Shown: positions 1 to 64,000 of the stretch, one piece after another
Layout: every line of letters starts with the position of its first letter
Numbering within the stretch: position 1 is the first letter of the stretch
DNA from: Congzhengia sp.
GTDB lineage: Bacteria > Bacillota > Clostridia > UBA1381 > UBA9506
Direction of reading: 5' to 3'
Assembly (NCBI GenBank): GCA_045576635.1
Contig: JAZNGT010000038.1
Coordinates: 1 to 64,000 of the forward strand
Length of the DNA: 64,000 nucleotides
Translations under genes and position numbers: made by a program
Notes under the pieces: generated by a model
What the model saw: the letters and a program-made list of their open reading frames with translations, nothing else
The model's database searches: none
What the model was told of the DNA's origin: nothing

Positions 1-65
1 TTTGTCCGCTTTGTTTGTATATATGACGAAAAAGAGTACATACTAATTTCGTCAAAACTTCATAT

Positions 66-141
66 TCCTCTATAGCTCAGTCGGTAGAGCGCATGACTGT
101 TAATCATGATGTCGCTGGTTCGAGCCCAGCTGGAGGAGCCA
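66..141 (+). tRNA. tRNA-Asn (anticodon GTT)
   Basis: 76-nt cloverleaf. The 7-bp acceptor stem TCCTCTA/TGGAGGA has one G-U pair. D-arm is GCTC..GAGC. Anticodon stem is CATGA/TCATG with loop CTGTTAA, giving anticodon GTT. T-arm is GCTGG-TTCGAGC-CCAGC, discriminator G, encoded CCA. Confidence 0.85.
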
Positions 142-190
142 AAGCTAAGAGCTTATGCCAAATGCATAGGCTCTTAGCTTTTTCTTTTGT
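142..190 (+). terminator. rho-independent terminator after tRNA-Asn
   Basis: Long hairpin AAGCTAAGAGCTTATGC-CAAA-TGCATAGGCTCTTAGCTT followed by TTTTTCTTTT. Confidence 0.6.
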
Positions 191-510
191 ACTCTTATCT
201 CTTCACTTTTCTCTAAAAATTGTCGTTTCCAGAGAATAGATAAAAGAGAAGAGAGAAAAGAAATGGTCGTTTTGTTTAATGAAAGCTTGTTTTTTTATAT
301 TGCGTATGATTCTGCTTTGCAAAGGAAGAGATACACTAAAAGGTGTCTCTTTGTTTGTTGTTTTATATAGCCTGTATTAACTGTGGTAGAACTTTACGCA
401 CAATATTGACATATTCTAACTTTTCTAGTATAATTAACATATATTTTATAGTGTAATGTTGCATAAAATCACGATTTCTATGAATAAGTTTTCAATATGG
501 AGGAATTATT

Positions 511-1812
511 ATGGCAATTGTTGATGTAATAAAATATGACGGCAATCCTGACGTGTTCGCATGGAAGTATCCTAATAGCGAATTAGGAACATGGACTCAG
601 TTGATTGTAAATGAATCACAGGAAGCTATTTTACTTAAGGGCGGGCAGATTTGCGATATTTTTGGTGCAGGAAGACACACTTTAGATACTGCCAACATAC
701 CAATTCTAAATAAATTGATAAATCTTCCATTCGGTGGTCGTTCGCCGTTCAGTGCCGAAGTATGGTATATAAACAAAGTTTTTTCTCTTGATGTAAAATG
801 GGGCACTTCTACACCGATCCAATTACAAGATCCTAAATACAAGGTTTTTGTGCCTGTGAGAGCTTTTGGTCAGTTTGGTATTCAGATAGAAGACTCCTAC
901 AAGTTTTTATTAAAACTTGTAGGAACTCTTGCACAGTTTGACAAAAATTCTATTTTGAAATTCTTTAGAGGCGTATATCTTACAAAAGCAAAGGATGTTA
1001 TATCTTCTTATTTGGTTCATAAAAATATCAGCGTGTTGGAAATCAACGCATATCTTGATGAAATGTCCACATATTTGCGGGAAAAGATTTCACCAACATT
1101 TGAACAATACGGAATAAAATTGGTTTCTTTCTTTGTTAATGATATAAATGTTCCTGAAGATGACAAGGCAGTTGTTCAACTTAAGAATGCACTTGCAAAA
1201 AGGGCAGAAATGGATATTGTTGGGTATAGTTATCAGCAGGAACGCTCATTTGATACTTTGGAAGGTGCTGCTACAAATCCTAATTCAATGCAAGGAGGAT
1301 TAATGGGAGCCGGAATAGGTTTAGGAATGGGTGTCGGCGTAGGTGGCGTCGTTGGTCAGCAGTTTGGTGGATTGACACAGAATTTGAATACAAATGACAC
1401 TAAGGAATGTCCAAAATGTAAAGCAAGAATCGGAGTAAATGAAAAATTTTGTAATCATTGTGGTTTTGATACTACATCAGAGCCGTCAAATGATGAGTCA
1501 ACAAGTAAAACAATAAAATGTTCGTCTTGTAATGCAGACATAACAGAAGATACAAAATTCTGTCCCGAGTGCGGAAATAAATATAACCCCTGCAGTAATT
1601 GTAAGGCGGATATACCGGACGGAGCTGCAGATTGTCCTGTATGTGGAACCAAGGGTCCCTCTCTTTGCCCGGGTTGTGGAAAAATGTTGAGTGGAAACAG
1701 CAAATTCTGTCCCGAATGTGGGTATTCCTTAGTTAAAGAATGTAAAAACTGTGGAAACAAAATAGAAGGAGACGAGAAATTCTGTCCTGATTGTGGAACA
1801 AAAATAGAATAG
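511..1812 (+). CDS. SPFH/Band-7-like (Band_7_1, YdjI-like) domain protein fused to five C-terminal zinc-ribbon repeats
   Basis: GGAGG RBS 7 nt upstream of the ATG. The N-terminal ~230 aa resemble the SPFH-like YdjI family. The C-terminal third has five tandem Cx2C...(F)CPxCG modules (CPKCK..CNHCG, CSSCN..CPECG, CSNCK..CPVCG, CPGCG..CPECG, CKNCG..CPDCG), separated by a Gly-rich linker. Confidence 0.6.
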   Translation: MAIVDVIKYDGNPDVFAWKYPNSELGTWTQLIVNESQEAILLKGGQICDIFGAGRHTLDTANIPILNKLINLPFGGRSPFSAEVWYINKVFSLDVKWGTSTPIQLQDPKYKVFVPVRAFGQFGIQIEDSYKFLLKLVGTLAQFDKNSILKFFRGVYLTKAKDVISSYLVHKNISVLEINAYLDEMSTYLREKISPTFEQYGIKLVSFFVNDINVPEDDKAVVQLKNALAKRAEMDIVGYSYQQERSFDTLEGAATNPNSMQGGLMGAGIGLGMGVGVGGVVGQQFGGLTQNLNTNDTKECPKCKARIGVNEKFCNHCGFDTTSEPSNDESTSKTIKCSSCNADITEDTKFCPECGNKYNPCSNCKADIPDGAADCPVCGTKGPSLCPGCGKMLSGNSKFCPECGYSLVKECKNCGNKIEGDEKFCPDCGTKIE

Positions 1813-1825
1813 AGGAGACACGGAT

Positions 1826-2278
1826 ATGTTGAAAAACTCAAAAACAATTTTTTTGATTAGTGGTGCAGCTTCGATAGTTGCAACAATATTATTTTACTTA
1901 CTAATATTTGATAACATTTTTACAGTTTCAATGAGATGGGTTTCCCTTATGTTTTTAATTATTGCAGAATGTATTGGAACCGTAAAAGCACTTAGTATAA
2001 AAAAGTCGATATTTGGAGTTGCAAATATTGCAATCAGCTTGTTTCATTCACTTGTAGTGCTATTACTGTCAATTGTATTCGTAAATGCTTTCCCGTTTTC
2101 CGTTAAAGCATATATCTTGTGGAATTTGCTTTCATTAGGAATTATGGTTGTGGTTGATGTAATCATAATCTATTTTGGCGGATATGTGGAATCAAAGAAT
2201 AACAAATCGCCTGAAAGCCGGGCTGTTTCAGATGGCTTAGACACGAAAGAAAAAAGCGCTAAAAGAGGAAAGTATTAA
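1826..2278 (+). CDS. small integral membrane protein, hypothetical (possible YdjH-like partner)
   Basis: GAGGAG RBS. Four predicted hydrophobic helices and a Lys-rich C-terminal tail. Starts 14 nt after the previous stop. Confidence 0.45.
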   Translation: MLKNSKTIFLISGAASIVATILFYLLIFDNIFTVSMRWVSLMFLIIAECIGTVKALSIKKSIFGVANIAISLFHSLVVLLLSIVFVNAFPFSVKAYILWNLLSLGIMVVVDVIIIYFGGYVESKNNKSPESRAVSDGLDTKEKSAKRGKY

Positions 2279-2317
2279 AAAACGATAAGAATGGTAATAA
2301 GTGCAGGAGGTAAAGAT

Positions 2318-2806
2318 ATGAAAGGCTGGGGAATAGGGTTATTTATATTTGGAGCAATAGGTTTTGTAGGATGTGCATCTGATTTTGATTTAGGTGGATG
2401 TGTAGTAGCTGCCGTATTCATATTGGGCGGATTGGCGTTGATAACTAAGGCGAAAAAGGGTCGTAAAGAAGCAGAAAGAATGAAACAGTATATTTCTATT
2501 ATTGTTAATGGAAATGTGCGCAGTTTAGATGAAATTGCATCTACTACAGGAAAATCCTATGATGCTGTTCGTAGTGATGTAGAAATCCTGATCAACAAAG
2601 GCTATTTAGAAGAAGCATATATAAATGAAAGTACACGAGAAGTTGTTTTGCCTGAATTTGATAAGTATTCAAATTTGCAAAAAAGCCAAAGCACAACATC
2701 AACAAAAGCGTCGGCAAGGGTGATTGCGTGTCCTTCTTGCGGTGCAAAAAATACAATTGCAGGTGATGTAGGGGAATGCGAATACTGCGGTTCTTCTTTA
2801 AAATGA
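2318..2806 (+). CDS. membrane-anchored protein with C-terminal zinc ribbon, hypothetical
   Basis: Internal ATG at 2318 has a GCAGGAGG RBS. Two N-terminal TM helices, a central soluble region, and a C-terminal CPSCG...CEYCG zinc ribbon. Confidence 0.45.
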   Translation: MKGWGIGLFIFGAIGFVGCASDFDLGGCVVAAVFILGGLALITKAKKGRKEAERMKQYISIIVNGNVRSLDEIASTTGKSYDAVRSDVEILINKGYLEEAYINESTREVVLPEFDKYSNLQKSQSTTSTKASARVIACPSCGAKNTIAGDVGECEYCGSSLK

Positions 2807-2949
2807 TATTGAATAAGCGAATAAACATTTGTTTTGTATGAGGAATATACAAATGACGCGAATTATAATATATAGAATAATGCATTGCAAAAGGTTAATT
2901 TTTGTGGCATAATAAGTATAGCAAATGTTTTATGAAAAGGGATAAAACT

Positions 2950-3285
2950 ATGAAAAAATTATTAGCTATTTTATTGTCACTCACATTGGTGCTATCATTA
3001 GCTGCATGTGGCGAAAAAGTTGAAGTAACACCAGACTATGATGTTGTTGCATTTGAGCAAGCACTCAATAATGGGGAGAATCTTACTGGTAAAACTGTGG
3101 TGGTTACAGTAAATGAACTTGTCCCAAATAGTGCGTTTGGATACAACATTCAAGCCGGAGAACATTTGAACTTTTGCTCTCCGGATAACCCCAATGTTAA
3201 AGTTGGTGATACAATAACAGTAAAAGTGGGAGAAGTAACATCAATGCTTGGTTCATATGTTATTAGTTATGAAATAGTAAAATAG
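2950..3285 (+). CDS. small secreted lipoprotein, hypothetical
   Basis: MKKLLAILLSLTLVLSLAACG lipobox signal peptide. The start was chosen at the MKK internal to ORF-track entry 2902..3285. Confidence 0.5.
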   Translation: MKKLLAILLSLTLVLSLAACGEKVEVTPDYDVVAFEQALNNGENLTGKTVVVTVNELVPNSAFGYNIQAGEHLNFCSPDNPNVKVGDTITVKVGEVTSMLGSYVISYEIVK

Positions 3286-3336
3286 TAGCCCGTATCTATT
3301 TCACTAATAAACTTGTCATCTAAACCATTCGGCTCT

Positions 3337-3380
3337 TCCAAAATTAAGAGTACACACCAACGGTGCGTACTCTTAATTTT
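3337..3380 (+). terminator. rho-independent terminator
   Basis: AAGAGTACACACC-AACGGTG-CGTACTCTT hairpin followed by AATTTTTTTG. A second hairpin plus T-run follows at about 3411-3460. Confidence 0.55.
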
Positions 3381-3450
3381 TTTGTTCTTTTTGTTGGTCG
3401 CATCAACGATAAAGAAGAACCACGCAAAGCGTGATTCTTCTTTTGATTTA

Positions 3451-3660
3451 TTATTTTTTCGATAAATCCAGCAAATCATCAGCGGATATATTAAAAAATA
3501 TACATATTTCCTTTATATCTTCTATGCTGGGCTCATATTTATTATTCTCAATATATGAGATTTTTCTTTGCGTCATATTCAGTTGTTTACCTAGTTCGGC
3601 TTGTGTAAGGTCTAAGTCTTCTCGTAAATTTTTTATTTTCTCGCCAAGTGATAGAGTCAT
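3451..3660 (-). CDS. XRE-family (Cro/CI-type) HTH transcriptional regulator
   Basis: 69-aa protein. LTQAELGKQLNMTQRKISYIENNKYEPSIEDIKEI is a classic HTH_3 motif. The GAGGTG RBS precedes the MTLSL start. Divergent from the 3790 gene. Confidence 0.7.
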   Translation of the reverse strand: MTLSLGEKIKNLREDLDLTQAELGKQLNMTQRKISYIENNKYEPSIEDIKEICIFFNISADDLLDLSKK

Positions 3661-3789
3661 ACAAAACACCTCGCATTGATAATATCATAGATAGAAACTT
3701 TCTATTGACATATAGACGCAAACTGTCTATAATGGACTTATGATATTCCAATGTGGATGATTTTATTAAAACGAGGAGAGTATCAAGAA

Positions 3790-4023
3790 ATGAACATAAA
3801 AGTTGAACTTCTAAAAAATCACATATCTGACTTCATAACACAAAAACTCGAAGATTTCGAACTTGATGCAGGAAAAATTGCTGATACAACTGCGATTAAG
3901 ATGCTATCCGAAATTCAAACGATAATTAAGAATGATAATCATTCCGATTTTGAGGCAATCGAAGAGATTGTGTGTATATTTGAAAAATATAAAATAGACT
4001 TTGGCTCACGGCATGATTTTTAA
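3790..4023 (+). CDS. conserved 77-aa small protein (C-terminal SDFEAIEEIV..FEKY..G.RHDF), unknown function
   Basis: AGGAGAG RBS 8 nt upstream of the internal ATG. About 45% identical to the 77-aa product of 40888..41121. No signal peptide or TM segment. Confidence 0.5.
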   Translation: MNIKVELLKNHISDFITQKLEDFELDAGKIADTTAIKMLSEIQTIIKNDNHSDFEAIEEIVCIFEKYKIDFGSRHDF

Positions 4024-4035
4024 TGTATTTACATA

Positions 4036-4070
4036 AAAAAAGGACGCCCCTCTTGGCGTCCTTTTTCTTG
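4036..4070. terminator. bidirectional intrinsic terminator
   Basis: AGGACGCC-CCTCTT-GGCGTCCT hairpin with A-run on the left and T-run on the right. It sits between convergent genes. Confidence 0.5.
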
Positions 4071-4085
4071 TTTTATGTGAGATGT

Positions 4086-4736
4086 TTAGTTTTCGGTTTC
4101 TTCCGGTGTAGCGTCGATGATCATTTCAGGGTCGGTTGCAATGTTTGTAGCAACCGGCTTTAAACTCTGATATGCATTTGCGAACGTAGCGTTCATATAT
4201 GGCATAACCCAAATGAATGCAATACCAAACGTAATTCCACCCAAAAGAATCCAGCCGATAAACGATAAGTTCAAAACAAAGAGGTCCATTTTGTGACCGT
4301 CTGTCATTGCTTTTGACTCGTTAATACATTCAAGTGCGCTTTTTCCTTTGTTTTCAGCAAGGATATACATCGCCATTGAGTAAGAAACACTTTTGACAAT
4401 ACCCGGAATCACAAAAAGAAGTGACCATAAAAACGTAAAAAGGCCAACCAGGAAATTTACCTTAAATGCTGACCAGAAATCATCAAATCCGCAAAAGGCA
4501 TCTCCGGCAGCAGGATTTGTGTTTTTCGTTAAATTCAAATAAATACGAAATGTACTTAATGCAAATGCCGGTGTAACAATAATTGCAGCAGCCAACCCGC
4601 CAACAATCGGAACGAGTGATAATACAAAAGAAGCAAGTCCCGAAATTACCGCGATAATCAGAGATATCACAAAAAGCATACCTATTTTACCCCTGATTTG
4701 TTGTTTTGCTTTTGTTTTTAATTCTGCTCTGTTCAT
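4086..4736 (-). CDS. DUF975-family integral membrane protein
   Basis: About 216 aa with 5-6 TM segments. Architecture and length are typical of DUF975 (YciC-like) membrane proteins. The ATG at 4734-4736 is preceded by GGAGTG. Confidence 0.5.
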   Translation of the reverse strand: MNRAELKTKAKQQIRGKIGMLFVISLIIAVISGLASFVLSLVPIVGGLAAAIIVTPAFALSTFRIYLNLTKNTNPAAGDAFCGFDDFWSAFKVNFLVGLFTFLWSLLFVIPGIVKSVSYSMAMYILAENKGKSALECINESKAMTDGHKMDLFVLNLSFIGWILLGGITFGIAFIWVMPYMNATFANAYQSLKPVATNIATDPEMIIDATPEETEN

Positions 4737-4766
4737 ATACAAAACACTCCTTTTGTAGTATGTGGT

Positions 4767-4925
4767 TTAGGCGTCGGATTTTGGTTTTTTGTTGGACATA
4801 TGCGTTTTCAAAATAATATTTATATATTGAGATAACGAACGGTCGTCTTTTTCCGCAAGGATTCTTAAACTTTCAAGAATATCGCTGTCAATTGTTATGC
4901 TTATTTTTTCTTTCAATGGTTTCAA
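4767..4925 (-). CDS. ribbon-helix-helix (CopG/Arc-like) small DNA-binding protein, TTG start
   Basis: 52-aa ORF found by hand; it is not in the ORF track. Sequence: LKPLKEKISITIDSDILESLRILAEKDDRSLSQYINIILKTHMSNKKPKSDA. It has a beta-strand followed by two helices with the typical RHH spacing. GAGGTGA RBS. It lies 30 nt upstream of, and is co-oriented with, the DUF975 gene. Confidence 0.45.
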   Translation of the reverse strand: MKPLKEKISITIDSDILESLRILAEKDDRSLSQYINIILKTHMSNKKPKSDA

Positions 4926-5179
4926 TGCAATCACCTCTTAATAATTATATACTTAAATCGCATATTGTATTGACAAATCGTGCAAAGTAGGATAAAATAC
5001 TACCGATGAATGTCGACAAATTTGTTATGATGTACTTTAAAAAGGGGTGTCGCAGCATTTGAAACCGTACGTTTTGGCGTGTGGTTTCAGCTACGCACTT
5101 TTTGCTTTTTTGTGTTTCGGATGCAAAACTTGTCGACAAAAAACACGCAAAAAGAGAGGCGCAAAAGGCTAGAAACTCT

Positions 5180-5208
5180 TGACAAAAACGCCAAAAAGCG
5201 CTATAATG
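5180..5208 (+). promoter_or_regulatory. sigma70-type promoter upstream of acyl-CoA synthetase
   Basis: TTGACA - 17 nt - TATAAT (cttgacaaaaacgccaaaaagcgctataatg). Confidence 0.55.
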
Positions 5209-5382
5209 TAATCAAGTGTTTTTATATCTATAAAATACAAAAGAAGTACATACAAAAAGGAATCGCGCAACGGGCTTGCGGGGGCAAGGATTTCGTTTGG
5301 AATTTCACAATTTTTACGGTAAAAAACGAACAATTGTGGAAGATAAATGTTTCGGTTCCTTTAAGAAGAAAGGGGATGTCGC

Positions 5383-7116
5383 ATGCAGGATATGACGGGG
5401 AAAAAACCATCGGCATTCAAACCATGGCTTAAACACTACAGCGACGAAGCGCTTTCGGACACGATGCCAAAGTGTTCGGCTTATCAATATTTGAAAAACG
5501 CAAATGAACAGTATCCCGACCAGGTTGCGCTGCATTACTATGGTACGGATATAAAATATAAAGAATTTTTTGAACAAATCGACAGATGCGCAGATGCGTT
5601 TTGTACGCTTGGCGTAAAAGAGGGAGAGGTTGTATCGATTCTCTCGGTTGCGGTTCCGGAAACGGTGATTGCAATTTATGCGCTTAACAAAATCGGGGCA
5701 ACGGCAAACACCATTGACCCAAGAATGGACGTAAACAGCATTCAGCGTATGGTCACAGAATCACACTCTAAGGTTTTGGTTACACTGGACCTTGCGTTTG
5801 CTAAGGTGCGTCGCATACAGGAAGAAATTGCGCAGGAACATATAATTGTTCAGCCGGTTTTCAGGTCCCTTCCGTACGTTGCGCGTCTTTATAAAAAGAT
5901 GACAACGAAAATTCCTGTAAAATACGGCGGCGAAGTGATTTCGTGGGACGATTTTATGAAGCACGCAAACGTCGGCTGTGCAAAAGAAGCGCCTTACAGG
6001 GGCGACGCAACGGTTGCCATTACATACACCGGCGGTACCACCGGCTTCCCCAAGGGCGTAATGATTACAAATGACAGTATGAACGCGGTTGCTTTTAACT
6101 TTAAGCATTCCAGCATTTCCGTTAAGCGAAAACAAAAATTTCTGGGTATCATCCCCGTGTTTGCTTCATATGGTTTGGTGTGCGGTCTGCATATGCCGCT
6201 TACAATCGGCCTTACGATGATCTTGATTCCAAACTTCCAGCCACACAAGATGGGAAAACTTGTAAAAAAATTCAGACCGCAGCATATGATAAGTGTGCCG
6301 GCGTTTTACGAGATTTTAATGGAAAGTGACGAAGTGAAAAACCTTGACTTGTCGTTTTTGATTACGATGGGCTCGGGCGGAGACACGATGAACGAAGGGC
6401 TTGAAGCAAAGCTTCATAACTTTATGAAAGAACACAACATGCACCGTCCGCTTGCGCAGGGGTACGGAATGAGTGAGCTTTCCGCCGCAGTTTCGTTCTG
6501 TGCAGAAGATGTGTATAAACCAGGCAGCGTGGGAATTCCTTCGCTTACCACTACCGTGGGTATTTTTAAACCCGACACCTTTGAAGAACTTGACCTTTCA
6601 GAAGAAGGTGAGATTTGTGTAAAAGGTCCCTCTGTTATGAAGGGATATTACAATAACCAGAAAGAAACCGACAACGTGATGCGTAAGCACCCCGACGGCG
6701 AGTACTGGATTCATTCGGGCGACATCGGATATTTAGATGAAGACGGCTTTTTATATGTCAACGGACGTATTAAAAGAATGATTACACGATTTGATGGGCA
6801 CAAGATATTCCCCGTTAACATCGAAACGCTCGTTTCGGAGCATCCGAATGTAAGAAACTGCTGTGCAATCGGAATCCCCGACAGAACGCATGGACAGGGC
6901 GAGGTTCCGCTTGTTTTGGCAACCTTAACAGAATGTGACAAGGATGCCGTTTTAAAAGAAATCTTTGCCACCTGCGACAGAGAACTTGAAGAAAGAGGAA
7001 AGCCTGTTGCAATTATAGGAGTTGACGAAATTCCGCTTACCGGTATGGGTAAAAACGATTATCGTACACTCGAAAAACAATATAAAGATTTTGATTATAC
7101 AATAATCAAACAATAA
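5383..7116 (+). CDS. AMP-dependent synthetase/ligase (long-chain fatty acid-CoA ligase family)
   Basis: AMP-binding signature TYTGGTTGFPKGVMIT. Conserved GYGMSE and GDIGYLDEDGFLYVNGRIKRMI motifs. 577 aa. Confidence 0.8.
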   Translation: MQDMTGKKPSAFKPWLKHYSDEALSDTMPKCSAYQYLKNANEQYPDQVALHYYGTDIKYKEFFEQIDRCADAFCTLGVKEGEVVSILSVAVPETVIAIYALNKIGATANTIDPRMDVNSIQRMVTESHSKVLVTLDLAFAKVRRIQEEIAQEHIIVQPVFRSLPYVARLYKKMTTKIPVKYGGEVISWDDFMKHANVGCAKEAPYRGDATVAITYTGGTTGFPKGVMITNDSMNAVAFNFKHSSISVKRKQKFLGIIPVFASYGLVCGLHMPLTIGLTMILIPNFQPHKMGKLVKKFRPQHMISVPAFYEILMESDEVKNLDLSFLITMGSGGDTMNEGLEAKLHNFMKEHNMHRPLAQGYGMSELSAAVSFCAEDVYKPGSVGIPSLTTTVGIFKPDTFEELDLSEEGEICVKGPSVMKGYYNNQKETDNVMRKHPDGEYWIHSGDIGYLDEDGFLYVNGRIKRMITRFDGHKIFPVNIETLVSEHPNVRNCCAIGIPDRTHGQGEVPLVLATLTECDKDAVLKEIFATCDRELEERGKPVAIIGVDEIPLTGMGKNDYRTLEKQYKDFDYTIIKQ

Positions 7117-7146
7117 TAAATATATATAACAATAGGAGGATTTGTT

Positions 7147-10100
7147 ATGAAAAAACAACATTTTGGACGCGCGTTGATCGCGTGCATGCTTTCAGTTGTA
7201 ATGCTGCTTGGCATGTGTGCAACAACGTTTGCAGTTCCGGCAGCAGGCGGTGACACGATTAACTACGTGTCATTGGGGGACTCCATGACGAACGGCTATT
7301 GCTTTGATGGATATAATCAGGGTGATGATTTGGCTGACTTCATTAACCAAAACGATAATGGGGTCTATGGCGATGCAGCATATCCTGAATTGATAGCTGA
7401 GTGGCTCGAAGAAACCTATTCAACAGTAAACCACACAAGACTTGCCCCATCTGCTATGAGAGCAGAAGACCTTTTATATCTTCTCGGTGGCGTTAATGAG
7501 CCTGCAGATGACTGGTATGGACAAGTTGAAAATTACACAAACTGCAGCGATTATGAAGCGCTTTCTCAGTTCTTTACAGAAAGCGTGGAAGAAGCTGACC
7601 TCATCACAATGGGAATAGGTAATGCATCATTTGGCGCATTCCTTCTCCAGCATGTAACAGATGCTATCGGTGTTATGGGTAACGCACCCGACATTGACCC
7701 TGATATTACTCTTGCAAATGCACTTGCTATGCTTGATGCAGAGCAGCAGGGAGTTGTTATGCAGGCGTATGAGTATCTTGCAGAAGAACTTGGCAAGTAT
7801 ATTTCTTATGAAATGGCAGCGGAATTTAACATTCCTGCCGTTCTTGATATCACAGCTTATACAGCAGCAAGTTTCATTCTCAATTATAAGGGTGTTATTG
7901 AACGTATCGTAGAACTTAACCCTGATGTAGAAATCATCCTTGTTGGTTTAATGAATACAACCTATGGTATGACAATTACTGCTGACGGCATGGACCCAAT
8001 TCCATTTGGAGATATAATGGACAGCGTTTTTGGCATTCTTAATGCTTACATCGCAGGTCTTCCTGCAGCATTGCAGGCAGCAGGTAATTTCGAGGACGCT
8101 GAATTCTACTATGCTGACATTGATGAAATAGAATTTATCGTTCAGAAGTTTGATGATTTAAAAGAAGCAGATTGGGCTTCTTTAGATGGACTTTCCGGTT
8201 ACACTGTTCGCTCAAGAACAATCAAATCTTTTAATGGAAGCTTGCTCCCACTTATTAGCGGTGCTTTCTCGGATTATCTCAATTCAACTTTCGCTGGTTT
8301 ACTTGGAGCTTATTATGATGGTTGTTTTGCTGATGGTCTTCCTGCGGCTACTATTGAAGATATTGAAACTTTTGAGGGACTTACTTTCGGAGGAACAACT
8401 GACGACTGGATGACTGCTATTGGTGCTGGTCTAAGTTTAGATGAGACTACTTCTGCTGCTATTTATCTTGCAGTTGAAGATGCTCTTGCAGCAAGCGTTG
8501 GAGAAATGAACATTCCTCTTGATGACCTTATGAGCATTGCAGGTAGTCTATCTGGAATTTTTGAAGGTCTAGATGTAGATGGTTCTTCTCCTGCAATCCT
8601 TAGAGAAGGTTTGGCTACATACCTTTCAGCTCCTGAATTTGTTCCGCTTTGTAAAATATATTCACTCTTCAAGATTGGTGATGGCATGAGTGTTCATCCT
8701 ACACCTGTTGCACACGCTGAACTTGCAGAGAACATTATTGCAGCTTACGAAGAAGGACACACAGCCCTTGACGAAACAATCGAGAATGCGAAAGAAGCAT
8801 TTGAAATTGCAAAAGACTTTATTTTAGACTATGTTGACGAAGCATACGCAGAAGCTTATACAAAAGCAGACGAAGCAGGCTATATTGCTGATGCAGAAGC
8901 TGCAATTGACACAGCAATCGCAGCTGTTTTGGCACTTGATGTTTCTGAAATAGAAATGACAGATGCATTCAAGGCGTTGCTCGAAGAAGAAGTGATGGCT
9001 GTTGTTGCAACATTGCAAGAAGCAAAAGCAGCGCTTAATGAAGATAAAGCAGCTAGCGTTAGCGGTGCGATAGATGCGGTAGCAGCACTTGGCGATGACC
9101 TCTTTACACATCTTGCAGGCGCAGGCGCTCTCCTTGACCAGGCAGGTTTTGATATAGAAACACTTGTTGTTCCTGTTGTTGATGCATATGTAGATTCTTT
9201 GCTCCAAACCGCAAAAGACTACTTACCTGACATCACAATTGATGATATTAAAGACGCACTCGGCGGCTACGTTGACGGTATCAAGGAAAAAGTAGATAAC
9301 TACCTTGATGAAATTAAAAATGAAGCAAACGATTACGTTAACGACCTGAAAGCAGATGCATTAAAGGCACTTGCAAATGCAGGTCACAAGCATTACGAAG
9401 TAGTAGCAGGCAGCAAATATGTTGCAATCGGTGGCGATACCGCTTTCGGAACCGCGCTCACCTATCCCAACAAGCCCTACTACGCATTGGTTGGCGAAGC
9501 ATACGGCATCGCAAACAGTGCTGTTGCAGAAGCAAACCTTGTTCCCGCAAACGCACTTGACCTTATCACAAGCAATGCAGCAGAAATCGCATCTGCTGAC
9601 CTTATTACCTATCAGATCGATGCAAGCAGCTTTATCTATGCAACACTTATGGAAACAGCTGACTGGGATAAATACATTGATGCTGAAACAAGAGCAATCA
9701 TTGACGAAGTATTAGAAGAGACAGAAAACGTTCTCACAACAAACTGGGCAGCATATGCAGACGCAGAGCTTGCAGAACTCATTCCGCAGGTAAAAGCAAA
9801 AGTTTTAGCTATCGTGCCCGAAGAAGTAACAGAGGCAGAAGCAATCTTCGATGCTGCAATCGAATTTGCAGTACCGTATATCAGAAATGCGATTGCCGCT
9901 GCAGAAACAAAGAAAAATGACATTGTTTCTGAAATCGAATCCATCGACGATACAGTTTTACAGTATGCTGAAAACCTTGCTTATGCAGTTGTTGCTTACG
10001 CAGTAGAAACTGCAAAAGCAATCGAAGCAATCGAAACCATCAACCCCGATGCAACACTTCTTGTAGTTGGTATGTATAACCCCATTCAGGGACTTCAGAT

Positions 10101-11142
10101 TGTAGCGGATGGCACAACCATCAATGCAGGCGACTTCTTCGAATATGCAATTGATGCTACAAATGCTTACTACACCGCATTGGCACTCAAAGATGGCGGA
10201 TTTGCTTTCGTAGATGTTTCAGATGCAACAATAAACGGTTTTGCAGCACCGATTGACGTAACCACTCTGGAAATGAATCAGATTGCAGTAGCAGTACTTG
10301 GTGCAAATACGAGCATGCAGGCAAATGCAGCAGGTCATGCATACATCAAAGATCAGATCGTAAAAGCACTTACCTGCGATTACAGCGCATATGAACAACT
10401 CGATGCAGACTACCATAATATCGTATGTGCAATTTGCGGAGATGTTAAAGGCACAGAAGCACACGAATTTGTTGATACAACATGTACAAAGTGCGGTTAC
10501 ACCAAGGAAGTTACACCCGAACCCGATCCGGACCCGACTCCGACACCTGTAGGACCCACCGGCGGTTTTGGCGGTGGCAGCAAGCCGGCATATAAACTTC
10601 CGTTTACAGACGTAAGCAAAGATGCATGGTATTATGAAAATGTTAAAATCGTAGCAGAAAAAGGCTTGATGAACGGTATTTCTGCAACGACATTTGCTCC
10701 GAACGCAACACTCACAAGAGGTATGTTCGTAACAATTCTTTACAGAGTAGAAGGTACACCGAAAGCAGCAGGTACAACTGCATTTACAGATGTAGCAGCA
10801 GGTCAGTACTATGCAGATGCAGTTGCATGGGCAAATGCAAACGGTATTGTAAAAGGTATCTCTGAAACAGAATTTGCTCCTAATGCAGAAATAACACGTG
10901 AGCAGATGGCAGCAATGATTGCAAGATACGTTGCATACAAGAACGTTTCTGTAAAAGGCGATGCAGCTTCTTATACAGACGAAGCTACAATTGCTGAATA
11001 CGCAAAAGAAGCTGTAGAAATCGCAAACAAACTCGGCGTTCTTATCGGAAATGACGACGGTACATTCGCACCGAAACGTAACACCACAAGAGCAGAAGCC
11101 GCAACATTGTTTGTAAGACTTCTTGGCGTACTTGAAAAATAA
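7147..11142 (+). CDS. 1331-aa S-layer-anchored surface protein with an N-terminal SGNH/GDSL hydrolase domain, a second degenerate SGNH-like domain, a Cys-rich module and three C-terminal SLH domains
   Basis: Signal peptide MKKQHFGRALIACMLSVVMLLGMCATTFAVPA. GDSL block I is YVSLGDSMTNGY and block V is DGMSVHP. An A/E-rich helical region follows. The second domain shows GGDTAFG. Then comes CAICGDVKG..CTKCGYT, a PEPDPDPTPTP linker, and three SLH repeats (FTDVSKDAWYYENV.., FTDVAAGQYYADAV.., ASYTDEATIAEYAKEAV..). It sits 30 nt downstream of the ligase gene with no terminator between. Confidence 0.7.
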   Translation: MKKQHFGRALIACMLSVVMLLGMCATTFAVPAAGGDTINYVSLGDSMTNGYCFDGYNQGDDLADFINQNDNGVYGDAAYPELIAEWLEETYSTVNHTRLAPSAMRAEDLLYLLGGVNEPADDWYGQVENYTNCSDYEALSQFFTESVEEADLITMGIGNASFGAFLLQHVTDAIGVMGNAPDIDPDITLANALAMLDAEQQGVVMQAYEYLAEELGKYISYEMAAEFNIPAVLDITAYTAASFILNYKGVIERIVELNPDVEIILVGLMNTTYGMTITADGMDPIPFGDIMDSVFGILNAYIAGLPAALQAAGNFEDAEFYYADIDEIEFIVQKFDDLKEADWASLDGLSGYTVRSRTIKSFNGSLLPLISGAFSDYLNSTFAGLLGAYYDGCFADGLPAATIEDIETFEGLTFGGTTDDWMTAIGAGLSLDETTSAAIYLAVEDALAASVGEMNIPLDDLMSIAGSLSGIFEGLDVDGSSPAILREGLATYLSAPEFVPLCKIYSLFKIGDGMSVHPTPVAHAELAENIIAAYEEGHTALDETIENAKEAFEIAKDFILDYVDEAYAEAYTKADEAGYIADAEAAIDTAIAAVLALDVSEIEMTDAFKALLEEEVMAVVATLQEAKAALNEDKAASVSGAIDAVAALGDDLFTHLAGAGALLDQAGFDIETLVVPVVDAYVDSLLQTAKDYLPDITIDDIKDALGGYVDGIKEKVDNYLDEIKNEANDYVNDLKADALKALANAGHKHYEVVAGSKYVAIGGDTAFGTALTYPNKPYYALVGEAYGIANSAVAEANLVPANALDLITSNAAEIASADLITYQIDASSFIYATLMETADWDKYIDAETRAIIDEVLEETENVLTTNWAAYADAELAELIPQVKAKVLAIVPEEVTEAEAIFDAAIEFAVPYIRNAIAAAETKKNDIVSEIESIDDTVLQYAENLAYAVVAYAVETAKAIEAIETINPDATLLVVGMYNPIQGLQIVADGTTINAGDFFEYAIDATNAYYTALALKDGGFAFVDVSDATINGFAAPIDVTTLEMNQIAVAVLGANTSMQANAAGHAYIKDQIVKALTCDYSAYEQLDADYHNIVCAICGDVKGTEAHEFVDTTCTKCGYTKEVTPEPDPDPTPTPVGPTGGFGGGSKPAYKLPFTDVSKDAWYYENVKIVAEKGLMNGISATTFAPNATLTRGMFVTILYRVEGTPKAAGTTAFTDVAAGQYYADAVAWANANGIVKGISETEFAPNAEITREQMAAMIARYVAYKNVSVKGDAASYTDEATIAEYAKEAVEIANKLGVLIGNDDGTFAPKRNTTRAEAATLFVRLLGVLEK

Positions 11143-11159
11143 TTATAAAAAATGTTTTT

Positions 11160-11194
11160 TACGGTGAACCCTTATGGGTTCACCGTTTTTTTTA
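11160..11194 (+). terminator. rho-independent terminator
   Basis: CGGTGAACCC-TTAT-GGGTTCACCG followed by TTTTTTTTT. Confidence 0.7.
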
Positions 11195-11287
11195 TGTGGA
11201 AATTTTAACATCTGGCGTTTGCTTTTGTAATAAAACAGGGTTTAAAAATAAAAAAACAAAGAAAAAACAAAGAAAACACAAAAAAAG

Positions 11288-11316
11288 GCTTGCTTTTTTC
11301 TGTGTTTTCTTGTATA
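11288..11316 (+). promoter_or_regulatory. sigma70-type promoter for the aldolase gene
   Basis: TTGCTT - 17 nt - TATAAT. A palindrome TTGACGctttcgattttttgcaaaagaCGTCAA lies downstream in the 5'UTR. Confidence 0.45.
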
Positions 11317-11383
11317 ATAGAGAATAGAAAGGTTTGACGCTTTCGATTTTTTGCAAAAGACGTCAAAAAAGGAGGACACATAC

Positions 11384-12316
11384 ATGTTAGTCAATATGAA
11401 TGAAGTATTACGCCCCGCTAAGCAGGGTCATTATGCGATTGGTCTTTTTAACGCAGTCAATTTAGAACTTGCGCGCGGTATTTTAAATGCAGCAGAATCT
11501 ACACGTTCGCCGGTTATTATGGGTACGGCCGAAGTTTTGCTTCCGTACGGCCCGTTAGAAGAAGTTTCTTATTATTTGATTCCGATGGCAAAAAAAGCAT
11601 CGGTTCCCGTTGTTGTACATTTAGACCACGGTCTTTCGTATGACACCTGTATTCAGGCGTTAAAATTAGGTTTCAGTTCCATTATGTACGATTGCTCGAC
11701 AGATTCTTACGAAGAAAATGTGCGCAAAGTAAAAGAAATGGCAGACATTGCACATTCTTACGGCGCAACCATCGAAGGCGAACTCGGTCACGTAGGCGAT
11801 AACGAAGGTTCCGCAGAAGGCAGCAGCCATTTGGCAGATCCCTCCAAATTCTTTACAGATCCCAAACTTGCAAAGGATTTTGTTGACAAAACCGGCGTTG
11901 ACGCACTCGCAATTGCCGTAGGTAACGCACACGGTGCTTATAAACTTCCGCCGAAACTCGACTTTGAACGTATTCGCACCATCGCAAAAGCCGTTGATGT
12001 GCCGCTCGTACTGCACGGTGGTTCCGGTCTTACGGATAACGACTTCCGTCAGGCAATCAAAGACGGTATCAGCAAGGTTAACATCTTTACCGATATTAAC
12101 GTTGCAGCAGTTGAGGCAGAATTTAAAAAGTTCTCCAGCATGGAAAAAGGTCTTATCGACTTGATTCCTGCCGCTGTTGAAGCCGTAAAACAGGAGAGTA
12201 TGAAGAAAATGAAACTTTTCTCAAGTGACGGCAAAGCAGGCGAAGCACCTTCTGCAAGCATTGAAGAAATCACAAGACTCGTTGCAAAAGAAGTTGCAAA
12301 ATACATGAATAAATAA
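11384..12316 (+). CDS. fba: class II fructose-1,6-bisphosphate (ketose-bisphosphate) aldolase
   Basis: AAGGAGG RBS. N-terminus MLVNMNEVL..GHYAIGLFN..SPVIMGTAE and Zn-binding HLDHG and LVLHGGSG are collinear with Bacillus FbaA. Monocistronic, with its own promoter and terminator. Confidence 0.75.
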   Translation: MLVNMNEVLRPAKQGHYAIGLFNAVNLELARGILNAAESTRSPVIMGTAEVLLPYGPLEEVSYYLIPMAKKASVPVVVHLDHGLSYDTCIQALKLGFSSIMYDCSTDSYEENVRKVKEMADIAHSYGATIEGELGHVGDNEGSAEGSSHLADPSKFFTDPKLAKDFVDKTGVDALAIAVGNAHGAYKLPPKLDFERIRTIAKAVDVPLVLHGGSGLTDNDFRQAIKDGISKVNIFTDINVAAVEAEFKKFSSMEKGLIDLIPAAVEAVKQESMKKMKLFSSDGKAGEAPSASIEEITRLVAKEVAKYMNK

Positions 12317-12323
12317 GTTTTTA

Positions 12324-12358
12324 AAAGGCTGTGCTTAAATAATGCACAGCCTTTTTTG
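12324..12358 (+). terminator. rho-independent terminator
   Basis: AAGGCTGTGC-TTAAATAA-TGCACAGCCTT followed by TTTTTG. Confidence 0.7.
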
Positions 12359-12376
12359 TGTCTCAAAAGAGTGTGG

Positions 12377-12405
12377 CTTGCAAAAGTGCACATTTTATGA
12401 TACAA
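12377..12405 (+). promoter_or_regulatory. sigma70-type promoter
   Basis: TTGCAA - 17 nt - TACAAT upstream of the SDR gene. Confidence 0.45.
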
Positions 12406-12440
12406 TTTATAGTGATAGCGTTTTTTAAAGAGGTGAGACC

Positions 12441-13157
12441 ATGTTCGATTTTAAAGGAAAAGTTGCCGTTGTAACGGGTGGCGCCGGGGGCATCGGAAAA
12501 CGTATTGCGGAAGATTTTTCAGCGTGTGGTGCCAATGTTTGCGTTATCGATATAAAAGAAAACGATTATTTTCAGGGCGACTTAAAGGACAAAGAAACGC
12601 TTGAACGCTTTAAAGATAGGGTTATCAAAGACTATGGCGGCGTTGATTTTTTAATCAACAATGCGGCGCCTTATATGGCAGGTATCGAAAACTGTACCTA
12701 CGAGGAATTTGAATATGCGCTAAAAGTCGGCGTTACTGCACCTTTTTACCTTTCCAAGCTGTTTATGCCTTATTTTAAACAAGGTGCTAGCATTGTAAAC
12801 ATCTCATCATCGAGGGACAGAATGAGTCAACCCCAAACAGAAAGTTATACAGCGGCAAAAGGTGGTATTTCTGCGCTTACGCACGCTTTGTCTGTTAGCC
12901 TTGCAGGAAAGGTAAGAGTAAATTCCGTATCGCCCGGATGGATTGACACAGACTACAAAGTGTATGACGGCGCCGATAGCATACAGCAGCCTGTCGCGAG
13001 AGTAGGAAACCCTTATGACATTTCCAATATGGTGCTTTATTTGTGCTCGGACCTCTCGGGCTTTATCACGGGCGAAAACATTTGCATCGACGGCGGTATG
13101 ACAAAACAGATGATTTATCACGGCGACTTTGGATGGTCGCTTGATGTGAAAGAATAA
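12441..13157 (+). CDS. classical SDR-family oxidoreductase
   Basis: TGGAGGIGK Rossmann motif, NNAA, and catalytic YTAAKGG (YxxxK). 238 aa. Confidence 0.75.
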   Translation: MFDFKGKVAVVTGGAGGIGKRIAEDFSACGANVCVIDIKENDYFQGDLKDKETLERFKDRVIKDYGGVDFLINNAAPYMAGIENCTYEEFEYALKVGVTAPFYLSKLFMPYFKQGASIVNISSSRDRMSQPQTESYTAAKGGISALTHALSVSLAGKVRVNSVSPGWIDTDYKVYDGADSIQQPVARVGNPYDISNMVLYLCSDLSGFITGENICIDGGMTKQMIYHGDFGWSLDVKE

Positions 13158-13186
13158 TTGAAAACGATAAGAAAGCAGGGAGTAGT

Positions 13187-14359
13187 ATGAACTGTGTGAA
13201 AAAATTTAATGAAATATATTTGAAGGAGCCCCAGGGCGTTGCGTTTTGTCCGTACCGTGTGTGTCCGGTTGGCGCACACTCTGACCATCAACTTGGAAAA
13301 ATCACCGGATTTGCCATAGATAAGGGCATACACATTGCGTATGGCCCCAAGCAGAACGGTATTATTGAACTTGTGTCGCTCCAGTTTCAGAAGCGCGCAC
13401 AGTTTCACGTGGCAAACGTGCCGAAACAAAAAGAAAACGACTGGGCGGATTACCTTCGCGGCGCGGCCTTGATGCTTTCTAAAAATCATCCTTTGGAAAA
13501 AGGTCTTTGCGGCGTCATTGAAGGTAGTATTCCCATTGGCGGACTTTCTTCATCTGCTGCGGTTATTATCGCGTTTTTGACGGCGCTTTGCAAGGTAAAC
13601 AATCTTTCGATTTCACAGCAGGAACTTATCTTAACGGCACTTCGTGCTGAAAATGAGTACGTTGGCGTTTCCTGCGGAAAACTTGACCAGTCCTGCGAGG
13701 TGTATTCAAAAAAAGACCACCTTTTGTATTTGGACACGAAAGATGATTCATTTGAACTTATCCCCAAAAACCCCGATATGAAGCCGTTTCGGATTGCTGT
13801 ATTTTTCTCGGGTGTTGAAAGGTCACTTGCAGGCTCAAAATTTAATATGCGCGTTGACGAATGCCGTGCTGCTGCGTATGCCCTCAAAGCCTATGCAGGA
13901 CTAGAATACGGAAAGTTTCACGAAACGCATCTTCGCGATGTGCCGAGGGAAGTTTTTGAAACATATAAAGACAAACTTCCGGCTTATTGGCGCATGCGCG
14001 CAACCCACTACTTTACAGAGTTTGAGCGCGTAGAAAAAGCGGCAGAGGCGTGGCGATTGGGCGACATTGAAACCTACGGAAAACTTTCGTTTGAAAGCGG
14101 AAAAAGTTCTATTTATGACTGGGAGACGGGCTCACCCGAACTGAAAAAACTGTATGAAATCATGCTTACGACAGACGGTATTTATGGCGGACGTTTTTCC
14201 GGCGCAGGCTTTAAAGGCTCATGTGTTGCGCTCATTGACCCTGCGTTCGAAGAATCCGTGAAAGAAACGGTAACAAATGCTTACTTAAAAGAATTTCCTG
14301 CGCTTTCTCAAACATTTTCTGTTCATTTTTGTGACACCCACGACGGCGTTACTTTGTAA
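13187..14359 (+). CDS. galactokinase-family GHMP sugar-1-kinase
   Basis: N-terminal galactokinase signature RVCPVGAHSDHQLGKITGFAID. GHMP ATP-binding motif PIGGLSSSAAVIIAF. 390 aa. Confidence 0.7.
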   Translation: MNCVKKFNEIYLKEPQGVAFCPYRVCPVGAHSDHQLGKITGFAIDKGIHIAYGPKQNGIIELVSLQFQKRAQFHVANVPKQKENDWADYLRGAALMLSKNHPLEKGLCGVIEGSIPIGGLSSSAAVIIAFLTALCKVNNLSISQQELILTALRAENEYVGVSCGKLDQSCEVYSKKDHLLYLDTKDDSFELIPKNPDMKPFRIAVFFSGVERSLAGSKFNMRVDECRAAAYALKAYAGLEYGKFHETHLRDVPREVFETYKDKLPAYWRMRATHYFTEFERVEKAAEAWRLGDIETYGKLSFESGKSSIYDWETGSPELKKLYEIMLTTDGIYGGRFSGAGFKGSCVALIDPAFEESVKETVTNAYLKEFPALSQTFSVHFCDTHDGVTL

Positions 14360-14370
14360 GGAGAGATAGT

Positions 14371-15111
14371 ATGATTTGTATGATTCTTGCAGCGGGTTAC
14401 GCAACGCGTCTTTATCCGCTTACCAAAAATTTTCCGAAGTCACTTTTAAAAGTACAGGGAAAAACCATTTTAGACCACCTAACCGACGATTTAGAGGCTG
14501 GCGGTATGATTTCTGAATTTGTAGTGATTTCAAACCACGTGTTTTATCATCATTTTCAAGAATGGGCAGACACAAAGCCTTATAAAATCACCGTGATAGA
14601 CGACGGGACGGAGACGAACGAAACGAGACTCGGCGCCGTAAAGGATATTGAGTTTGCGCTTTCTACGCTCAATGTAAAAGACGATGTGTTTGTAATAGCG
14701 GGCGATAACGTGCTCGATTTTTCATTAAATCGTTTGCTTATCTACGCAAAAGAAAAGGGCACGAGTGCAGTTATGCGCTATTTTGAAGAAGACAGAAAAC
14801 GCCTTACCAAAAGCGGTGTGCTTTCGGTTTCGGGAGACCGGGTTGTCGCTATGGAAGAAAAGCCCGAAGAGCCAAAATCCAACTGGTGCTGTCCGCCGTT
14901 TTATGTTTATAAAAAGGAAGATATTGCGCGTGTCGGTGAGGCAATTAAAGAAGGCTGCGGCGTCGATGCGCCGGGAAGTTTCATCGCGTGGCTTTCGCAA
15001 AAAACAGAAGTCAACGCCATGGAAATGCCCGGAAAGCGTTTTGACATCGGCAATCTCGAAAGTTACGAACGGGTACAGAAAGAGTATCAGGGCATAAAGG
15101 ATGAGGCATAA
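14371..15111 (+). CDS. sugar-1-phosphate nucleotidyltransferase (NTP_transferase family)
   Basis: MILAAGYATRLYPLTKNFPKSLLKV matches the GxGTRL nucleotide-binding signature of sugar-1-phosphate nucleotidyltransferases. 246 aa. Starts 11 nt after the kinase gene. Confidence 0.65.
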   Translation: MICMILAAGYATRLYPLTKNFPKSLLKVQGKTILDHLTDDLEAGGMISEFVVISNHVFYHHFQEWADTKPYKITVIDDGTETNETRLGAVKDIEFALSTLNVKDDVFVIAGDNVLDFSLNRLLIYAKEKGTSAVMRYFEEDRKRLTKSGVLSVSGDRVVAMEEKPEEPKSNWCCPPFYVYKKEDIARVGEAIKEGCGVDAPGSFIAWLSQKTEVNAMEMPGKRFDIGNLESYERVQKEYQGIKDEA

Positions 15112-15140
15112 ACGGTCCGATTATATGGAAAAAAGATTTT

Positions 15141-15170
15141 CTTGAATTTACAGAAAAAATCGTGTATAAT
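15141..15170 (+). promoter_or_regulatory. sigma70-type promoter (extended -10)
   Basis: TTGAAT - 17 nt - TGtATAAT. Confidence 0.5.
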
Positions 15171-15206
15171 GTAATTACATATATAAAATGTAGAGGAGAG
15201 TTTAAC

Positions 15207-16163
15207 ATGAAAAAAATAATTGCAATCGTTCTTGCAGTGTTATGTGTGTTTGCTATGGCAGCATGTGGCGCTGCAGGGACAAAAATGACAATGGGTACAG
15301 GCGGCACATCGGGCACATATTACGGTTACGGCGGCGTGCTCGGTCAGTACATTACAAACAATGCGGGTGTAAATGTTACCGTAGTTTCCACAGACGGTTC
15401 TAAGGCGAACATTCAGGGTATTGATGCCGGCAACTATCAACTCGGTACGGTACAGTCTGACGTTATGGCTTATGCGTGGGAAGGCACACGTTCTTTTGAA
15501 AAAGAAGGAAAAATTGCATCTTTCCGCACCGTTGCAGGTCTTTATGCAGAAGCAGTACAACTTGTTACCATGGACCCTGCAATCAAAAGCGTTTATGATT
15601 TAAAAGGAAAATCTGTTTCTATCGGCGCGCCCGGCTCCGGTGTTTACTTTAACGCAATTGACGTGCTCACCGCAGCAGGTCTTACAGAAAATGATATCAA
15701 AGCACAGTATCAGTCCTTTGCAGACAGTGCAGATGCATTAAAAGACGGTAAAATCGATGCAGCATTTATCGTTGCAGGCGCACCGACACCGGCTATCACA
15801 GAACTTTGCACAACAAACAGTGCATACTTAGTTCCGATTGACGGCGAAATCGCAGAAAAACTTATGGCAGATTGTCCGTTCTATACCGTATATGAAGTTC
15901 CGGCAGGCACATACGCAGGTCAGAAAGAAGCAGTAAAAACCGTTACTGTAAAAGCAACCTTAATTGTAAATGCTGACGCAACAGAAGAGGATGTTTATAA
16001 ACTGACAGCAGCAATTTTTGATAACATCGAAGCAATTACGGCTGAAAATGCAAAAGGTGCAGAACTTAGCCTGGAAAATGCTACAAGCGGTATGATTGTT
16101 CCGTTCCACAAGGGCGCTGCAAAATATTTCGCAGAGAAAAATATTACAGTCGCTGTTGACTAA
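15207..16163 (+). CDS. TAXI-family TRAP transporter solute-binding lipoprotein
   Basis: Lipobox signal MKKIIAIVLAVLCVFAMAACG. GAGGAGAG RBS. Overall similarity to the TAXI/immunogenic protein family (DVMAYAWEG, LVPIDGE). Confidence 0.7.
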   Translation: MKKIIAIVLAVLCVFAMAACGAAGTKMTMGTGGTSGTYYGYGGVLGQYITNNAGVNVTVVSTDGSKANIQGIDAGNYQLGTVQSDVMAYAWEGTRSFEKEGKIASFRTVAGLYAEAVQLVTMDPAIKSVYDLKGKSVSIGAPGSGVYFNAIDVLTAAGLTENDIKAQYQSFADSADALKDGKIDAAFIVAGAPTPAITELCTTNSAYLVPIDGEIAEKLMADCPFYTVYEVPAGTYAGQKEAVKTVTVKATLIVNADATEEDVYKLTAAIFDNIEAITAENAKGAELSLENATSGMIVPFHKGAAKYFAEKNITVAVD

Positions 16164-16235
16164 TGATGTAACTTTTACGGCTGCGGCGCATTTACCGCAG
16201 CCGTTTTGTTTTTTAGAATTTAAGGAGGGAACAGG

Positions 16236-18191
16236 ATGTTATTCGGCAAGAAAAAGACAGCCGCACCTGCTGCCGCTATGGACTTAGACGAGGTTATGAA
16301 AAAATTTGACCGCGAATCGAACGTCAGGGTCTGGGAGGGCATACCAAAGATTTTGGTAAATACGGTGCTCGTGCTCTTTTCTCTTTTTTGTATTTATGTG
16401 ACGCTGTTCGCCAGCTGGCTTGAAGAAATTCGTTTGACTTCGTTCGTGGCATTTATTGTGCTCATTGGTTATTTAATGTATCCCGCCAGAAAAGGCGTGC
16501 AGAAAGTAAATCATATGCCCTGGTACGACGTGCTTTTCATGATCCTCGGCACGGGTGCGTTTTTGTACTATACAAAAAATGCGCTTACGATTATTCAGCA
16601 GGGCAGTAATTTTGAGGTTTACCAGATTATTATAGGTATTGTGGGAATTTTGTCACTTGTTGAGGTTTGCAGACGAAGCGTAGGTCTTCCGATTGTCATT
16701 GTGGCAGGCTGTTTTATCATTTATGCGCTCGTTTGGGGACTTTCCAATCCCACACTTTGGGGCAAACTCAACTACATCGTGCACTATTTGTTCTACGGCA
16801 AAGAGGGTATTTTATCTACGCCAATTAATGTTTGCTCTAAATTTATTGTTGTGTTTATTATTTTCGGCGCGTTTTTGGAGCGCACCGGAATTGCAGATTT
16901 CTTTATTCAGATTTCCAACGCAGTGGTAGGCGGTTTTTCCGGCGGCCCCGCAAAAGTTGCAGTTGTAGCAAGTGCTATGGAGGGCATGGTTTCGGGTTCT
17001 TCTGTTGCCAACACCGTTGGCTCCGGCTCTGTTACCATTCCGCTTATGAAACGCACCGGCTATAAGCCTGAATTTGCCGCAGCGGCAGAGGCTTCTGCTT
17101 CGACTGGTGGCCAGATTATGCCTCCTATTATGGGTGCAGCGGCATTTTTAATGGCAGACTATGTGGGCGTTCCGTACAGTAACATTGTTGTACGTGCCAT
17201 TTTACCCGCAGTGCTTTACTTTGCCGGTATCTTTATTGCCGTGCATTTAGAAGCAAAAAAAGAAGGGTTACGTGGTCTTACAAGAGCAGAACTGCCGCGC
17301 TTTTTGCCACTTTTAAAGAAAATTTATCTTTTGCTTCCTTTGGTACTTTTGATTTATCTTGTCGGCACAAGTCAGCGCTCGATTCAGTATGCAGCGGCGA
17401 TTGCTATTGTTGCAGCAATTGTGGTAAGTCTCTTTAACAAAGAAAACCGCATTACGCCGAAGCGTATTTTTGAAGCGCTCGCCGCGGGTGGTCGGGGTAT
17501 GATTACCGTTGCTGCGGCTTGCGGTGTTGCAGGTATTATTGCAGGTACCATCACGATGACAGGTCTTGCAAATATCATGATTAACGGCATCGTTGCTTTG
17601 GCTGGAAATCAGGTCATTGTAGCACTCTTTTTAACCATGCTTTGCTGTATCGTGCTTGGTATGGGTGTTCCGACAACTGCAAACTATTGTATTATGGCGG
17701 CAACTTGCGCACCGATTCTGGTTCGTATGGGCGTTCCGATTATTGCAGCGCATTTCTTCGTATTCTATTTTGGTATTGTTGCCGATTTAACACCGCCCGT
17801 AGCGCTTGCTGCGTATGCGGGTGCGGCAATTGCACAGGCAAATCCCATGAAAACTGCAATCACGGCAACAAAACTTGCCATTGGCGCATTTATCGTGCCG
17901 TATGTGTTTGCACTAAATCCTGCGATGCTCTTTATTGATACTTCTGCGATGGAGGTTGTTCAGATTTGTATTACCTCTCTGGTTGGTATCTTTGCGGTAT
18001 CGGCATCGCTCGAAGGATATTTGTTGTGCCGTATGCCGTGGTATCAGAGAATTTTAAGTCTTGTTGGCGGTCTTCTTCTCATTTATCCCGGTTTGGTAAC
18101 GGACGTGCTTGGACTTGGTCTTGTAGCAATCGCGATTGTAATGCAGATTTTTACAAAAAAGAACACAACGCATTTAAGACAAGAGGCATAA
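16236..18191 (+). CDS. TAXI-associated TRAP transporter fused permease (DctQ-DctM type)
   Basis: 651-aa polytopic membrane protein immediately downstream of the TAXI binding protein. Conserved TRAP large-permease motifs. Confidence 0.7.
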   Translation: MLFGKKKTAAPAAAMDLDEVMKKFDRESNVRVWEGIPKILVNTVLVLFSLFCIYVTLFASWLEEIRLTSFVAFIVLIGYLMYPARKGVQKVNHMPWYDVLFMILGTGAFLYYTKNALTIIQQGSNFEVYQIIIGIVGILSLVEVCRRSVGLPIVIVAGCFIIYALVWGLSNPTLWGKLNYIVHYLFYGKEGILSTPINVCSKFIVVFIIFGAFLERTGIADFFIQISNAVVGGFSGGPAKVAVVASAMEGMVSGSSVANTVGSGSVTIPLMKRTGYKPEFAAAAEASASTGGQIMPPIMGAAAFLMADYVGVPYSNIVVRAILPAVLYFAGIFIAVHLEAKKEGLRGLTRAELPRFLPLLKKIYLLLPLVLLIYLVGTSQRSIQYAAAIAIVAAIVVSLFNKENRITPKRIFEALAAGGRGMITVAAACGVAGIIAGTITMTGLANIMINGIVALAGNQVIVALFLTMLCCIVLGMGVPTTANYCIMAATCAPILVRMGVPIIAAHFFVFYFGIVADLTPPVALAAYAGAAIAQANPMKTAITATKLAIGAFIVPYVFALNPAMLFIDTSAMEVVQICITSLVGIFAVSASLEGYLLCRMPWYQRILSLVGGLLLIYPGLVTDVLGLGLVAIAIVMQIFTKKNTTHLRQEA

Positions 18192-18274
18192 ATAACAGAT
18201 TACGTAAAACAATAATGGCAGACAGCAAATACGGTTGTCTGCCTTTTGTGTATCAAATGATAAGGGAGTTTGTA

Positions 18275-19519
18275 ATGAAAAAAATAGTAGAAAACTATGT
18301 AAAGGTTCCCCTGATTTTAAAAATTTTAATCGGTCTTGTAATCGGCGCGTGCTTAGGGCTTTGGGTGCCCGGGGCAAGATTTGTGACTGTTTTCGGCGAT
18401 TTGTTTGTCGGCGCATTAAAGGCAATCGCGCCGGTTTTGGTGTTTGTGCTTGTAACGTCATCGCTTGCAGGAGCAGGCGAGGGTATCGGAAAAAGATTTC
18501 GCACCGTGATTTTCCTTTATTTATTAAGCACGTTTTTTGCAGCACTTGTTGCCGTTTTGGCAAGTTTTTTGTTTCCTGTTTCGATTCCGCTTGCAGAAAG
18601 CGGGATGGAAGCGGCGGCGCCTTCCGGTCTTTTGGAAGTGCTTACCAATCTTTTGAACAATATGATTCAAAACCCCGTAAGCGCCATTGCAAATGCTAAC
18701 TATATCGGCATTTTAACATGGTCGGTCGTGTTTGGTCTTATGCTTAAAAAAAGCGCGTCTTCTCGTACAAAAGACATGCTTTCGGATCTTTCTTCTGCCG
18801 TGTCAGGTGCGGTAGGCGGCGTCATTCAACTTGCACCTTTTGGTATTTTGGGTTTAATTTACGGCTCGATTCATGAATATGGTCTCGATATTTTTGTAGA
18901 TTATGGAAAACTCATCCTGATTTTAGTAGGTGTAATGCTTACAGTGGCATTTTTTGTCAATCCGATGATTATCTTTTTGTGCCTGAAAAAGAATCCGTAT
19001 CCGCTTGTTTTTAAATGCATGAGAGAATCAGGAATTACCGCGTTTTTTACAAGAAGTTCTGCGGCAAACATTCCCGTTAATATGGCGCTTTGCGAAAAAT
19101 TGGGATTAGAGCGCGAATACTATTCTGTTGCCATTCCTTTGGGTGCTACCATCAATATGGACGGCGCGGCGGTTACCATTACGGTGATGACGCTTGCGGC
19201 GGCGTTTTCGTTGGGCATGGAGGTTAACATCGTTACGGCGATATTACTCAGTTTCCTTGCAACGCTTGGCGCTTGCGGTGCATCAGGTGTTGCGGGAGGG
19301 TCACTTCTTTTAATTCCGATGGCGTGCTCTTTATTTGGTATCAATCAGGATATTGCAATGCAGGTCGTGAGCGTTGGCTTTATCATCGGAGTCATTCAGG
19401 ATTCGGTGGAAACTGCGTTAAATTCAGCCGGTGACGTGTGTTTTGCCGCAACGGCAGAATTTCGCGACCGCTTAAAGCGTGGCGAACCCATACCCTTTTT
19501 CGAAAATCAAACGAAATAG
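18275..19519 (+). CDS. sstT: dicarboxylate/amino acid:cation symporter family, SstT-like serine/threonine transporter
   Basis: Internal ATG at 18275 with an AAGGGAG RBS; the upstream part of ORF 17966.. overlaps the TRAP gene. Its N-terminus aligns with SstT (LFVGALKAIAPVLVF). Confidence 0.65.
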   Translation: MKKIVENYVKVPLILKILIGLVIGACLGLWVPGARFVTVFGDLFVGALKAIAPVLVFVLVTSSLAGAGEGIGKRFRTVIFLYLLSTFFAALVAVLASFLFPVSIPLAESGMEAAAPSGLLEVLTNLLNNMIQNPVSAIANANYIGILTWSVVFGLMLKKSASSRTKDMLSDLSSAVSGAVGGVIQLAPFGILGLIYGSIHEYGLDIFVDYGKLILILVGVMLTVAFFVNPMIIFLCLKKNPYPLVFKCMRESGITAFFTRSSAANIPVNMALCEKLGLEREYYSVAIPLGATINMDGAAVTITVMTLAAAFSLGMEVNIVTAILLSFLATLGACGASGVAGGSLLLIPMACSLFGINQDIAMQVVSVGFIIGVIQDSVETALNSAGDVCFAATAEFRDRLKRGEPIPFFENQTK

Positions 19520-19529
19520 AACCGTTTTC

Positions 19530-19560
19530 CATTGACAGACAAGCGGAAAATGTGTATAAT
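19530..19560 (+). promoter_or_regulatory. sigma70-type promoter
   Basis: TTGACA - 17 nt - TATAAT (ttgacagacaagcggaaaatgtgtataatg). Confidence 0.55.
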
Positions 19561-19617
19561 GTATAGGGTTTTGCTTTTTGTAAATACCATATATCATATA
19601 AAAGGAAGCGACAAAAA

Positions 19618-20913
19618 ATGAGTACTTTATTATCTGTTTCGATTGCGCTTTTAGCAGGGCTTTTGATGACAAGGGCGTTTAAGCCGTTAAAACTTCCGTC
19701 CGTTACCGCGTATTTGATTGCAGGTATTTTGATAGGACCTTACTGTGTGGGCAGACTCGGCATCCCCGGGCTTGGCTTTACAAGCGCAGAAGCCGTACAT
19801 GGTATGGCGTTGATTTCAGAAGTGGCGCTTGGGTTTATTGCCTTTTCTATCGGCAGTGAATTTCGACTGTCTGAACTAAAAAAGACAGGAACACAGGCAA
19901 CGGTTATCGGTATTTTACAGGCGCTTGCAGCAACACTGTGCGTAGATTTGGCACTTTTTGGCGTGCATCTTTTAATGCCCGATAAACTTACCGTTCCGCA
20001 GGTGATTACACTCGGTGCAATCGCAACCGCAACGGCGCCTGCCGCAACCTTAATGGTTGTGCGTCAGTACAAGGCAGAAGGACCGCTTACAAAACTTTTG
20101 CTTCCTATCGTAGCATTAGACGATGCCGTGGGACTCATTGTATTTGCTGTATCGTTTGGTATCGCAAAAACACTTGTACTCGGTGCGGTAGACCTTGTAT
20201 CCATTATCGTAAACCCCTTGGTTGAGATTTTATGCTCGCTCGCGCTTGGCGCGATTATGGGTTGGATTTTAACTATGCTTGAAAAAATCTTCAACTCGAA
20301 TACGAATCGCTTAAACATGACGATTGTATTTGTGTTTTTAACCGTATCGCTTTCCATGCTGGACTTCCATATCGGACCCGTGCACGTAAGTTTTTCATCC
20401 CTTTTGGTTTGCATGATGTTAGGTACGGTATTTTGTAACATCTGTCCGCTTTCACACAATTTGATGGATGCGGCAGACAAGTGGACATCGCCGCTCTTTG
20501 CGCTCTTTTTTGTAATCAGCGGTGCAGAACTCGAACTTAGCGTATTTACCGACGTTGCGATTGTCGTAATCGGCGTGGTTTATATCATAACGCGTTCGAT
20601 TGGAAAATATGCAGGGGCGTATTTGAGCGCAGAACTCGTTCGTTGTGAGCCGAATATTTGCAAATATTTGGGCATTACGCTTCTTCCGCAGGCAGGTGTT
20701 GCACTTGGTATGTGCGCGACGGCAATGCAGATTGGCGAACAGGGCGCTTTAATCCGTAACATTACGCTTTTTGCGGTGCTGATTTATGAACTTGTAGGTC
20801 CGCTTTTAACACGTCAGGCGCTTATGGCGGCAGGCGACATAAAGCCTATGCCCGACCATGTAAAACATAGAAGAAAGCATTTGCTTGCGCTTCATCACAA
20901 CAAGAATAAATAA
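19618..20913 (+). CDS. CPA2-family monovalent cation:proton antiporter
   Basis: 431-aa polytopic protein with a Kef/NapA-like N-terminus (LIAGILIGPY) and no C-terminal KTN domain. Confidence 0.65.
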   Translation: MSTLLSVSIALLAGLLMTRAFKPLKLPSVTAYLIAGILIGPYCVGRLGIPGLGFTSAEAVHGMALISEVALGFIAFSIGSEFRLSELKKTGTQATVIGILQALAATLCVDLALFGVHLLMPDKLTVPQVITLGAIATATAPAATLMVVRQYKAEGPLTKLLLPIVALDDAVGLIVFAVSFGIAKTLVLGAVDLVSIIVNPLVEILCSLALGAIMGWILTMLEKIFNSNTNRLNMTIVFVFLTVSLSMLDFHIGPVHVSFSSLLVCMMLGTVFCNICPLSHNLMDAADKWTSPLFALFFVISGAELELSVFTDVAIVVIGVVYIITRSIGKYAGAYLSAELVRCEPNICKYLGITLLPQAGVALGMCATAMQIGEQGALIRNITLFAVLIYELVGPLLTRQALMAAGDIKPMPDHVKHRRKHLLALHHNKNK

Positions 20914-20993
20914 TTTTTCAAAATCCGAATGCTAATGTGTTCGGATTTTGGTGTGTTTTGCGTTCTGATGCGATAAGGGGTGAGGGATTTTAT

Positions 20994-22250
20994 ATGAACA
21001 ATTTAAAAAAGACGCTTTTGGCGTCTTATGAGTATGCAAAGACGTTTTTAAAATGGGTGCTTTTGGCTGCGGTTATCGGTATTGTGGGTGGCGCAATCGG
21101 CAGCCTGTTTCATGAAAGCGTCGAATATGTAACGCATTTGCGCGGCGAAAATGGGTGGCTCCTTTTTCTGCTTCCAGCGGGTGGTCTTGTGATAGCGGCG
21201 ATGTATGGAATCTTCCGCAAAAAAGGAGATATGGATACCAACCGTGTTTTAAATTCTGTTGGGAAAGACGCGTCTGTGCCGCTTGTAATGGCGCCCCTTA
21301 TCTTTTTGGGGACGGTTTTAACGCATCTTTTCGGCGGCTCGGCAGGCAGAGAAGGGGCGGCACTGCAACTTGGCGGAAGCATTGGTTACAATGTTGGAAA
21401 GGCATTTAAACTTCGCCGACAGGATATGCATCTTGTAGTAAGGGCAGGTATGAGCGCAGTGTTTGCAGCGCTTTTCGGCACACCCCTTACAGCAGCATTT
21501 TTTGCGCTTGAAGTGGTTCGTGTAGGCGTTTTGCACTACGCAGGATTGGTGCCGTGTTTGGTGTCTTCTATTGTCGCCTATGGCGTTTCAAAATGGTTTG
21601 GCGTAGAAGCCGTACAGTTTTTAGATGTTGTGTTTCCTTTCATGTCGGTTGGCGTTTTGGCAAAAACCGTTCTACTCGCGCTTTTGTGTGCGCTTATTAG
21701 TATATTGTTTTGTGTTTCCATTCACAAAAGTGAGCATTATTTCAAGCGCTGGATAAAAAATCCTTATGTACGCGCCTTTTTGGGAGGTGCGGCGATTGTG
21801 CTTTTAACGCTCGTCTTAAACACCCATGATTACAACGGTGCAGGCATGAATGTGATTGCGCGCGCCATGGGTGGTACAGCACATCCGTTTGCATTTTTAC
21901 TCAAACTGATTTTTACTGCCATTACCATTGGCGCAGGGTTTAAAGGCGGCGAGATTGTACCTGCTTTTTTCGTGGGTGCAACCTTTGGCTGTGTCGCAGG
22001 CGGTATGTTGGGACTTCCGGCGTCCTTTGGTGCGGCAGTCGGTTTTGTGGCGCTGTTCTGCGGGGCAGTAAACTGTCCCGTGGCATCTATTCTTTTGGCG
22101 TTTGAGGTGTTCGGCGGCGGGGGAATGCTTGCTTTTTCTCTTTGTTGCGGCGTAAGTTACATGCTTTCAGGGTATTTTGGTCTTTATAAGAGCCAGACCA
22201 TTGTCTATTCCAAACTGGACGAAGAAAAAGTAAACCGCGAGATACAGTAA
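20994..22250 (+). CDS. ClC-family voltage-gated chloride channel/transporter
   Basis: ClC signature blocks FGGSAGREGA and GAGFKGGEIVPAFFVGATFG. Start moved to MNNLKK. Confidence 0.7.
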   Translation: MNNLKKTLLASYEYAKTFLKWVLLAAVIGIVGGAIGSLFHESVEYVTHLRGENGWLLFLLPAGGLVIAAMYGIFRKKGDMDTNRVLNSVGKDASVPLVMAPLIFLGTVLTHLFGGSAGREGAALQLGGSIGYNVGKAFKLRRQDMHLVVRAGMSAVFAALFGTPLTAAFFALEVVRVGVLHYAGLVPCLVSSIVAYGVSKWFGVEAVQFLDVVFPFMSVGVLAKTVLLALLCALISILFCVSIHKSEHYFKRWIKNPYVRAFLGGAAIVLLTLVLNTHDYNGAGMNVIARAMGGTAHPFAFLLKLIFTAITIGAGFKGGEIVPAFFVGATFGCVAGGMLGLPASFGAAVGFVALFCGAVNCPVASILLAFEVFGGGGMLAFSLCCGVSYMLSGYFGLYKSQTIVYSKLDEEKVNREIQ

Positions 22251-22278
22251 TCGCTAGCCTGACATTGATTGACAAATT

Positions 22279-22307
22279 ACGTATTTTTATGTATAATAAA
22301 AAACGTG
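22279..22307 (+). promoter_or_regulatory. sigma70-type promoter
   Basis: TTGACA - 17 nt - TATAAT. Confidence 0.55.
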
Positions 22308-22362
22308 TATCAGGATATTTTATGACAAAGTGTTTATACTACGTTTAGGAGGGTCAAGGTAT

Positions 22363-23721
22363 ATGACAAATGAAACAAGGAGCAGTTTTACCGGAAAAAT
22401 CGGGTTTGTGCTTGCGGCGGCAGGTTCTGCTGTTGGTCTTGGCAATATATGGCGTTTTCCGTACCTTGCAGCAAAATATGGTGGCGGTATTTTCCTTTTG
22501 GTTTATATCGTTTTGGCGCTTACCTTTGGTTATGCTTTGATGGTGGGCGAAATTGCACTTGGAAGAAAAACGGGATTAAGCGCCATCGGTGCATTCCGTG
22601 TATTTTCTAAAAAGTTTTCTTTTTTGGGATATCTGGCAGCACTGGTACCTGCGATTATTTTGCCCTATTATTCCGTTATCGGCGGATGGATTATGAAATA
22701 TTTGTACGTATTTATAAGCGGCAACGGAAAAACTGCCGTGGCAGATACGTTTTTTGGCGGATTTATATCTCAGCCCATAGAGCCGGTGTTCTGGTTTTTG
22801 TTGTTTTTAGGTATAACGGCGCTGGTTGTGCTTTTGGGCGTAGAAAAAGGGATTGAAAAAGTAAGCCGTGTTATGATGCCGATTTTAATTGCTCTGTCCA
22901 TCTTTGTGGCAATATATTCGATTTGTATGCCCGGTGCGTTAGACGGTGTTTTGTATTACATTTTACCGGACTTTTCTAAATTTTCTGTAACGACTGTGCT
23001 TGCCGCTATGGGACAACTTTTTTACTCTATGTCTCTTGCGATGGGCATTATGATTACCTACGGCTCGTACATGAAAAAAGATGTCAACTTAGAGTCTTCT
23101 GTAAAACAGATTGAACTTTTCGATACCGGCGTTGCCTTTTTGGCAGGTCTTATGATTATTCCTGCCGTGTTTGTATTTTCGGGCGGCAGCCCCGAAGCGC
23201 TGGGAAAAGGTCCCAGCCTTATGTTTGTGACGCTTCCCAAGGTATTTGACACCATGTTTGGCGGAACGTTTATCGGAATTGCATTTTTCGTGCTTGTTTT
23301 GTTTGCAGCACTGACTTCGTCTATTTCGCTTATGGAAACCGTGGTTTCGATTGTGATGGATAAATTTAAAGCCGGCAGAAAACTCGCCTGCCTGATTGTA
23401 TTTTTAGGCGCCGTTCTGGTTGGTCTTCCCTCTGCGCTGGGTTACAGCGTGTGGAGTGATGTTACTGTCATCGGCATGCAGTTTTTAGACTTTTTTGACT
23501 TTTTAAGTAACAGCGTGCTAATGCCGATTGTGGCGCTTTTAACCTGTGTGTTTATCGGTTATGTCATAAAGCCCCAGGCGATTGTTGACGAGGTTGAACT
23601 TTCTGCCAAATTTAAGCGCAAAAAACTCTTCAGCGTGATGATTCAGTATATCGCGCCGATTTGTATCGTGCTGATTTTAGTCTCTTCCGTGCTTGACGCG
23701 TTCGGAATCTTAAAGATTTAA
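22363..23721 (+). CDS. neurotransmitter:sodium symporter (NSS/SNF) family transporter
   Basis: GLGNIWRFPYLAAKYGGGIFLLVYIV is the NSS hallmark. AGGAGGG RBS. Confidence 0.8.
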   Translation: MTNETRSSFTGKIGFVLAAAGSAVGLGNIWRFPYLAAKYGGGIFLLVYIVLALTFGYALMVGEIALGRKTGLSAIGAFRVFSKKFSFLGYLAALVPAIILPYYSVIGGWIMKYLYVFISGNGKTAVADTFFGGFISQPIEPVFWFLLFLGITALVVLLGVEKGIEKVSRVMMPILIALSIFVAIYSICMPGALDGVLYYILPDFSKFSVTTVLAAMGQLFYSMSLAMGIMITYGSYMKKDVNLESSVKQIELFDTGVAFLAGLMIIPAVFVFSGGSPEALGKGPSLMFVTLPKVFDTMFGGTFIGIAFFVLVLFAALTSSISLMETVVSIVMDKFKAGRKLACLIVFLGAVLVGLPSALGYSVWSDVTVIGMQFLDFFDFLSNSVLMPIVALLTCVFIGYVIKPQAIVDEVELSAKFKRKKLFSVMIQYIAPICIVLILVSSVLDAFGILKI

Positions 23722-23735
23722 GGGGGGGTGACAAA

Positions 23736-24032
23736 ATGGCAGAATTATTAGAAGTGCTTATGATTGTAAGTTTTGGTTTTTCGTGGCCATTAAACGTAAT
23801 CAAATCCTACAAGGCAAGAACAACGAAGGGAAAGAGTCTGGCGTTTTTGCTCCTCATTTTCTTCGGTTACATAGCAGGGATTGCATCCAAACTGATTAAC
23901 GAATCGTATATGGCACAATTTGCTACCAAATGGTATGTGTTGTTCTTTTACGTATTAAACCTTATTATGGTAGGGACAGATTTGTGTCTGTATTTCAGAA
24001 ATCTTGCGCTCGATAAAAAAGAGAACCAATAA
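23736..24032 (+). CDS. small membrane protein (3 TM), co-transcribed with the NSS transporter
   Basis: 98 aa. Starts 14 nt after the NSS stop. Confidence 0.4.
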   Translation: MAELLEVLMIVSFGFSWPLNVIKSYKARTTKGKSLAFLLLIFFGYIAGIASKLINESYMAQFATKWYVLFFYVLNLIMVGTDLCLYFRNLALDKKENQ

Positions 24033-24038
24033 GAAAAA

Positions 24039-24070
24039 AGGCTGTGACGCGTTGTTACAGCCTTTTTTTG
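24039..24070 (+). terminator. rho-independent terminator
   Basis: GGCTGTGACGC-GTTGTTACAGCC followed by TTTTTTTG. Confidence 0.55.
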
Positions 24071-24149
24071 TACCGATTTTCTTTCGAAAACAGTTTACAT
24101 TTTTTAAAATTTGTGATACGATAAAAAGAGAAAAAGGAGGGGAACAATC

Positions 24150-24401
24150 ATGGAAAGCAGAGTTGCCATTATCGGTATTATTGTGGAAGAAAGCGATGCG
24201 GTAGAAAAACTTAACGCACTTTTACACGAGTATAAGGAGTATATCGTCGGCAGAATGGGGATTCCTTATCGCGAGCGTGATATCAATATCATAAGTGTTG
24301 CGGTAGATGCACCGGAAGATGTGATTTGTGCCCTTTCCGGAAAAGTTGGAAAACTCGCCGGCGTAAGCGCCAAAACCGCGTATTCCAATGTGATAGGTTA
24401 A
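24150..24401 (+). CDS. TM1266-like small ACT/CopG-like protein (iron-only hydrogenase system regulator family)
   Basis: 83 aa (VAIIGIIVEE..YIVGRMGIPYRERDINIISVAVDAP). Positioned directly upstream of hydG, as is typical for this family. Confidence 0.5.
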   Translation: MESRVAIIGIIVEESDAVEKLNALLHEYKEYIVGRMGIPYRERDINIISVAVDAPEDVICALSGKVGKLAGVSAKTAYSNVIG

Positions 24402-24456
24402 ACAGTATTTGCTAACGGGAAAGAGATTCTGACCCGAAAGAAAGGGAGTTTTAGAC

Positions 24457-25872
24457 ATGTATAACGTAACATCAAAAAAAGCAGAAGAATTTATTTCGCA
24501 CGAAGAGGTGTTAGACACCTTACAGTACGCAGAAGAAAATAAGCGAAATGTTGCGCTGATTGATGAAATTATCGAAAAAGCAAAAAAAAGAAAAGGTCTT
24601 TCGCACCGCGAGGCGTCTGTTCTTTTGGCGTGCGATTTAGAAGATAAAATAAAAGAGTGCTATAAACTCGCAGAAGAAATCAAGCAGGAGTTTTACGGAA
24701 ACCGTATCGTTATGTTTGCGCCGCTTTATCTTTCCAATTATTGCGTAAACGGGTGCGTGTACTGTCCGTATCACATGCAGAATAAAACCATTGCGCGCAG
24801 GAAACTTACACAGGAAGAAATCGTGCGTGAAGTAACCGCGCTTCAAGATATGGGTCACAAGAGACTCGCGCTTGAAGCAGGGGAGCATCCCACCATAAAC
24901 CCCATTGAATATATTTTAGAAAGTATTAAAACCATTTATTCGATTAAGCATAAAAACGGCGCAATCCGCCGCGTAAACGTAAACATTGCGGCAACGACGG
25001 TAGAAAATTACCGTAAACTAAAAGATGCAGGCATCGGCACTTATATTTTATTCCAAGAGACGTATCATAAAGAAAGTTATGAAACGCTTCATCCTACGGG
25101 CCCTAAGCACGATTATGCCTATCACACCGAGGCGCACGACCGCGCGATGGAGGCAGGCATTGACGATGTTGGCCTTGGCGTTTTGTTCGGTCTTGAACTT
25201 TATAAATACGAGTTTGCGGCGCTCCTTATGCACGCAGAACATTTAGAAGCAACGTTCGGCGTAGGTCCGCATACAATAAGCGTGCCCCGTTTAAAGCGCG
25301 CCGACGACGTAAACCCCGATGATTTTGATAACGGCATCGACGATGAGACGTTTACAAAACTTTGTGCGCTCATTCGTATCAGTGTTCCGTACACGGGCAT
25401 GATTGTGTCGACGCGTGAGAGCAAAGAGGTGCGCGAAAAGGTACTTCGCGTGGGCGTGTCGCAGTTAAGCGGAGCGTCTAAAACCTCGGTGGGCGGTTAT
25501 TCCGACGAAACGATAGAAGAAAACACCGAACAGTTTGATGTAAGCGACCAGAGAACGTTAGACGAAGTGGTACGCTGGCTTATGGAACTTGGTTATATTC
25601 CGTCTTTTTGTACCGCGTGCTACCGTGAGGGCAGAACGGGCGACCGTTTTATGAGTCTTTTAAAAAGCGGACAGATTGCAAACTGTTGTCAGCCAAACGC
25701 ACTTATGACGTTAAAAGAATTTTTGATGGATTACGCATCGGAAGAAACCAAAAAGATAGGCGAGGCACTCATTCAAAAAGAACTTTTGAATATCCCCAAA
25801 GAAAAGGTAAAAGCCGTTTGCGAACTGAATCTTGAAAAAATCGAAACGGGAAGCCGCGATTTTAGATTCTAG
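24457..25872 (+). CDS. hydG: [FeFe]-hydrogenase H-cluster radical-SAM maturase HydG
   Basis: Radical-SAM CVNGCVYCPY, a ThiH-like core, and the HydG-specific C-terminal CTACYREG...ANCC cluster. Confidence 0.8.
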   Translation: MYNVTSKKAEEFISHEEVLDTLQYAEENKRNVALIDEIIEKAKKRKGLSHREASVLLACDLEDKIKECYKLAEEIKQEFYGNRIVMFAPLYLSNYCVNGCVYCPYHMQNKTIARRKLTQEEIVREVTALQDMGHKRLALEAGEHPTINPIEYILESIKTIYSIKHKNGAIRRVNVNIAATTVENYRKLKDAGIGTYILFQETYHKESYETLHPTGPKHDYAYHTEAHDRAMEAGIDDVGLGVLFGLELYKYEFAALLMHAEHLEATFGVGPHTISVPRLKRADDVNPDDFDNGIDDETFTKLCALIRISVPYTGMIVSTRESKEVREKVLRVGVSQLSGASKTSVGGYSDETIEENTEQFDVSDQRTLDEVVRWLMELGYIPSFCTACYREGRTGDRFMSLLKSGQIANCCQPNALMTLKEFLMDYASEETKKIGEALIQKELLNIPKEKVKAVCELNLEKIETGSRDFRF

Positions 25873-25882
25873 GAGGTACGCC

Positions 25883-27085
25883 ATGGGAATGAATCAAACC
25901 CCAACAGGTGAACGTATTCATATCGGCTTTTTCGGCAAACGAAATGCCGGAAAATCAAGTTTAGTCAACGCCGTTACCGGTCAGGCGCTCTCTGTGGTGT
26001 CGGACGTTTTAGGCACAACAACAGACCCCGTTTATAAAACGATGGAACTTTTGCCACTGGGTCCGGTTGTGATAATAGATACCCCGGGTATCGACGATGA
26101 GGGAGAACTTGGGGAAAAACGCGTAGAAAAGGCAAAACAGGCATTAAATAAGTGCGATATTGCCGTTTTGGTGGTGGATGCCGCACAAGGTCTTGGCGAA
26201 GAAGACCGCGCATTGCTTTTGCTTTTTAAAGAAAAAAATATTCCGTACGTGATTGCATATAATAAGAGTGATTTAAAAAAAGTTACCACCGAGGGCGAAA
26301 ATGTACTTTCTGTGAGCACGGCGGAACACATTGGGATAGAAGACCTTAAAAACACCATCGCAAACGTAATGCCGGAGAAAAAGGAAATTCCCATTGTGGC
26401 GGATTTGCTCCATGCAGGCGATGTGGTGTTACTCGTTACGCCCATTGATGAGGCGGCGCCGAAAGGAAGACTCATTCTTCCGCAGCAGCAGACCATTCGT
26501 GACAGTTTAGACCGTGGCGCAATTGTTGTGACGGTAAAAGAAACCGAATTAAAAGACGCGCTATCAAAACTTCAAACGCCGCCGGCGCTCGTGGTATGCG
26601 ACAGTCAGGTGTTCGATTTTGTAAAGAAAAACGTGCCGGAAACAATCCCGCTTACCTCGTTTTCTATTTTGATGGCACGCCATAAAGGATATTTAGAAGA
26701 CGCCGTGCAGGGAATCGCGCATCTTGCAGAACTCAATGACGGCGACACGGTGCTCATTGCAGAAGGGTGTACGCATCACCGCCAGTGTAACGATATTGGA
26801 ACGGTAAAAATTCCAAAATGGATTTTGTCTCACACGGGAAAAGACATCACATTTCAAACCGTTTCGGGCACAGAGTTTCCCGAGGATTTAACGCCTTATA
26901 AAATGGTCATTCATTGCGGCGGATGTATGCTTTCCGAGCGGGAAGTAAGAAATCGCATACGATATGCCAAACGGTCGGGTGTTCCCGTTACCAATTACGG
27001 CGTTTTAATTGCGCATGTAAACGGCATTTTAAAACGAAGCCTTGAGCCGTTTCCCCATATTTTAAAGTATCTTGAAAAGGAGTAA
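25883..27085 (+). CDS. hydF: [FeFe]-hydrogenase maturation GTPase HydF
   Basis: P-loop GKRNAGKSS, DTPG, NKSD. C-terminal Fe-S motif CTHHRQC...HCGGC. AGGAGG RBS at the internal start. Confidence 0.8.
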   Translation: MGMNQTPTGERIHIGFFGKRNAGKSSLVNAVTGQALSVVSDVLGTTTDPVYKTMELLPLGPVVIIDTPGIDDEGELGEKRVEKAKQALNKCDIAVLVVDAAQGLGEEDRALLLLFKEKNIPYVIAYNKSDLKKVTTEGENVLSVSTAEHIGIEDLKNTIANVMPEKKEIPIVADLLHAGDVVLLVTPIDEAAPKGRLILPQQQTIRDSLDRGAIVVTVKETELKDALSKLQTPPALVVCDSQVFDFVKKNVPETIPLTSFSILMARHKGYLEDAVQGIAHLAELNDGDTVLIAEGCTHHRQCNDIGTVKIPKWILSHTGKDITFQTVSGTEFPEDLTPYKMVIHCGGCMLSEREVRNRIRYAKRSGVPVTNYGVLIAHVNGILKRSLEPFPHILKYLEKE

Positions 27086-27089
27086 AACG

Positions 27090-27698
27090 ATGGACAATAA
27101 CGCATTTTTTAAAATAGGCTACGGACTTTACATTGTGACCGCACACGATAGCGGCAAAGATAACGGCTGCATCGTAAATGCGGTGATGCAGGTTACCAAC
27201 ACGCCAAACCGTCTTTCGTTTGCTATCAACAAGCAAAACTTGACAACCGAAATGATTTCCCGCACGAAAGCATTTAATCTTTCGGTTTTGTGCCACGGTG
27301 CAACGTTTGAGCAGTTTAAACGTTTTGGGTTTCAGAGCGGGCGCGATGTGAATAAATTTGAAACTTACCCGTTTGTAAAGCGCACAGAAAACGGCGTTTT
27401 ATATGTAACGGAGCACACGAATGCGTATTTTAGCGGCGTTGTGACAGAAACAATTGATTTGGGTACGCATCTTTTGTTTATAGCGGACGTTACCGAGGCA
27501 GAAATTTTGTCAGACAAACCTACTGTTACCTACGACTTTTATCAGGCGGAGATTAAGCCAAAGCCCGAAAGTGCGCCAAAGAAAAAAGGATGGCGCTGCA
27601 AAATTTGCGGGTATGTGTATGAGGGAGAGACGCTTCCCGACGATTTTATTTGTCCGCTTTGCAAGCATCCTGCATCAGATTTTGAACCAATTTTATAA
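27090..27698 (+). CDS. flavin reductase-like domain fused to C-terminal rubredoxin (high-molecular-weight rubredoxin)
   Basis: N-terminal flavin reductase fold. C-terminal WRCKICGYVYEG...CPLCKHPASDFE rubredoxin motif. Confidence 0.7.
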   Translation: MDNNAFFKIGYGLYIVTAHDSGKDNGCIVNAVMQVTNTPNRLSFAINKQNLTTEMISRTKAFNLSVLCHGATFEQFKRFGFQSGRDVNKFETYPFVKRTENGVLYVTEHTNAYFSGVVTETIDLGTHLLFIADVTEAEILSDKPTVTYDFYQAEIKPKPESAPKKKGWRCKICGYVYEGETLPDDFICPLCKHPASDFEPIL

Positions 27699-27702
27699 AA
27701 AA

Positions 27703-27739
27703 TGCTTCTGCGCTTATATTAGCGCAGGAGTTTTTTTGT
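27703..27739 (+). terminator. rho-independent terminator
   Basis: CTGCGCT-TATATTA-GCGCAG followed by GAGTTTTTTTG. Confidence 0.6.
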
Positions 27740-27767
27740 TTACGAAACAAAGAAAATTATGGGAAAA

Positions 27768-27796
27768 GGTATTGACTTTAACGCTTAACTGTGCTA
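27768..27796 (+). promoter_or_regulatory. sigma70-type promoter of the his operon
   Basis: TTGACT - 17 nt - TATCAT. Confidence 0.5.
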
Positions 27797-27835
27797 TCAT
27801 ATTAGTGCGCTAAAGTATTAAAGGAGGCAATCGAA

Positions 27836-28126
27836 ATGGAAAAGTTTGAAAAAGCAGTAACAGATAACTTATTTCGAGCAGTATTAAGTCTTACTTCATT
27901 AGAGGAATGTTATCAGTTTTTTGAAGATGTATGCACCATTAAAGAAATTCAGGAAATCGCACAGCGTTTAGAAGTTGCGCGCCTTTTAAAAGAGGGTAAG
28001 CCCTATAACGATGTCGCAAAATTAACCGGCGCATCGACGGCGACCATCAGCCGCGTGAACAAATGTATTTCTTACGGCAGCGGCGGATATCAAATTGTAT
28101 TGGAGCGACTAAGCGATGCAAAATAA
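27836..28126 (+). CDS. yerC: YerC/YecD-family TrpR-like DNA-binding protein
   Basis: TrpR-like motif ATISRVNKCISYGSGGYQ. 96 aa. Its stop overlaps the hisZ start by 11 nt. Confidence 0.7.
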   Translation: MEKFEKAVTDNLFRAVLSLTSLEECYQFFEDVCTIKEIQEIAQRLEVARLLKEGKPYNDVAKLTGASTATISRVNKCISYGSGGYQIVLERLSDAK

Positions 28127-29225
28127 TAGCAGTCCGGTATACAGTGAAGTTACGTTAAAGCAGGCGCTTCGCACGCTTTACCGCGGCTTTGGTTATACCC
28201 GGTTTAAAATGAGTAAATTTGAAGAATATGATACATACGCAAAGGTAAAGGACTTTTTAATCAGCGACAAAGTGATTACCTTTACCGATACCAACGGAAA
28301 ACTTCTTGCCATGAAGCCCGATGTTACGGTGTCGATTATTAAAAATTTAGGCGACACCAAAGACGGCGTAAGCAAGGTGTATTATAACGAAAATGTGTAC
28401 CGTGTTGCGCCCGGAACAACGGCGTTTCGCGAAATTATGCAGGCAGGCTTAGAGTGCATCGGCGATGTGGACACCTACCAGATTGCAGAGGTTGTTTTGC
28501 TTGCGGTAAAGAGTCTTTCGCTCATAAGTGACAGTTTCGTTTTAAATCTTTCGCACATGGGTTTTGTGTCCGGCATGTTAGACGCATTGGGACTTGACGG
28601 CGAGGAAAAGAAAAAGGCGCTTCGTGCGGTCGGCGAAAAGAATATGCCGGCGCTTTTATCGCTTTGCACTGAGAATGGTTTTTCAAAAGAAAAAACCGAT
28701 TGCGTAACATCATTGATCGGTCTTTTCGGCCCTATAAAAGATGTGGCAGAAAAACTTTCGGCTCTTTGTCAAAACGAAGAAATGGAACGCGCAAACAAGA
28801 CCATTTGTGCCATTTGCGATGCGCTTTTAGCGTGCGGAAAAGAGCGTTACGTAAACCTTGACTTTTCTGTTGTAAACGATATGAATTATTATAACGGTAT
28901 TGTGTTTACAGGCTACGTAGAGGGCGTTCCTGCCGGCGTTTTAAGTGGCGGTCAGTACGACAAACTCATGCAAAAAATGGGAAAACCCGCAAAAGCCATC
29001 GGCTTTGCGGTGTATTTGGACCAGTTAGAGTCCTTAAAAGAGCAAGAGGGCGGTTTTGATGCGGATGTTTTAATCGTTTATGACGAAACCGTGCCGTCCA
29101 AAGATGTGCTTTTAAAAGCAGAACAACTTTCAGAAGAAGGAAAAACTGTTTTTGTAAGCAAGGGAACAGAAAACGGCGTGCGCGCACGCGAAGTAATCAC
29201 ACTTTCAAACGGAGGGGTAAGGTAA
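28116..29225 (+). CDS. hisZ: ATP phosphoribosyltransferase regulatory subunit HisZ
   Basis: HisRS-like fold without an anticodon domain. First gene of the his cluster, followed by a short-form hisG. Confidence 0.75.
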   Translation: MQNNSSPVYSEVTLKQALRTLYRGFGYTRFKMSKFEEYDTYAKVKDFLISDKVITFTDTNGKLLAMKPDVTVSIIKNLGDTKDGVSKVYYNENVYRVAPGTTAFREIMQAGLECIGDVDTYQIAEVVLLAVKSLSLISDSFVLNLSHMGFVSGMLDALGLDGEEKKKALRAVGEKNMPALLSLCTENGFSKEKTDCVTSLIGLFGPIKDVAEKLSALCQNEEMERANKTICAICDALLACGKERYVNLDFSVVNDMNYYNGIVFTGYVEGVPAGVLSGGQYDKLMQKMGKPAKAIGFAVYLDQLESLKEQEGGFDADVLIVYDETVPSKDVLLKAEQLSEEGKTVFVSKGTENGVRAREVITLSNGGVR

Positions 29226-29863
29226 TGAAAACAGTAAATATAGCCCTTCCGAAAGGAAGACTTGGCGAAAAGGTCCTTAATATGATTCGTGAAGCGGGTT
29301 TTTCCTGCCCCGAGGCAAAAGAAAACGACAGACGCCTTATTTTTGAAAGTCCCGAATCCAGCATCCGCTATTTTTGGGTAAAGCCTACGGATGTTGCAAT
29401 TTACGTTGCACGTGGCGCCGCAGATATCGGTATTGCAGGAAAAGACATTTTACTTGAATACCAGCCGGATGTTTACGAACTTTTGGATTTACATATCGGT
29501 ACATGCCGTATGGCAGTAGCCGCGAAAAAAGGCTTTCGCGACCGGACGGAAAAAACACTTCGCGTTGCGACAAAATTTCCCAACATCGCAAGGGAATATT
29601 ACGAGAACAAAGGACGCGACATTGATATTATTAAATTAAACGGCTCGATTGAACTTGCGCCGATTTTGGATTTATCCGACGTAATTGTCGATATTGTAGA
29701 GACCGGCATTACCTTAAAGGAAAACGATTTAGAGCCGATTGAGACGGTAGTTCCCATCTCGGCGCGTCTTGTCTCAAATAAGGCAAGTTTTCAGTTTAAA
29801 AACGAAAGCATTACAAAAATCATGAACGCACTCAAAAAAGCGTGCGAAGAATCGGGGGAATAA
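29225..29863 (+). CDS. hisG: ATP phosphoribosyltransferase (short form)
   Basis: IALPKGRL N-terminus. 212 aa. Confidence 0.85.
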   Translation: MKTVNIALPKGRLGEKVLNMIREAGFSCPEAKENDRRLIFESPESSIRYFWVKPTDVAIYVARGAADIGIAGKDILLEYQPDVYELLDLHIGTCRMAVAAKKGFRDRTEKTLRVATKFPNIAREYYENKGRDIDIIKLNGSIELAPILDLSDVIVDIVETGITLKENDLEPIETVVPISARLVSNKASFQFKNESITKIMNALKKACEESGE

Positions 29864-29864
29864 C

Positions 29865-31136
29865 ATGATTTCCATTTTAAACTATAACGATATTACAAAA
29901 GATGAAATTTTTGCGCGCGAGGAAGACAAAGTAGATGTCTCCGGCGTTGTAACAGAAATCATAGAAACGGTAAAAAAAGAGGGAGACCGTGCGCTTTATG
30001 CTTACTCAGAAAAGTTTGACCGCGCAAGTCTTACTTCTTTGGAAGTTACAAAAGAAGAAATTGACGAAGCCTTTCGTAGCATGGACGCCGAATTTATTGC
30101 CATTTTAGAAGAGGCAAAAGAAAATATCCGGACGTTTCATTCCCGTCAGGTAAGAAACAGTTTTGTGATCAACGAAAAAGACGGCATCGTAACAGGACAA
30201 AAGATAATTCCGATAGAAAAAGTGGGACTTTACGTGCCCGGAGGCACAGCGGCGTATCCGTCTTCTGTATTGATGAACGCCATTCCTGCTAAAATTGCAG
30301 GCGTTTCAGAAATTGTGATGGTAACACCTGCAACCGGCGGAACGGTAAATCCTGCGATTTTGGCGGCGGCAAAAGTTGCGGGTGTGGACCGCATTTTTAA
30401 AATTGGCGGTGCGCAGGCAGTTGCAGCGCTTGCATACGGCACCGAAAGCGTTCCGAAAGTGGACAAAATTGTAGGCCCCGGAAACGCGTACGTGGCAGAG
30501 GCAAAGCGTCAGGTGTTCGGAAAAGTTGCAATTGATATGATTGCAGGCCCGAGCGAAATTTTAGTCATTGCAGACAAAGACAGTAACGCAAAACACGTTG
30601 CAGCAGACCTCTTGTCGCAGGCAGAGCACGACAAAAACGCAAGCGCTGTTTTGATTTGTGACAGCGAAGACCTTGCAAAAGGCGTGCAGCAAGAAATTGA
30701 AAATCAACTTGTAACACTTCCACGAGAAGAAATTGCGCGCGCATCGATTGACAAAAACGGAAAAATCATTGTGACAGAAGACCTTTCTTCTGCTATTTCG
30801 GTGGCAAATGAGATTGCACCCGAGCATTTGGAACTTTGCGTTTCAAACCCCTTTGATTATTTAGACAAAATCAAACACGCCGGCTCGATTTTTATGGGAA
30901 GGTACTGCCCCGAGGCATTGGGCGACTATTTTTCCGGCGCAAACCACACGCTTCCCACAAGCGGTACGGCGCGGTTTTCAAGTCCTTTGTCGGTAGACGA
31001 TTTTGTGAAAAAATCGCAGTACACCTACTACACGGAAGACGCGTTTTTGCGCGTTGCAGATAAAATCGCCTGCTTTGCAGAGCGCGAGGGACTTTCCGCG
31101 CACGCAAGGAGCGCAACAGTGCGAAAAGAAAGGTAA
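29865..31136 (+). CDS. hisD: histidinol dehydrogenase
   Basis: SQAEHD motif. 423 aa. Confidence 0.85.
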   Translation: MISILNYNDITKDEIFAREEDKVDVSGVVTEIIETVKKEGDRALYAYSEKFDRASLTSLEVTKEEIDEAFRSMDAEFIAILEEAKENIRTFHSRQVRNSFVINEKDGIVTGQKIIPIEKVGLYVPGGTAAYPSSVLMNAIPAKIAGVSEIVMVTPATGGTVNPAILAAAKVAGVDRIFKIGGAQAVAALAYGTESVPKVDKIVGPGNAYVAEAKRQVFGKVAIDMIAGPSEILVIADKDSNAKHVAADLLSQAEHDKNASAVLICDSEDLAKGVQQEIENQLVTLPREEIARASIDKNGKIIVTEDLSSAISVANEIAPEHLELCVSNPFDYLDKIKHAGSIFMGRYCPEALGDYFSGANHTLPTSGTARFSSPLSVDDFVKKSQYTYYTEDAFLRVADKIACFAEREGLSAHARSATVRKER

Positions 31137-31146
31137 GGAGGGCGCC

Positions 31147-32205
31147 ATGAGTAAATTTTTTAACACAAGGCTTTCTGCCCTTGCCCCCTATGTCCCCGGC
31201 GAGCAGCCAAAGGATATGGCGTATATTAAATTAAATACCAACGAATCGCCGTATCCGCCGTCGGAGAACGTCATTGCGGCAGTAAACCAAACGGAAACAG
31301 AACATTTAAGGTTGTATCCCGACCCTACGTGCAGTGCGCTGAAAGATGCGCTGGCGAAACAGTATGACGTAAAACGTGAAAACGTGTTTGTTTCCAACGG
31401 TTCTGACGATATTTTAAACTTTGCGTTTTTGGCATTTGGAGAAAAAGGAGTCGTGTTTCCCGACATAAGTTACGGATTTTACAAGGTGTTTGCAGCACTT
31501 CACGGATTATCATTTGAAACCGTGCCGCTAAAAGAAGATTTTTCCATAAATCCCGAAGATTATTTTCACGCGAAAAAACTTGTAGTCATTGCAAATCCCA
31601 ACGCACCGACGGGACTTTTGCTTTCGCTTTCGGACATCGAACGCATTGTACAAGAAAACAAAGACGCTGTTGTGGTAATTGACGAGGCGTACATAGATTT
31701 TGGCGGAGAAAGTGCGGCGTGCCTTACCAAACAGTACGAAAATCTTTTGGTGGTAGGTACGTTTTCAAAGTCGAGAAGTCTTGCCGGCGCAAGACTCGGC
31801 TTTGCGGTGGGAAATAGGGCGCTTATAGGAGACCTTGAAACTATAAAATTTTCGACCAATCCATATAGCATTAACAGATTGTCACTTGTTGCAGGGGTTA
31901 AAGCGATAGAGTCAAAGGCGTATTACGACGCAAACTGCGAAGAAATTATAAAAACGCGCGAGTTTACAAAAGAAGCACTTAAAAACATGGGCTTTACCGT
32001 TACCGATTCTTACGCAAACTTTGTGTTTGCCAAAAAAGAGGGCGTATCGGGAGAAGAGATTTACCAGTATCTTCGCAAAAACGGCGTTTTGGTGCGTCAT
32101 TTTAACGACGAAAAAATAAAAGACTATAACCGCATTACCATCGGAACAAAACGTGAGATGGAGACGCTGATTTCTGTTTTACAGAAGATGGAAAAGGAGG
32201 CATAA
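31147..32205 (+). CDS. hisC: histidinol-phosphate aminotransferase
   Basis: PLP-lysine motif FSKSRSLAGARLG. Internal start MSKFFNT. Confidence 0.8.
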   Translation: MSKFFNTRLSALAPYVPGEQPKDMAYIKLNTNESPYPPSENVIAAVNQTETEHLRLYPDPTCSALKDALAKQYDVKRENVFVSNGSDDILNFAFLAFGEKGVVFPDISYGFYKVFAALHGLSFETVPLKEDFSINPEDYFHAKKLVVIANPNAPTGLLLSLSDIERIVQENKDAVVVIDEAYIDFGGESAACLTKQYENLLVVGTFSKSRSLAGARLGFAVGNRALIGDLETIKFSTNPYSINRLSLVAGVKAIESKAYYDANCEEIIKTREFTKEALKNMGFTVTDSYANFVFAKKEGVSGEEIYQYLRKNGVLVRHFNDEKIKDYNRITIGTKREMETLISVLQKMEKEA

Positions 32206-32208
32206 ACC

Positions 32209-32799
32209 ATGCGAATTGGAAATATTACCAGGAAAACAAACGAGACAGACATTGAACTTTCTATCAATTTAGACGGCACCGGAAACAGTGATATCGTGAC
32301 CGGCTGCGGCTTTTTGGATCATTGTCTGACGCTCTTTGCAAAGCACGGCGGGTTTGACTTAGCGCTTTCCTGCAAGGGCGATAAAGAAGTTGATTTTCAT
32401 CATACGACAGAAGATGTCGGCATTTGTTTGGGCAAAGCGTTTTCAGAGGCGCTTGGCGAAATGCGCGGTATTGTGCGCTACGGAGACATTACACTTCCTA
32501 TGGACGAAGCCTTGATTTTAGCAGCAACAGACGTTTCGGGAAGAGGCGTTTTGTGCTACGACCTTACCATTCCGACAGAAAAAGTAGGCGAGTTTGACAC
32601 AGAACTTGTCGAAGAATTTTTCTTAGGATTTGTAAGAAACGCAAATATTACGCTGCATATCAAAAAACTCGACGGCAAAAATTCGCACCACATCATAGAG
32701 GGCGCGTTTAAAGCCTTGGCACGCGCGCTTAAAACAGCGGTGGCAATTGATGATGCCCGAAAAGACCAAATCCCGTCAACCAAAGGAGTTCTGATTTAA
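32209..32799 (+). CDS. hisB: imidazoleglycerol-phosphate dehydratase
   Basis: RKTNETDIEL..GCGFLDHCL motifs. Confidence 0.85.
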   Translation: MRIGNITRKTNETDIELSINLDGTGNSDIVTGCGFLDHCLTLFAKHGGFDLALSCKGDKEVDFHHTTEDVGICLGKAFSEALGEMRGIVRYGDITLPMDEALILAATDVSGRGVLCYDLTIPTEKVGEFDTELVEEFFLGFVRNANITLHIKKLDGKNSHHIIEGAFKALARALKTAVAIDDARKDQIPSTKGVLI

Positions 32800-33423
32800 A
32801 TGATTGCAATCATTGATTACGGTGTCGGCAATTTGTATTCTCTCAAAAGTTCGCTCGATGCCATCGGCGCGTCCGTTACCGTAACACGCGACGAAAACGT
32901 GATTCAAAATAGTGAAAAAATTATTTTGCCCGGCGTTGGTGCGTTTTCCGATGCGGCAAAAAGTCTTAAAAAATATGGCATGGATGCGCTTTTAAAAGAA
33001 GAGGCACAAAAGGGAAAACCCATTTTGGGTATTTGCCTTGGTATGCAGATGCTTTTCCAAAAAAGTTTTGAGTACGGCGAGCACGAAGGACTCGGGCTTA
33101 TCTCGGGCAACGTGCGTCCTATAAAAGGTGTCATTCCTGCGGAGTTTAAAATTCCGCACATTGGCTGGAATGCGCTCACCTTTCCGAAAGATAAGGAAAA
33201 AAGCAAACTTTTCCGTTATGTAGAAGAGGGCGAGCACGTGTATTTTGTGCATTCTTTTTACTGCGCAGACTGTGCGCCTTTTGTGACCGCAACCGCGGAA
33301 TACGGCGCACCGCTTACTGCATCGGCAGAAAACGGGCTTGTTTTTGGTTGTCAGTTCCATCCGGAAAAAAGCGGCCGCGTAGGACTTAACATTTTACGGG
33401 CATTTGACGAACTGAAAGCGTAA
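32800..33423 (+). CDS. hisH: imidazole glycerol phosphate synthase, glutamine amidotransferase subunit
   Basis: IAIIDYGVGNL, catalytic GICLGMQ. Confidence 0.85.
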   Translation: MIAIIDYGVGNLYSLKSSLDAIGASVTVTRDENVIQNSEKIILPGVGAFSDAAKSLKKYGMDALLKEEAQKGKPILGICLGMQMLFQKSFEYGEHEGLGLISGNVRPIKGVIPAEFKIPHIGWNALTFPKDKEKSKLFRYVEEGEHVYFVHSFYCADCAPFVTATAEYGAPLTASAENGLVFGCQFHPEKSGRVGLNILRAFDELKA

Positions 33424-33437
33424 AAAGGAGGAGCAGT

Positions 33438-34166
33438 ATGGTTATTTTGCCTGCGATTGATTTGTTTTCCGGCGAAGCGGTACGGCTTTTGCACGGAGAT
33501 TATAATAAAATGACGGTTTACGAAAAAGAACCGGAGCATATTGCAGAAAAGTTTTATAAAGACGGCGCGCGCTACATTCATATTGTTGATTTAGAGGGCG
33601 CAAAAAGCGGCGATACGCCAAATCTTGAAACGGTAAAACGCATTGTAAAAGCCGCGCCGTTATCAGCAGAAATCGGCGGCGGAATCCGCTCGGTTTCGGT
33701 CATTGACACGTACGTAAATGCAGGAGTTGACCGCGTGATTTTAGGTACGGCAGCAGTGACAGACCGCGCGTTTTTAAAAGAGGCAGTGAAAAACTTTGAA
33801 GATAAAATAGCGGTTGGCGTTGATATTAAAGACGGCCATGTTGCCATTCACGGCTGGACAGAAAAGTCAGCCTTTCCGTATCTTGACTTTTGCAAAGAAA
33901 TGGAAGATTTGGGCATAAAAACCTTAATTTGTACCGACATTTCAAAAGACGGCGCAATGAATGGAACAAATCTTGACTTATACAGAGAATTAAGCCAAAA
34001 GGTTTCGATGCATATTATTGCATCCGGCGGCGTTTCGTCGCTTTCGGATGTTGAGGCACTTTCCGATATCGGCGTTTTTGGTGCGATTATCGGAAAGGCT
34101 TATTACACCGGCGCAGTTTCGATTGCGGACGCTGTCCGTGTGGCAGAGAAAGGCGGCACAAAATGA
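33438..34166 (+). CDS. hisA: ProFAR isomerase
   Basis: ILPAIDL..G..VRL (beta/alpha)8 barrel. Paralog of hisF. Confidence 0.85.
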   Translation: MVILPAIDLFSGEAVRLLHGDYNKMTVYEKEPEHIAEKFYKDGARYIHIVDLEGAKSGDTPNLETVKRIVKAAPLSAEIGGGIRSVSVIDTYVNAGVDRVILGTAAVTDRAFLKEAVKNFEDKIAVGVDIKDGHVAIHGWTEKSAFPYLDFCKEMEDLGIKTLICTDISKDGAMNGTNLDLYRELSQKVSMHIIASGGVSSLSDVEALSDIGVFGAIIGKAYYTGAVSIADAVRVAEKGGTK

Positions 34167-34921
34167 TTACAAAACGAATTATTCCCTGTCTTGACGTAAA
34201 AGACGGAAGAGTCGTAAAAGGTGTAAACTTTGAAGGACTTTCAGACGTATCTTCGCCCGTAGAACTCGGAAAGTATTACAGCGACAACGGTGCAGACGAA
34301 CTTGTGTTTTACGATATTACCGCATCGGTTGAAAAAAGGGCTTTGTTTACTGATATTTTAAAAGAAGTGGCGTCCACCATTTTTATTCCCCTTACCGTAG
34401 GCGGCGGCATCAATACGCTCGAAGATTTTGACCGCGTGTTAAAGTGCGGCGCAGATAAGGTGAGTGTAAATTCAGGCGCCATCCGAAATCCAAAACTCAT
34501 TGAAGAAGCCGCAAAACGCTACGGCGACCAGTGCGTTGTATTGAGTGTTGACGTAAAAAGGGTAGACGGCGTGTTCCGCGTGTTTGCAAAAGGAGGACGC
34601 GAAAACACCGGCATGGAAGCGCTTTCGTGGATTAAGCAGGGCGTTGAGATGGGTGCCGGCGAGATTGTGGTAAACTCCATTGACACCGACGGCGTAAAGA
34701 GAGGGTTTGACTTACCCATGTTAAAAGCCGTGCTCGAAACGGTTAATGTTCCGGTCATTGCATCCGGCGGTGCAGGCAGTATTTCGGATTTTGTTACATT
34801 GTTTCAAGAACTTCCCACCATTGATGCAGGGCTTGCGGCATCGATTTTCCATTTTGGAGAAGTTGCGATTTCGGATTTAAAACAAACACTTGCCCAAAAA
34901 GGCATTACCGTGAGAATATAA
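34163..34921 (+). CDS. hisF: imidazole glycerol phosphate synthase cyclase subunit
   Basis: [17 protein letters not shown]-terminus. Confidence 0.85.
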
Positions 34922-34935
34922 AGGGAGGCGCAATT

Positions 34936-35583
34936 ATGCTGAATATTGACGAACTAAAATTTGATGAAAAAGGGTTAATTCCTGCGATTGTGGTAGATGC
35001 AGAAACAAAAAAGGTGTTAACGCTTGCGTATATGAACAAAGAAAGTCTTACAATTTCAATGGAAGAGAAAAGAACCTGCTTTTTCAGCCGTTCCCGTAAC
35101 GAACTTTGGCGAAAGGGCGAAACCTCGGGTAACGTGCAGCACATTATAAGCATTACGGCAGACTGCGACAGAGATGCTTTGACTGTTCTGGTAAAAAAGG
35201 ACGGCCCTGCGTGTCATTTGGGGAACGATTCTTGTTTTTGCGATTCTGTGTATGAAAGCGATGTATTCAGTGCGTTTTCGCTGGAAAGTTTAATGGAACT
35301 GATAAAGGGGCGCAAAACCGAGCAAAAAGAGGGGTCATACACTACATACCTTTTCCAAAAGGGTATTGATAAAATCCTGAAAAAAGTGGGCGAGGAGTGC
35401 ACAGAAGTCATCATCGCCGGAAAAGCAAATGACAAAAAAGAGGCAATTTATGAAATTGCAGACCTTACGTATCACGTAATGGTTATGATGATTGAAATGG
35501 GAATTTCGCTTGAAGATATTCATAAAGAACTTGCATCCCGCCACGTAATAGATAAAAAAGTAAAACAAGAGAAAATGGTTTAA
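34936..35583 (+). CDS. hisI: bifunctional phosphoribosyl-AMP cyclohydrolase / phosphoribosyl-ATP pyrophosphatase
   Basis: HisI motif [18 protein letters not shown] plus a HisE-like C-terminus. Confidence 0.8.
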
Positions 35584-35780
35584 GGGATGCAAAAAGACAG
35601 AAAAGAAAGGTTGATTATTCTGTCCTTTTGTTTCGGCAAAAGGACGAAAACCATTTTGCGCTTTCGGCGAAAGCGCATACGCCCAACGCACCTGTTTGGT
35701 ATTACTATTTTGTCCTATTAGGTTCATGTGCGATGGAAAGTTTATGGTACTTTTGGCATGACAAAAGTATGAATCAGCAC

Positions 35781-35813
35781 AAAAAAACCCGAGCATTTTG
35801 CTCGGGTTTTTTG
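35781..35813. terminator. bidirectional intrinsic terminator between his operon (+) and KH gene (-)
   Basis: AAAAAAA-CCCGAGC-ATTTT-GCTCGGG-TTTTTTG. Confidence 0.7.
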
Positions 35814-35836
35814 TTGATTTATGGAATGCTCTGTTA

Positions 35837-36064
35837 TTACACAATTTCTACCACAACGTGTTTGTTTTCACGGTTTGCAGCAGCCTTCATAACAGTACGG
35901 ATGGACTTTGCAATTCTGCCCTGTTTTCCGATGACTTTGCCCATGTCAGACTCTGCTACGCTGAGTTGTAATACAATGGACTGTTCGCCGTCAACCTGGT
36001 TTACAGAAACGCTTTCCGGTTCATCCACCAATGCTTTCGCAATGACTGATAACAATTCTTTCAT
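35837..36064 (-). CDS. KH-domain RNA-binding protein (YlqC-like)
   Basis: GKVIGKQGRIAKSIR KH motif. Downstream of rpsP. AAGGAG RBS before the MKELL start. Confidence 0.7.
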   Translation of the reverse strand: MKELLSVIAKALVDEPESVSVNQVDGEQSIVLQLSVAESDMGKVIGKQGRIAKSIRTVMKAAANRENKHVVVEIV

Positions 36065-36098
36065 TGTTTTCTCCTTCATAAATCCTTTCGGTCATCCA

Positions 36099-36344
36099 TT
36101 ATTCTGTGATGCCGCTCTTTTTCAAAAGTACCTTTACGGTATCTGTGGGCTGTGCGCCGTTTGCAATCCATTTCTTTGCTTTTTCAGCATCGATTTTGAT
36201 TTCAGCAGGCTCTGTTAAGGGATTGTATGTGCCGATTTCTTCGATGAATCTGCCATCTCTGGGATATCTGGAATCTGCAATTACAACTCTGTAAAACGGA
36301 GCTTTTTTTGCGCCCATTCTTCTTAATCTCATTTTTACTGCCAT
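36099..36344 (-). CDS. rpsP: 30S ribosomal protein S16
   Basis: [26 protein letters not shown]. Confidence 0.9.
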
Positions 36345-36392
36345 GTGGTTTCACCTCCCGAAGTTTTTGTTTATGTTAATGAAATAACAAAC

Positions 36393-37736
36393 CTATTTGC
36401 GTTTTTTCTTTTTCTTAAAGTGGCGCATTCCCATACCGCCTGAAAACTGTTTCATCATCTTCTGCATTTGCTCAAACTGTTTTAACAAAAGATTTACGTC
36501 AGAAACCTGCGTTCCGCTACCCATTGCAATTCGCTTTTTGCGGCTTGCGTTTAAAATTGCGGGGGTTTCGCGCTCTTTCATGGTCATAGACTTGATAATC
36601 GCTTCGACGCGGTCAAGTTTTTTCTCGTCTATGTCGCTTTCATTTATCGCTTTTGCGTCGATGCCGGGAATCATTGTCACGAGTTTTGACAAGGGCCCCA
36701 TTTTTTTCATTTGCTGCATCTGCGATAAAAAGTCATCTAAATTAAAGGTGTTTTGCCTGATTTTCTGCTCTAATTTTTCGGCGTCTTTTTCGTCGAACGC
36801 CTCCTGCGCTTTTTCGATTAAGGAAAGCACGTCGCCGCTGCCTAAAATTCTGGATGCCATACGGTCGGGGTGGAATTCTTCGATATCGGAAAGTTTTTCG
36901 CCGACGCCGGCAAACTTAATGGGTTTTCCCGTGACTGCCTTTACAGAAAGCGCAGCACCGCCACGCGTGTCGCCGTCTAACTTTGTCATAACAACGCCTG
37001 TGATTTCAAGGCGCGCGTTAAAACTTTCGGCAATGTTTACAGCGTCCTGACCGGTCATTGCGTCGATAACTAAAAGTATCTCGTCAGGCGAAACGGCAGA
37101 TTTGATGTCGGAAAGTTCCTGCATCAAATCGTCATCTACGTGAAGGCGACCTGCGGTATCTAAAATCACGAAATCGTTTCCGTGTTTTTTGGCGTGCAAA
37201 ATTGCCTCTTTTGCGATTGCAACTGCACTTTTATCTGTTCCCATTTCAAACACGGGGATATCAAGTTGTTTTCCTACTACCTGCAACTGTTTGATTGCGG
37301 CAGGACGGTAAATGTCACATGCAACGAGTAGCGGGCGTTTGTTGTGTTTTTTACGCATATAGCCTGCGAGTTTTGCACAAAACGTCGTTTTACCGGCACC
37401 TTGAAGACCTGCCATGAGGACTACGGTGGGAGTTCCTTTTCCGAATTCGAGTCTTGCGTTTTCGCTACCCATAAGCGCGCAAAGTTCGTCGTTTACAATT
37501 TTTACAATCTGCTGACCGGGGGTGAGGCTTTCTAATACGTCTGCCCCCTGCGCCCGCTCGGAAACGCTCGCTATAAAGTCTTTTACGACTTTGTAGTTTA
37601 CGTCCGCCTCGAGTAGTGCAAGTTTAATTTCGCGCATGGATTCTTTTAAATCTTTTTCCGTAACAACGCCGCGGCCTTTTAGTTTTTTTAAGGCAGCATT
37701 TAATTTTTCGGACAGATTTTCAAATGCCAAAATCAA
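36393..37736 (-). CDS. ffh: signal recognition particle protein Ffh
   Basis: NG domain with GLQGAGKTT and DTAGR, and an M-domain. 447 aa. Confidence 0.9.
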   Translation of the reverse strand: MILAFENLSEKLNAALKKLKGRGVVTEKDLKESMREIKLALLEADVNYKVVKDFIASVSERAQGADVLESLTPGQQIVKIVNDELCALMGSENARLEFGKGTPTVVLMAGLQGAGKTTFCAKLAGYMRKKHNKRPLLVACDIYRPAAIKQLQVVGKQLDIPVFEMGTDKSAVAIAKEAILHAKKHGNDFVILDTAGRLHVDDDLMQELSDIKSAVSPDEILLVIDAMTGQDAVNIAESFNARLEITGVVMTKLDGDTRGGAALSVKAVTGKPIKFAGVGEKLSDIEEFHPDRMASRILGSGDVLSLIEKAQEAFDEKDAEKLEQKIRQNTFNLDDFLSQMQQMKKMGPLSKLVTMIPGIDAKAINESDIDEKKLDRVEAIIKSMTMKERETPAILNASRKKRIAMGSGTQVSDVNLLLKQFEQMQKMMKQFSGGMGMRHFKKKKKRK

Positions 37737-37755
37737 GCACTCCTTTCGGCGAGAA

Positions 37756-38124
37756 TTATAATTTATCGGTAATGTTTAAAAGTGAATCCTCTACTTGCGA
37801 TAAGGTTTTTGCAAGTTCTTTTGTTTCGGGAAGGGTTAAAAGACCGTCTTTTACCTGCTTTACTTTTGTTTGTAAAGAAAGTACCTCGTCCTTTACATCG
37901 CGAAAGCGTTTGGCAAGGCCAAGCGTTTTTTCAAGTTCTAAAAGATTTTGCTCGCCGCGTTTGATAGAATCGAGCACGCCCTGACGGGAAATCCCCAAAG
38001 GCGCTGCGATTTCTGCCAGCGACAAGTCTTCGTTATAATAAAGGTCGAGCGCTTTTGCCTGCTTTTCGGTTAAAAGTTCGCCGTAAAAGTCAAACAGTAC
38101 GGCGATGGACAAATCCTTTCCCAT
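37756..38124 (-). CDS. ylxM: YlxM (UPF0122) putative DNA-binding protein
   Basis: Sigma-70 region-4-like HTH (LSLAEIAAPLGISRQGVLDSIKR) directly upstream of ffh. Confidence 0.7.
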   Translation of the reverse strand: MGKDLSIAVLFDFYGELLTEKQAKALDLYYNEDLSLAEIAAPLGISRQGVLDSIKRGEQNLLELEKTLGLAKRFRDVKDEVLSLQTKVKQVKDGLLTLPETKELAKTLSQVEDSLLNITDKL

Positions 38125-38263
38125 ATCAGTCCCTCCAAACAAAAGGGTGTAAAGTTTTAAACCTGAACACCTGTTTTATTTTACCCCAACCGATGCCGTT
38201 TGTCAAGTAAATTTTCAAAAAAATAGGAAAGTTTTTGTTTTTGCGCATTTTTATATGAATAAA

Positions 38264-38292
38264 TTGACAAATTTTTCGCCTTGTGCTATAAT
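38264..38292 (+). promoter_or_regulatory. sigma70-type promoter
   Basis: TTGACA - 17 nt - TATAAT upstream of the NifU-like/GGGtGRT pair. Confidence 0.55.
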
Positions 38293-38343
38293 TGTTTCGG
38301 TATGACAATTGTTAAAATATGTATTGAAAGGAGCAACTTTGTC

Positions 38344-39036
38344 ATGAAATATTCAGCAGAAGTAGAAAGTATGTGTCCTTTGGCAAAAGGCGCATATCAC
38401 GGCCCGGCACCCATCCCGCAGGAAGGCAGATGGACCCAGGTAAAAGAAGTAAAAGACATTTCCGGTTTAACACACGGTATTGGCTGGTGCGCACCGCAGC
38501 AGGGTACCTGTAAGTTGACCTTAAATGTAAAAGAAGGTATCATTCAGGAAGCTTTGGTTGAAACCGTAGGCTGCTCCGGTATGACACACTCTGCGGCTAT
38601 GGCTTCTGAAATTTTGGTTGGTAAAACACTTTTAGAAGCATTAAACACAGACTTGGTTTGTGACGCAATCAACACCGCAATGCGCGAATTATTCCTCCAA
38701 ATCGCTTACGGCAGAACGCAGACCGCGTTTTCAGAAGACGGTCTTCCCATCGGCGCAGGTTTGGAAGATTTGGGTAAAGGTCTTCGTTCGCAGGTTGGTA
38801 CAACCTACGCAACATTAGAAAAAGGCCCCAGATACTTAGAACTTGCAGAAGGCTATATCACCAAAATTGCAGTGGACGAAAACAACGAAATCATCGGTTA
38901 CAAGTTCGTTCATTTAGGCAAAATGATGGAAATGATCGCAAAAGGTATGGACGCAAACGAAGCGCTCGCAAAAGCAAGCGGACAGTACGGCAGGGTTGAC
39001 GATGCGGCTAAGCTCTTAGACCCCCGTCACGAGTAA
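38344..39036 (+). CDS. conserved protein with NifU/IscU-like N-terminal scaffold-like domain, unknown function
   Basis: CPLAKGAYHG, VETVGCSGMTHSAAMASEILVGKTLLEAL (pattern GCxxxxxxAS..L..GK.L.EA as in IscU), and a third Cys in GWCAPQQGTC. 230 aa. Confidence 0.45.
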   Translation: MKYSAEVESMCPLAKGAYHGPAPIPQEGRWTQVKEVKDISGLTHGIGWCAPQQGTCKLTLNVKEGIIQEALVETVGCSGMTHSAAMASEILVGKTLLEALNTDLVCDAINTAMRELFLQIAYGRTQTAFSEDGLPIGAGLEDLGKGLRSQVGTTYATLEKGPRYLELAEGYITKIAVDENNEIIGYKFVHLGKMMEMIAKGMDANEALAKASGQYGRVDDAAKLLDPRHE

Positions 39037-39053
39037 TTAAGGAGGGTATTATA

Positions 39054-40052
39054 ATGGCTTTATTTGAAAGTTATGAAAGAAGAATCGACCAGATTAATGC
39101 TGAACTCAATAAACACGGCATTTCTTCCATTGAAGAAGCAAAAAAAATCTGTGACGATAAAGGAATCGACGTATATAATTTAGTGAAATCCATTCAGCCC
39201 ATCTGCTTTGAAAACGCTTGCTGGGCATACATTGTAGGTGCGGCAATCGCAATCAAAGAGGGCTGCACAAAAGCGGCTGACGCAGCAGAAAAAATCGGTC
39301 TTGGCTTACAGTCTTTCTGTATCCCCGGTTCTGTTGCAGACGACAGAAAAGTTGGTATCGGTCACGGTAATTTGGGCGCTATGCTCCTTCGTGACGAAAC
39401 CAAGTGTTTCGCATTTTTGGCAGGTCACGAATCCTTTGCAGCAGCAGAGGGTGCAATCGGTCTTGCACGTTCTGCAAACAAAGCAAGAAAAGAAGACTTA
39501 AAGGTTATCTTAAACGGTCTTGGTAAAGACGCTGCACAGATTATTTCAAGAATCAACGGCTTTACATACGTGCAGACACAGTTTGACTATCACACAGGTA
39601 AGGTTTCAGTTGTAAAAGAAACGGCTTACTCTAACGGCGAACGTGCAAAGGTTCGTTGCTACGGCGCAGACGATGTACGTGAAGGCGTTGCAATCATGCA
39701 TTTAGAGGGCGTTGACGTTTCCATCACAGGTAACTCCACCAACCCCACACGTTTCCAGCATCCTGTTGCAGGTACCTACAAAAAAGAATGTATCGAGCAG
39801 GGTAAAAAATACTTCTCTGTTGCATCAGGCGGCGGTACAGGTCGTACACTTCACCCCGATAACATGGCAGCAGGCCCCGCTTCTTACGGCATGACAGATA
39901 CCATGGGAAGAATGCACAGTGATGCTCAGTTTGCAGGTTCTTCATCCGTTCCGGCGCACGTTGAAATGATGGGACTCATCGGCGCAGGTAACAACCCGAT
40001 GGTAGGTATGACAGTTGCAGTAGCGGTTGCTATCGAAGAAGCAATGAAATAA
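39054..40052 (+). CDS. GGGtGRT-family protein, unknown function
   Basis: Contains the family-defining SGGGTGRTLHPD motif. 332 aa. Lies 18 nt downstream of the NifU-like gene. Confidence 0.55.
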   Translation: MALFESYERRIDQINAELNKHGISSIEEAKKICDDKGIDVYNLVKSIQPICFENACWAYIVGAAIAIKEGCTKAADAAEKIGLGLQSFCIPGSVADDRKVGIGHGNLGAMLLRDETKCFAFLAGHESFAAAEGAIGLARSANKARKEDLKVILNGLGKDAAQIISRINGFTYVQTQFDYHTGKVSVVKETAYSNGERAKVRCYGADDVREGVAIMHLEGVDVSITGNSTNPTRFQHPVAGTYKKECIEQGKKYFSVASGGGTGRTLHPDNMAAGPASYGMTDTMGRMHSDAQFAGSSSVPAHVEMMGLIGAGNNPMVGMTVAVAVAIEEAMK

Positions 40053-40117
40053 GTTTCGGCGTTAAAAAACGTTTAAAACGTCAAAAGCAAAAATAACCTA
40101 TTTAATAGGAAAATAAA

Positions 40118-40157
40118 GAAAGAACGCAAGGATTAACTTGCGTTCTTTTTATTTTTA
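40118..40157 (+). terminator. rho-independent terminator
   Basis: AAGAACGCAAG-GATTAA-CTTGCGTTCTT followed by TTTATTTTT. Confidence 0.65.
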
Positions 40158-40304
40158 TGCTTTTGACTATGAACATTCTTCACCTCTCGGCGTATCTACA
40201 TACGCCTTCGGGTTCAGACTGTCCATTTCAATTCGTTTTTTCTCCGCCGCCATGGTAAGGGAAAAATGAAAAGGGCAGAAACTTTGTCATAAAATTTCTG
40301 TCCT

Positions 40305-40508
40305 TTACTTCTTTTGTTCGTGTTCTGTCAGGTAATCCAATGTGACATTATAAAAATCAGCCAGTTTTATCAGCATAGAAACGGGGATTTCGCTCGTTCC
40401 GTTTTCGTATCTTCCGTAAACCTGACGATTGCACATAAGAAAATCTGCAACTTGTTTTTGTGTTAAGTCATGGTCGATTCTTAATTCATATAATCTTTTA
40501 AAATTCAT
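40305..40508 (-). CDS. XRE-family HTH transcriptional regulator
   Basis: LTQKQVADFLMCNRQVYGRYENGTSEIPVSMLIKLADFY HTH_3 motif. Confidence 0.7.
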   Translation of the reverse strand: MNFKRLYELRIDHDLTQKQVADFLMCNRQVYGRYENGTSEIPVSMLIKLADFYNVTLDYLTEHEQKK

Positions 40509-40521
40509 CTATTTGCACCAA

Positions 40522-40767
40522 TTACTCTTTCCCATCAATCAGATAATCGTAGGAAACCTTAAAAATCTGTGTAAGTGCTTGAAGTTCAAAATCGGTAACA
40601 TATCTTTTATTTGTTTCTATACGGGTAATAACATTTTTATCCATATCTATTCCGACAAGTTGAAGTTCGCGGGCTAAGTCCCTTTGCGAAAAATTTGATT
40701 TTTTTCTTAATACTTTAAGTCTTTCTCCAATGAGGTTTTTCCCGTTCGCATTTGTGCGTTGTTTCAT
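40522..40767 (-). CDS. XRE-family HTH transcriptional regulator
   Basis: GERLKVLRKKSNFSQRDLARELQ.. HTH_3 motif. Divergent from 40888 and tandem with 40305. Confidence 0.7.
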   Translation of the reverse strand: MKQRTNANGKNLIGERLKVLRKKSNFSQRDLARELQLVGIDMDKNVITRIETNKRYVTDFELQALTQIFKVSYDYLIDGKE

Positions 40768-40887
40768 AACATCACCCCAATTCATTTTGTCTCACTTTTT
40801 GCAATTATTATCTTGATTTTACAATGATATTATGTTATAATCGGTTGTAAAAATGAGACAAAAACAATTAATATAAGGAGAACCTTT

Positions 40888-41121
40888 ATGGAAATCAAAT
40901 TTCAACTATTAAGAGGTTACGTTTCAGACATTATAAAAGAGAGGCTTGATAATTTTATTGTTGATGCCAACGAAATTGTGAATACAATAGCGCTAGATGC
41001 ACTTTCGGAAATTCAGCAAATCATACAGGACGTTACCTGCTCTGATTTTGAGGCCGTTGAAAGAATTGTGCGTGTATTTGAAAAATATAATATAAGTGCA
41101 GGGGCGCGGCATGATTTTTAA
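40888..41121 (+). CDS. conserved 77-aa small protein, paralog of 3790..4023
   Basis: Same length and same C-terminal signature (SDFEAVERIVRVFEKYNISAGARHDF). GGAGAA RBS. Confidence 0.5.
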   Translation: MEIKFQLLRGYVSDIIKERLDNFIVDANEIVNTIALDALSEIQQIIQDVTCSDFEAVERIVRVFEKYNISAGARHDF

Positions 41122-41123
41122 AT

Positions 41124-41162
41124 AAAACGGAGTGACTTTTTTAAAAAGTCACTCCGTTTTCT
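41124..41162 (+). terminator. rho-independent terminator
   Basis: AACGGAGTGACTTTTTT-AAAAAGTCACTCCGTT followed by TT. Confidence 0.55.
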
Positions 41163-41411
41163 CTCGGTCGGGGAAAGAAAACGGGGCTAATTTGTGAAAA
41201 AAATAACACAAAAAACGATAAAAATTTAACAATCTTGATGGCGGAAGAATGCGGTAACTGTGCGAAAAATCGCAAGTTTTTATTGCTTTTTGTTTATGAA
41301 TATGGTATGATAAGAGAGGAAATTTAAGTCTTACAATTTTTGCGGTAAAATGGGTTTTTCTTTGCACGCTGTGAAGAAAGCATTTTTTACAGCACGAAAG
41401 GACGTTTCAAT

Positions 41412-42746
41412 ATGAGAAAATTGACTTTTTCAGGCGGTATTCATCCGCCCGGAAACAAAGAAAGCACAGAGCACAAGCCGCTCGTTACCATTCCGGCGCC
41501 TGCGCTTTTGTATTTTCCCTTAAATCAGCACATCGGTGCGCCGCTTAAACCTATCGTTAAAGTAGGCGATACGGTTATGCGTATGCAGAAAATTGCAGAT
41601 TCGGAAAGTTTTCTTTCGGCGCCGCTTCATGCGTCAGTTTCGGGTAAGGTAAAAGATATCGGCCTTTATTTTAATCATTCTAACGTAAAGGTTCCCACCA
41701 TCGTGATTGAAAATGACGGGCTTGACACCGAGGCGGAGCCGTTAAACACAAAAAATCCCGACGATTTAACGCCGGACGAAATGCGGAAAATTATCCGCGA
41801 GGCAGGTATTGTCGGCATGGGCGGAGCAGGGTTTCCGACGCACGTAAAACTTTCGCCTCCCCCCGATAAACCGATTACGCATCTTATTATAAATGCAGCG
41901 GAGTGCGAGCCTTATTTAACCTCGGACCGCCGCGTTATGCTTGAAATGACAGACGATGTTATGGGTGGCTTAAAATGCCTGATGCGTCTTTTCTCACTCG
42001 ACACTTGCATCATCGGTATTGAAGACAACGCAAAAGAGGCGATTTCGCTTCTTGGTGAAAAAGCAATTCCCGGCGTAAAGGTAGCAGTGCTTCAAAAGAA
42101 GTATCCGCAAGGCTCTGAAAAGCATTTAATTTATGCCATCACGGGTAAAGAAGTACCCATGGGCGCGCTCCCGATGGATGTCGGCTGCGTGGTGGTAAAT
42201 ATCGGCACAGTGGCAGAAATTTATCGTGCGCTCGCGCGTGGCATCGCGCTTCACAGAAGAATTGTGACCGTGTCGGGCGACTGTATCAAAAATCCCGCAA
42301 ACATTTACGCAAGAATCGGTACACCGTTTTCGGCGCTTACCGAGGCGGCAGGCGGATTTATAAAAGAGCCGCACAAGATTATTATGGGCGGCCCCATGAT
42401 GGGTATTGCGGCAGCAAGTTTAGATGCACCCGTGGTAAAAGGGACATCGGGTCTTTTGGTGTTTTCAGACCGCTTTGCGCACAGCAAGCCTGAAACCGCG
42501 TGTATCCGCTGCGGGCGGTGCGTTTTAGCGTGTCCTATGAACTTAATGCCGACGACGCTTGATATGTACAGCAGAAAAGGGGATTTAGACACCTTAATTA
42601 AAAACAATATTATGAACTGTATCGAATGCGGCAGTTGCACCTATGTGTGTCCCGCAAAGCGTTATTTAGTACAGTCCATTCGTATGGGCAAACAAAAAAT
42701 TGCCGCAAGACGCGCAAAAGAAAAAGCAAAGGAGGCAAAGGCATGA
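41412..42746 (+). CDS. rnfC: Rnf electron-transport complex subunit C
   Basis: NADH-binding GMGGAGFPTHVK and two 4Fe-4S motifs (CIRCGRCVLACP, CIECGSCTYVCP). Confidence 0.85.
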   Translation: MRKLTFSGGIHPPGNKESTEHKPLVTIPAPALLYFPLNQHIGAPLKPIVKVGDTVMRMQKIADSESFLSAPLHASVSGKVKDIGLYFNHSNVKVPTIVIENDGLDTEAEPLNTKNPDDLTPDEMRKIIREAGIVGMGGAGFPTHVKLSPPPDKPITHLIINAAECEPYLTSDRRVMLEMTDDVMGGLKCLMRLFSLDTCIIGIEDNAKEAISLLGEKAIPGVKVAVLQKKYPQGSEKHLIYAITGKEVPMGALPMDVGCVVVNIGTVAEIYRALARGIALHRRIVTVSGDCIKNPANIYARIGTPFSALTEAAGGFIKEPHKIIMGGPMMGIAAASLDAPVVKGTSGLLVFSDRFAHSKPETACIRCGRCVLACPMNLMPTTLDMYSRKGDLDTLIKNNIMNCIECGSCTYVCPAKRYLVQSIRMGKQKIAARRAKEKAKEAKA

Positions 42747-43726
42747 CAGAGTTAAAAACCGTTTCATCCTCGCCGCATATCAGGGCAAACATTTCGACTT
42801 CGTCTATTATGCGTGATGTGTGTATTGCTCTCGTTCCTGCGCTTTTGTGCTCGGTTATATATTTCGGCTTTCGTGCACTTTTGCTGACTGCGCTTTGTAT
42901 GATTTTTTCTGTTGGATTTGAATTTTTGTGGCAGAAAATTACGAAAAGACCTGTCACCATTTCGGACGGAACGGCGGCAGTCACCGGTATGCTTTTGGCG
43001 TTTAACTTGCCCGCCGTTGCGCCGTGGTGGATGGCGCTTGTCGGCGCATTTGTTGCGATTATCATCGCAAAACAGTTTTTTGGCGGTGTCGGCAACAACT
43101 TTATGAACCCCGCCCTCGCGGCGCGTGCATTTTTGCTTGCATCGTGGCCGCTTCTTATGACAACGTGGGTTACACCGCTTTCCGGCGGATTTTTTGGCGC
43201 GGCAGACGTTATCAGTGCGGCAACACCGCTTGCCGTTTTAAAAGACCCGTCGGCAGGAGAACTTCCTTCCATTATGGAACTTTTCATCGGAAACCGCCCG
43301 GGCTGTATCGGTGAAACATCTGTGATTGCACTTGTCCTTGGTGGTATGTATCTTGTGGCAAAACGCGTGATTTCAGTGCGTATTCCGCTTACCTTTATCG
43401 GTACGGTTGCGGTTTTAAGTTTCGTTTTCCCCGCACCCCAACTTTCTCCAATCGAGAGCATGCTTTACAGTGTGTTAAGCGGCGGACTTATGCTCGGTGC
43501 TATCTTTATGGCAACCGATTACGTGACTTCGCCGATGACGCGGGTTGGACAGATTATCATGGGTATCGGCTGCGGCGTTTTAACCTTTGTGATTCGTCGC
43601 TTTGGCGGATATCCCGAGGGCGTAAGTTATTCGATTTTGCTCATGAACGTGGCAACACCGTTAATTGACAAATGGACGCTGCCGAAAACCTTTGGCAGCC
43701 GCACAAAAAAAGGGGGTAACAACTGA
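42743..43726 (+). CDS. rnfD: Rnf complex subunit D
   Basis: Start at the ATGA overlap with the rnfC stop. Polytopic NqrB-like protein with an FMN-attachment region. Confidence 0.8.
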   Translation: MTELKTVSSSPHIRANISTSSIMRDVCIALVPALLCSVIYFGFRALLLTALCMIFSVGFEFLWQKITKRPVTISDGTAAVTGMLLAFNLPAVAPWWMALVGAFVAIIIAKQFFGGVGNNFMNPALAARAFLLASWPLLMTTWVTPLSGGFFGAADVISAATPLAVLKDPSAGELPSIMELFIGNRPGCIGETSVIALVLGGMYLVAKRVISVRIPLTFIGTVAVLSFVFPAPQLSPIESMLYSVLSGGLMLGAIFMATDYVTSPMTRVGQIIMGIGCGVLTFVIRRFGGYPEGVSYSILLMNVATPLIDKWTLPKTFGSRTKKGGNN

Positions 43727-44301
43727 TGCAAAAACAAGAAAATCCCGCAGTGTTATCCTTGGTTTTGTTTGTTATTTCGGCAGTTGTGGCGCTTTTGTTG
43801 GCGTTTACCCATTCTGTGACGAAAGACAAAATCGCAGAAAACACGTTAAAAGAGCAACTGCAAGCAAAACAGGAAGTTTTACAAGAAGCATTTGACTTTT
43901 TAGATGTAGAATTTAAAGACGAAACCGGTCTTGTGCGTTCACTTTCGCAGGGCGTAAGCGGGGACGGAAAACACGTCGGCTGGGTTGCAAATGTTGTGCC
44001 CTCAGGCTATGGCGGCGCAATTGACGTGATGGTAGGAATCGGACTTGACGGGAACTTGACCGGCGTGAAAGTCGTTTCCCATTCGGAAACCGCAGGTCTT
44101 GGCGCAAAGGCGGCAGAGGATGAATTCCCCTCGCAGTATGTGGGAAAATCCATACAAAATCCGTTAACCGTTATTAAAAACGGAACGCCGAAGACAGACG
44201 AAATCGTTGCGATTTCCGGCGCAACCATTACGAGCCGTGCCGTAACAAGCGGCGTAAATGCCGCAATGGATGCGGTAAAACGCTTAAACGGAGGTGTGTA
44301 A
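43726..44301 (+). CDS. rnfG: Rnf complex subunit G (FMN-binding)
   Basis: SGATITSRAV FMN-binding motif and an N-terminal TM anchor. Confidence 0.8.
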   Translation: MQKQENPAVLSLVLFVISAVVALLLAFTHSVTKDKIAENTLKEQLQAKQEVLQEAFDFLDVEFKDETGLVRSLSQGVSGDGKHVGWVANVVPSGYGGAIDVMVGIGLDGNLTGVKVVSHSETAGLGAKAAEDEFPSQYVGKSIQNPLTVIKNGTPKTDEIVAISGATITSRAVTSGVNAAMDAVKRLNGGV

Positions 44302-44302
44302 T

Positions 44303-44911
44303 ATGGGAAATTTTAAAGAACTCACCAAAGGCCTTTTAAAAGAAAATCCCATTTTCGTGCAGTTTCTGGGTATGTGTGCTACGCTCGCCGTTTCGACAAG
44401 CGTGGTAAACGGTCTCGGTATGGGACTTTCTACCGCGGCGGTTTTGGTTATGTCAAACATCATTATTTCGCTCATGCGTAAAGTTATTCCCGATAAGGTG
44501 CGTATTGCGGCTTACATTATTGTAATAGCGGGTTGTGTTACCGCCGTTGAAATGGCAATTAAAGCATTTGCACCGGAGATTTCAAAATCGCTCGGTATTT
44601 TTATTCCGCTTATCGTAGTAAACTGTATCATTTTAGGCCGTGCCGAAGCGTTTGCATCGAAAAACAGTGTCGGAAAATCGGCGCTTGACGGCATCGGCAT
44701 GGGGCTTGGCTTTACACTGGGACTTGTGATTTTAAGTGCGATCCGTGAAATTTTAGGTAATGGTACGTTTTTGGGAATTGCGCTCTTTGGTAAGTCGTTC
44801 CAACCGGTAAGCGTACTTACACTTCCGCCGGGCGGATTTATTATGTTAGGTATTGTGCTTGCGGTGATTAACATTCTCACGAAAAAGCACGGGGAAAGGA
44901 GCGATAAATAA
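44303..44911 (+). CDS. rnfE: Rnf complex subunit E
   Basis: NqrD-like six-TM protein. GGAGGTG RBS. Confidence 0.8.
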   Translation: MGNFKELTKGLLKENPIFVQFLGMCATLAVSTSVVNGLGMGLSTAAVLVMSNIIISLMRKVIPDKVRIAAYIIVIAGCVTAVEMAIKAFAPEISKSLGIFIPLIVVNCIILGRAEAFASKNSVGKSALDGIGMGLGFTLGLVILSAIREILGNGTFLGIALFGKSFQPVSVLTLPPGGFIMLGIVLAVINILTKKHGERSDK

Positions 44912-45495
44912 TGAAACTTTTTGTAGAACTTGTACTCCTTTCTTTAACAACCATTTTAGCAAACAACTATGTATTGGTAAAGTTTTTGGGTATTTGTCCG
45001 TTTTTAGGCGTATCGAAAAAGGTCGGAACGGCAGTCGGTATGAGCGTTGCCGTTACGTTCGTTATGACGGTGGCTTCCTGCGTTACTTTCTTTGTGCAAA
45101 AACTTTTGGTTTTCTTTCAGATTGAATATATGCAGACCGTGGCGTTTATTTTGGTTATTGCAGTTTTGGTGCAAGTGGTGGAAATGGCGATTGCACGCTA
45201 TTCTCCCGCACTTTACAATGCGCTTGGCATTTACCTTCCCTTAATTACCACAAACTGCGCCGTTTTGGGCGTTGCCCTTTTAAACGTGCAGGAGGGATTT
45301 GATTTTGTTCATACACTCGTTTACAGTTTCTCTGCAGGTCTTTCGTTTATGCTTGCAATCGTGTTGTTTGCCGGTGTAAGAGAACGATTAGAAACTGCCG
45401 ATATTCCAAAGCCTTTACAAGGGTTTCCCATTGCGCTTATTACCGCAGGCCTGCTTGCAATGGCATTTCTGGGCTTTTCCGGAATGAGTTTTTAG
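44911..45495 (+). CDS. rnfA: Rnf complex subunit A
   Basis: NqrE-like. Paralogous to rnfE. Confidence 0.8.
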   Translation: MKLFVELVLLSLTTILANNYVLVKFLGICPFLGVSKKVGTAVGMSVAVTFVMTVASCVTFFVQKLLVFFQIEYMQTVAFILVIAVLVQVVEMAIARYSPALYNALGIYLPLITTNCAVLGVALLNVQEGFDFVHTLVYSFSAGLSFMLAIVLFAGVRERLETADIPKPLQGFPIALITAGLLAMAFLGFSGMSF

Positions 45496-45505
45496 GAGGT
45501 AGGGT

Positions 45506-46309
45506 ATGAGAGCAATTTTAGAACCGATTCTTATTTTAAGTGTTATGGGCGCGGTGTTCGGCGTGCTTTTAGGCGTTGCGGCAAAGGCGTTTCGCGTGGA
45601 AAAAGATGAACGTCTTGATTTAATCACAGAACTTTTGCCCGGCGCAAACTGCGGCGGCTGCGGATATGCCGGTTGCGGCGCGATGGCGCAGGCGCTACTT
45701 GACGGTCACGCGGCAGTAAGTGACTGCCCCAGTATGAAAGCAGAAAACAGAGAGCGCATAGCGGCAATTTTAGGCGTAAGCGCCGGAGAAGTACTCCCCA
45801 AAGTTGCGCGCGTAATGTGCAGCGGCTCGTGTACAAGTGCGGTGATGCACTGCTCGTACGAGGGCATTACAGACTGCGTTGCTGCATCCCGCTATGGGGG
45901 CGGCGACAAGGCGTGCAGTTTCGGCTGTATCGGCTACGGAAGTTGCGGCGATGTGTGCCAGTTTGATGCTATTTCGGTTGTAGACGGCGTTGCCGTGGTA
46001 GACAGCGACAAATGTACCGCCTGCGGTATGTGCGTAGACGTTTGTCCGCAGCACGTGATTTCGCTTGTTAATAAAAATCAGAGAACATTTGTAAGTTGTA
46101 TGTCAAAAGACAAAGGCGCAAACCTGAAAAATATTTGCGCGAAAGGCTGCATCGGCTGCCGTATTTGCGAAAAGAATTGTCCGAAAGGCGCAATTACCGT
46201 CGAAGATAATCTGGCGCGTATTGATTACGACCTTTGCGTAAACTGTGGCATCTGTGCAGAAAAATGCCCGAGAAAGATTATAGATTTTACAAGGCCGGAA
46301 GCGGTTTAA
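45506..46309 (+). CDS. rnfB: Rnf complex subunit B (polyferredoxin)
   Basis: N-terminal TM helix, then CGGCGYAGCG and several CxxCxxCxxxCP clusters. Confidence 0.8.
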   Translation: MRAILEPILILSVMGAVFGVLLGVAAKAFRVEKDERLDLITELLPGANCGGCGYAGCGAMAQALLDGHAAVSDCPSMKAENRERIAAILGVSAGEVLPKVARVMCSGSCTSAVMHCSYEGITDCVAASRYGGGDKACSFGCIGYGSCGDVCQFDAISVVDGVAVVDSDKCTACGMCVDVCPQHVISLVNKNQRTFVSCMSKDKGANLKNICAKGCIGCRICEKNCPKGAITVEDNLARIDYDLCVNCGICAEKCPRKIIDFTRPEAV

Positions 46310-46323
46310 CAAAAGATATGATA

Positions 46324-46358
46324 AAAGAAAGCCAATCAAAATGATTGGCTTTCTTTTT
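46324..46358. terminator. bidirectional intrinsic terminator
   Basis: AAAGAAAGCCAATC-AAAAT-GATTGGCTTTCTTTTTC. Confidence 0.7.
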
Positions 46359-46821
46359 CTATGCAAAGATTCAAAATTTTCCGTTCCTTTTTCCGCGCAT
46401 AAGTATAAGCGATTCTTGTGCCGCTTTTTTGTGCGCACGTTTCATCAAAATATACGATACAGAATTTGCTTTGGTTTATCATCTCGTAGTTTCGTTCTAC
46501 ATAACACGCTTTTCCTGCATTTAAAATGCGCTTTGGATAATACGTTTTTTCGTAACACTCTAATAAATAAGAATGATAATCATTCCTGATATATGGAAAT
46601 TCGGCACGGACGTAGACTCTCTTTATAAAGGGGTAGTGTCTTTTTAACTCAGATACGGTCTGGTGACACAAATCGTCAAACGCGCTTTTGCTGCCAAACA
46701 AAAAGGTATCGACATTTTCTTTTACAATCAGCGTTTCGATTGTGCGGTACAGGAACGATTTCATTTTTTCTGTTGCGTCAATTTTACGATGTCCAAAAAA
46801 GCAACAGGTGTTTTCTTTCAT
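46336..46821 (-). CDS. SLOG/DUF1273-like (YpsA/YoqJ-like) protein, hypothetical
   Basis: The N-terminal pattern CFFGHRKI...LIVKENVDTFLFGSKSAFDDLCHQTVSELK resembles the DUF1273 VTGYRP..VLTGGQLGVEQ layout. The assignment is tentative. Confidence 0.35.
   Translation of the reverse strand: MKENTCCFFGHRKIDATEKMKSFLYRTIETLIVKENVDTFLFGSKSAFDDLCHQTVSELKRHYPFIKRVYVRAEFPYIRNDYHSYLLECYEKTYYPKRILNAGKACYVERNYEMINQSKFCIVYFDETCAQKSGTRIAYTYARKKERKILNLCIEKESQSF
46565..46587. promoter_or_regulatory. intragenic copy of 23-bp Fur/PerR-type box AAATAAGAATGATAATCATTCCT
   Basis: Identical to the 23-mer at the perR promoter (54998..55020). It contains the perfect inverted repeat GAATGAT-A-ATCATTC. Confidence 0.5.
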
Positions 46822-46958
46822 ACCGTGTCTCCTTTGTGTAAATGATATGTTAATCATTATATAACATTATTTACATAAAGTAAAGAAACATATACACACG
46901 CTCAATTATATTTTATATCAGTTGTTGGTAAAATAGAATTGAGTAAGGAGGGAGCGCG

Positions 46959-47189
46959 ATGAAAACAGAATTTCCCGAGCGTTACATCACGTTGGGTTTA
47001 AAGATTGCCTATTACAGAAAGAAATGCGGATATACGCAAGAAGTTTTTGCCGAACTGATTGGCAAAAGCGTCAATTTTCTGGGACAGATTGAAGGCACCG
47101 GTACCGTTCGGGGTGTATCACTTGAAACACTCTTTAAAATGGCGGATGTCTTAAAGATTTCTCCTTCCAAACTATTGGAGGATGACTAA
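46959..47189 (+). CDS. XRE-family HTH transcriptional regulator
   Basis: GLKIAYYRKKCGYTQEVFAELIGKSVNFLGQIE HTH_3 motif. 76 aa. Confidence 0.65.
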   Translation: MKTEFPERYITLGLKIAYYRKKCGYTQEVFAELIGKSVNFLGQIEGTGTVRGVSLETLFKMADVLKISPSKLLEDD

Positions 47190-47194
47190 AAATA

Positions 47195-47228
47195 AAAGCG
47201 CGTACTAAAAAGTGCGCGCTTTTTTTGT
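47195..47228. terminator. bidirectional intrinsic terminator
   Basis: AGCGCGTAC-TAAAAA-GTGCGCGCT-TTTTTTG, with A-run on the other side. Confidence 0.6.
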
Positions 47229-47242
47229 GGCTCTATCGTTCG

Positions 47243-47677
47243 TTAGTCGTTTTTATCTGTTTCCCACGAAAGAATAGTGCCGTCGTTTGCTTTGATTTCG
47301 GCGTCATATTCTGTGCCGTCTTTTTTAAATTCGATTTCGTATTTCCACACACCGTCATCTAAATCAAGTTCTGTGCGCGAAAACGTTACGCCGTCTTTTG
47401 TAAGTCCCGCTTTTTTAAGCGCAATTTCTTTTGCTTTTTCTTCTCCGATAAAAGACGCCGTGTCGGGTTTTTGGGACTGCGTCTGTTTTGCGTCCTCTTG
47501 TTTATTGGCATCGGGCATCTGGGATTCCGGCATCTGCGGCTTTGCATCCTCTTTGTTATCCGGCATCATATCGTTTACTTCGTCTTTGATTGGCTCTGTC
47601 ATCTCTGTCAGCGAGCAGGCCGTCATTGCACTTACTGCAATCACTGCTGCAAAAAGCAGAAAAAGTCTTTTTTTCAT
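47243..47677 (-). CDS. PepSY-domain lipoprotein
   Basis: Signal MKKRLFLLFAAVIAVSAMTACS. A Pro/Asp/Lys-rich linker. C-terminal PepSY-like KEIALKKAGLTKDGVTFSRTELDLDDGVWKYEIEF. Confidence 0.55.
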   Translation of the reverse strand: MKKRLFLLFAAVIAVSAMTACSLTEMTEPIKDEVNDMMPDNKEDAKPQMPESQMPDANKQEDAKQTQSQKPDTASFIGEEKAKEIALKKAGLTKDGVTFSRTELDLDDGVWKYEIEFKKDGTEYDAEIKANDGTILSWETDKND

Positions 47678-47760
47678 AACAATCATCTCCCTTTTGTTAG
47701 TATGTCCGTATAGCGCGTATTTAAAAACTGAAAAATTATGAAATAAATTTAGAGTTTCAC

Positions 47761-47789
47761 TTGACAAATCTTGTTTTTTTTGGTAAAAT
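47761..47789 (+). promoter_or_regulatory. sigma70-type promoter of the aromatic amino acid operon leader
   Basis: TTGACA - 17 nt - TAAAAT. Confidence 0.5.
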
Positions 47790-47821
47790 AGTTGAAAATT
47801 CAATTTTAAAAGGTAACAGTT

Positions 47822-47941
47822 ATGAACGTGTCTTTCATGAACACAAGTAAATATTTCTTTTACTTTGGCGTAGTCTTTTATTTTGGCTATGCTTATTTTG
47901 CTATGAAAACGTTACTTGTGAGATTGCGGAGCAGTTTTTAA
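47822..47941 (+). CDS. Phe/Tyr-rich leader peptide (39 aa) of the pheA-aroB-aroA-tyrA-aroF operon
   Basis: Sequence MNVSFMNTSKYFFYFGVVFYFGYAYFAMKTLLVRLRSSF. It has 8 Phe and 5 Tyr in total, and 12 of the 17 codons in a central run are Phe/Tyr. Weak AAAAGG RBS. It ends 36 nt before an intrinsic terminator that immediately precedes pheA. Confidence 0.6.
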   Translation: MNVSFMNTSKYFFYFGVVFYFGYAYFAMKTLLVRLRSSF

Positions 47942-47976
47942 AAATTATTTGAAATTGTATTCAATAATATTTAAAA

Positions 47977-48008
47977 CCTCACTTGTAATTTCACAAGTGG
48001 GGTTTTTC
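47977..48008 (+). terminator. attenuator terminator (segments 3:4) upstream of pheA
   Basis: CCTCACTTGT-AATTTC-ACAAGTGGGG followed by TTTTTC. An alternative pairing of 47912-47922 with 47990-48000 is possible. Confidence 0.6.
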
Positions 48009-48028
48009 TATATTGGGAGGCTTTTAAA

Positions 48029-49117
48029 ATGAAGGACAAATTACAAGAAGCAAGAAAAATCATAAACGACATTGATGCAAAAATGGCAGAACTTTTCGTT
48101 CAGCGGATGAAAGCGAGCGAAATGGTTTTTGCGTATAAAAAAGAATTTGGACTTCCCATTTTTGACCCAAAAAGAGAAGATAGCGTGATTGAAAAGAACG
48201 CGGCGATGATAGAGGATGATGTATTAAAAGGGTATTACATTGACTACATCAAAAACCTTATGTCTGTTTCCAAAGCATATCAGTATCGTTTGCAAAGCGG
48301 GTTGAAAGTTGCATACAGCGGCGTTCCCGGCGCGTTTGCCCACATTGCAGCAGGAAGAATTTTCCCCGACGCAAACCGCGTTTCGTACCGTGATTTTAAA
48401 GCCGCTTATCATTCGGTGGCAGACGGTGCATCCGATGTTGCGATACTTCCCATTGAAAACAGTTACGCAGGCGAAGTCGGGCAGACCATGGACCTTATTT
48501 TCTCCGGAAGCCTCTTTATAAATGGAATTTACGAACTTGAAATTCATCAGAATCTGCTTGGTGTTCCCGGTGCAAGCCTCGAAGATATTCAAAAAGTTAT
48601 AAGTCATCCGCAGGCGTTATCGCAATGCCATGACTATATTAAAATGAGAGGATTCGAAACGGAAGAGGCAAGTAACACCGCTGTTTCCGCCAAAACCGTT
48701 TTCGACATGAATCAAAAATCGTATGGCGCAATTGCAAGTTTAGAAACAGCAGAACTATACGGACTTAAAGTTTTAGAAGCAAACATCAATAAAAGCAATG
48801 AAAATACAACGCGGTTTGCCGTGCTTTCCAAGGTGCGTGCGGCGTTACCCTCGCTTTCCAATTCCGTTCTTATGTTTACCGTAAAAAACGAAGCAGGCTC
48901 TCTTGCAGAAGCAATCAGTATCATAGGAAAATACGGCTACAACATGACGGCACTTAGAAGCAGACCCTTAAAAAAACATTCGTGGCAATACTATTTCTAT
49001 ATTGAAATTGACGGCTCGACAGACACCGAAAAGGGAAAAAAGATGATTGAAGAATTAAACCATGTGTGCGACAAACTTAAAATTGCAGGAACGTTTGCGC
49101 CGCATGCAGAGATTTGA
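48029..49117 (+). CDS. pheA: bifunctional chorismate mutase / prephenate dehydratase
   Basis: AroQ chorismate mutase N-terminal domain. PDT domain with TRF/ESRP-type motifs (TALRSRPLKK) and a C-terminal ACT domain. Confidence 0.8.
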   Translation: MKDKLQEARKIINDIDAKMAELFVQRMKASEMVFAYKKEFGLPIFDPKREDSVIEKNAAMIEDDVLKGYYIDYIKNLMSVSKAYQYRLQSGLKVAYSGVPGAFAHIAAGRIFPDANRVSYRDFKAAYHSVADGASDVAILPIENSYAGEVGQTMDLIFSGSLFINGIYELEIHQNLLGVPGASLEDIQKVISHPQALSQCHDYIKMRGFETEEASNTAVSAKTVFDMNQKSYGAIASLETAELYGLKVLEANINKSNENTTRFAVLSKVRAALPSLSNSVLMFTVKNEAGSLAEAISIIGKYGYNMTALRSRPLKKHSWQYYFYIEIDGSTDTEKGKKMIEELNHVCDKLKIAGTFAPHAEI

Positions 49118-49126
49118 GGTAAAGCA

Positions 49127-50155
49127 ATGAAGATACACTTAAATTTAGAGAATAACAGTTATGATATCTTGGTAGAAAGAGGCATTTTAAAGGCTTTGGG
49201 GGCGCATCTTAATTTAAAAAGACGCGTTCTTATCGTAACCGATACCGGTGTTCCCGAAATGTATGCAAAAACAGTTGCAGCGCAATGTAAGGCGCCTGTG
49301 ATTCAGACAGTGCCCATGGGCGAGGGCGCAAAAAGCCTTGAAATGTTTGGTGCGCTTCTTAACACGATGCTAAAAAATAACTTTTCAAGAAAGGACTGCG
49401 TTGTCGCAGTTGGCGGCGGCGTCGTTGGCGACCTTTCAGGGTTTGCAGCATCTGCGTACATGCGGGGGATTGACTTTTACAACATCCCGACGACGCTCCT
49501 TTCGCAGATTGATTCTTCTATCGGCGGAAAAACCGCAATCAACTTTGGCGGTGTAAAAAATATTGTCGGCGCATTTTATCAGCCAAAGAAAGTTTTAATA
49601 GACCCCGACCTTTTATCTACGCTCCCCGCGCGTCAGATTGCAAACGGACTTGCAGAAGCCATCAAAATGGCGTTAACATCAGACAAGGAACTCTTTCACC
49701 TCTTTGAAACGCAGGATGTTTTAAAGAGTCTTGACGAGATTATCATTCGCTCGCTCCATATCAAAAAGAATGTTGTTGAAGAGGACGAGAAAGAAACGGG
49801 CCTCAGGAAAATTCTCAATTTCGGCCATACCGTAGGTCACGGAATCGAAAGCAGTGTGCAAACGCTTTATCACGGAGAATGTGTTGCACTTGGAATGATT
49901 CCTATGTGTGATGAGGCGATCAGGGAAAAAGTCATAAAGGTACTTAAAAAATGTAACCTTTTTACCATTCCTGCATTTGACTGGGATGCAATCAAAAAAG
50001 CCGCATTTCACGACAAAAAGGCTGACGGGGAAATGGTTACCGTTGTCACGGTAAACGATGTGGGTTCTTTTGAACTTAAAACCGTAAAAAGCGAAACTGT
50101 AATCGAAATGGCAAAAGACTGTTTTTGCGCCATTTTGCAAAAAGAAGGTAACTGA
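49127..50155 (+). CDS. aroB: 3-dehydroquinate synthase
   Basis: GGGVVGDLSGFAASAYMRGIDFYNIPTTLLSQIDSSIGGKTAINF. Confidence 0.8.
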   Translation: MKIHLNLENNSYDILVERGILKALGAHLNLKRRVLIVTDTGVPEMYAKTVAAQCKAPVIQTVPMGEGAKSLEMFGALLNTMLKNNFSRKDCVVAVGGGVVGDLSGFAASAYMRGIDFYNIPTTLLSQIDSSIGGKTAINFGGVKNIVGAFYQPKKVLIDPDLLSTLPARQIANGLAEAIKMALTSDKELFHLFETQDVLKSLDEIIIRSLHIKKNVVEEDEKETGLRKILNFGHTVGHGIESSVQTLYHGECVALGMIPMCDEAIREKVIKVLKKCNLFTIPAFDWDAIKKAAFHDKKADGEMVTVVTVNDVGSFELKTVKSETVIEMAKDCFCAILQKEGN

Positions 50156-50156
50156 A

Positions 50157-51359
50157 ATGATAGCAAACATAAAACCATGTAACTTAAAAGGAACGATAGA
50201 TGCGCCGCCCTCTAAAAGTCTGGCGCACCGGTACTTGATTGGTGCCTTTATTTCCAATGCGGAATGCAGGATATCCGGCGTCGATTTTAGCGAAGATATT
50301 CTTGCAAGTAAAGAGTGTTTAAAGGCGCTCGGTGCCGATGTTACAGTGCAAAATGATGCGGTAAGCATACGTCCTCGCGGCTTTATGCATGCAGAAACTG
50401 TATCCTTAAATTGCAGAGAAAGCGGAAGCACGTTAAGGTTTTTATTGCCGCTTGCACTGTGTCTTGGAAAGCCGGTTACCTTAAAGGGCAGCAAACGCCT
50501 TTTTGAGCGGCCGCTTACAGTTTACGAAGACCTTGCAAAAGAAAACGGCTTTCTGTTTGAAAAAAGCGAAAATGCAGTCACGGTTTGCGGAACGTTACAA
50601 GGCGGGACATATAAGGTCCGAGGCGATATCAGCAGTCAGTTTATTACGGGACTTATCTTTGCGTTTTTATATTTAGGAGAAGAAGCCGAACTTCAAATTC
50701 TTCCGCCTTTTGAAAGTAAGCCGTATGTGCATCTTACCATTTCTGCCTTAAAAGCATTTGGTGCGGATGTGGCGTTTTTAGATGAATATACCATACAGGT
50801 AAAAAAGGCGCAACTTCACGCGTTTTCGGGCAAAATAGAAGGCGATTATTCAAATGCCGCATTTCTGGATGCATTCAATTATACCGGTTCTGACATTAAG
50901 ATACACAATCTCATTCCCGACAGTGTGCAGGGCGACAAGGTATACAAAACATACTTTGAAAAAATACAGGCGGGAACGCCAACGCTTGACATTTCCGATT
51001 GCCCCGATTTAGCGCCCGTGCTTATTGCACTCGCATCACTTAAAAACGGCGCAACGCTTTTAGGAACCAACAGATTAAAGGAAAAAGAAAGCGACAGAGG
51101 ACGCGCGATGCACGAAGAACTTAAAAAACTCGGCGGAGGGCTTGTTTTTTCCGATAACGCCATTGTCGTACCGAAGCAGGAACTTTTCTATAAAGGAACG
51201 GTTTTAGACGGGCACAATGACCACAGAATTGTTATGGCAATGTCTTTTGTGCTTACGCATACGGGCGGAGAAATAGCGGGGATTGAAGCAGTCAAAAAAA
51301 GTTATCCCGGCTTTTTCGATGATTTATTAAAACTTGGAGCAGTGGTGGATATAACATGA
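50157..51359 (+). CDS. aroA: 3-phosphoshikimate 1-carboxyvinyltransferase (EPSP synthase)
   Basis: PPSKSLAHR N-terminal motif. 400 aa. Confidence 0.8.
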   Translation: MIANIKPCNLKGTIDAPPSKSLAHRYLIGAFISNAECRISGVDFSEDILASKECLKALGADVTVQNDAVSIRPRGFMHAETVSLNCRESGSTLRFLLPLALCLGKPVTLKGSKRLFERPLTVYEDLAKENGFLFEKSENAVTVCGTLQGGTYKVRGDISSQFITGLIFAFLYLGEEAELQILPPFESKPYVHLTISALKAFGADVAFLDEYTIQVKKAQLHAFSGKIEGDYSNAAFLDAFNYTGSDIKIHNLIPDSVQGDKVYKTYFEKIQAGTPTLDISDCPDLAPVLIALASLKNGATLLGTNRLKEKESDRGRAMHEELKKLGGGLVFSDNAIVVPKQELFYKGTVLDGHNDHRIVMAMSFVLTHTGGEIAGIEAVKKSYPGFFDDLLKLGAVVDIT

Positions 51360-52204
51360 TAGTAGATGTAAGTAAAAAAATACTGATTGTCGGTCTTGGA
51401 CTTTTGGGCGGTAGTTATGCGAGGGTTTTAAAACGATTCGGCTTTCACATAAGTGCCGTTACGAAAGAACAGAGTGCAATCGATTATGCATTAAAGGAAG
51501 GCTTGATTGACGAGGGAACAACTGAACTTGATAAAAAAATCATTGGCGAAGCGGACCTTGTTATTTTTGCCCTTTACCCGCACATTTTTGTAGAATGGAT
51601 TGAGAAAAACCAAAATTTATTAAAAAGCGGTGCGCTTTTAACAGATGTAACAGGTGTCAAGGGCAGTATTGTATATAAAATTCAGGATATGTTAAGGGAC
51701 GATGTGGAATTTATTGCCGCACACCCAATGGCAGGTCGTGAGGTTTCAGGCGTCGAAAACAGCACAGACACGCTGTTTCAGGGAGCAAACTATATCGTAA
51801 CGCCCACAGACAAAAACACGCCCGAAGCAATCGAAACCGCAATGGAACTTGGTAGACTTCTCGGTTTTTCCAATGTTACCACGCTTTCGCCGGAAGAACA
51901 CGACGAAATGATAGGCTTTCTTTCGCAGTTAACCCATTGTATTGCAATCACACTGATGACTTGCAACGACAAAGAAAATATGGAAAAGTTTACAGGGGAC
52001 TCCTTCCGTGCCCTTACCCGTATTGCACGCATCAACGACCGGATGTGGGGCGAACTCTTTGTGGCAAACAAGGAGGCGCTGCTTCATCAGATGCATCTGT
52101 TTATCGATAAATTCAATGCACTCAAAACGATGCTTGAAACAGAAGATACAGAAGGCATGAGAGAAATGATGCGTCTTTCAACAAAACGCAGAGCGTTATT
52201 CTAA
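51356..52204 (+). CDS. tyrA: prephenate dehydrogenase
   Basis: ILIVGLGLLGGSYA Rossmann motif. 4-nt overlap with aroA. Confidence 0.8.
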   Translation: MIVDVSKKILIVGLGLLGGSYARVLKRFGFHISAVTKEQSAIDYALKEGLIDEGTTELDKKIIGEADLVIFALYPHIFVEWIEKNQNLLKSGALLTDVTGVKGSIVYKIQDMLRDDVEFIAAHPMAGREVSGVENSTDTLFQGANYIVTPTDKNTPEAIETAMELGRLLGFSNVTTLSPEEHDEMIGFLSQLTHCIAITLMTCNDKENMEKFTGDSFRALTRIARINDRMWGELFVANKEALLHQMHLFIDKFNALKTMLETEDTEGMREMMRLSTKRRALF

Positions 52205-52228
52205 AAATTATATTGGAGGATACTGAAA

Positions 52229-53257
52229 ATGAATATGAATTTCAAACGCAAACTGCCAATCCCTATGGAGATAAAAGAGCAGTACCCGTTGTCCTATAAG
52301 CACGAGCAGTTAAAGTTAAAAAGAGATGCGGAAATTAAATCCATCTTTGAGGGAAAAGACGAAAGATTTCTTCTCATTATAGGTCCGTGTTCTGCCGACC
52401 ATGATGACAGCGTGATTGATTACATTTCGCGTTTAAGAGACGTTCAGGAAAAAGTGGCAGATAAAATTTATATCATTCCTAGAATCTACACCAACAAACC
52501 CCGAACCACCGGAGACGGCTACAAAGGCATGCTTCATCAGCCCGACCCCAACAAAGAATCGGATATGATAAAGGGCGTAGTGGCAATCAGAAATCTGCAT
52601 ATCAGAGCCATCAGTGAAACAGGTTTTACTTGTGCTGATGAAATGCTTTATCCCGAAAATCACAGATACCTTTCGGACCTCTTATCGTATGTTGCAATCG
52701 GTGCGCGGTCGGTTGAAAACCAAAACCACAGACTCACCGCAAGCGGACTTGACATTCCCGTTGGCATGAAAAATCCTACCGCAGGCGATATCTCTGTTAT
52801 GATGAACTCTATCACTGCGGCGCAACACGCGCACACCTTTATTTACAGAGGTTGGGAAGTTGAAAGCGGCGGCAACCCCCTCGCACACGCAATTTTGCGC
52901 GGTTATGTAAACAAGCACGGCGAGGCAACGCCGAACTATCATTACGAAGACCTTATCCATCTTGCCGAAATTTATGCGAAATCCGGTCTTAAAAATCCTG
53001 CGGTTATTATTGATACCAATCATGCAAACTCCGGAAAGAAATGGATGGAACAGCCGCGAATTGCAAAAGAAGTGCTTCATAGTTGCCGTCACAGTAAGGA
53101 TATCAAAAAGATCGTAAAAGGTCTTATGATTGAAAGTTATATTGAAGACGGCGCACAAAAGCCGGAAGAATGTGTTTACGGAAAATCAATAACCGACCCG
53201 TGTCTTGGTTGGGAAAAGACAGAACGGCTTATTTATGATCTGGCAGAGGTGCTTTGA
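52229..53257 (+). CDS. aroF: 3-deoxy-7-phosphoheptulonate (DAHP) synthase, type I-alpha
   Basis: LLIIGPCS..RIYTNKPRTTGDGYKGM motifs are typical of AroG/AroF-type DAHP synthases. Confidence 0.8.
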   Translation: MNMNFKRKLPIPMEIKEQYPLSYKHEQLKLKRDAEIKSIFEGKDERFLLIIGPCSADHDDSVIDYISRLRDVQEKVADKIYIIPRIYTNKPRTTGDGYKGMLHQPDPNKESDMIKGVVAIRNLHIRAISETGFTCADEMLYPENHRYLSDLLSYVAIGARSVENQNHRLTASGLDIPVGMKNPTAGDISVMMNSITAAQHAHTFIYRGWEVESGGNPLAHAILRGYVNKHGEATPNYHYEDLIHLAEIYAKSGLKNPAVIIDTNHANSGKKWMEQPRIAKEVLHSCRHSKDIKKIVKGLMIESYIEDGAQKPEECVYGKSITDPCLGWEKTERLIYDLAEVL

Positions 53258-53282
53258 TAGCGTTAGGTGCAACAAAAAAGGG

Positions 53283-53322
53283 ATGAGCAAATGCTCATCC
53301 CTTTTCATTTTTATTTAAAATA
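53283..53322 (+). terminator. rho-independent terminator of the aromatic operon
   Basis: AAAAAGGGATGAGC-AAAT-GCTCATCCCTTTTCATTTTT. Confidence 0.7.
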
Positions 53323-53495
53323 TCTTTTGAGTAAACCCTCTAAACCGCGTCCATGTCTTGCCTCGTCGCAAACCTATCGCTTAAATAGGGCGTTTGAAGG
53401 CTCTTTTTTGATGATACACAGTATTTTGCACAATAGTTTAGACTTTACTTTTTCATAAGATATTTTTGCAAACTACTTCAAGTTTTTGAAAAAAA

Positions 53496-53843
53496 TTATT
53501 TTAAGCCTGCTTGTGCCTTTGAAACAACTTTTCCACCTTGAAAAGTTACATTTGCATTTGAACCAATTGAACCGCTACCAGTCCACTGATAAATTTCTGT
53601 TTTATATTGCGCTCCCATTCCAACATCTACACTTGAACCAAGGGTGCCTTCGCCACCAACAATTTCACATACTTGTGCATATGTCATTCCAGTCTCGATT
53701 TTATTAAATTCCTCAAGAGAGATGCTTGCTTCTGAACCAATTATATCAGCGCCTGTGCCTTTAATCAAATCGTTTGGTGAAGAACATCCTGCAAATGCCA
53801 AACAAAAAACAACCACCATAGTTAAAACAATTAATTTCTTCAT
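53496..53843 (-). CDS. small secreted lipoprotein (DUF3862/BLIP-like), hypothetical
   Basis: Signal MKKLIVLTMVVVFCLAFAGCS. About 115 aa with YxxW and G-rich beta motifs. Confidence 0.45.
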   Translation of the reverse strand: MKKLIVLTMVVVFCLAFAGCSSPNDLIKGTGADIIGSEASISLEEFNKIETGMTYAQVCEIVGGEGTLGSSVDVGMGAQYKTEIYQWTGSGSIGSNANVTFQGGKVVSKAQAGLK

Positions 53844-53915
53844 CTTGAATACTCCTTTTAAATAATTATTAATTATCATAGCATAGTTATGATAATTTTA
53901 TTTTACCATATTTTG

Positions 53916-53960
53916 CACAAAAAAAACAATACCTGCTGTTTTTTGACAGCAGGTATTGTA
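53916..53960 (-). terminator. rho-independent terminator of the perR-rubrerythrin unit
   Basis: ACAATACCTGCTG-TTTTTTGAC-AGCAGGTATTGT, with a T-run on the minus strand. Confidence 0.65.
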
Positions 53961-53968
53961 AAAATTTC

Positions 53969-54556
53969 TTATTTAAAGTATCTCTTTAAAAGTCCTTCTA
54001 AGCCTCTGCCGTGGCGAGCTTCGTCGCGCGCCATTTCGTGAACGGTGTCGTGGATTGCATCCAAGCCGTTTTTCTTCGCGCAAGCCGCCAAGTCAAACTT
54101 ACCTTTCGTTGCGCCGTATTCACAGTCAACGCGCCATTTTAAGTTGTCTTTGGTGGTTGCTTTCATGTTGGGTTCTAAATCTTCGCCTAAAAGTTCAGCG
54201 AATTTTGCAGCGTGTTCTGCTTCTTCATACGCTGCTTTTTCCCAGTAAAGACCTACTTCGGGGTAGCCCTCGCGGTGCGCGATGCGCGCCATGCAGAGAT
54301 ACATACCTACTTCAGCGCATTCGCCGTTAAAGTTTGCCATAAGTTGTTCGAAGATATATTTTTTATCTTCTTCGGAAATATCGGGGTTGTTCTTTACGGT
54401 TTTTGCGTAAACGCCGTATTCATGTTCTGCAGCCAACGCTGCGCCTTCTTCCATAATGGTAAATTTTTCGCCGGCTACTTTACATACCGGGCAAGCCTCG
54501 GGAGCCGTTTCTCCTTCGTGAACGTATCCGCAAACGGGACATACAAATTTTTTCAT
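53969..54556 (-). CDS. rbr: reverse rubrerythrin (N-terminal rubredoxin-like, C-terminal diiron ferritin-like domain)
   Basis: N-terminal CPVCGY...CPVCK rubredoxin motif followed by an ExxH-containing four-helix diiron domain. Confidence 0.8.
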
Positions 54557-54598
54557 GTTTCATTACCTCCATTTGATTGTATTGTAAATTTTTTAAAA

Positions 54599-54979
54599 TT
54601 ATGCATTTTCCAAGTTACACTCGTCGCAAGTGCCGTAGATGTAAAGGCGATAGGTGTCGACCGTTGCGTGCTTGCCGAGGGAGTTTAAAATGGTTTCCCT
54701 CGGAAGCGTAAAGGAAAGGTCTTTAACGCCGCCGCACTTTGAACAGACAAAGTGTTGATGTTCTTTTAAATCTGCATCAAAATGGTCGGTGCCATCGCCC
54801 GTTTTTAAACGGAGAATTTGTTTTTGCTCGCAAAGCAGCCCTAAATTTCGGTACACCGTTGCAAGACTTAAACGGGGCATTACAGGCTTTAATTCTGCGT
54901 AAATGCGTTCTGCCGTGGGATGCTCTTTTGTGTTTTTTAAATAGGTGATAATCAGTTCCCTCTGTTTTGAAAACGACAT
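54599..54979 (-). CDS. perR: Fur-family transcriptional regulator, probably PerR
   Basis: Fur-family fold with HxH and CxxC...CxxC (HFVCSKCGG...CDEC). Located upstream of, and co-oriented with, rubrerythrin. A Fur/PerR-type box lies at its promoter. Confidence 0.7.
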   Translation of the reverse strand: MSFSKQRELIITYLKNTKEHPTAERIYAELKPVMPRLSLATVYRNLGLLCEQKQILRLKTGDGTDHFDADLKEHQHFVCSKCGGVKDLSFTLPRETILNSLGKHATVDTYRLYIYGTCDECNLENA

Positions 54980-54997
54980 TTCTCGCACCCCTTTCTT

Positions 54998-55020
54998 AAA
55001 ATAAGAATGATAATCATTCC
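54998..55020. promoter_or_regulatory. Fur/PerR-type operator AAATAAGAATGATAATCATTCCT at the perR promoter
   Basis: Perfect palindrome GAATGAT-A-ATCATTC located 19-41 bp upstream of the perR start codon. Confidence 0.6.
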
Positions 55021-55098
55021 TAATTTCTAAATATATTCTAACAGATATACATTTTGATGTCAAGGATTTTTTTTAAAATTTGTTGAAAATTTTTTTGC

Positions 55099-55127
55099 GT
55101 TCTGCTACAATGAAATTATAGGTAGGT
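55099..55127 (+). promoter_or_regulatory. sigma70-type promoter upstream of the PHP/DRTGG/hydrogenase-like cluster
   Basis: TTGAAA - 17 nt - TACAAT. Nested palindromes GTAACAC..GTGTTAC and ACACTATTTcataAAATAGTGT follow in the 5'UTR. Confidence 0.4.
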
Positions 55128-55192
55128 TTCTTGTGTAACACGCGTGACACTATTTCATAAAATAGTGTTACAGAAAAAAGGGGGGACCCTTC

Positions 55193-55927
55193 ATGTACAT
55201 TGATTTTCATACACATATCCTTCCCGGGATTGACGACGGTGCTAAAACTCTCGAAGATGCGCTTTCGATGCTTTCTTTGGCAAAGAAAAGCGGTGCCGAA
55301 CTGGTGGTACTTACGCCGCACTATCTATGGGAGGAATCCATCGATGCGTTTTTAGAAAAGCGGAATGCGGCACTTTTAAAATTCCAAGATGCTGCAAGGG
55401 AGAGCGGGGATACCGAGTTTCCATCCCTTTGCCTTGGCGCAGAAGTCATGTTTGACAGAACGCTCGAAAACTGCGAGGGGTTAGAAAAACTTTGCATTTC
55501 GGGCACAAACCGTTTGCTTTTGGAACTTCCCGGACCATCGGTGCAGTCGTGGCACATCACTGAGGCGTATCATTTAATGGCAAAACGCAACATTTTGCCC
55601 GTTTTCGTACATATTGAGCGGTATCTTAATAAGCCGAAAGCCCTTTCAGAACTCGAAGAACTTGTCACCATTGGCGCAAAGTTTCAGGTAAACGCGTCAT
55701 CTTATTTAAATTTTTCGGGCAAACGCGTAATCGATGCTTTGGCAAAACAGTATTTAATTTCTGCCATCGGGTCTGATGCGCACAGTTTAAAATGGAGAAA
55801 CCCCGACATTTCGCGTGCAGTTACAAAACTTTCAAAACGCTTTGGAAACGGCTTTTTGCGATATGTAAAAGAACAATCGGAAGAACTTTTAGAGGGTGCC
55901 AAAACGCACCATCCCTTATCCATATAA
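55193..55927 (+). CDS. PHP-family Mn-dependent protein-tyrosine phosphatase (CpsB/YwqE-like)
   Basis: MYIDFHTHILPGIDDGAK N-terminal metal-binding motif. 244 aa. Confidence 0.7.
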   Translation: MYIDFHTHILPGIDDGAKTLEDALSMLSLAKKSGAELVVLTPHYLWEESIDAFLEKRNAALLKFQDAARESGDTEFPSLCLGAEVMFDRTLENCEGLEKLCISGTNRLLLELPGPSVQSWHITEAYHLMAKRNILPVFVHIERYLNKPKALSELEELVTIGAKFQVNASSYLNFSGKRVIDALAKQYLISAIGSDAHSLKWRNPDISRAVTKLSKRFGNGFLRYVKEQSEELLEGAKTHHPLSI

Positions 55928-55951
55928 ATTGACGTTTGAGGAGAGAAACAT

Positions 55952-56305
55952 ATGAAATTAAAAGAGGTACAAAACATTTTAGGAGCAACACTTGTCGTAG
56001 GATGCGACGGCTGGGAGGAGACAGAAGTAAAATCCGCCTGCGGAAGTGATCTTATGAGTGACGTGCTCGCGTTTGTAAAAGACCAGGCGCTTCTTTTAAC
56101 GGGACTTGTGAATCCGCAGGTGATTCGTACCGCAGAAATGATGGACATTAAAGTCATTGTGTTTGTGCGCGGAAAAATGCCCGGCGAAGAAGTCATAGCA
56201 CTTGCAGAAAAACTCGATATGACCGTATTTTCGACAGAACTTCCGTTATACATTTCCTGCGGAAAACTTTATAAAAACGGCCTTTCCGGAAACGGGGAGG
56301 CGTAA
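55952..56305 (+). CDS. DRTGG-domain protein
   Basis: 117 aa. The conserved DRTGG-like core is LLLTGLVNPQVIRTA. Confidence 0.55.
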   Translation: MKLKEVQNILGATLVVGCDGWEETEVKSACGSDLMSDVLAFVKDQALLLTGLVNPQVIRTAEMMDIKVIVFVRGKMPGEEVIALAEKLDMTVFSTELPLYISCGKLYKNGLSGNGEA

Positions 56306-56307
56306 GT

Positions 56308-56733
56308 ATGGCACAAAATCTTACGCTCCATTACGACATTGACGGCGCAGATTTTACCGTTGCAGGTCAGGCGTCGAGTAACATTAAAAAGGTGTTAAAG
56401 CAATTAGGCGTTGCGCCCGAGATTATAAGAAAAGCCGCAATTTCCATGTATGAGGGCGAAATCAATACCGTCATTCACGGAAAAGGCGGAACAGCAGATG
56501 TTTTGCTTACCACCGACAGACTTATCATTACCTTTCGTGACAACGGCCCCGGTATCTCTGATATCGAGCAGGCAATGCAGGAAGGGTTTTCGACCGCGAC
56601 GAACGAAGCAAGAGAACTGGGGTTTGGCGCGGGTATGGGACTTCCCAATATGAAAAAATATTCTGACGAACTTAACATTACCTCAAAACCCGGCGAGGGC
56701 ACAACCGTTGAAATTATTATAAACCTCGCCTGA
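56308..56733 (+). CDS. GHKL-ATPase anti-sigma-factor-type serine kinase (RsbW/SpoIIAB-like)
   Basis: N-box/G-box-like IITFRDNGPGISDIEQAMQEGFST...GFGAGMGL. 141 aa. Confidence 0.65.
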   Translation: MAQNLTLHYDIDGADFTVAGQASSNIKKVLKQLGVAPEIIRKAAISMYEGEINTVIHGKGGTADVLLTTDRLIITFRDNGPGISDIEQAMQEGFSTATNEARELGFGAGMGLPNMKKYSDELNITSKPGEGTTVEIIINLA

Positions 56734-56760
56734 CGGGAAATTTTTCAAGGAGGTGTTTTT

Positions 56761-58035
56761 ATGCCATCCGATAACGAAATTTTATACCATTCCGTTACGC
56801 TTGACGAGCAAAAGTGTAAAGGGTGTACCGCCTGCTTAAAACGCTGTCCGACGGAGGCGATCCGTATTCGTGACGGCAAGGCGCATATTATAAAGGAACT
56901 TTGTATTGACTGCGGTGAGTGTATCCGCGTGTGTCCGTACCATGCCAAAAAAGCAGTGACGGATTCGTTTGAGGCTTTAAACCGATTCGAGTACAATATT
57001 GCAGTGCCTGCGCCCACGCTTTACGGGCAGTTTAACAATTTAAAAGACATCAATTACGTTTTAAACGGACTGTTACAAATCGGGTTTGACGATGTATACG
57101 AGGCGGCAAAGGCAACCGAGGCGGTAACCGATTATGCCAAAAAGTTATTAGACGAAGGGAAACTTTCACGCCCCGTTATAAACTCTGCGTGCCCTGCGGT
57201 GTTGCGTCTTATTACCGTTCGGTTTCCGAACCTTTTACAAAACATTCTTCCCGTGATTGCGCCCGTTGAGGCAGCGGCGATTGCAGCAAGGCGGAGTGCG
57301 GCAGAAAAAACGGGACTTTCAGAAGATAAAATCGGCGTGTTCTTTATTTCGCCCTGCGCCGCAAAGGCAACAACGGTGCAAAATCCGTTGGGACTGGAAA
57401 AATCCCCCATAAGCGGCGTGCTTTCGATGAAAGATGTATATATGCGTCTTTTGCCCGAAATGAAACGGTTAAAAGATGTGCAAAATTTAAGTAATTCATC
57501 CTTAGAGGGCATTAACTGGGCGCGTATCGGCGGCGAGATTAAGGCGCTAAAACACAAAAAATGTCTTTCCGTTGACGGCATTGACAACATCATCGCGCTC
57601 TTTGAAGAAATTGAAGACGATGAAACGCTCGATATTGATTTTATCGAGGCACTTTCGTGTGACGGCGGTTGTGTAAGCGGTCCTTTAACCGTAGAAAACG
57701 GCTACGTTGCGAAGATGCGCGTGGTCGAAATCGGAAAAGAACAAAACGAAAAGGGCATTTTAAGAACGCCCGTTGCGATTTCGGATGAAGAACTTCACTG
57801 GAATGCGCCCGTTTGCTATCGCGACGGTCAGCATCTGGACGAAGATTTTTCCGTGGCGCTTTTAAAGATGGAAAAAATGGAACAGATTTATGAAAAACTT
57901 CCGCACACCGATTGCGGTTCGTGCGGAGCGCCCACCTGCAAGTGTTTTGCAGAAGACATTGTGCGCGGTGTGGCAGAAGAGGGCGACTGTATTTATAAGA
58001 TGCGTGAGGCGCTCGCCAAAAAAGAAGATGCGTAA
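56761..58035 (+). CDS. [FeFe]-hydrogenase-like protein with degenerate H-cluster motifs (putative sensory/regulatory hydrogenase homolog)
   Basis: N-terminal 2x[4Fe-4S] ferredoxin domain (CKGCTACLKRCP, CIDCGECIRVCP). H-cluster-domain homologs of L1/L2/L3: NSACPAV (TSCCP with the proton-relay Cys replaced by Ala), SPCAAKA, EALSCDGGCVSGP. An extra C-terminal CGSCGAPTCKC..GDC cluster. Confidence 0.6.
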   Translation: MPSDNEILYHSVTLDEQKCKGCTACLKRCPTEAIRIRDGKAHIIKELCIDCGECIRVCPYHAKKAVTDSFEALNRFEYNIAVPAPTLYGQFNNLKDINYVLNGLLQIGFDDVYEAAKATEAVTDYAKKLLDEGKLSRPVINSACPAVLRLITVRFPNLLQNILPVIAPVEAAAIAARRSAAEKTGLSEDKIGVFFISPCAAKATTVQNPLGLEKSPISGVLSMKDVYMRLLPEMKRLKDVQNLSNSSLEGINWARIGGEIKALKHKKCLSVDGIDNIIALFEEIEDDETLDIDFIEALSCDGGCVSGPLTVENGYVAKMRVVEIGKEQNEKGILRTPVAISDEELHWNAPVCYRDGQHLDEDFSVALLKMEKMEQIYEKLPHTDCGSCGAPTCKCFAEDIVRGVAEEGDCIYKMREALAKKEDA

Positions 58036-58050
58036 AAAAGGGGAGATACG

Positions 58051-58377
58051 ATGCGAATCAGTGAACTAAAAGATGCGCTTTCGCTTAATGTTTGCGCAAA
58101 AGGCGCAACAGACAGAGAAATTACGGGCTGTTATATCGGCGATATGCTGAGCGTGGTAATGTCGCGCGCAGAAGAAGGCGATATATGGCTTACCGTGCAG
58201 ACAAACGTCAATATTGCAGCGGTTTCGGTGCTTTGCGGGGTTGCGTGCATCATTACGGTTGAGGGCATGGTACCCGATCAAGAAACAATCGAAAAAGCAG
58301 AAAAGGAAGATGTAACGATTTTTACATCGTCCGAGACGGCGTATGAACTCGCCGCCAAAATAAAGGAACTTTTATGA
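58051..58377 (+). CDS. DRTGG-domain protein
   Basis: 108 aa. Paralog of 55952..56305. Confidence 0.55.
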   Translation: MRISELKDALSLNVCAKGATDREITGCYIGDMLSVVMSRAEEGDIWLTVQTNVNIAAVSVLCGVACIITVEGMVPDQETIEKAEKEDVTIFTSSETAYELAAKIKELL

Positions 58378-59087
58378 TTTGTTATTGCGATTTGCATCTG
58401 CATTCTGCACTTTCTCCCTGCGGCGACTCTGATATGACGCCGAATAACATTGTGAATATGGCGGCTCTTTGCGGTCTTGATTTTATTGCCGTTACCGACC
58501 ACAACACCGTGGGAAATGTCGGCGCTGTGATGCGTGTGGCAGAAGAAAAAGGCGTTTTGGTTGTGCCTGGAATGGAACTTGAAACCGCAGAAGAGGCGCA
58601 TTTTGTCTGCCTGTTCGAGACGCTTTCGCAGGCAGAGGCGTTTGAGGCATGGCTTTCGCCTTACCGCTTAAACATAAAAAATAAGGTATCGCTCTACGGC
58701 GAACAGCAGTATTTAAACGAAAAAGACGAAGTGGTAGGAGTGGAAGAGCGCCTTTTGGTAACTGCCGCGACGTGCTCGGTGTATGACGCTGCGCCGCAAG
58801 TAAAATCGCTTGGCGGTGTGATGATTCCCGCGCATGTCGATAAAACGTCGTACAGCGTGATTCAAAGTCTTGGTACGGTGCCATCGGATTTGGGATTTAC
58901 TACGGTCGAGATTTCGAAAAACATCACAAAAAAAGAGGCGATAGAAAAATTTCCGTATCTTTCGGAATTTTCTCTTATTACCAATTCGGATTCGCATTAT
59001 TTAGATTCATTTTATGAAACAGAAAACCCTATTTGTGTAGAAGAAAAAACAATAAAATCATTGATAGATGCGCTAAAAAGAAAATAA
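58374..59087 (+). CDS. PHP-domain metal-dependent phosphoesterase
   Basis: N-terminal CDLHLHSALSPCGD and VTDHNT PHP metal-ligand motifs. 237 aa. Confidence 0.65.
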   Translation: MICYCDLHLHSALSPCGDSDMTPNNIVNMAALCGLDFIAVTDHNTVGNVGAVMRVAEEKGVLVVPGMELETAEEAHFVCLFETLSQAEAFEAWLSPYRLNIKNKVSLYGEQQYLNEKDEVVGVEERLLVTAATCSVYDAAPQVKSLGGVMIPAHVDKTSYSVIQSLGTVPSDLGFTTVEISKNITKKEAIEKFPYLSEFSLITNSDSHYLDSFYETENPICVEEKTIKSLIDALKRK

Positions 59088-59126
59088 AATTCCGCATACA
59101 TTGCTTTGTATGCGGAATTTTTTTGC
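59088..59126 (+). terminator. rho-independent terminator
   Basis: ATTCCGCATACA-TTGCTT-TGTATGCGGAAT followed by TTTTTTTG. Confidence 0.7.
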
Positions 59127-59242
59127 CCTTTTTCGCCTTGCTTTGTCGAAACATTGCCTGTATGCGCTGCCAAATATTTACATTTTTTTCAAGATAATTG
59201 GTATATAATGGAAATCAAATAAGAGTTGGAGGCATACATAAG

Positions 59243-61588
59243 ATGAAACACGAACTCAACACACCGCTTCGTCCAGGGGCGTTTTTTCAGAAACTCAATT
59301 TAAAAGATGTGTTAAAAGGCATGCGAAAAAGCGAACTTTTTGAGGGCGTTCTGGTTTTTTTGCTTTCCAGAATCTGCTTTGACGGGTATTTAATCTCGCC
59401 GTTCGGACTTCCGTTTTTTGCTGCCGTTTTCCAAAAAAAGCACCACCCAATTGCACTCCTTTCTGCGCTTTTGGGTATGTGGTCATTGGGGTATGTGTCG
59501 TTTTCTTTAAAATACAGCGGTGCGCTCGTGATTTTAACCGCATTTTTAACGCTGTTTCAAAAGGAACTTTCAGGAAAGACACTTCTAACAGCACTTGCCG
59601 TTTCGCTTTCCTTATTTTTAAACGGCTTGGTGTACGTGTTCACAGAAGGCGTATTTCTTTATGACACGATGCTCCTTTTGTTTGAGTGCGGTGTTGCGTT
59701 TTTGTCGTTTTTTGCAATGCAAAAGACGGCGACTCTTCTGTTTTCCTTACAAAAAAGGACACGTTTTCATCCTACGGAACTCGTAAGTCTTGTTCTTACG
59801 TTTGGCGCAGTGGTGTTAAGTTTAGCGCTTACGGAGAATCTTCTTCCGCTTGCGCACGTTTTTGCGATTACGTTTTTGCTCGCGCTCTCGGTTGCGGGCG
59901 GCGTTTCCATTTCCTCTCCCGCAGGCGCGGTGATGGGACTTTCTGTCTCGCTTGCATCCGTTTACCAGCCACAGACGGTTTGCGTTTATTGTCTTGCCTC
60001 TTTTGCATCAGGACTTTTTTCGCGGTTCGGAAGAGTAGGAGTGACCTTAGCCTTTGCCGTTATGAGTGCGTTTTCGACTATCTTTTTGTGCCCCGAAATG
60101 AGCGGGATTATCACGGTTTCGTATGTGGCGCTTTCAGGCGTGGTACTTTTGTTTTTGCCCGACCGCATTTTCAGATATCTTGGGCTTATGGAGCGCTCTT
60201 TAAAAGAAGAAATCAAACTCGGTGCGCGCTACCGCGATGCCGTAGAGAATACGCTTTCGGAGACAATTGACGCAGTTGAGTCGGTAAGCGGAATCTTTCA
60301 CGAGGTGACAGATTCGTATTTTGATGAAAGCAAAAATTACGAGGCGAAAATCTTTGACGAAACTGCCGACAGCGTGTGCAAGCAGTGTTCGCTTTGCAAG
60401 TTCTGCTGGGAAAAATCAAGAGAAGAAACCGTGCCCTTAATGAACGAAATGTATGATATTTTAGAAAAAAAGCATACCCTTTTAAAAGGCGATGCACCGC
60501 AGGCGTTTTTGGATATGTGCATCAGAAAAGATGCGTTTTTGGCGCATCTTAACAAAAATTACGAGGCGTTTAAAATCACACGAATGTGGGCAGGAAAGGT
60601 GCTGCAGAGCAAGCGCTTAGTTGCAGAACAGTTTGAAAGCGTTTCGATGATACTGAAAAATGTAAAGGAACGCCTGATAGAAAAAATGCACGCAGAACCT
60701 CAGTTGGAACAAAAAATCCAAACGGCATTAGACGTTCGCGGTGTTTCTGCCGCAAAGGTTTCGGTTCTTTCGGGAGACGGGCTTTCGGTACGGCTCGACA
60801 AGGTAAGTTGCGGTGAAAATTTTGAGTGTCAGCACCTTGTAAAAAGTGCCGTTTCCGAAGTGCTGAAAGTCCCCGTAACGCAGGAAAAAAGAGAGTGCAA
60901 AAGCGATATTTGTCATCTTTCGTATGCACAGAAAACAAAATTTTCGTATGATGTTGCGGTTTCTTTTAAACCGCGTGCGTTTTCAACAGAATCGGGCGAC
61001 AGTGTACTTTCGTTCCCAATGGAAAACGGTAAAGTGGCGCTCATTTTATCAGACGGCATGGGCAGCGGAAAAGAAGCGCATTTTCAGAGCCATATCACGA
61101 CAAAACTTGCCAAAAAGATGCTTTGTGCAGGTTTTGAAAAAGAGACAGTCGTAAAAATGATTAACAATATTTTAATGATGGATACCGACAAAGATTCGTT
61201 TGCGACCATTGATTTGTGTATTTTAAATCTTTACACGGGCACGTTGGAATTTGTAAAAACGGGCGCAGTAAATTCGTACATAAAAAGCGAAAACGGGGTA
61301 GAGGAAGTAGTCGCATCCTCTCTTCCCGCAGGGCTTGTTTCAGAAGTTTCGCCCGACTTTTCTGTGCATTATCTTTCAAAAGGCAATTTTGTGGTTTTGG
61401 CATCGGACGGCGTGACAGATGCACTGGAAAGCGATGAAAAAAGCAAGATAAGTGAAATTTTAGCAGGATTTAAAGGGACTGCAAAAGAACTTTCTGACCG
61501 CATTTTAGATGTCGCGGTAAAAGAATCGGGAGGCTTACCCGCAGACGATTTAACCGTTATGGTACTTTCGGTTTTGGAAAATGCGTAG
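59243..61588 (+). CDS. spoIIE: SpoIIE-family membrane PP2C serine phosphatase (stage II sporulation protein E-like)
   Basis: GGAGG RBS. About 10 N-terminal TM segments, a central regulatory region, and a C-terminal PP2C domain (ILSDGMGSGKEAHFQS, DLCILNLYTG, LASDGVTD, DDLTVMVL). 781 aa. Confidence 0.65.
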   Translation: MKHELNTPLRPGAFFQKLNLKDVLKGMRKSELFEGVLVFLLSRICFDGYLISPFGLPFFAAVFQKKHHPIALLSALLGMWSLGYVSFSLKYSGALVILTAFLTLFQKELSGKTLLTALAVSLSLFLNGLVYVFTEGVFLYDTMLLLFECGVAFLSFFAMQKTATLLFSLQKRTRFHPTELVSLVLTFGAVVLSLALTENLLPLAHVFAITFLLALSVAGGVSISSPAGAVMGLSVSLASVYQPQTVCVYCLASFASGLFSRFGRVGVTLAFAVMSAFSTIFLCPEMSGIITVSYVALSGVVLLFLPDRIFRYLGLMERSLKEEIKLGARYRDAVENTLSETIDAVESVSGIFHEVTDSYFDESKNYEAKIFDETADSVCKQCSLCKFCWEKSREETVPLMNEMYDILEKKHTLLKGDAPQAFLDMCIRKDAFLAHLNKNYEAFKITRMWAGKVLQSKRLVAEQFESVSMILKNVKERLIEKMHAEPQLEQKIQTALDVRGVSAAKVSVLSGDGLSVRLDKVSCGENFECQHLVKSAVSEVLKVPVTQEKRECKSDICHLSYAQKTKFSYDVAVSFKPRAFSTESGDSVLSFPMENGKVALILSDGMGSGKEAHFQSHITTKLAKKMLCAGFEKETVVKMINNILMMDTDKDSFATIDLCILNLYTGTLEFVKTGAVNSYIKSENGVEEVVASSLPAGLVSEVSPDFSVHYLSKGNFVVLASDGVTDALESDEKSKISEILAGFKGTAKELSDRILDVAVKESGGLPADDLTVMVLSVLENA

Positions 61589-61646
61589 GAACACTTTTTC
61601 TTTTTGCGCATAGTATGTAGTACAAAGAAAAAGGGAGGGCACCAAA

Positions 61647-61793
61647 ATGTGGCTTAAATACAGAATTTGGTCGATTGTGTGCGGTGCATTTTGTCTGGGG
61701 ATTTTTGCAGGACTTTTGCTGCCTCCGATGTTTTTGGTTGTCATAGAGGGCGTTCTTTTGCTTTTTGTGGCGATTTGCAAACTGTGCGGTTAG
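61647..61793 (+). CDS. 48-aa hydrophobic small membrane protein (hypothetical)
   Basis: AAGGGAGGG RBS 7 nt upstream. Sequence MWLKYRIWSIVCGAFCLGIFAGLLLPPMFLVVIEGVLLLFVAICKLCG. Found by hand; it is below the ORF-track length cutoff. Confidence 0.35.
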   Translation: MWLKYRIWSIVCGAFCLGIFAGLLLPPMFLVVIEGVLLLFVAICKLCG

Positions 61794-61811
61794 ATAGAAA
61801 GGAGCAAGTTT

Positions 61812-61886
61812 ATGAAGGTTGTAGTACTTACATTACCAAAGGCAATTACGGGGATTTTAAAAAGCATTTTTAAAATGAAAGACTAA
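61812..61886 (+). CDS. 24-aa small peptide ORF (hypothetical)
   Basis: GGAGCAAG RBS. Sequence MKVVVLTLPKAITGILKSIFKMKD. Immediately followed by an intrinsic terminator. Confidence 0.2.
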   Translation: MKVVVLTLPKAITGILKSIFKMKD

Positions 61887-61887
61887 A

Positions 61888-61921
61888 AAGAAGGAGTCAC
61901 TTTTAAGTGACTCTTTTTTTA
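61888..61921 (+). terminator. rho-independent terminator (GAGTCACTT-TTAA-AAGTGACTC)
   Basis: Perfect 9-bp stem followed by TTTTTTT. The identical hairpin recurs at 63358-63377. Confidence 0.65.
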
Positions 61922-62040
61922 TGCTGTCTTTTTTTCATTTTCGCACAAAAAAACGCTTATAGTCGGTATTGTGACTATAAGCCATCCGGAGTGGAAAAAC
62001 GAATGGAACAAGCGCTTTTTGCTGCGCGGAAACGTTTTTT

Positions 62041-62064
62041 GTACTTTTGGCATGACAAAAGTAC
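62041..62064. repeat. short hairpin repeat R1 (GTACTTTTG-GCATGA-CAAAAGTAC)
   Basis: Perfect 9-bp stem. Further copies lie at 62471-62494, 62643-62666, 63311-63334 and 35746-35768. Confidence 0.7.
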
Positions 62065-62093
62065 AAAGAATTTACTTGAAAACGCTTTTTCTA

Positions 62094-62135
62094 TGCCCTT
62101 TTGTTTCGACAAAGACACGAAAACCATTTCGCGCA
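62094..62135. repeat. short hairpin repeat R2 (GCCCTTTTGTTTCGrCAAArGrC...GAAAACCATTTCGCGC)
   Basis: Further copies at 62553-62596, 62697-62737 (perfect stem GCCCTTTTG/CAAAAGGGC) and 35621-35680. Confidence 0.6.
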
Positions 62136-62153
62136 ATCAGGAAAGAAAAGAAT

Positions 62154-62494
62154 TTTTACTTGTTACTACGCGGAAACAAATGGGACACCGTATTTCACAC
62201 AAAACTGACGCGTTGGGTGAAAATGCGCTCAAAAACGCGATGGTTTATCCCGAAAGATGCCGTATGTAAGGCAAAACCGAGGTGTCAAAAAGTTCCCCTA
62301 GCCGACCCTCGGTTTTAGATGGACCTGAGCGCATATATATGCGCGAATGTTCTCGTGCCTTACATAAGGCATTACCTCGTGTGTTTAAAAAGTGCAAAAT
62401 ACTTACGGTTTTTGACAAGAAAACAAAGCGGCATAAATCGAGCGCTTTTTGCCGCGCAGATACGCTTTTGGTACTTTTGGCACGACAAAAGTAC
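62154..62494. repeat. ~345-bp structured repeat element, copy 1
   Basis: About 97% identical to 62991-63334. Internal nested palindromes include a 17-bp outer stem ATGCCGTATGTAAGGCA/TGCCTTACATAAGGCAT, AAAACCGAGG/CCTCGGTTTT, and GCGCATATATATGCGC. Confidence 0.7.
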
Positions 62495-62610
62495 GGAGAA
62501 AAGATATATACAAAATAAAAAAGCGCTGCTTTAAACGTGACTCTCGTTTTATGCCCTTTTGTTTCGACAAAGACACGAAAACCATTTCGCGCAAACAGTA
62601 AAGAAAAGAA

Positions 62611-62666
62611 TTTTTACTTGTTACCACGCGGATACGCTTTTGGTACTTTTGGCATGACAAAAGTAC
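62611..62666. repeat. short 'empty-site' version of the 345-bp element (5' and 3' ends joined without the ~286-bp core)
   Basis: TTTTTACTTGTTACCACGCGGA | TACGCTTTTGGTACTTTTGGCATGACAAAAGTAC. Confidence 0.55.
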
Positions 62667-62990
62667 AAAGAATTTACTTGAAAACGCTTTTTCTATGCCC
62701 TTTTGTTTCGGCAAAAGGGCGAAAACCATTTCGCGCCACAGCAAACAAATGATTGATAGCCACATATCGCACAAAGTGGTGGTATATAAAAAGCGAAACG
62801 GCGTGTTTTCTGCGAGCCCCCTGCGGTTTGCGGCACGGGCAGATGCAAAAGACTCACTTTTGCAACTGCCCTAAAATCGGGGGTCAGCAAAGGAAACCGA
62901 TACCACCCGATTTTACACGCACACCGCAGGCGGAATAATCAATCAATTCATTTGCTAAGGCGCATCGGAGCGCAATAATTAAAGATAAGA

Positions 62991-63334
62991 GTTTTTACTT
63001 GTTACCACGCGGAAACAAACGGGACACCGTATTTCACACAAAACTGACGCGTTGGGTGAAAATGCGCTCAAAAACGCGATGGTTTATCCCGAAAGATGCC
63101 GTATGTAAGGCAAAACCGAGGCGTCAAAAAGTTCCCCTAGCCGACCCTCGGTTTTAGATGGACCTGAGCACATATATATGTGCGAATGTTCTCGTGCCTT
63201 GCATACGGCATTACCACGTGTGTTTAAAAAGTGCAAAATACTTACGGTTTTTGACAAGAAAACAAAGCGGCATAAATCGAGCGCTTTTTGCTGCGCAGAA
63301 ACGCTTTTGGTACTTTTGGCATGACAAAAGTACG
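62991..63334. repeat. ~345-bp structured repeat element, copy 2
   Basis: Direct repeat of copy 1, with compensatory changes in the stems (GCACATATATATGTGC here versus GCGCATATATATGCGC in copy 1). Confidence 0.7.
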
Positions 63335-63354
63335 GAGAAAAACACGAAAAAGAA

Positions 63355-63385
63355 AAAGAGTCACTTTTAAGTGACTCTTTTCGTT
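63355..63385. terminator. second copy of the GAGTCACTT-TTAA-AAGTGACTC hairpin
   Basis: Identical stem-loop to 61894-61913, followed by TTTTCGTTTTG. It could terminate either convergent unit. Confidence 0.45.
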
Positions 63386-63410
63386 TTGCTTTGCGCGGTC
63401 GGCACCATTT

Positions 63411-64000
63411 TTACATCTCAACAGGCGTAACATTCCAGATATTTTTAGCATAATCCGTTACGCTTCTGTCTGATGCAAACACGCCCGCATTTGCGATGTT
63501 TTTAAGCGACATATTGAAAAACCGTGTTTTATCGGCGTACGCTTCGTTTACCGTAACGTGCGCGTTTTTATACGATTCAAAGTCTGCCATGTTCATATAC
63601 GGGTCGGAAGTTATCAGGTAGTTTACGATGCTGTCAAAGTTTTTGCCGCCGATGCCGCCCGATTTGATAAATTCTAAAACATCACGAAGTGCGGCAGACG
63701 CATCGATATACGCTTTCGGGTTGTAGCCTTGGCTGTAAAGGGCATTTACTTCGTCTTTGGTAAGACCGAAAATAAAGATGTTTTCTTTGCCTACTGCATC
63801 TAAAATCTCAACATTTGCGCCGTCTAATGTGCCGAGCGTTACGGCGCCGTTTAACATCAGTTTCATATTACCCGTACCGGACGCTTCTTTTCCTGCCTGC
63901 GAAATCTGTTCGCTGATGTCTGCCGCAGGAATGATAATTTCGGCAAGCGAAACTTTATAATCTGCCACGAACACCACTTTGATAAAGTCGCGCACATCGG
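63411..64000 (-). CDS. glgP: glycogen/alpha-glucan phosphorylase, C-terminal part (gene continues beyond the window end)
   Basis: PLP-site motif EASGTGNMKLMLNGAVTLGTLDGANVE. The ORF remains open at the window end. Confidence 0.8.
   Translation of the reverse strand, partial: DVRDFIKVVFVADYKVSLAEIIIPAADISEQISQAGKEASGTGNMKLMLNGAVTLGTLDGANVEILDAVGKENIFIFGLTKDEVNALYSQGYNPKAYIDASAALRDVLEFIKSGGIGGKNFDSIVNYLITSDPYMNMADFESYKNAHVTVNEAYADKTRFFNMSLKNIANAGVFASDRSVTDYAKNIWNVTPVEM

What the first reader, a model, noticed from the sequence alone, without database searches (positions are those of the whole stretch)
47761..48028. Ribosome-mediated attenuator with a Phe/Tyr-rich leader peptide upstream of pheA-aroB-aroA-tyrA-DAHP synthase in a Firmicute
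The ORF track missed a 39-codon ORF at 47822-47941. It encodes MNVSFMNTSKYFFYFGVVFYFGYAYFAMKTLLVRLRSSF, in which 12 of 17 consecutive codons are Phe or Tyr. These are exactly the two end products of the downstream operon (pheA Phe branch, tyrA Tyr branch, DAHP synthase entry step).

Four RNA segments provide the classic mutually exclusive pairings:
- Segment 1, CACAAGUAA (47842-47850), is perfectly complementary to segment 2, UUACUUGUG (47912-47920).
- Segment 3, CCUCACUUGU (47977-47986), and segment 4, ACAAGUGGGG (47993-48002), form a terminator hairpin followed by UUUUUC, 20 nt before the pheA start.
- Segment 2 (47912-47922) can alternatively pair with 47990-48000, overlapping segment 4, which would prevent terminator formation.

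The predicted logic is as follows. A ribosome stalled on the F/Y codons masks segment 1, freeing segment 2 to sequester segment 4, so transcription reads through. A ribosome reaching the stop codon masks segment 2, so the terminator forms.

Leader-peptide attenuation of aromatic operons is textbook in Proteobacteria. In low-GC Gram-positives these operons are normally controlled by T-box, TRAP or repressor systems. A combined Phe+Tyr leader for a fused pheA/tyrA/aroF operon would therefore be unusual.
Basis: partly seen in the sequence, partly recalled or inferred. Interest (0 to 1): 0.75.

Follow-up and report, generated by a model that had tools for sequence, protein, structure and literature searches.

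The report
Phe/Tyr leader-peptide attenuator before pheA
A short, translated mini-gene packed with phenylalanine and tyrosine codons, followed by switchable RNA hairpins, sits in front of a five-gene Phe/Tyr biosynthesis operon of an uncultured gut Clostridium; it most likely turns the operon on when these two amino acids run short. This is a textbook mechanism in a new, undescribed family, and close relatives use a T-box at the same place.

Summary
At 47761-48008 there is a near-consensus promoter, a Shine-Dalgarno site, a 39-codon ORF (47822-47941) and an intrinsic terminator 20 nt before pheA-aroB-aroA-tyrA-DAHP synthase. The ORF has 11 Phe/Tyr codons in 16, not 12 of 17.

Fifty-two other species of the same uncultured Clostridia group carry the same element. 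Start codon, SD and reading frame are conserved: 9 of 10 indels in the ORF are multiples of three, against 7 of 83 in the linker. Phe/Tyr identity is conserved, with free F/Y interchange. The 1:2 helix, an inner hairpin and the terminator are kept, with some compensatory changes.

The conserved antiterminator is the classical 2:3 pairing (UAC..GUGAG with CUCAC..GUA). The proposed 2:4 pairing shows no covariation, although in this window it extends to an 18-bp helix about as stable as the terminator state.

No Rfam family matches. The peptide is almost never annotated.

Six relatives have a Phe T-box at the same position. Another clade has an unrelated F/Y-rich leader, and some relatives have decayed leaders.

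It is a new family of a known mechanism. Regulation by Phe/Tyr is inferred, not shown.

The parts
47761..47789 (+). Sigma-70-type promoter: TTGACA (47761-47766), 17-nt spacer, TAAAAT (47784-47789), with an extended -10 TG at 47781-47782. The inferred transcription start is about 47796-47797.
   Evidence: 11 of 12 matches, and the only + strand promoter-like site between 47000 and 48100. TTGACA and TATAAT-like hexamers are conserved in the homologous loci.
47810..47814 (+). Shine-Dalgarno site of the leader ORF (AAGGU), 7 nt before the ATG.
   Evidence: GAAGGTAA at fixed spacing in front of the ATG in all 53 leaders. G16 and G17 are invariant in alignment A1.
47822..47941 (+). Leader ORF of 39 codons: MNVSFMNTSKYFFYFGVVFYFGYAYFAMKTLLVRLRSSF.
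   Evidence: The ATG is invariant. Nine of 10 indels in the ORF are multiples of three.
47852..47899 (+). Control codons: 11 Phe/Tyr codons among 16 (Y11 F12 F13 Y14 F15, F19 Y20 F21, Y23, Y25 F26).
   Evidence: the densest F/Y stretch in the window; 50 of 65 variant codon instances at these positions remain F or Y.
47842..47850 (+). Segment 1 (CACAAGUAA), the 5' arm of the 1:2 helix. It lies immediately 5' of the first F/Y cluster.
   Evidence: helix 1 is 93.1% paired in 53 sequences.
47854..47857 (+). 5' side of a short 4-bp extension of the 1:2 domain (UUUC pairing with GAAA at 47905-47908).
   Evidence: helix 2 is 90.1% paired.
47867..47893 (+). Inner hairpin inside the ORF (GGCGUAGUC / GGCUAUGCU, 9 bp). 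It stacks inside the 1:2 helix and explains why the non-aromatic codons S/G-V-A and G-Y-A are conserved.
   Evidence: it is in the RNAalifold consensus; 98.1% paired. The loop-closing pair is CG:32, UG:11, UA:8.
47905..47908 (+). 3' side of the 4-bp extension of the 1:2 domain (GAAA pairing with UUUC at 47854-47857).
   Evidence: helix 2 is 90.1% paired.
47912..47925 (+). Segment 2 (UUACUUGUGAGAUU). Bases 47912-47920 pair with segment 1. Bases 47913-47925 pair with segment 3 (antiterminator). In this window 47912-47929 can also pair with 47983-48000.
47934..47979 (+). A+U-rich linker hairpin between the leader's stop codon and the terminator. It forms the top of the antiterminator domain. Its sequence is variable among species.
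   Evidence: linker indels are of arbitrary length (7 of 83 are multiples of three).
47976..47987 (+). Segment 3 (ACCUCACUUGUA). It is the 5' arm of the terminator and the 3' arm of the 2:3 antiterminator.
   Evidence: 2:3 is 91.7% paired; alignment column 195 (47976) covaries with partners in both helices.
47973..48008 (+). Intrinsic terminator: 14-bp stem (47973-47986 with 47993-48006, -18.3 kcal/mol), a 6-nt loop and the U run at 48003-48007. It ends 20 nt before the pheA ATG.
   Evidence: 93.5% paired, and 4 pairs have changes on both sides.
48029..53257 (+). The regulated operon: pheA (chorismate mutase/prephenate dehydratase, 48029-49117), aroB (49127-50155), aroA (50157-51359), tyrA (51356-52204) and class I-alpha DAHP synthase (52229-53257).
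   Evidence: NCBIfam; the ORFs are tightly spaced or overlapping.
53276..53305 (+). Terminator at the end of the operon (13-bp stem).

Best explanation
This is a classical ribosome-mediated (leader-peptide) transcription attenuator. It makes expression of the Phe/Tyr biosynthetic operon depend on the supply of charged tRNA-Phe and tRNA-Tyr.

**Proposed sequence of events.**
1. Transcription starts about 47797, and a ribosome loads on the 39-codon leader ORF.
2. When Phe-tRNA or Tyr-tRNA is scarce, the ribosome stalls in the run of 11 F/Y codons (47852-47899).
3. A ribosome stalled in the first cluster covers segment 1 (47842-47850).
4. Segment 2 (47912-47925) is then free. It pairs with segment 3 (47976-47987) as soon as segment 3 is made, through UAC..GUGAG with CUCAC..GUA on top of an A+U-rich linker hairpin.
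5. In this window, segment 2 can also zip on into an 18-bp helix with the terminator loop and segment 4.
6. The terminator cannot form, and RNA polymerase reads into pheA.

**When both amino acids are plentiful.** The ribosome runs over segment 2 to the stop codon. It keeps 2:3 from forming, and segment 1 re-pairs with segment 2 behind it. Segments 3 and 4 then form the terminator, and transcription stops 20 nt before pheA.

**Without translation.** The stable 1:2 domain (-23.9 kcal/mol) also favours termination.

**Shown here.** The parts, their conservation, the conserved reading frame, the conserved F/Y identity, and the mutually exclusive helices.

**Inferred.** That the ORF is translated, that stalling is the signal, that both amino acids count, and the order of folding events.
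For: **Anatomy in the window.** A promoter, SD, ORF and terminator lie directly upstream of pheA. There is no room for another promoter.

**Conservation.** The same element is present in 52 other species whose PheA is 77-83% identical.

**Evidence for translation.**
- The ATG is invariant, and the SD core (GG) is invariant at fixed spacing.
- Nine of 10 indels between the ATG and segment 2 are multiples of three, against 7 of 83 in the linker.
- N-terminal codons vary freely.
- At the ten F/Y positions, 50 of 65 variant codon instances stay F or Y. Two of 9 would be expected for single-base changes. TTT/TAT interchange is frequent.

**Evidence for structure.**
- The terminator-state structure is 94.2% paired. 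It has 33 double-change cells, against 7.6 in shuffles.
- RNAalifold keeps the inner hairpin and the terminator.
- The 2:3 helix is 91.7% paired. Its pair 138/195 is CG:28, UA:16.
- The same column 195 also covaries with its terminator partner.
- The GUGAG:CUCAC core is present in all 53. This includes a subgroup in which GUGAG sits about 14 nt further downstream.

**Folding with a ribosome footprint masked.**
- In the window, stalls at codons 11-15 and 20-23 remove the terminator from the minimum-free-energy structure. A ribosome at the stop codon restores 1:2 plus the terminator.
- On transcripts ending at segment 3, the stalled state gives 2:3 in many homologues.

**Independent support.**
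- An unrelated F/Y-rich leader (for example MNNNKFYFYFYYFNKGCPSFVKTEN) with its own terminator precedes the orthologous operon in another clade.
- A Phe-specific T-box occupies the same position in six relatives.
- In a metagenome scan, every true copy with enough sequence is followed by pheA.
- No Rfam family explains the region.
Against: - There are no experimental data. Translation, stalling and conditional readthrough are all inferred.
- In most homologues, the equilibrium structure of the full-length leader keeps the terminator even with segment 1 masked. The antiterminator must therefore win kinetically, which cannot be tested here.
- In the window the 2:3 core is weak: 5+3 bp, with a duplex energy of -10.6 kcal/mol.
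- The second F/Y cluster (codons 19-26) lies far enough from segment 1 that a single ribosome stalled there would not cover it. With masks at codons 19, 25 and 26, the model still predicts 1:2 plus the terminator.
- Covariation rests on few independent events. The sequences are closely related, and most helix positions never vary or vary on one side only.
- In the 39-codon version, the ribosome at the stop codon barely reaches GUGAG.
Confidence: 0.82

Rival explanations
1. The same attenuator, but the working antiterminator is the first reader's 2:4 pairing. Segment 2 sequesters the 3' arm of the terminator, and 2:3 plays no role.
For: - In the window, 47912-47929 pairs with 47983-48000 (18 bp). 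This forms a long hairpin of -35.2 kcal/mol.
- With 2:4 forced, the full-leader ensemble energy is -60.3 kcal/mol, against -58.5 with the terminator forced.
- That hairpin is the minimum-free-energy structure when a stalled ribosome masks segment 1.
- The same holds in L053 and L067.
Against: - Across 53 sequences, 2:4 shows no covariation above shuffles.
- Its extension beyond the part that merely mirrors segment 3 is paired in only 52% of cells.
- In most homologues it does not displace the terminator at equilibrium.
- It needs segment 4, which emerges right next to its hairpin partner segment 3, so it is kinetically disadvantaged.
- The complementarity follows automatically from segment 2 resembling segment 3.
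Confidence: 0.1
2. The ORF encodes a functional small hydrophobic protein with its own terminator. Alternatively, the leader is a protein- or ligand-binding RNA switch in which the F/Y codons are incidental.
For: - The aromatic and hydrophobic core followed by basic residues resembles a small membrane peptide.
- Several non-aromatic residues are conserved.
- The peptide is called as a hypothetical protein in a few assemblies.
Against: - The conserved non-aromatic codons are the arms of an RNA hairpin. They change in a compensatory way that alters the amino acid, for example S/G together with a synonymous A codon.
- The N- and C-terminal residues and the ORF length (27-46 aa) vary freely.
- The element is found only in front of pheA.
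- Only 20 nt separate its terminator from pheA, so the operon depends on readthrough.
- An unrelated peptide that shares only its F/Y richness does the same job in a sister clade.
- There is no Rfam or Pfam match.
Confidence: 0.05
3. A decayed or non-functional relic. The operon would be expressed constitutively through a leaky terminator, and the conservation would reflect only recent common ancestry.
For: - Some relatives do carry decayed leaders (L015, L069, L052) or only the terminator (L030, L041, L044, L073).
- The sequences are closely related.
Against: - In the window, all parts are intact.
- PheA has diverged to 77-83% identity across the same genomes. The leader nevertheless keeps its frame, start codon, SD, F/Y codons and helices, while the linker between them has diverged freely.
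Confidence: 0.03

Closest known systems
pheL-pheA attenuator of Escherichia coli and other gamma-proteobacteria (Rfam Phe_leader; PMC3082878)
   Same: - A short leader ORF rich in the end-product's codons sits in front of pheA (chorismate mutase/prephenate dehydratase).
- It has 1:2, 2:3 and 3:4 alternative helices, and an intrinsic terminator just before the gene.
   Different: - There is no sequence or covariance-model similarity (no hit).
- The ORF is 39 codons, not about 15.
- It mixes Phe and Tyr codons rather than Phe only.
- The control codons lie between segments 1 and 2, in the loop of the 1:2 domain, rather than within segment 1.
- It governs a five-gene operon that also holds tyrA, aroA, aroB and DAHP synthase.
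- The host is a Clostridium.
Multivalent leader peptides of E. coli thr (Thr+Ile) and ilvGMEDA (Leu, Val, Ile) operons (established knowledge)
   Same: A single leader peptide carries codons for more than one amino acid, matched to a branched pathway, so that shortage of any of them relieves termination.
   Different: - The amino acids differ, and the sequences are unrelated.
- To my knowledge no combined Phe+Tyr leader has been described. None turned up in four full-text literature searches.
Leader-peptide attenuators described in Firmicutes: His leaders of the Bacillus cereus group, Peptostreptococcaceae and Erysipelotrichales (PMC2965389, PMC9413887) and the Leu-rich ilv-leu leader of Staphylococcus aureus (PMC5794164)
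   Same: These are amino-acid-specific leader peptides with a terminator and antiterminator in low-GC Gram-positives. They occur in lineages where relatives use T-boxes or repressors, and they show patchy, lineage-specific distribution.
   Different: - They concern other amino acids and other operons, and the sequences are unrelated.
- Here two different F/Y leader designs and a Phe T-box alternate among close relatives at one operon.
T-box leader (RF00230) with a Phe specifier
   Same: - It sits at the same genomic position, before the orthologous pheA operon, in six related species.
- It gives the same output, conditional termination, and senses the same underlying signal, tRNA charging.
   Different: - A T-box binds uncharged tRNA directly and reads a single codon (UUC).
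- The window's element has no T-box sequence or fold. It would sense charging through the ribosome, for two amino acids.
Ribosome-mediated transcription attenuation of bmrCD and related antibiotic-response genes in Bacillus subtilis (PMC4191407, PMC6851288)
   Same: It shows that ribosome position on a leader ORF can decide between terminator and antiterminator in a Firmicute.
   Different: There the stall is caused by antibiotics, not by shortage of a charged tRNA, and the genes controlled are not biosynthetic.

Membership tests
Leader-peptide (ribosome-mediated) transcription attenuators of amino-acid biosynthetic operons | A short ORF with its own ribosome-binding site and start codon, between the promoter and the first structural gene. 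| tested here: met
   The promoter is at 47761-47789, the SD at 47810-47814 and the ORF at 47822-47941. The SD and ATG are conserved in all 53 leaders.
Leader-peptide (ribosome-mediated) transcription attenuators of amino-acid biosynthetic operons | A cluster of codons for the amino acid(s) made by the operon. | tested here: met
   Eleven F/Y codons among 16, the densest such stretch in the window. F/Y identity is kept in 50 of 65 variant codon instances. The operon encodes the Phe and Tyr branches plus common-pathway steps.
Leader-peptide (ribosome-mediated) transcription attenuators of amino-acid biosynthetic operons | An intrinsic terminator between the leader ORF and the first structural gene. 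| tested here: met
   A 14-bp stem plus U run at 47973-48008. It is conserved with compensatory changes.
Leader-peptide (ribosome-mediated) transcription attenuators of amino-acid biosynthetic operons | Mutually exclusive helices: an antiterminator that shares bases with the terminator, and an upstream helix that shares bases with the antiterminator. | tested here: met
   1:2 and 2:3 share 47913-47920. 2:3 and 3:4 share 47976-47986. All three are conserved. Column 195 covaries with partners in both 2:3 and 3:4.
Leader-peptide (ribosome-mediated) transcription attenuators of amino-acid biosynthetic operons | Geometry such that a ribosome stalled at the control codons frees the antiterminator, and a ribosome reaching the stop codon prevents it. 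| tested here: inconclusive
   - Footprint-masked folding gives the expected switch for codons 11-15 and 20-23 and for the stop codon in the window.
- It does not give the switch for codons 19, 25 and 26.
- In most homologues the switch is seen only on transcripts truncated after segment 3.
Leader-peptide (ribosome-mediated) transcription attenuators of amino-acid biosynthetic operons | The ORF is translated, and readthrough rises when the cognate charged tRNA is limiting. | not testable with these tools
   The only evidence is indirect: the reading frame is conserved (9 of 10 indels are multiples of three) and codon identity is conserved.
Rfam Phe_leader (gamma-proteobacterial pheL) and other Rfam leader families | A match to the family's covariance model. 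| tested here: not met
   No leader family appears among the matches up to E = 10 in 47600-48200. The weak hits only reflect the terminator hairpin. Nothing reaches gathering score in the window except a tRNA.
T-box leader (RF00230) | Stem I with a specifier loop, and the conserved T-box sequence forming the antiterminator bulge. | tested here: not met
   There is no T-box match in the window. The same model scores 98-108 bits at the equivalent position in six relatives.

The most novel reading that the evidence does not exclude
In one clade of uncultured gut Clostridia, the same aromatic amino-acid operon has repeatedly exchanged its sensor among three designs:
- a Phe T-box;
- a three-helix F/Y leader peptide, as in the window;
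- an unrelated, independently evolved two-helix F/Y leader.

The F/Y leaders would give dual Phe+Tyr sensing that a single-codon T-box cannot. This would also imply that these Firmicutes keep the lead ribosome close enough to RNA polymerase for amino-acid attenuation to work. That is not expected from the uncoupled transcription and translation described for Bacillus subtilis (my own knowledge).
Probability: 0.35. Interest if true: 0.65.

Novelty: new member of a known kind. Interest (0 to 1): 0.5.

Why it matters
**For annotation.**
- It adds a well-supported leader-peptide attenuator family to a phylum where amino-acid operons are expected to use T-boxes, TRAP or repressors. It is undescribed as far as I could check.
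- It shows a single leader reading two amino acids (Phe and Tyr), matched to an operon that contains both branches and the pathway entry step.
- It explains a conserved 'intergenic' block in front of pheA in many gut Clostridia MAGs.
- It flags a micro-ORF that gene callers nearly always miss: 14 hits among 5.8 billion proteins.

**For evolution and mechanism.**
- Close relatives carry a Phe T-box, a second unrelated F/Y leader, decayed leaders, or only a bare terminator at the same operon.
- This is a natural series for asking how and why sensors are exchanged.
- It also allows a test of whether ribosome-coupled attenuation works in Clostridia.

The mechanism itself is textbook, so the advance is one of scope rather than principle.

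Tried and rejected
- **Rfam.** I searched the leader at E up to 10 and the whole window at gathering score. No leader, T-box or riboswitch family matched. The weak hits (SpF11, trpB motif, PyrG leader, PyrR) align only to the terminator hairpin, and I rejected them.
- **2:4 antiterminator.** I tested it by pair counts. It shows no covariation, so I kept it only as a window-specific addition.
- **Equilibrium folding.** I folded the full-length leaders with ribosome masks. In most homologues the terminator stays, so equilibrium folding alone does not show the switch. I therefore used transcripts truncated after segment 3.
- **Protein search.** I repeated the search with the 40-aa homologue from L011, which found only 14 unnamed hits.
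- **Metagenome scan.** An 18-mer gave 49 stretches, of which 39 were chance matches lacking the rest of the leader.
- **Other F/Y-rich ORFs.** A scan of the window found no second such ORF.
- **Literature.** Four searches found no description of a Phe/Tyr leader in Clostridia. The library lacks most subscription journals, so this is not proof of absence.
- **Covariance model.** I did not build one.
Full report
**1. The observation**

- The ORF at 47822-47941 encodes MNVSFMNTSKYFFYFGVVFYFGYAYFAMKTLLVRLRSSF.
- The four segments and the UUUUUC run are at the stated coordinates.
- The next ATG (48029) opens a 362-aa ORF.

One detail is off. The Phe/Tyr run is 11 of 16 codons (Y11 to F26), not 12 of 17. 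It is still the densest stop-free F/Y stretch in all six frames of the 64-kb window. The runner-up has 9.

Other checks on the window:
- The consensus scan finds one strong promoter on the + strand just upstream: TTGACA, 17 nt, TAAAAT with an extended -10 TG, at 47761-47789, 11 of 12 matches.
- It also finds a 14-bp terminator at 47973-48006 followed by a U run.
- The leader from about 47797 to 48015 folds to -57 kcal/mol, z = -6.0 against dinucleotide shuffles. The 1:2 helix, an inner hairpin and the terminator are all in the minimum-free-energy structure.
- NCBIfam confirms the downstream genes: chorismate mutase/prephenate dehydratase, 3-dehydroquinate synthase, EPSP synthase, prephenate dehydrogenase and a class I-alpha DAHP synthase.
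- The operon ends at a terminator at 53276-53305.
- The unit is flanked by rnf genes and two minus-strand genes upstream, and by a minus-strand rubrerythrin gene downstream.
- Only 20 nt separate the leader terminator from the pheA ATG, and no other promoter-like site lies between. The operon must therefore be transcribed through that terminator.

**2. Relatives**

A scan of one genome per species with the PheA protein returned 80 loci. All are metagenome-assembled Clostridia, mostly from ruminant and other animal guts, with PheA 77-83% identical.

In 52 of them a micro-ORF of the same kind lies at the same place. A typical sequence is MNLALSSASKYFFSFSVAFYFGYAYFAMKKLLVRA. All have GAAGGTAA at fixed spacing before an invariant ATG.

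*Evidence that the ORF is read as codons:*
- Between the ATG and segment 2 there are ten indel events, and nine are of 3 or 6 bases. In the linker after the stop codon only 7 of 83 are multiples of three.
- Codons 2-9 and the C-terminal tail vary freely, and ORF length ranges from 27 to 46 codons.
- At the ten F/Y positions, 50 of 65 non-consensus codon instances still encode F or Y. Single-base changes of TTT or TAT would give that result in 2 of 9 cases. F and Y replace each other often.
- The conserved non-aromatic codons (S/G-V-A and G-Y-A) are the two arms of an RNA hairpin. They change together in ways that alter the amino acid. The constraint there is on the RNA, not on the peptide.

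**3. RNA structure across the family** (alignment A1: 53 sequences, 237 columns)

| Structure | Cells paired | Covariation |
|---|---|---|
| Terminator state (1:2, 4-bp extension, inner hairpin, 3:4) | 94.2% | 33 cells changed on both sides vs 7.6 in shuffles; slid controls pair at 32-52% |
| 2:3 (UAC..GUGAG.GC with GC.CUCAC..GUA; window 47913-47925 with 47976-47987) | 91.7% | one strongly covarying pair, CG:28, UA:16 |

- RNAalifold keeps the inner hairpin and the terminator.
- The 3' partner of the covarying 2:3 pair (column 195, window 47976) also covaries with its terminator partner (AU:22, GC:14, GU:14). That is what mutually exclusive helices predict.
- The best duplex between the segment-2 and segment-3 regions contains GUGAG:CUCAC in all 53 sequences. 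In a divergent subgroup (L004, L010, L027, L032, L043) the original segment 2 has changed, and a new AGAGUGAGUUUUAG at the very end of the ORF pairs with CUAAAACCUCACU.
- The 2:4 complementarity follows simply from segment 2 resembling segment 3.

**4. Folding with a ribosome footprint masked**

*In the window:*
- Masking about 28 nt around a ribosome stalled at codons 11-15 or 20-23 removes the terminator from the minimum-free-energy structure. A long hairpin (47905-48007, -35.2 kcal/mol) replaces it, in which 47912-47929 pairs with 47983-48000.
- Masking at the stop codon gives 1:2 plus the terminator.
- The full-leader ensemble energies are -58.5 kcal/mol (terminator forced) and -60.3 (2:4 forced), so the two states are nearly balanced.

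*In the homologues:*
- In most of them the full-length equilibrium structure keeps the terminator whatever is masked.
- On transcripts cut just after segment 3, which is the moment of decision, the stalled state gives the 2:3 helix in many homologues. In the window, 2:3 is the minimum-free-energy structure of 47905-47988 (-16.4 kcal/mol).

I conclude that the conserved antiterminator is 2:3 and works kinetically, as in classical attenuators. The window has in addition a lineage-specific extension towards segment 4.

*Weak points:*
- The window's 2:3 core is short.
- A single ribosome stalled in the second F/Y cluster would not cover segment 1.

**5. What it is not**

- No Rfam family matches the leader, even at E = 10. 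The weak hits align only to the terminator.
- The whole window has no gathering-level match other than a tRNA.
- It is not a T-box.
- The peptide has no Pfam domain. It has only 14 relatives among 5.8 billion predicted proteins, all unnamed.
- A metagenome scan with an 18-mer from the ORF gave ten true copies. Every copy with enough sequence is followed by pheA.

**6. The same operon in other relatives**

- **T-box.** Six loci (L005, L007, L018, L062, L065, L066) have a T-box leader at this position, scoring 98-108 bits against a gathering score of 93. The specifier reads GAA-UUC, that is Phe. This comes from the cmscan alignment for L007 and from reading the other five.
- **Second leader type.** Fourteen loci form one PheA clade in which a class I-beta-like DAHP synthase gene precedes pheA. 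In eleven of them, the ones where the locus reaches far enough, that gene is preceded by its own promoter and SD and by a different leader such as MNNNKFYFYFYYFNKGCPSFVKTEN. Its GGGCUGCCCGU (codons G-C-P-S) pairs with ACGGACAGUCC, which overlaps the 5' arm of a terminator. It shares only F/Y richness with the window's leader, so it is an independent solution to the same problem.
- **Decayed or missing leaders.** Other loci have decayed leaders (L015, L052, L069) or only the terminator after an ACT-domain gene (L030, L041, L044, L073).
- **Distribution on the tree.** On a rough neighbour-joining tree of PheA, the window lies in a clade where type-1 leaders, T-boxes and decayed forms are interleaved. 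This suggests repeated turnover. The tree is too crude to count events.

**7. Mechanism, and what is shown versus inferred**

*Shown:*
- the parts and their conservation;
- the conserved reading frame and F/Y identity;
- three conserved helices that exclude one another pairwise.

*Inferred from the established model of leader-peptide attenuation:*
- Stalling at F/Y codons when Phe-tRNA or Tyr-tRNA is short leaves segment 2 free to capture segment 3, so transcription reads through.
- Unimpeded translation to the stop codon lets 1:2 and 3:4 form, so transcription terminates.
- Without translation, the strong 1:2 domain (-23.9 kcal/mol) should also favour termination.

The mixed codon content suggests multivalent control by both end products, as in the thr and ilv leaders of E. 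coli. That suits an operon holding both branches and the entry enzyme. A single-codon Phe T-box, as in the relatives, could not provide it.

**8. Comparison with what is known**

- Leader-peptide attenuation is textbook in Proteobacteria. [quoted passage not shown]
- In Firmicutes it has been reported for His (PMC2965389, PMC9413887) and for Leu/BCAA in Staphylococcus aureus (PMC5794164).
- Ribosome-mediated attenuation of antibiotic-response genes is established in Bacillus subtilis (PMC4191407, PMC6851288).
- I found no description of a Phe/Tyr leader in Clostridia in four full-text searches. The library lacks most subscription journals.
- The element meets the structural criteria of the mechanistic class. 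It fails the homology tests for the Rfam leader families and for the T-box.

**9. Verdict**

The correction is that the conserved antiterminator is 2:3.
- It is a new family of a known kind of regulator.
- Its interest lies in its host range, its dual-amino-acid leader and the sensor turnover among close relatives, not in a new principle.
- Interest is 0.5.
- Confidence that it is a Phe/Tyr-responsive leader-peptide attenuator is about 0.8. The remaining doubt is experimental.

Noticed in passing
L012, L026, L039, L046, L051, L060, L068, L070, L072, L074, L076 (e.g. L070:1611-1821): A second, unrelated F/Y-rich leader sits upstream of a DAHP synthase (I-beta-like)-pheA operon in a sister clade. 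An example is MNNNKFYFYFYYFNKGCPSFVKTEN, with 8-9 consecutive F/Y codons. It has its own promoter and an AAGGAGG SD. A helix GGGCUGCCCGU:ACGGACAGUCC overlaps the 5' arm of a terminator. It looks like a simpler two-helix attenuator, in which the antiterminator's 5' arm lies inside the ORF.
   Followed up: partly
L005:2699-2949, L007:2626-2870, L018:2680-2928, L062:2703-2951, L065:2645-2894, L066:1043-1291: T-box leaders (98-108 bits) with a UUC (Phe) specifier sit upstream of the orthologous pheA in six related species, in place of the leader peptide. In L007, a degenerate copy of the CCUCACUUG-type terminator still lies between the T-box and pheA. This hints that the T-box replaced a leader there.
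   Followed up: partly
L015, L052, L069; L030, L041, L044, L073 (300-400 nt upstream of pheA): Some relatives carry decayed versions of the leader ORF, with stop codons, a frameshift or a partial deletion. Others have only the terminator hairpin directly after an ACT-domain (pheB-like) gene. This implies loss of the sensor, or readthrough control by some other means.
   Followed up: no
L004, L010, L027, L032, L043 (leader region upstream of pheA): This is a variant subgroup of the window-type leader. It follows an ACT-domain gene with no evident promoter of its own. Segment 2 has changed, and the GUGAG antiterminator arm has moved about 14 nt downstream, onto the last codons and stop codon of the ORF. 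In this subgroup, 1:2 and the antiterminator no longer overlap.
   Followed up: partly
A1 columns 42-53 (window 47835-47844): In many homologues, codons 5-9 of the leader contain a second CAAGUG or CAAGU, as in UUUCAAGUGCAAGUAAA. This is identical to the start of segment 4, so it is a possible extra pairing partner for segments 2 and 3. The window itself lacks it (CAUGAACACAAGU).
   Followed up: no
window 43726-46309 (+), 46336-46857 (-), 47243-47680 (-), 53969-54556 (-): Neighbouring genes:
- rnfG-, rnfE-, rnfA- and rnfB-like genes upstream
- a weak YpsA/SLOG-like ORF
- a PepSY-domain protein
- a rubrerythrin gene downstream

None is related to aromatic amino-acid metabolism.
   Followed up: partly
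L007:701-1049, L065:785-1131; window 66-138: tmRNA genes lie about 1.6-1.9 kb upstream of the T-box in two relatives. There is a tRNA gene at the start of the window.
   Followed up: no

What the first reader, a model, noticed from the sequence alone, without database searches (positions are those of the whole stretch)
55193..61588. Degenerate [FeFe]-hydrogenase-like protein embedded in a partner-switching module (GHKL kinase, SpoIIE-type PP2C, two DRTGG and two PHP proteins)
ORF 56761-58035 has a 2x[4Fe-4S] ferredoxin N-terminus and an H-cluster domain. The four [4Fe-4S]H cysteine ligands are kept, but catalytic signature residues are altered:
- L1 is NSACP instead of TSCCP, so the proton-relay Cys is replaced by Ala;
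- L2 is SPCAAKA instead of MPCxxK;
- L3 is EALSCDGGC instead of ExMACxxGC.

It is flanked by an RsbW/SpoIIAB-like anti-sigma serine kinase, two DRTGG-domain proteins and two PHP phosphoesterases. It lies immediately upstream of a 10-TM SpoIIE-family PP2C phosphatase.

Such hydrogenase-like proteins have been classed as putative sensory hydrogenases whose output is unknown. The wiring here suggests H2/redox sensing coupled to a kinase/phosphatase partner switch. The switch may feed into sigma-F activation through SpoIIE. HydG and HydF maturases are encoded 30 kb upstream in this window. No catalytic HydA or HydE is present in the window.
Basis: partly seen in the sequence, partly recalled or inferred. 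Interest (0 to 1): 0.65.

Follow-up and report, generated by a model that had tools for sequence, protein, structure and literature searches.

The report
Group D sensory-type hydrogenase gene cassette
This is an ordinary copy of a known but poorly understood "hydrogen-sensor-like" [FeFe] hydrogenase. It sits in a five-gene cassette found in hundreds of Clostridia, and the sporulation phosphatase gene next to it is only a neighbour.

Summary
The genes and altered motifs are real. ORF 56761-58035 is a Group D (M2e) putative sensory [FeFe] hydrogenase. It is 50.6% identical over its full length to the characterised TamHydS and shares its diagnostic residues. These changes define the group; they are not decay.

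The gene sits in a five-gene cassette: DRTGG, SpoIIAB-like GHKL ATPase, HydS, DRTGG, PHP phosphoesterase (55952-59087).
- The upstream pair is present in 77/77 related genomes with enough flank.
- The downstream pair is present in 68/75.
- In about half of the genomes the cassette lies directly in front of the electron-bifurcating hydABC operon.

The proposed link to SpoIIE and sigma-F is not supported.
- spoIIE follows the cassette in only 2 of 60 related genomes.
- A strong terminator hairpin (-20.8 kcal/mol) separates it from the cassette.
- No STAS protein or sigma factor gene is in the window.

The first "PHP" gene is a CpsB-type tyrosine phosphatase, found only in this lineage.

What is useful is the comparison across genomes. 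The four conserved accessory proteins keep intact catalytic residues. A natural DRTGG-GHKL fusion also exists. These proteins are concrete candidates for the still-unidentified signalling partners of Group D hydrogenases.

The parts
55083..55111 (+). Sigma-70-like promoter (TTGAAA-17-TACAAT with TG). It is the candidate start of the cpsB-to-PHP2 transcription unit.
   Evidence: Consensus scan, 10/12 matches. This is a pattern match only.
55193..55927 (+). CpsB/CapC-type PHP tyrosine phosphatase. It is a lineage-specific passenger, probably co-transcribed, and not part of the conserved cassette.
   Evidence: PF19567, 1.4e-41, full length. It is present upstream of the cassette only in Congzhengia-clade loci (4/71), where it follows a ParA/CbiA-type BY-kinase that is absent from the window.
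55952..56305 (+). DRTGG1, a small DRTGG-domain protein and the most conserved accessory gene of the cassette.
56308..56733 (+). SpoIIAB/RsbW-like stand-alone GHKL ATPase or serine kinase.
   Evidence: HATPase_c and HATPase_c_2. Its profile aligns over residues 3-137 with SpoIIAB (E 5e-11) and RsbW (1e-4). The N-box (E49, N53, H57), G1 (D78, G80, G82) and G2 (G105-G111) residues are invariant in 77 orthologues.
56761..58035 (+). HydS, a Group D (M2e) putative sensory [FeFe] hydrogenase. It has two N-terminal [4Fe-4S] motifs, an H-domain and a C-terminal Cx2Cx4Cx16C cluster.
   Evidence: Pfam. It is 50.6% identical to TamHydS, with A143, S197, L298, E259, E296, D272 and C385/388/393/410 matching TamHydS A137, S191, L291, E252, E289, D265 and C379/382/387/404. 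The motifs are invariant in 12 homologues.
58051..58377 (+). DRTGG2, the second small DRTGG-domain protein. Its stop overlaps the PHP2 start by 4 nt.
   Evidence: PF07085 and a weak Hpr_kinase_N match. Together with PHP2 it lies directly downstream of HydS in 68/75 loci. Invariant residues are D31, S34 and N54.
58374..59087 (+). PHP2, a PHP-family metal-dependent phosphoesterase of the nucleotide / nucleic-acid type.
   Evidence: PF02811. The best structural relatives of its profile are EndoQ (1e-8), RNase AM (1e-7) and pAp phosphatases. The full metal-ligand set H8, H10, D42, H43, E68, H76, H154, D206 and H208 is invariant in 75 orthologues.
59086..59121 (+). Intrinsic terminator hairpin that ends the cassette transcript. 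It has a 15-bp perfect stem followed by a U-run.
   Evidence: dG -20.8 kcal/mol, z -7.48, 0/200 shuffles as stable. A comparable + strand terminator lies at the same place in L009.
59243..61588 (+). spoIIE, the sporulation PP2C phosphatase with a multi-pass membrane domain. It is an adjacent but separate gene and is not part of the cassette.
   Evidence: SpoIIE_N plus the SpoIIE domain. TIGR02865 matches full length at 423.6 bits, below the 490.8 cutoff. Hydrophobic segments span residues 30-305. It is adjacent to the cassette in only 2/60 related loci.

Best explanation
The locus is a standard Group D (M2e) 'HydS' cassette: DRTGG1, SpoIIAB-like GHKL ATPase/kinase, HydS, DRTGG2 and a PHP phosphoesterase. 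It is probably transcribed from about 55083 to the terminator at 59086-59121, together with a lineage-specific cpsB passenger gene.

Proposed mechanism:
1. HydS, matured by HydEFG (HydG and HydF are in the window), carries an H-cluster that turns over H2 slowly. The group A proton relay is replaced by the Group D one.
2. H2 (or ferredoxin redox state) sets the redox state of the accessory clusters, including the C-terminal [4Fe-4S] cluster.
3. That state is read by the DRTGG1/GHKL pair, which performs an ATP-dependent step. This step is either Ser/Thr phosphorylation or SpoIIAB-like sequestration of a partner.
4. The DRTGG2/PHP2 pair resets the signal by hydrolysing a phospho-group or a nucleotide.
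5. The ancestral target is the electron-bifurcating HydABC hydrogenase encoded directly downstream in about half of the genomes. In this lineage the cassette has been separated from hydABC, so its target is unknown.

spoIIE is an unrelated neighbour.

Status of each step:
- Shown here: gene identities, Group D membership, conservation of the five-gene order, intact catalytic residues, the terminator, and the lack of conserved spoIIE linkage.
- Taken from the literature on TamHydS: H-cluster binding, slow H2 turnover, and reduction of the accessory clusters by H2.
- Inferred: every protein-protein and phosphoryl-transfer step, and the target.
For: - Group D identity: 50.6% identity to TamHydS. 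All of A137, S191(M353), L291(M497), E252, E289, D265 and the four C-terminal Cys are matched. There is no PAS domain.
- Cassette conservation in 83 non-redundant loci at 48-78% HydS identity: upstream pair 77/77 and downstream pair 68/75.
- HydB/NuoF lies within 10 kb in 18/40 loci, 17 of them downstream on the same strand. This agrees with the literature.
- The GHKL protein is SpoIIAB-like with invariant ATP-binding motifs. PHP2 has an invariant metal-ligand set.
- DRTGG1 and the GHKL protein are more conserved than HydS itself.
- A natural DRTGG1-GHKL fusion exists in Thermovenabulum: 3 cluster members on 9 contigs, including WP_424906316.1. One metagenomic contig carries a DRTGG1-HydS fusion.
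- Genes are tightly packed, with frequent 4-nt overlaps.
- A terminator follows PHP2.
- HydG, HydF and a TM1266-family regulator are in the window.
Against: - No experiment links any accessory protein to HydS. The 2026 TamHydS paper states that the partners are unidentified.
- The cassette has no DNA-binding protein, no STAS protein and no obvious kinase substrate.
- PHP2 resembles nucleotide and nucleic-acid phosphoesterases, not protein phosphatases, so a simple kinase/phosphatase pair may be wrong.
- TamHydS does catalyse H2 turnover at low rates, so a catalytic role is not excluded.
- The window protein has Ile at the moderately conserved relay position S249.
- hydABC is absent from the window. 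Whether the genome has it at all is unknown.
- The DRTGG1-HydS fusion rests on a single 2.4-kb contig.
Confidence: 0.6

Rival explanations
1. HydS senses H2 or redox state and drives a kinase/phosphatase partner switch whose phosphatase is the adjacent SpoIIE, feeding into sigma-F activation and sporulation.
For: The GHKL protein is SpoIIAB-like. A full-length SpoIIE-type gene lies 155 bp downstream on the same strand. The same adjacency occurs in two Congzhengia MAGs, L009 and L011.
Against: - Adjacency is found in only 2/60 related loci. It is absent in C. minquanensis (78% identity) and in L010 (73%).
- A strong terminator lies between the genes here and in L009.
- No STAS or sigma factor gene is in the window.
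- The DRTGG fold is unrelated to STAS.
- The cassette already carries its own conserved phosphoesterase.
Confidence: 0.04
2. The cassette signals through a nucleotide rather than through protein phosphorylation. The DRTGG proteins would be nucleotide-binding regulators, as in CBS-DRTGG pyrophosphatases and Pta. PHP2 would degrade a nucleotide or an RNA 5' end. The GHKL protein would act as an ATPase clamp rather than a kinase. HydS would gate this by redox state.
For: The nearest relatives of PHP2 are EndoQ, RNase AM and 3',5'-bisphosphate nucleotidases, not CpsB-type protein phosphatases. DRTGG domains elsewhere sit in nucleotide-regulated phosphoryl-transfer enzymes. DRTGG1 has many invariant polar residues (D33, S36, D37, N54, Q56, R59, T60, R73, K75), which suits a ligand site.
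Against: In the solved CBS-PPase regulatory part the nucleotides bind the CBS domains, not the DRTGG domain (established knowledge; not tested here). The GHKL protein is closest to protein kinases and anti-sigma factors. No cyclase or synthetase for a messenger is in the cassette.
Confidence: 0.2
3. HydS is not a sensor. It is a slow catalytic or electron-transfer hydrogenase that works with HydABC, for example as an accessory or alternative H2-activating module. The accessory genes would serve its assembly, repair or post-translational control.
For: TamHydS evolves and oxidises H2 measurably and has its own conserved proton pathway, which is retained here as E259, E296 and D272. The cassette is co-oriented and contiguous with hydABC in many genomes. 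No transcription factor is encoded.
Against: Activities are orders of magnitude lower than in group A enzymes, and CO and O2 behaviour is atypical. The cassette persists without hydABC nearby in about half of the loci, including this one. An invariant SpoIIAB-like ATPase points to signalling.
Confidence: 0.12

Closest known systems
TamHydS (Thermoanaerobacter mathranii), the characterised Group D / M2e putative sensory [FeFe] hydrogenase
   Same: The architecture is the same: two N-terminal [4Fe-4S] motifs, an H-domain and a C-terminal Cx2Cx4Cx16C motif, with no PAS domain. Identity is 50.6% over 417 aligned residues. Shared residues are C299->Ala, M353->Ser, M497->Leu, and the Group D relay residues E252, E289 and D265. 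An HK-like ATPase gene is the neighbour in both.
   Different: The window protein has Ile256 where TamHydS has S249. It also lacks the roughly 20-residue C-terminal tail after the last cluster Cys. Here the cassette is not next to hydABC; it lies between perR-rbr/cpsB and spoIIE.
Group C (M2f) HydS/HfsB sensory hydrogenases (T. maritima HydS, R. albus HydS, T. saccharolyticum HfsB)
   Same: Both have an H-domain lacking the proton-relay Cys and the same C-terminal four-Cys motif. Both show genomic association with bifurcating hydrogenases and with kinases or phosphatases.
   Different: Group C proteins carry a PAS domain and are linked to Ser/Thr kinases or PP2C phosphatases. The window protein has no PAS domain. 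Its conserved partners are a SpoIIAB-like GHKL protein, two DRTGG proteins and a PHP enzyme.
SpoIIAB-SpoIIAA-SpoIIE / RsbW-RsbV-RsbU partner-switching modules
   Same: Both include a stand-alone GHKL protein of about 140 aa that aligns end to end with SpoIIAB and has intact ATP-binding motifs. Small alpha/beta proteins and a phosphoesterase are encoded alongside it.
   Different: The cassette has no STAS protein, and the small proteins have the DRTGG fold. The conserved hydrolase is PHP, not PP2C. No sigma factor is present. The adjacent SpoIIE is not conserved and sits behind a terminator.
HoxBC-HoxJ-HoxA regulatory [NiFe] hydrogenase system (Cupriavidus / Rhodobacter)
   Same: The concept is the same: a slow, atypical hydrogenase coupled to a kinase controls expression of energy-converting hydrogenases (background text).
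   Different: The metal site and protein families are unrelated. HoxJ is a PAS histidine kinase with a response regulator, and neither is present here.
HPr kinase/phosphorylase (HPrK/P)
   Different: The HPrK/P catalytic domain is a P-loop kinase, not a GHKL protein, and no HPr-like substrate is present here.

Membership tests
[FeFe] hydrogenase Group D (M2e) | [quoted passage not shown] | tested here: met
   Fer4, Fer4_10 and Fer4_7 hits over residues 12-62. The Cys residues are conserved in the alignment.
[FeFe] hydrogenase Group D (M2e) | H-domain that keeps the four Cys ligands of the H-cluster (CpI C300, C355, C499, C503) | tested here: met
   C144, C199, C300 and C304 are invariant in 12 homologues and align to the L1-L3 Cys of HDCR HydA2 and DdH.
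[FeFe] hydrogenase Group D (M2e) | Proton-relay Cys299 replaced (Ala); M353->Ser and M497->Leu as in TamHydS | tested here: met
   A143, S197 and L298 align to TamHydS A137, S191 and L291.
[FeFe] hydrogenase Group D (M2e) | Group-D-specific alternative proton pathway (TamHydS E252, E289, D265, S249) | tested here: inconclusive
   E259, E296 and D272 are present and invariant. S249 is Ile256 here, at a position the authors call only moderately conserved.
[FeFe] hydrogenase Group D (M2e) | C-terminal Cx2Cx4Cx16C cluster motif and no PAS domain | tested here: met
   PF04060 over residues 380-412. C385, C388, C393 and C410 are invariant. No PAS hit.
[FeFe] hydrogenase Group D (M2e) | Phylogenetic placement within Group D against reference sets for groups A-G | not tested
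   No curated reference set was available. Proxy evidence is 50.6% full-length identity to TamHydS, against only local E of about 1e-17 matches to group A structures.
[FeFe] hydrogenase Group D (M2e) | Binds an H-cluster and reacts with H2 | not testable with these tools
   This needs biochemistry. HydG and HydF are encoded in the window.
Partner-switching module (RsbW/SpoIIAB type) | Anti-sigma-type GHKL Ser kinase | tested here: met
   The profile aligns over residues 3-137 with SpoIIAB (5e-11) and RsbW (1e-4). ATP-binding motifs are invariant. Kinase activity was not tested.
Partner-switching module (RsbW/SpoIIAB type) | STAS-domain antagonist as kinase substrate | tested here: not met
   No STAS hit in the cassette or in any annotated window ORF. 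DRTGG1 fold search returns DRTGG, HPrK-N and Mur ligase N-domains, not STAS.
Partner-switching module (RsbW/SpoIIAB type) | Cognate PP2C phosphatase functionally linked to the kinase | tested here: not met
   spoIIE is adjacent in 2/60 related loci only and is separated by a terminator.
Partner-switching module (RsbW/SpoIIAB type) | Target sigma factor | tested here: inconclusive
   None is in the 64-kb window. The rest of the genome was not available.
SpoIIE (stage II sporulation protein E) | Multi-pass N-terminal membrane domain, central regulatory region and C-terminal PP2C domain | tested here: met
   PF19732 SpoIIE_N (2e-52, residues 43-588) and PF07228 (1e-24). Hydrophobic segments span residues 30-305.
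SpoIIE (stage II sporulation protein E) | Scores above the NCBIfam equivalog cutoff (TIGR02865) | tested here: not met
   423.6 bits against a cutoff of 490.8, although the alignment covers 5-762 of 764 model positions. It is probably a divergent orthologue.
CpsB/YwqE PHP tyrosine phosphatase | Full-length CpsB_CapC domain paired with a BY-kinase gene | tested here: inconclusive
   The domain is met (PF19567, 1.4e-41). The BY-kinase gene present in relatives L001, L009, L010 and L011 is missing here.

The most novel reading that the evidence does not exclude
The conserved five-gene cassette may be a previously undescribed, self-contained signalling device. It would be a non-canonical 'partner switch'. 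A SpoIIAB-like GHKL kinase would work with DRTGG-fold proteins in place of STAS proteins, and with a PHP phosphoesterase in place of a PP2C phosphatase. The redox state of the Group D hydrogenase would gate it. The invariant Ser of the shared D-x-(M/L)-S motif (S36 in DRTGG1, S34 in DRTGG2) would be the phospho-acceptor. In the Congzhengia lineage, where the cassette has left hydABC, it could have been rewired to another target.
Probability: 0.2. Interest if true: 0.7.

Novelty: new member of a known kind. Interest (0 to 1): 0.33.

Why it matters
Group D [FeFe] hydrogenases are studied intensively by spectroscopy. How, or whether, they transmit an H2 signal remains open, and a 2026 paper still calls for their interaction partners to be identified.

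This window adds only another family member. The comparison it prompted is more useful:
- Four accessory genes travel with HydS in essentially every genome examined.
- All four keep catalytic or ligand-type residues.
- One of them is naturally fused to the kinase-like protein.

This gives a defined set of proteins for pull-down, phosphorylation and deletion experiments. It also removes a tempting but false lead, namely H2 control of sporulation through SpoIIE.

Tried and rejected
- Looking up the exact window HydS in the contig index returned nothing, so the source genome could not be examined beyond the window.
- STAS or sigma factor in the window: none found among all ORFs of at least 150 aa plus ten small intergenic ORFs.
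- PHP2 as a CpsB-like protein phosphatase: sequence and profile searches point to EndoQ, RNase AM and pAp-phosphatase-type PHP enzymes instead.
- Rfam scan of 54000-64000 at gathering thresholds: no RNA family.
- Gene fusions among the 83 fetched loci: none. Fusions were found only through the 1.84-billion-protein library. Two other long hits there look like chimeric or mis-called ORFs (SPOR+DRTGG, DRTGG+ArgJ fragment) and were set aside.
- The palindrome upstream of cpsB (55135-55172) is not conserved in relatives, so it was not pursued as an operator.
- Literature searches for DRTGG plus hydrogenase, and for HydS plus anti-sigma or partner switching, found nothing relevant. Calusinska 2010, Poudel 2016 and Greening 2016 could not be read, so earlier mention of the DRTGG and PHP neighbours cannot be excluded.
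- The intergenic-gap statistics choose the start codon nearest the upstream stop. They are therefore biased toward small gaps and are only suggestive.

Full report
**What is in the sequence**

The region 55193-61588 carries seven co-directional ORFs exactly as described. Pfam and NCBIfam assign them as follows:
- 55193-55927: a CpsB/CapC-type PHP tyrosine phosphatase.
- 55952-56305: a DRTGG protein.
- 56308-56733: a 141-aa HATPase_c / HATPase_c_2 protein whose best NCBIfam match is anti-sigma F factor.
- 56761-58035: a 424-aa protein with two ferredoxin-type [4Fe-4S] motifs, the [FeFe] hydrogenase H-domain and a PF04060 Fe-S domain.
- 58051-58377: a second DRTGG protein.
- 58374-59087: a PHP-domain protein.
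- From 59198: a SpoIIE_N plus PP2C protein.

The motif readings are correct. Alignment to genuine group A enzymes places NSACP, SPCAAK and EALSCDGGC at L1, L2 and L3. HydG and HydF are at 24457-27085, preceded by a TM1266-family regulator. A tblastn search with HydA, HydB and HydC from related loci finds no other hydrogenase gene in the window.

Minor corrections apply. spoIIE really starts at ATG 59243, behind a GGAGG site. The first PHP protein belongs to a different subfamily from the second.

**What the hydrogenase-like protein is**

It is a Group D (M2e) [FeFe] hydrogenase, the class typified by TamHydS from Thermoanaerobacter mathranii. The literature defines the class by these features:
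- two N-terminal [4Fe-4S] motifs;
- a C-terminal Cx2Cx4Cx16C motif and no PAS domain;
- loss of the proton-relay Cys299;
- Ser at M353 and Leu at M497;
- a group-specific alternative proton path (E252, E289, D265, S249).

I rebuilt the TamHydS protein from the machine-read coding sequence in the supplement of PMC13104023. I validated it against 14 published residue numbers. The window protein is 50.6% identical to it over 417 aligned residues. It matches A137, S191, L291, E252, E289, D265 and all four C-terminal Cys. Only S249 differs (Ile256).

In an alignment of 12 homologues at 51-100% identity, these residues are invariant. The substitutions are therefore the signature of a large functional group, not degeneration. 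No structure of this group has been solved.

**Is the neighbourhood conserved?**

A scan of one genome per species found at least 595 species-level genomes with relatives, and 80 loci were fetched. Together with loci from the contig index, this gave 83 non-redundant loci at 48-78% HydS identity. Almost all are Clostridia.

tblastn with the window proteins gave these counts:

| Feature | Loci with feature / loci with enough flank |
|---|---|
| DRTGG1 + GHKL directly upstream | 77 / 77 |
| DRTGG2 + PHP2 directly downstream | 68 / 75 |
| CpsB upstream | 4 / 71 |
| spoIIE within 10 kb downstream | 2 / 60 |
| HydB (NuoF) within 10 kb | 18 / 40 |

In the seven loci without an adjacent downstream pair, the cases examined (L005, L029, L039) have inserted genes displacing the pair. 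The four CpsB loci all belong to the Congzhengia clade. The two spoIIE loci are L009 and L011. The closest named relative, Congzhengia minquanensis, has the cassette but no spoIIE next to it.

ORF clustering shows that the next most common neighbours are NuoE-like, a 183-aa HATPase, a small Fd-like protein, NuoF-like and a group A HydA. Together these form the electron-bifurcating hydABC operon. Of the 18 loci with HydB nearby, 17 have it downstream on the same strand.

This matches earlier comparative work. That work classed M2e enzymes as sensory because they sit upstream of bifurcating hydrogenases, next to protein kinases. An example is Cthe_0335 upstream of Cthe_0338-0342.

**SpoIIE and CpsB are neighbours, not parts**

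A perfect 15-bp hairpin followed by a U-run begins at the PHP2 stop codon (59086-59121). Its free energy is -20.8 kcal/mol, with z -7.5 and no equally stable fold among 200 shuffles. A further 120 bp precede the spoIIE ribosome-binding site. L009, one of the two relatives sharing the adjacency, has an equivalent terminator.

No STAS protein or sigma factor gene is present in the window.

In relatives, cpsB follows a ParA/CbiA-type BY-kinase gene. The window has lost that gene, so only 129 bp separate the Fur-family ORF as listed (213 bp from its likely true start at 54979) from cpsB. cpsB is probably co-transcribed with the cassette from a promoter-like site at 55083-55111, but it is not part of the conserved unit.

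**What the accessory proteins are**

- GHKL protein. Its profile aligns end to end with SpoIIAB (E 5e-11) and RsbW. The N-box, G1 and G2 residues are invariant in 77 orthologues.
- PHP2. It keeps the complete set of PHP metal ligands in 75 orthologues. Its nearest solved relatives are EndoQ, RNase AM and 3',5'-bisphosphate nucleotidases, not CpsB-type protein phosphatases.
- Both DRTGG proteins share an invariant D-x-(M/L)-S motif in a low-confidence loop.
- At about 50% HydS identity, DRTGG1 and the GHKL protein are more conserved than HydS itself.

All sources that name DRTGG1 homologues call them hypothetical proteins.

A profile search of 1.84 billion representative proteins found two informative fusions. 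One is a natural DRTGG1-GHKL fusion in Thermovenabulum, with three cluster members on nine contigs, including RefSeq WP_424906316.1. The other is a DRTGG1-HydS fusion seen on a single 2.4-kb metagenomic contig. The first is solid Rosetta-stone evidence that DRTGG1 and the kinase-like protein act together. The second is only a hint.

**How it most likely works**

The model is as follows.
1. HydS binds an H-cluster and reports H2 or redox state through its accessory clusters. This rests on TamHydS biochemistry.
2. The DRTGG1/GHKL pair reads that state and performs an ATP-dependent step.
3. The DRTGG2/PHP2 pair reverses or terminates the signal.
4. The ancestral target is HydABC.

Only the anatomy and its conservation are shown here. 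Every interaction is inferred.

The main alternative at the level of mechanism is nucleotide-based rather than protein-phosphorylation-based signalling, which the affinities of PHP2 favour. A catalytic rather than sensory role for HydS cannot be excluded.

In this lineage the cassette sits away from hydABC. It lies beside a divergently transcribed Fur/PerR-rubrerythrin pair that is conserved in Congzhengia relatives. Its target here is therefore unknown.

**Comparison with what is known, and novelty**

The hydrogenase is a new member of a known group. Its association with kinases and with bifurcating hydrogenases has been published.

I found no paper in the searchable library that mentions the DRTGG or PHP partners, or that links HydS to anti-sigma-type kinases. 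A 2026 paper states that the partners remain to be identified. Three key comparative papers could not be read, so I do not claim priority.

**Limits**

- Gene calls in the fetched loci are crude longest-ORF calls backed by tblastn.
- The gap statistics are biased toward short gaps.
- The Group D placement rests on diagnostic residues and identity to TamHydS, not on a tree.

Noticed in passing
window 61885-63381: A non-coding, repeat-rich stretch of about 1.5 kb lies downstream of spoIIE. It holds four copies of a 60-nt unit containing the hairpin GTACTTTTGGCATGACAAAAGTAC, and a 300-nt direct repeat (62131-62430 / 62970-63269, 96%). The same 33-nt hairpin AAAAAGAAGGAGTCACTTTTAAGTGACTCTTTT bounds it at both ends. 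There is no Rfam match.
   Followed up: partly
window 55135-55172: An imperfect palindrome with 12-bp arms (GTGACACTATTT-CATA-AAATAGTGTTAC) lies between the predicted promoter and the cpsB ribosome-binding site. It is absent from the corresponding regions of Congzhengia relatives.
   Followed up: partly
window 54980-55192 versus L001, L009, L010, L011: The ParA/CbiA-type BY-kinase gene that precedes cpsB in all four related loci is missing in the window. This leaves an orphan CpsB phosphatase directly in front of the cassette.
   Followed up: partly
window 55005-55019 (- strand), gene 54599-54979: A perfect 7-1-7 palindrome GAATGAT-T-ATCATTC (Fur/PerR-box-like) lies between a strong promoter (TTGACA-17-TAGAAT, 55063-55035) and the Fur-family gene. 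The true start of that gene is probably ATG 54979, not TTG 55063. The gene forms a conserved divergent pair with rubrerythrin next to the cassette in the Congzhengia clade.
   Followed up: partly
window 24150-27698: A hydrogenase maturation operon is present: TM1266-family putative regulator (24150-24401), HydG, HydF, and a flavin-reductase / rubredoxin-like fusion protein (27072-27698). HydE was not seen in the window.
   Followed up: partly
window 57990-58035 (HydS C-terminus); alignment A1: HydS of the window and of its Congzhengia relatives ends about 20 residues earlier than other Group D proteins, including TamHydS. It lacks the charged tail that follows the last cluster cysteine.
   Followed up: no
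window 57526-57528 (HydS residue 256): The Group D proton-path position S249 (TamHydS numbering) is Ile in the window protein and in C. minquanensis. Most homologues have Ser.
   Followed up: no
P0335 (Thermovenabulum sp., WP_424906316.1) and P0324 (JGI metagenome contig, 2405 nt): Natural fusions exist: DRTGG1 with the SpoIIAB-like GHKL protein (270 aa, several contigs), and DRTGG1 with a HydS-type hydrogenase (556 aa, single contig).
   Followed up: partly
L005/L006 17426-18348 and 38 other loci: Many hydABC operons downstream of the cassette carry a second, different GHKL protein (about 183 aa, HATPase_c plus HATPase_c_3) and a 123-aa thioredoxin-like [2Fe-2S] protein between the NuoE-like and NuoF-like genes.
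   Followed up: no
window 38281-40052: A GGGtGRT-family protein (PF14057, 2e-195) sits next to a 251-aa protein with a weak NifU/IscU-like segment.
   Followed up: no
window 41412-46309: A probable Rnf (ferredoxin:NAD+ oxidoreductase) operon lies about 9 kb upstream of the cassette; only RnfC (41412-42746) and RnfB (45506-46309) were assigned by family search, and the four ORFs between them were not searched.
   Followed up: no

What the first reader, a model, noticed from the sequence alone, without database searches (positions are those of the whole stretch)
62154..63334. Pair of ~345-bp highly structured repeat elements with compensatory stem mutations, plus an apparent empty-site copy
Two direct copies (62154-62494 and 62991-63334, about 97% identical) sit in the gene-free space between convergent spoIIE and glgP. 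Each contains nested palindromes:
- a 17-bp outer stem ATGCCGTATGTAAGGCA...TGCCTTACATAAGGCAT;
- an inner stem AAAACCGAGG...CCTCGGTTTT;
- a 16-nt palindrome GCGCATATATATGCGC.

The differences between the copies are informative. The palindrome reads GCGCATATATATGCGC in copy 1 and GCACATATATATGTGC in copy 2. This is a paired G->A and C->T change that preserves the stem. The outer stem carries a mismatch in copy 1 but only a G-U wobble in copy 2. This points to selection on secondary structure, consistent with either a structured RNA or a DNA cruciform/MITE-like element.

A third, short copy at 62611-62666 has the 5' end (TTTTTACTTGTTACCACGCGGA) joined directly to the 3' end (TACGCTTTTGG...). It looks like the unoccupied target site, implying that the ~286-bp core (62175-62460 in copy 1, 63013-63299 in copy 2) is an insertion whose junctions read CGCGGA|AAC...GCGCAGA|(T/A)ACGC.

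No transposase is present, so this is a candidate non-autonomous mobile or structured element family that may be undescribed.
Basis: seen in the sequence. Interest (0 to 1): 0.7.

Follow-up and report, generated by a model that had tools for sequence, protein, structure and literature searches.

The report
Nested hairpin repeats between convergent genes
The two ~345-bp structured repeats are real, but they are part of a locally duplicated four-unit array of gene-less, inverted-repeat-bounded DNA elements sitting between two terminators, and their end hairpin belongs to an apparently undescribed motif also found in very distant bacteria and viral contigs.

Summary
Observation confirmed: 62154-62500 and 62993-63339 align without gaps at 96.8% identity (11 differences). 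The nested palindromes and the paired G>A/C>T change are present.

Region 61926-63348 is a tandem array of four units. Each unit is bounded by ~58-bp imperfect terminal inverted repeats, called S on the left and T on the right. Each repeat contains a CTTTTG-N6-CAAAAG hairpin, and each unit is followed by a copy of the same intrinsic terminator. The array therefore grew by local segmental duplication, not by separate insertions. A fifth unit lies at 35612-35779.

The 277-bp core interrupts the right inverted repeat and is flanked by 9-bp direct repeats. The short "empty site" is a deletion or recombinant derivative, not a virgin target.

No Rfam family matches, no transposase is nearby, and the core was found nowhere else.

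A related S..T element sits at the orthologous site in one distant relative and is absent from six others. The T hairpin module recurs in candidate phyla radiation (CPR) bacteria, Nitrospiraceae, Angelakisella and 17 viral contigs.

Best reading: a nest of MITE-like, structure-dependent non-autonomous repeats (confidence ~0.45). A family of structured RNA genes is the main rival. Function and mobilising enzyme are unknown.

The parts
61885..61925 (+). Intrinsic terminator A (hairpin 61894-61913, GAGTCACTTTTAAGTGACTC, plus T-run). It marks the left border of the array.
   Evidence: The exact hairpin occurs only here and at 63358.
61926..62066 (+). Unit 0, truncated: a degenerate S-like stretch, the last 14 nt of the core, the 9-mer CGCGGAAAC (62027-62035) and a T hairpin module (62026-62066).
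   Evidence: D2; R1 55.5 bits
62087..62150 (+). Unit 1 left terminal inverted repeat (S module; its hairpin is degenerate).
62169..62177 (+). 9-bp direct repeat CGCGGAAAC on the left of core copy 1.
62178..62454 (+). Core copy 1 (277 bp). It contains the nested stems: the 17-bp outer stem, the inner AAAACCGAGG stem and the GCGCATATATATGCGC palindrome.
   Evidence: No terminal inverted repeats of its own.
62455..62463 (+). 9-bp direct repeat CGCAGATAC on the right of core copy 1.
62445..62502 (+). Unit 1 right terminal inverted repeat, including the T hairpin (stem 62471-62479 / 62486-62494).
   Evidence: (53 bits)
62510..62548 (+). Degenerate copy of the terminator, co-duplicated with unit 1.
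62520..62690 (+). It is almost only the two inverted repeats. Junction 9-mer CGCGGATAC at 62627-62635; T module at 62628-62668.
   Evidence: (D3, D4)
62688..62745 (+). Unit 3 left terminal inverted repeat (intact S hairpin 62697-62720).
   Evidence: score 48, against a shuffle maximum of 31
62733..62963 (.). Nested 231-bp insertion ('x2') with ~26-bp terminal inverted repeats (GCGCC...), absent from units 1 and 2.
   Evidence: z -6.3; score 30, against a shuffle maximum of 27
63008..63016 (+). 9-bp direct repeat CGCGGAAAC on the left of core copy 2.
63017..63293 (+). Core copy 2 (277 bp).
63294..63302 (+). 9-bp direct repeat CGCAGAAAC on the right of core copy 2.
63287..63342 (+). Unit 3 right terminal inverted repeat, including the T hairpin module (63295-63335).
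   Evidence: (55 bits)
63349..63385 (.). Bidirectional terminator C (hairpin 63358-63377), identical to terminator A. It marks the right border of the array.
35612..35779 (+). Solitary fifth S..T unit with a different interior. It lies between the hisIE stop codon and the terminator at 35782-35812.
   Evidence: (47 bits)

Best explanation
The feature is a nest of small, gene-less, hairpin-rich repeat elements of the MITE kind, lodged in the terminator zone between the convergent genes spoIIE and glgP.

**Basic unit (S..T element).** Each unit is bounded by imperfect terminal inverted repeats of about 58 bp. Each inverted repeat carries a 9-12-bp hairpin (CTTTTG-N6-CAAAAG) with a matching T- or A-tract beside it.

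**Core.** In two units the right inverted repeat is interrupted by a 277-bp, very strongly folding core flanked by 9-bp direct repeats. The core is either a nested insertion or a lineage-specific interior.

**Shown**
- One unit together with its downstream terminator was amplified in place by unequal recombination into four units.
- Later changes produced a truncated unit and a core-less unit. The core-less unit arose by recombination between the 9-bp repeats.
- One unit acquired a second nested 231-bp inverted-repeat element.

**Inferred**
- S..T elements reach new sites through an unidentified enzyme acting in trans that recognises the folded T hairpin on one strand. The substrate could be single-stranded DNA or RNA.
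- This dependence on folding would explain why the base pairing is maintained.
- The elements survive best next to terminators, where they do no harm.
For: - **Inverted repeats.** Unit 3 scores 48 against a shuffle maximum of 31. The elements in relatives L045 and L002 score 59 and 58. The T covariance model (R1) hits the S modules on the opposite strand.
- **Local segmental duplication.** Every T is followed by a homologue of the same terminator and then by S. The exact terminator hairpin occurs only at the two borders of the array.
- **Filled versus empty contrast inside the array.** The 231-bp insertion has its own inverted repeats and is absent from units 1 and 2.
- **Presence/absence among relatives.** A 349-bp S..T element with 62-bp inverted repeats and an unrelated interior lies exactly between the two convergent terminators at the orthologous site in L045. 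L045's SpoIIE is 52% identical to the window's. Six other relatives lack the element.
- **A second, unrelated site in the window.** A unit lies at 35.6 kb.
- **T module elsewhere.** It occurs in unrelated intergenic contexts in CPR bacteria, Nitrospiraceae, Angelakisella and 17 viral contigs. Several copies per contig share one orientation: at least 5 in 20 kb of one 600-kb CPR contig, and 3 in 4.8 kb of L038.
- **Base pairing is real.** The pair closing the T stem covaries in 23 of 23 sequences, using all four Watson-Crick types plus one G-U. Divergent copies carry compensatory changes inside the stem.
- **Weak RNA strand signal.** In the CPR family G-U (about 28) is roughly equal to A-C (24) outside three columns that are G-U in all or nearly all sequences, which fits a DNA-level structure.
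- **No sign of independent transcription.** No promoter-like site precedes the solitary unit or the L045 element.
- **No known RNA family.** No Rfam family matches any of these.
Against: - No target-site duplication could be defined for any S..T element, and its tips merge into terminator T-tracts.
- No autonomous partner was found. No transposase, TnpB, reverse transcriptase or integrase lies near any locus examined.
- The inverted repeats are longer (58-105 bp) than is usual for MITEs.
- The rest of this genome could not be searched, so dispersal rests on two loci in 64 kb.
- The three single stem transitions between the two copies are wobble-compatible only on the + strand. The + strand of the solitary unit folds 11.6 kcal/mol better than the - strand. 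Both would also fit an RNA.
- The CPR relatives keep a conserved fold over about 230 nt between copies of only about 60-70% identity. This is unusual for junk repeats.
Confidence: 0.45

Rival explanations
1. The units are genes for structured small RNAs, or 3'-UTR-derived RNAs. The T module is a conserved 3' structural domain placed just before the terminator. S and T pair or fold to protect the ends, and the array is a set of paralogous RNA genes.
For: - Each unit is followed by an intrinsic terminator 10-20 nt after T.
- In the viral contigs T is also followed by a terminator-like hairpin.
- The differences between the two copies are compatible with + strand pairing only.
- A promoter-like site (TTGCTA-16-AATAAT, 62952-62979) lies just upstream of copy 2.
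- The CPR family shows extensive covariation over about 230 nt.
- The element at the orthologous site in L045 keeps S and T although the surrounding DNA is unalignable.
Against: - Promoter-like sites in the region are no more frequent than in shuffles. None precedes the solitary unit or the L045 element.
- The L045 element lies beyond both convergent terminators.
- There is no G-U excess over A-C in the CPR family.
- The inverted-repeat symmetry, the nested insertions, the unrelated interiors and the patchy presence are not typical of RNA genes.
- Orientation relative to neighbouring genes is inconsistent: the same strand in the window, the opposite strand in CPR and viral loci.
Confidence: 0.25
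2. One reading: the ~286-bp core is itself the mobile unit, it inserted twice, and 62611-62666 is the unoccupied target site.
For: - The core is flanked by 9-bp direct repeats: 8 of 9 identical in copy 2, 7 of 9 in copy 1.
- Unit 0 keeps a right-hand repeat identical to the left-hand one.
- The core interrupts what is a contiguous inverted repeat in unit 2.
Against: - The two copies share homologous flanks on both sides, including the downstream terminator, so there was one insertion at most, followed by duplication.
- Unit 2 shares the derived S mutation with unit 1, and its 9-mer is a recombinant of copy 1's two repeats. It therefore lost the core.
- The core has no terminal inverted repeats.
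- No other copy of the core was found anywhere that was searchable.
Confidence: 0.12
3. The array is non-functional spacer DNA. A terminator-containing stretch was duplicated several times by slippage, and its palindromes are by-products with no mobility and no selected structure.
For: - The tandem layout with co-duplicated terminators.
- The core is unique to this locus in every collection that could be searched.
Against: - The unit at 35.6 kb, the L045 and L002 elements, and the cross-phylum T module show that the ends belong to a wider family.
- None of the 11 differences breaks a predicted pair.
Confidence: 0.1
4. The array is an assembly artefact of a metagenome-assembled genome: near-identical repeats were stitched together wrongly, inflating or scrambling the array.
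For: - The organism is known from a single NCBI assembly. Its SpoIIE cluster has one member on a 79-kb contig.
- Repeats 97% identical within 840 bp are hard to assemble from short reads (my own knowledge).
Against: - The units differ by many specific substitutions, by insertions and deletions, and by a nested insertion. This looks like evolved sequence, not chimeric joins.
- Independent assemblies (L045, L002) show the same kind of element.
Confidence: 0.05

Closest known systems
Prokaryotic type II MITEs (for example Correia/CREE of Neisseria, QMITE2 of Coxiella, bcr1 of the Bacillus cereus group)
   Same: - Small, gene-less and AT-rich, located in intergenic regions.
- Bounded by terminal inverted repeats, with conservation confined to the ends and variable interiors.
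- Fold into very stable stem-loops.
- Can nest inside each other.

Definition taken from PMC10969869.
   Different: - The inverted repeats are 58-105 bp, against the usual 4-30 bp.
- Each inverted repeat contains its own hairpin.
- No target-site duplication and no parent insertion sequence were found.
- The end module is conserved across phyla, which ordinary MITE ends are not.
REP / REPIN elements mobilised by RAYT transposases
   Same: - Hairpin-forming extragenic repeats whose folding is preserved by compensatory change.
- Often located near the 3' ends of genes.
- Multi-copy, with no gene of their own.

(My own knowledge.)
   Different: - No GTAG-type REP head and no RAYT gene were seen.
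- The units are much larger and carry variable cargo.
- REP sequences are species-specific, whereas T is shared across phyla.
IS200/IS605-derived palindrome-associated elements (PATEs) and their TnpB guide RNAs
   Same: - Subterminal hairpins at both ends and no obvious target duplication.
- Non-autonomous copies.
- Single-strand structure is what matters.
   Different: - The S and T hairpin modules are in inverted, not direct, orientation.
- No TnpA or TnpB lies near any locus.
- No conserved 4-5-nt target motif was seen.
[quoted passage not shown]
   Same: Repeats that sit at gene ends and include terminator-like hairpins. Here the array co-duplicated a real terminator, and in L045 the tips of the element are the T-tracts of two convergent terminators.
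   Different: The S and T hairpins themselves are not followed by a T-run. The elements are far larger and are bounded by inverted repeats.

Membership tests
Prokaryotic MITE | Total length typically under 500 bp, with no coding capacity | tested here: met
   Units measure 168 bp (35.6 kb), about 170 bp (unit 2) and about 415 bp (unit 1). Unit 3 is 655 bp only because of a nested 231-bp insertion. A six-frame query found no protein homologue.
Prokaryotic MITE | Terminal inverted repeats | tested here: met
   Imperfect inverted repeats of 58-62 bp, about 70-77% identical, scoring above all shuffles. They are longer than the 4-30 bp quoted in PMC10969869.
Prokaryotic MITE | Flanking direct repeats (target-site duplication), at least in young copies | tested here: not met
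   No direct repeat flanks the 35.6-kb unit, L045 or L002. Only the inner core has 9-bp repeats, and the x2 insertion may have a 4-bp GCGC repeat.
Prokaryotic MITE | Multiple dispersed copies in one genome | tested here: inconclusive
   Two loci in 64 kb carry five T modules. The rest of the genome is not in any searchable collection.
Prokaryotic MITE | A related autonomous insertion sequence sharing the inverted repeats | tested here: inconclusive
   None of the 50 fetched loci has a transposase next to a T module. This is not an exhaustive test.
IS200/IS605 PATE / TnpB guide RNA | Left- and right-end hairpins in the same orientation, no inverted repeats, and a TnpA or TnpB partner | tested here: not met
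   S is the reverse complement of a T-like module. Flanking genes are housekeeping genes.
Any Rfam 15 RNA family (including group I/II introns, ribozymes, HEARO, ROOL, OLE, raiA) | Covariance-model score at or near the gathering threshold | tested here: not met
   No hit in the window region, even at E up to 10. No hit on T-bearing loci from genomes, metagenomes or viral contigs.
Intrinsic terminator / SPRITE-like repeat | G+C-rich hairpin immediately followed by a T-run | tested here: not met
   The scan calls the flanking terminators (61894, 63354, 35782) but not the S or T hairpins.
REP/REPIN | 20-40-nt palindromes with a conserved GTAG head, in inverted doublets, with a RAYT gene in the genome | not testable with these tools
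   No GTAG head is visible by eye. The RAYT gene cannot be looked for without the whole genome.

The most novel reading that the evidence does not exclude
The T module defines an undescribed class of structured elements that crosses phyla. Its layout is an upstream U-tract, then the CUUUUG-N6-CAAAAG stem with a covarying base.

- It is found in CPR bacteria (many copies per 0.6-Mb genome), Nitrospiraceae, Clostridia and phage-like contigs.
- It would be recognised by a still unknown, widely distributed machinery: either a new way of mobilising hairpin DNA, or a new non-coding RNA domain.
- In divergent copies the U-run length of the upstream tract tracks the A-run of the stem (4/4, 3/3, 3/3, 5/5). 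This hints at a three-strand or alternative-pairing interaction.
Probability: 0.35. Interest if true: 0.8.

Novelty: new variant of a known kind. Interest (0 to 1): 0.55.

Why it matters
**Locally.** The finding shows how a terminator zone between convergent genes can become a nursery for nested, self-folding repeats. It also corrects an 'empty-site' inference that would have overstated the evidence for transposition.

**More broadly.** The end hairpin of these elements matches, at about 80-90% over 35-45 nt, a module at the end of otherwise unrelated structured intergenic elements in very distant lineages. Some of these lineages are streamlined CPR genomes where the elements appear densely repeated. 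No Rfam family covers the module.

**If confirmed.** The module would be a handle for finding either a new mobilisation system or a new RNA domain. It would also be a useful marker for annotating 'gene-free' gaps in metagenome-assembled genomes.

Tried and rejected
- **Known RNA families.** Rfam at gathering and permissive thresholds gave nothing on the window or on 45 related loci.
- **Annotated collections.** BLAST of a whole unit against annotated plasmids and phages, and of the viral T region against phages, gave no match.
- **Exact-protein look-ups to recover the source genome.** These failed. The genome is also absent from the species-representative collection.
- **Core pattern scans.** 0 hits in viral and metagenome contigs. 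The S pattern also gave 0 in viral contigs and in the fetched loci.
- **Spurious-ORF search.** A six-frame concatenated 'protein' query meant to catch ORFs called across the repeat found no hit.
- **TnpB guide RNA / IS605 idea.** Rejected, because the neighbours are housekeeping genes and the end modules are inverted.
- **Cis triple helix in T.** Considered, then set aside. In most copies the upstream U-tract abuts a 5-bp lower stem, so it cannot reach the A-tract. The loop-to-upstream pseudoknot is supported only in some lineages, with 49% of cells paired overall.
- **Invariance of the T core.** The apparent invariance among pattern hits is an ascertainment effect of exact-pattern scanning. 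The covariance model later found variant cores.
- **Literature.** Searches for the sequence strings and for related element types gave nothing specific.
- **Considered by eye only and not pursued.** Integron attC sites, dif/Xer sites, invertible promoters and single-strand promoters of conjugative leading regions. The expected boxes or contexts were missing.
Full report
**1.

- The two long copies align without gaps over 370 columns (62131-62500 against 62970-63339).
- Inside 62154-62500 there are 11 substitutions, giving 96.8% identity.
- The 17-bp outer stem, the AAAACCGAGG/CCTCGGTTTT inner stem and the 16-nt palindrome are present in both copies (I17-I21).
- The palindrome differs by a paired G>A / C>T change at 62331 and 62342.
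- The outer stem has a G.A mismatch in copy 1 that is G-C in copy 2 (62367). A U-A pair in copy 1 becomes U.G in copy 2 (62362).
- Both strands fold far better than shuffles: z = -5.1 and -4.5.
- On the RNAalifold consensus of the two copies, none of 109 predicted pairs is broken. Three pairs change on one side to or from a wobble pair, and one changes on both sides.
- All three wobble changes work only on the + strand.
- My rough estimate is that about 1 in 100 random sets of 11 substitutions would spare every pair. The structure was derived from these same two sequences, and palindromes can acquire paired changes by templated mutation, so this evidence is suggestive only.

**2.

I name the modules as follows.

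| Module | Sequence or position |
|---|---|
| S | hairpin CCCTTTTG-TTTCGG-CAAAAGGG, followed by CGAAAACCATTTCGCGC |
| head | TTTTTACTTGTTACCACGCGGA |
| core | 277 bp |
| tail + T | GCTTTTGG-TACTTTTG-GCAYGA-CAAAAGTAC |

- A covariance model of T (R1) finds exactly five T modules in the 64-kb window, each with E below 1e-9. They lie at 62026, 62456, 62628, 63295 and 35732.
- Every T in the array is followed by a homologue of one intrinsic terminator and then by S (alignment A2).
- The intact terminator hairpin GAGTCACTTTTAAGTGACTC occurs only at 61894 and 63358, the two borders of the array.
- Region 61926-63348 is therefore a tandem array of four [S .. T + terminator] units made by local segmental duplication.
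  - Unit 0 is truncated.
  - Unit 1 is core copy 1.
  - Unit 2 is the short copy.
  - Unit 3 is core copy 2 plus an extra 231-bp insertion.
- A fifth unit with a different interior lies at 35612-35779, between hisIE and the khpA-rpsP-ffh operon. This is again a convergent gene pair, and the unit sits next to a terminator.

**3. Each unit is bounded by terminal inverted repeats**

- R1 hits the S modules weakly on the opposite strand.
- Direct alignment of left ends with reverse-complemented right ends gave the following.

| Element | Inverted repeat | Score |
|---|---|---|
| Unit 3 | 58 bp (62688-62745 / 63287-63342) | 48 (maximum of 300 shuffles: 31) |
| Units 1, 2 and the solitary unit | comparable repeats | – |

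- Unit 2 is almost nothing but the two inverted repeats.
- The core has no inverted repeats of its own.
- The core is flanked by 9-bp direct repeats.

| Position | 9-mer |
|---|---|
| Left of both cores | CGCGGAAAC |
| Right of copy 1 | CGCAGATAC |
| Right of copy 2 | CGCAGAAAC |
| Truncated unit 0 | CGCGGAAAC (unchanged) |

**4. The 'empty site' is a derivative, not a virgin target**

- Unit 2 reads CGCGGATAC. The G at position 4 comes from the left repeat. The T at position 7 is found only in copy 1's right repeat. This is the pattern expected from recombination or slippage between copy 1's two repeats.
- Unit 2 also shares with unit 1 a derived, broken S hairpin (GACAAAGACACG in place of GGCAAAAGGGCG, D4).
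- Units 1 and 3 both carry the core, and unit 2 groups with unit 1. The simplest history is therefore that unit 2 lost the core.
- Its right half resembles unit 0 (D3), so unequal crossing-over within the array is equally possible.
- Either way it is not an unoccupied target.
- A true filled-versus-empty contrast does exist in the array. The 231-bp element at 62733-62963 has about 26-bp inverted repeats (score 30, shuffle maximum 27), folds with z = -6.3, and is absent from the same point in units 1 and 2.

**5. Searches outside the window**

- SpoIIE shows that the organism is a lone NCBI assembly. The next relative is 54% identical.
- The genome is not in the representative-genome collection, and exact-protein look-ups failed.
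- The core was not found in viral or metagenome contigs.
- A six-frame query found no called ORF that resembles it.
- Seven relatives' spoIIE loci were fetched.
  - One, L045 (GCA_045580665.1), carries a 349-bp S..T element with 62-bp inverted repeats. Its interior is unrelated.
  - That element sits after the conserved 48-aa and 24-aa ORFs, exactly between two convergent terminators whose T-tracts form the tips of the inverted repeats.
  - The other six relatives (about 120 kb in total) have no T module.
- L045 belongs to a clade whose members are 60-67% identical to each other, with the window as outgroup. The pattern therefore needs either repeated loss or independent gain at the same kind of site.
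- An Angelakisella contig (L002) has a ~600-bp element whose inverted repeats are at least 105 bp and include T.

**6. The T module is widespread**

- Exact-pattern scans found it in five genome loci: two in one unclassified MAG, plus Angelakisella, Nitrospiraceae and candidate division Kazan.
- It was also found in 17 viral contigs and 21 metagenome loci.
- The upstream CTTTTG[GC] tract was not required in the first two scans, yet it is present in all 22 of those hits.
- The neighbouring genes are unrelated housekeeping genes such as metK, uvrB, ftsZ, nrdR, a penicillin-binding protein gene and rny. No transposase, TnpB or reverse transcriptase was present.
- The CPR-type loci share a ~230-nt element with many covarying pairs, followed by T and a further pseudoknot-like pair of stems.
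- Nitrospiraceae-type loci share a different ~245-nt rod-like body that ends in T.
- R1 then found divergent T copies that the exact pattern had missed. There are at least 5 copies in 20 kb fetched from one 600-kb contig, and 3 copies in 4.8 kb of L038. All copies within a contig have the same orientation.
- These variants show compensatory changes inside the stem: UAC/GUA to UCC/GGA, and UUUUG/CAAAA to UUUCC/GGAAA.
- In these variants the U-run of the upstream tract matches the A-run of the stem: 3/3, 3/3 and 5/5, against 4/4 in the canonical form.
- The pair at the base of the stem covaries in 23 of 23 sequences.
- The apparent invariance of the 20-nt core among pattern hits is an artefact of exact-pattern scanning and carries no weight.

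**7. DNA or RNA?**

| Points towards RNA | Points towards DNA |
|---|---|
| Wobble-only changes between the two copies | In the CPR family G-U (about 28) is no commoner than A-C (24) outside three columns that are G-U in all or nearly all sequences |
| + strand of the solitary unit is 11.6 kcal/mol more stable | Promoter-like sites are not enriched |
| A terminator lies just after T in the window and in viral contigs | The L045 element lies beyond both terminators |
| | Orientation relative to neighbouring genes is inconsistent between lineages |
| | Inverted-repeat symmetry, nesting and patchy presence are typical of selfish DNA |

I therefore favour a MITE-like, structure-dependent repeat. 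The confidence is only 0.45, and the RNA-gene reading stands at 0.25.

**8. Comparison with known kinds**

- The units meet the size, inverted-repeat, AT-rich intergenic and stable-fold criteria for prokaryotic MITEs as summarised in PMC10969869.
- They fail the target-duplication criterion, and no parent insertion sequence was found.
- They fail the IS200/IS605 layout because the end hairpins are inverted and there is no TnpA or TnpB.
- They match no Rfam family.
- I file this as a new variant of a known kind, not as a member of any named family.

**9. Limits**

- The rest of the source genome was unavailable.
- The genome and metagenome scans are exact-pattern searches and were capped.
- No expression data exist.
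- The array comes from a metagenome assembly and needs read-level validation.

Noticed in passing
window 62733-62963: A separate 231-bp element with about 26-bp terminal inverted repeats (GCGCCACAGCAAACAAATGATTGAT / its complement). It is inserted in unit 3 only, possibly with a 4-bp GCGC duplication, and folds as a long hairpin (z -6.3). No other copy was seen in the window.
   Followed up: partly
window 61647-61793 and 61813-61887: Two tiny ORFs lie just downstream of spoIIE: a 48-aa hydrophobic protein and a 24-aa peptide (MKVVVLTLPKAITGILKSIFKMKD). Both are conserved in sequence and position in relatives whose SpoIIE is only about 52-54% identical (L044-L046). The 48-aa gene is also called in L049 and L050. 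They are probably real small proteins linked to spoIIE.
   Followed up: partly
L028 902-942 and 5305-5345; L042 343-383 and 6491-6531; L036 806-846 (all from contig Ga0076296_11): A ~230-nt covarying structured element ending in the T hairpin is repeated at least five times in 20 kb of a 600-kb CPR-like contig. All copies share one orientation and lie between unrelated housekeeping genes on the opposite strand. It is not in Rfam.
   Followed up: partly
L038 151-555, 2363-2754, 4406-4810: Three same-orientation copies of a ~400-nt T-bearing repeat are spaced about 2.1 kb apart. Between them lie small, AT-rich ORFs, including what looks by eye like an antitoxin/PIN-toxin pair (not checked against any library). 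The layout resembles a cassette array, but no integron-type sites were recognised.
   Followed up: no
L006-L022 (for example L013 7715-7755): Seventeen IMG/VR contigs carry a T variant (CCGCCTTTTGC-TACTTTTG-GCGGGA-CAAAAGTAG). Its loop is complementary to the 5' flank, with a compensatory CCGCC/GGCGG to GCGCC/GGCGC switch between contigs. In L013 it lies in the gap between a gene pair that looks like hicAB by eye and an unknown gene, antisense to both, and is followed by a terminator-like hairpin.
   Followed up: partly
T modules in L028 902, L042 6491, L038 2657, L035 1245: The number of U's in the tract just upstream of the T stem equals the number of A's in the stem: 3/3, 3/3, 3/3 and 5/5, against 4/4 in canonical copies. 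This is unexplained. A cis triple helix seems sterically unlikely, so alternative pairing or interaction in trans remains possible.
   Followed up: partly
window 61955-61982 (- strand): A terminator-like hairpin with a T-run lies on the minus strand just inside the left border of the array. This suggests that minus-strand transcription across the array is, or once was, terminated here.
   Followed up: no
window 61891-61936 and 63335-63380: The whole array is bracketed by a 46-nt inverted repeat (78% complementary) that includes the two identical terminator hairpins. In L045 the two flanking terminators also resemble each other. The inverted repeats of these elements may therefore extend to include terminators.
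   Followed up: partly
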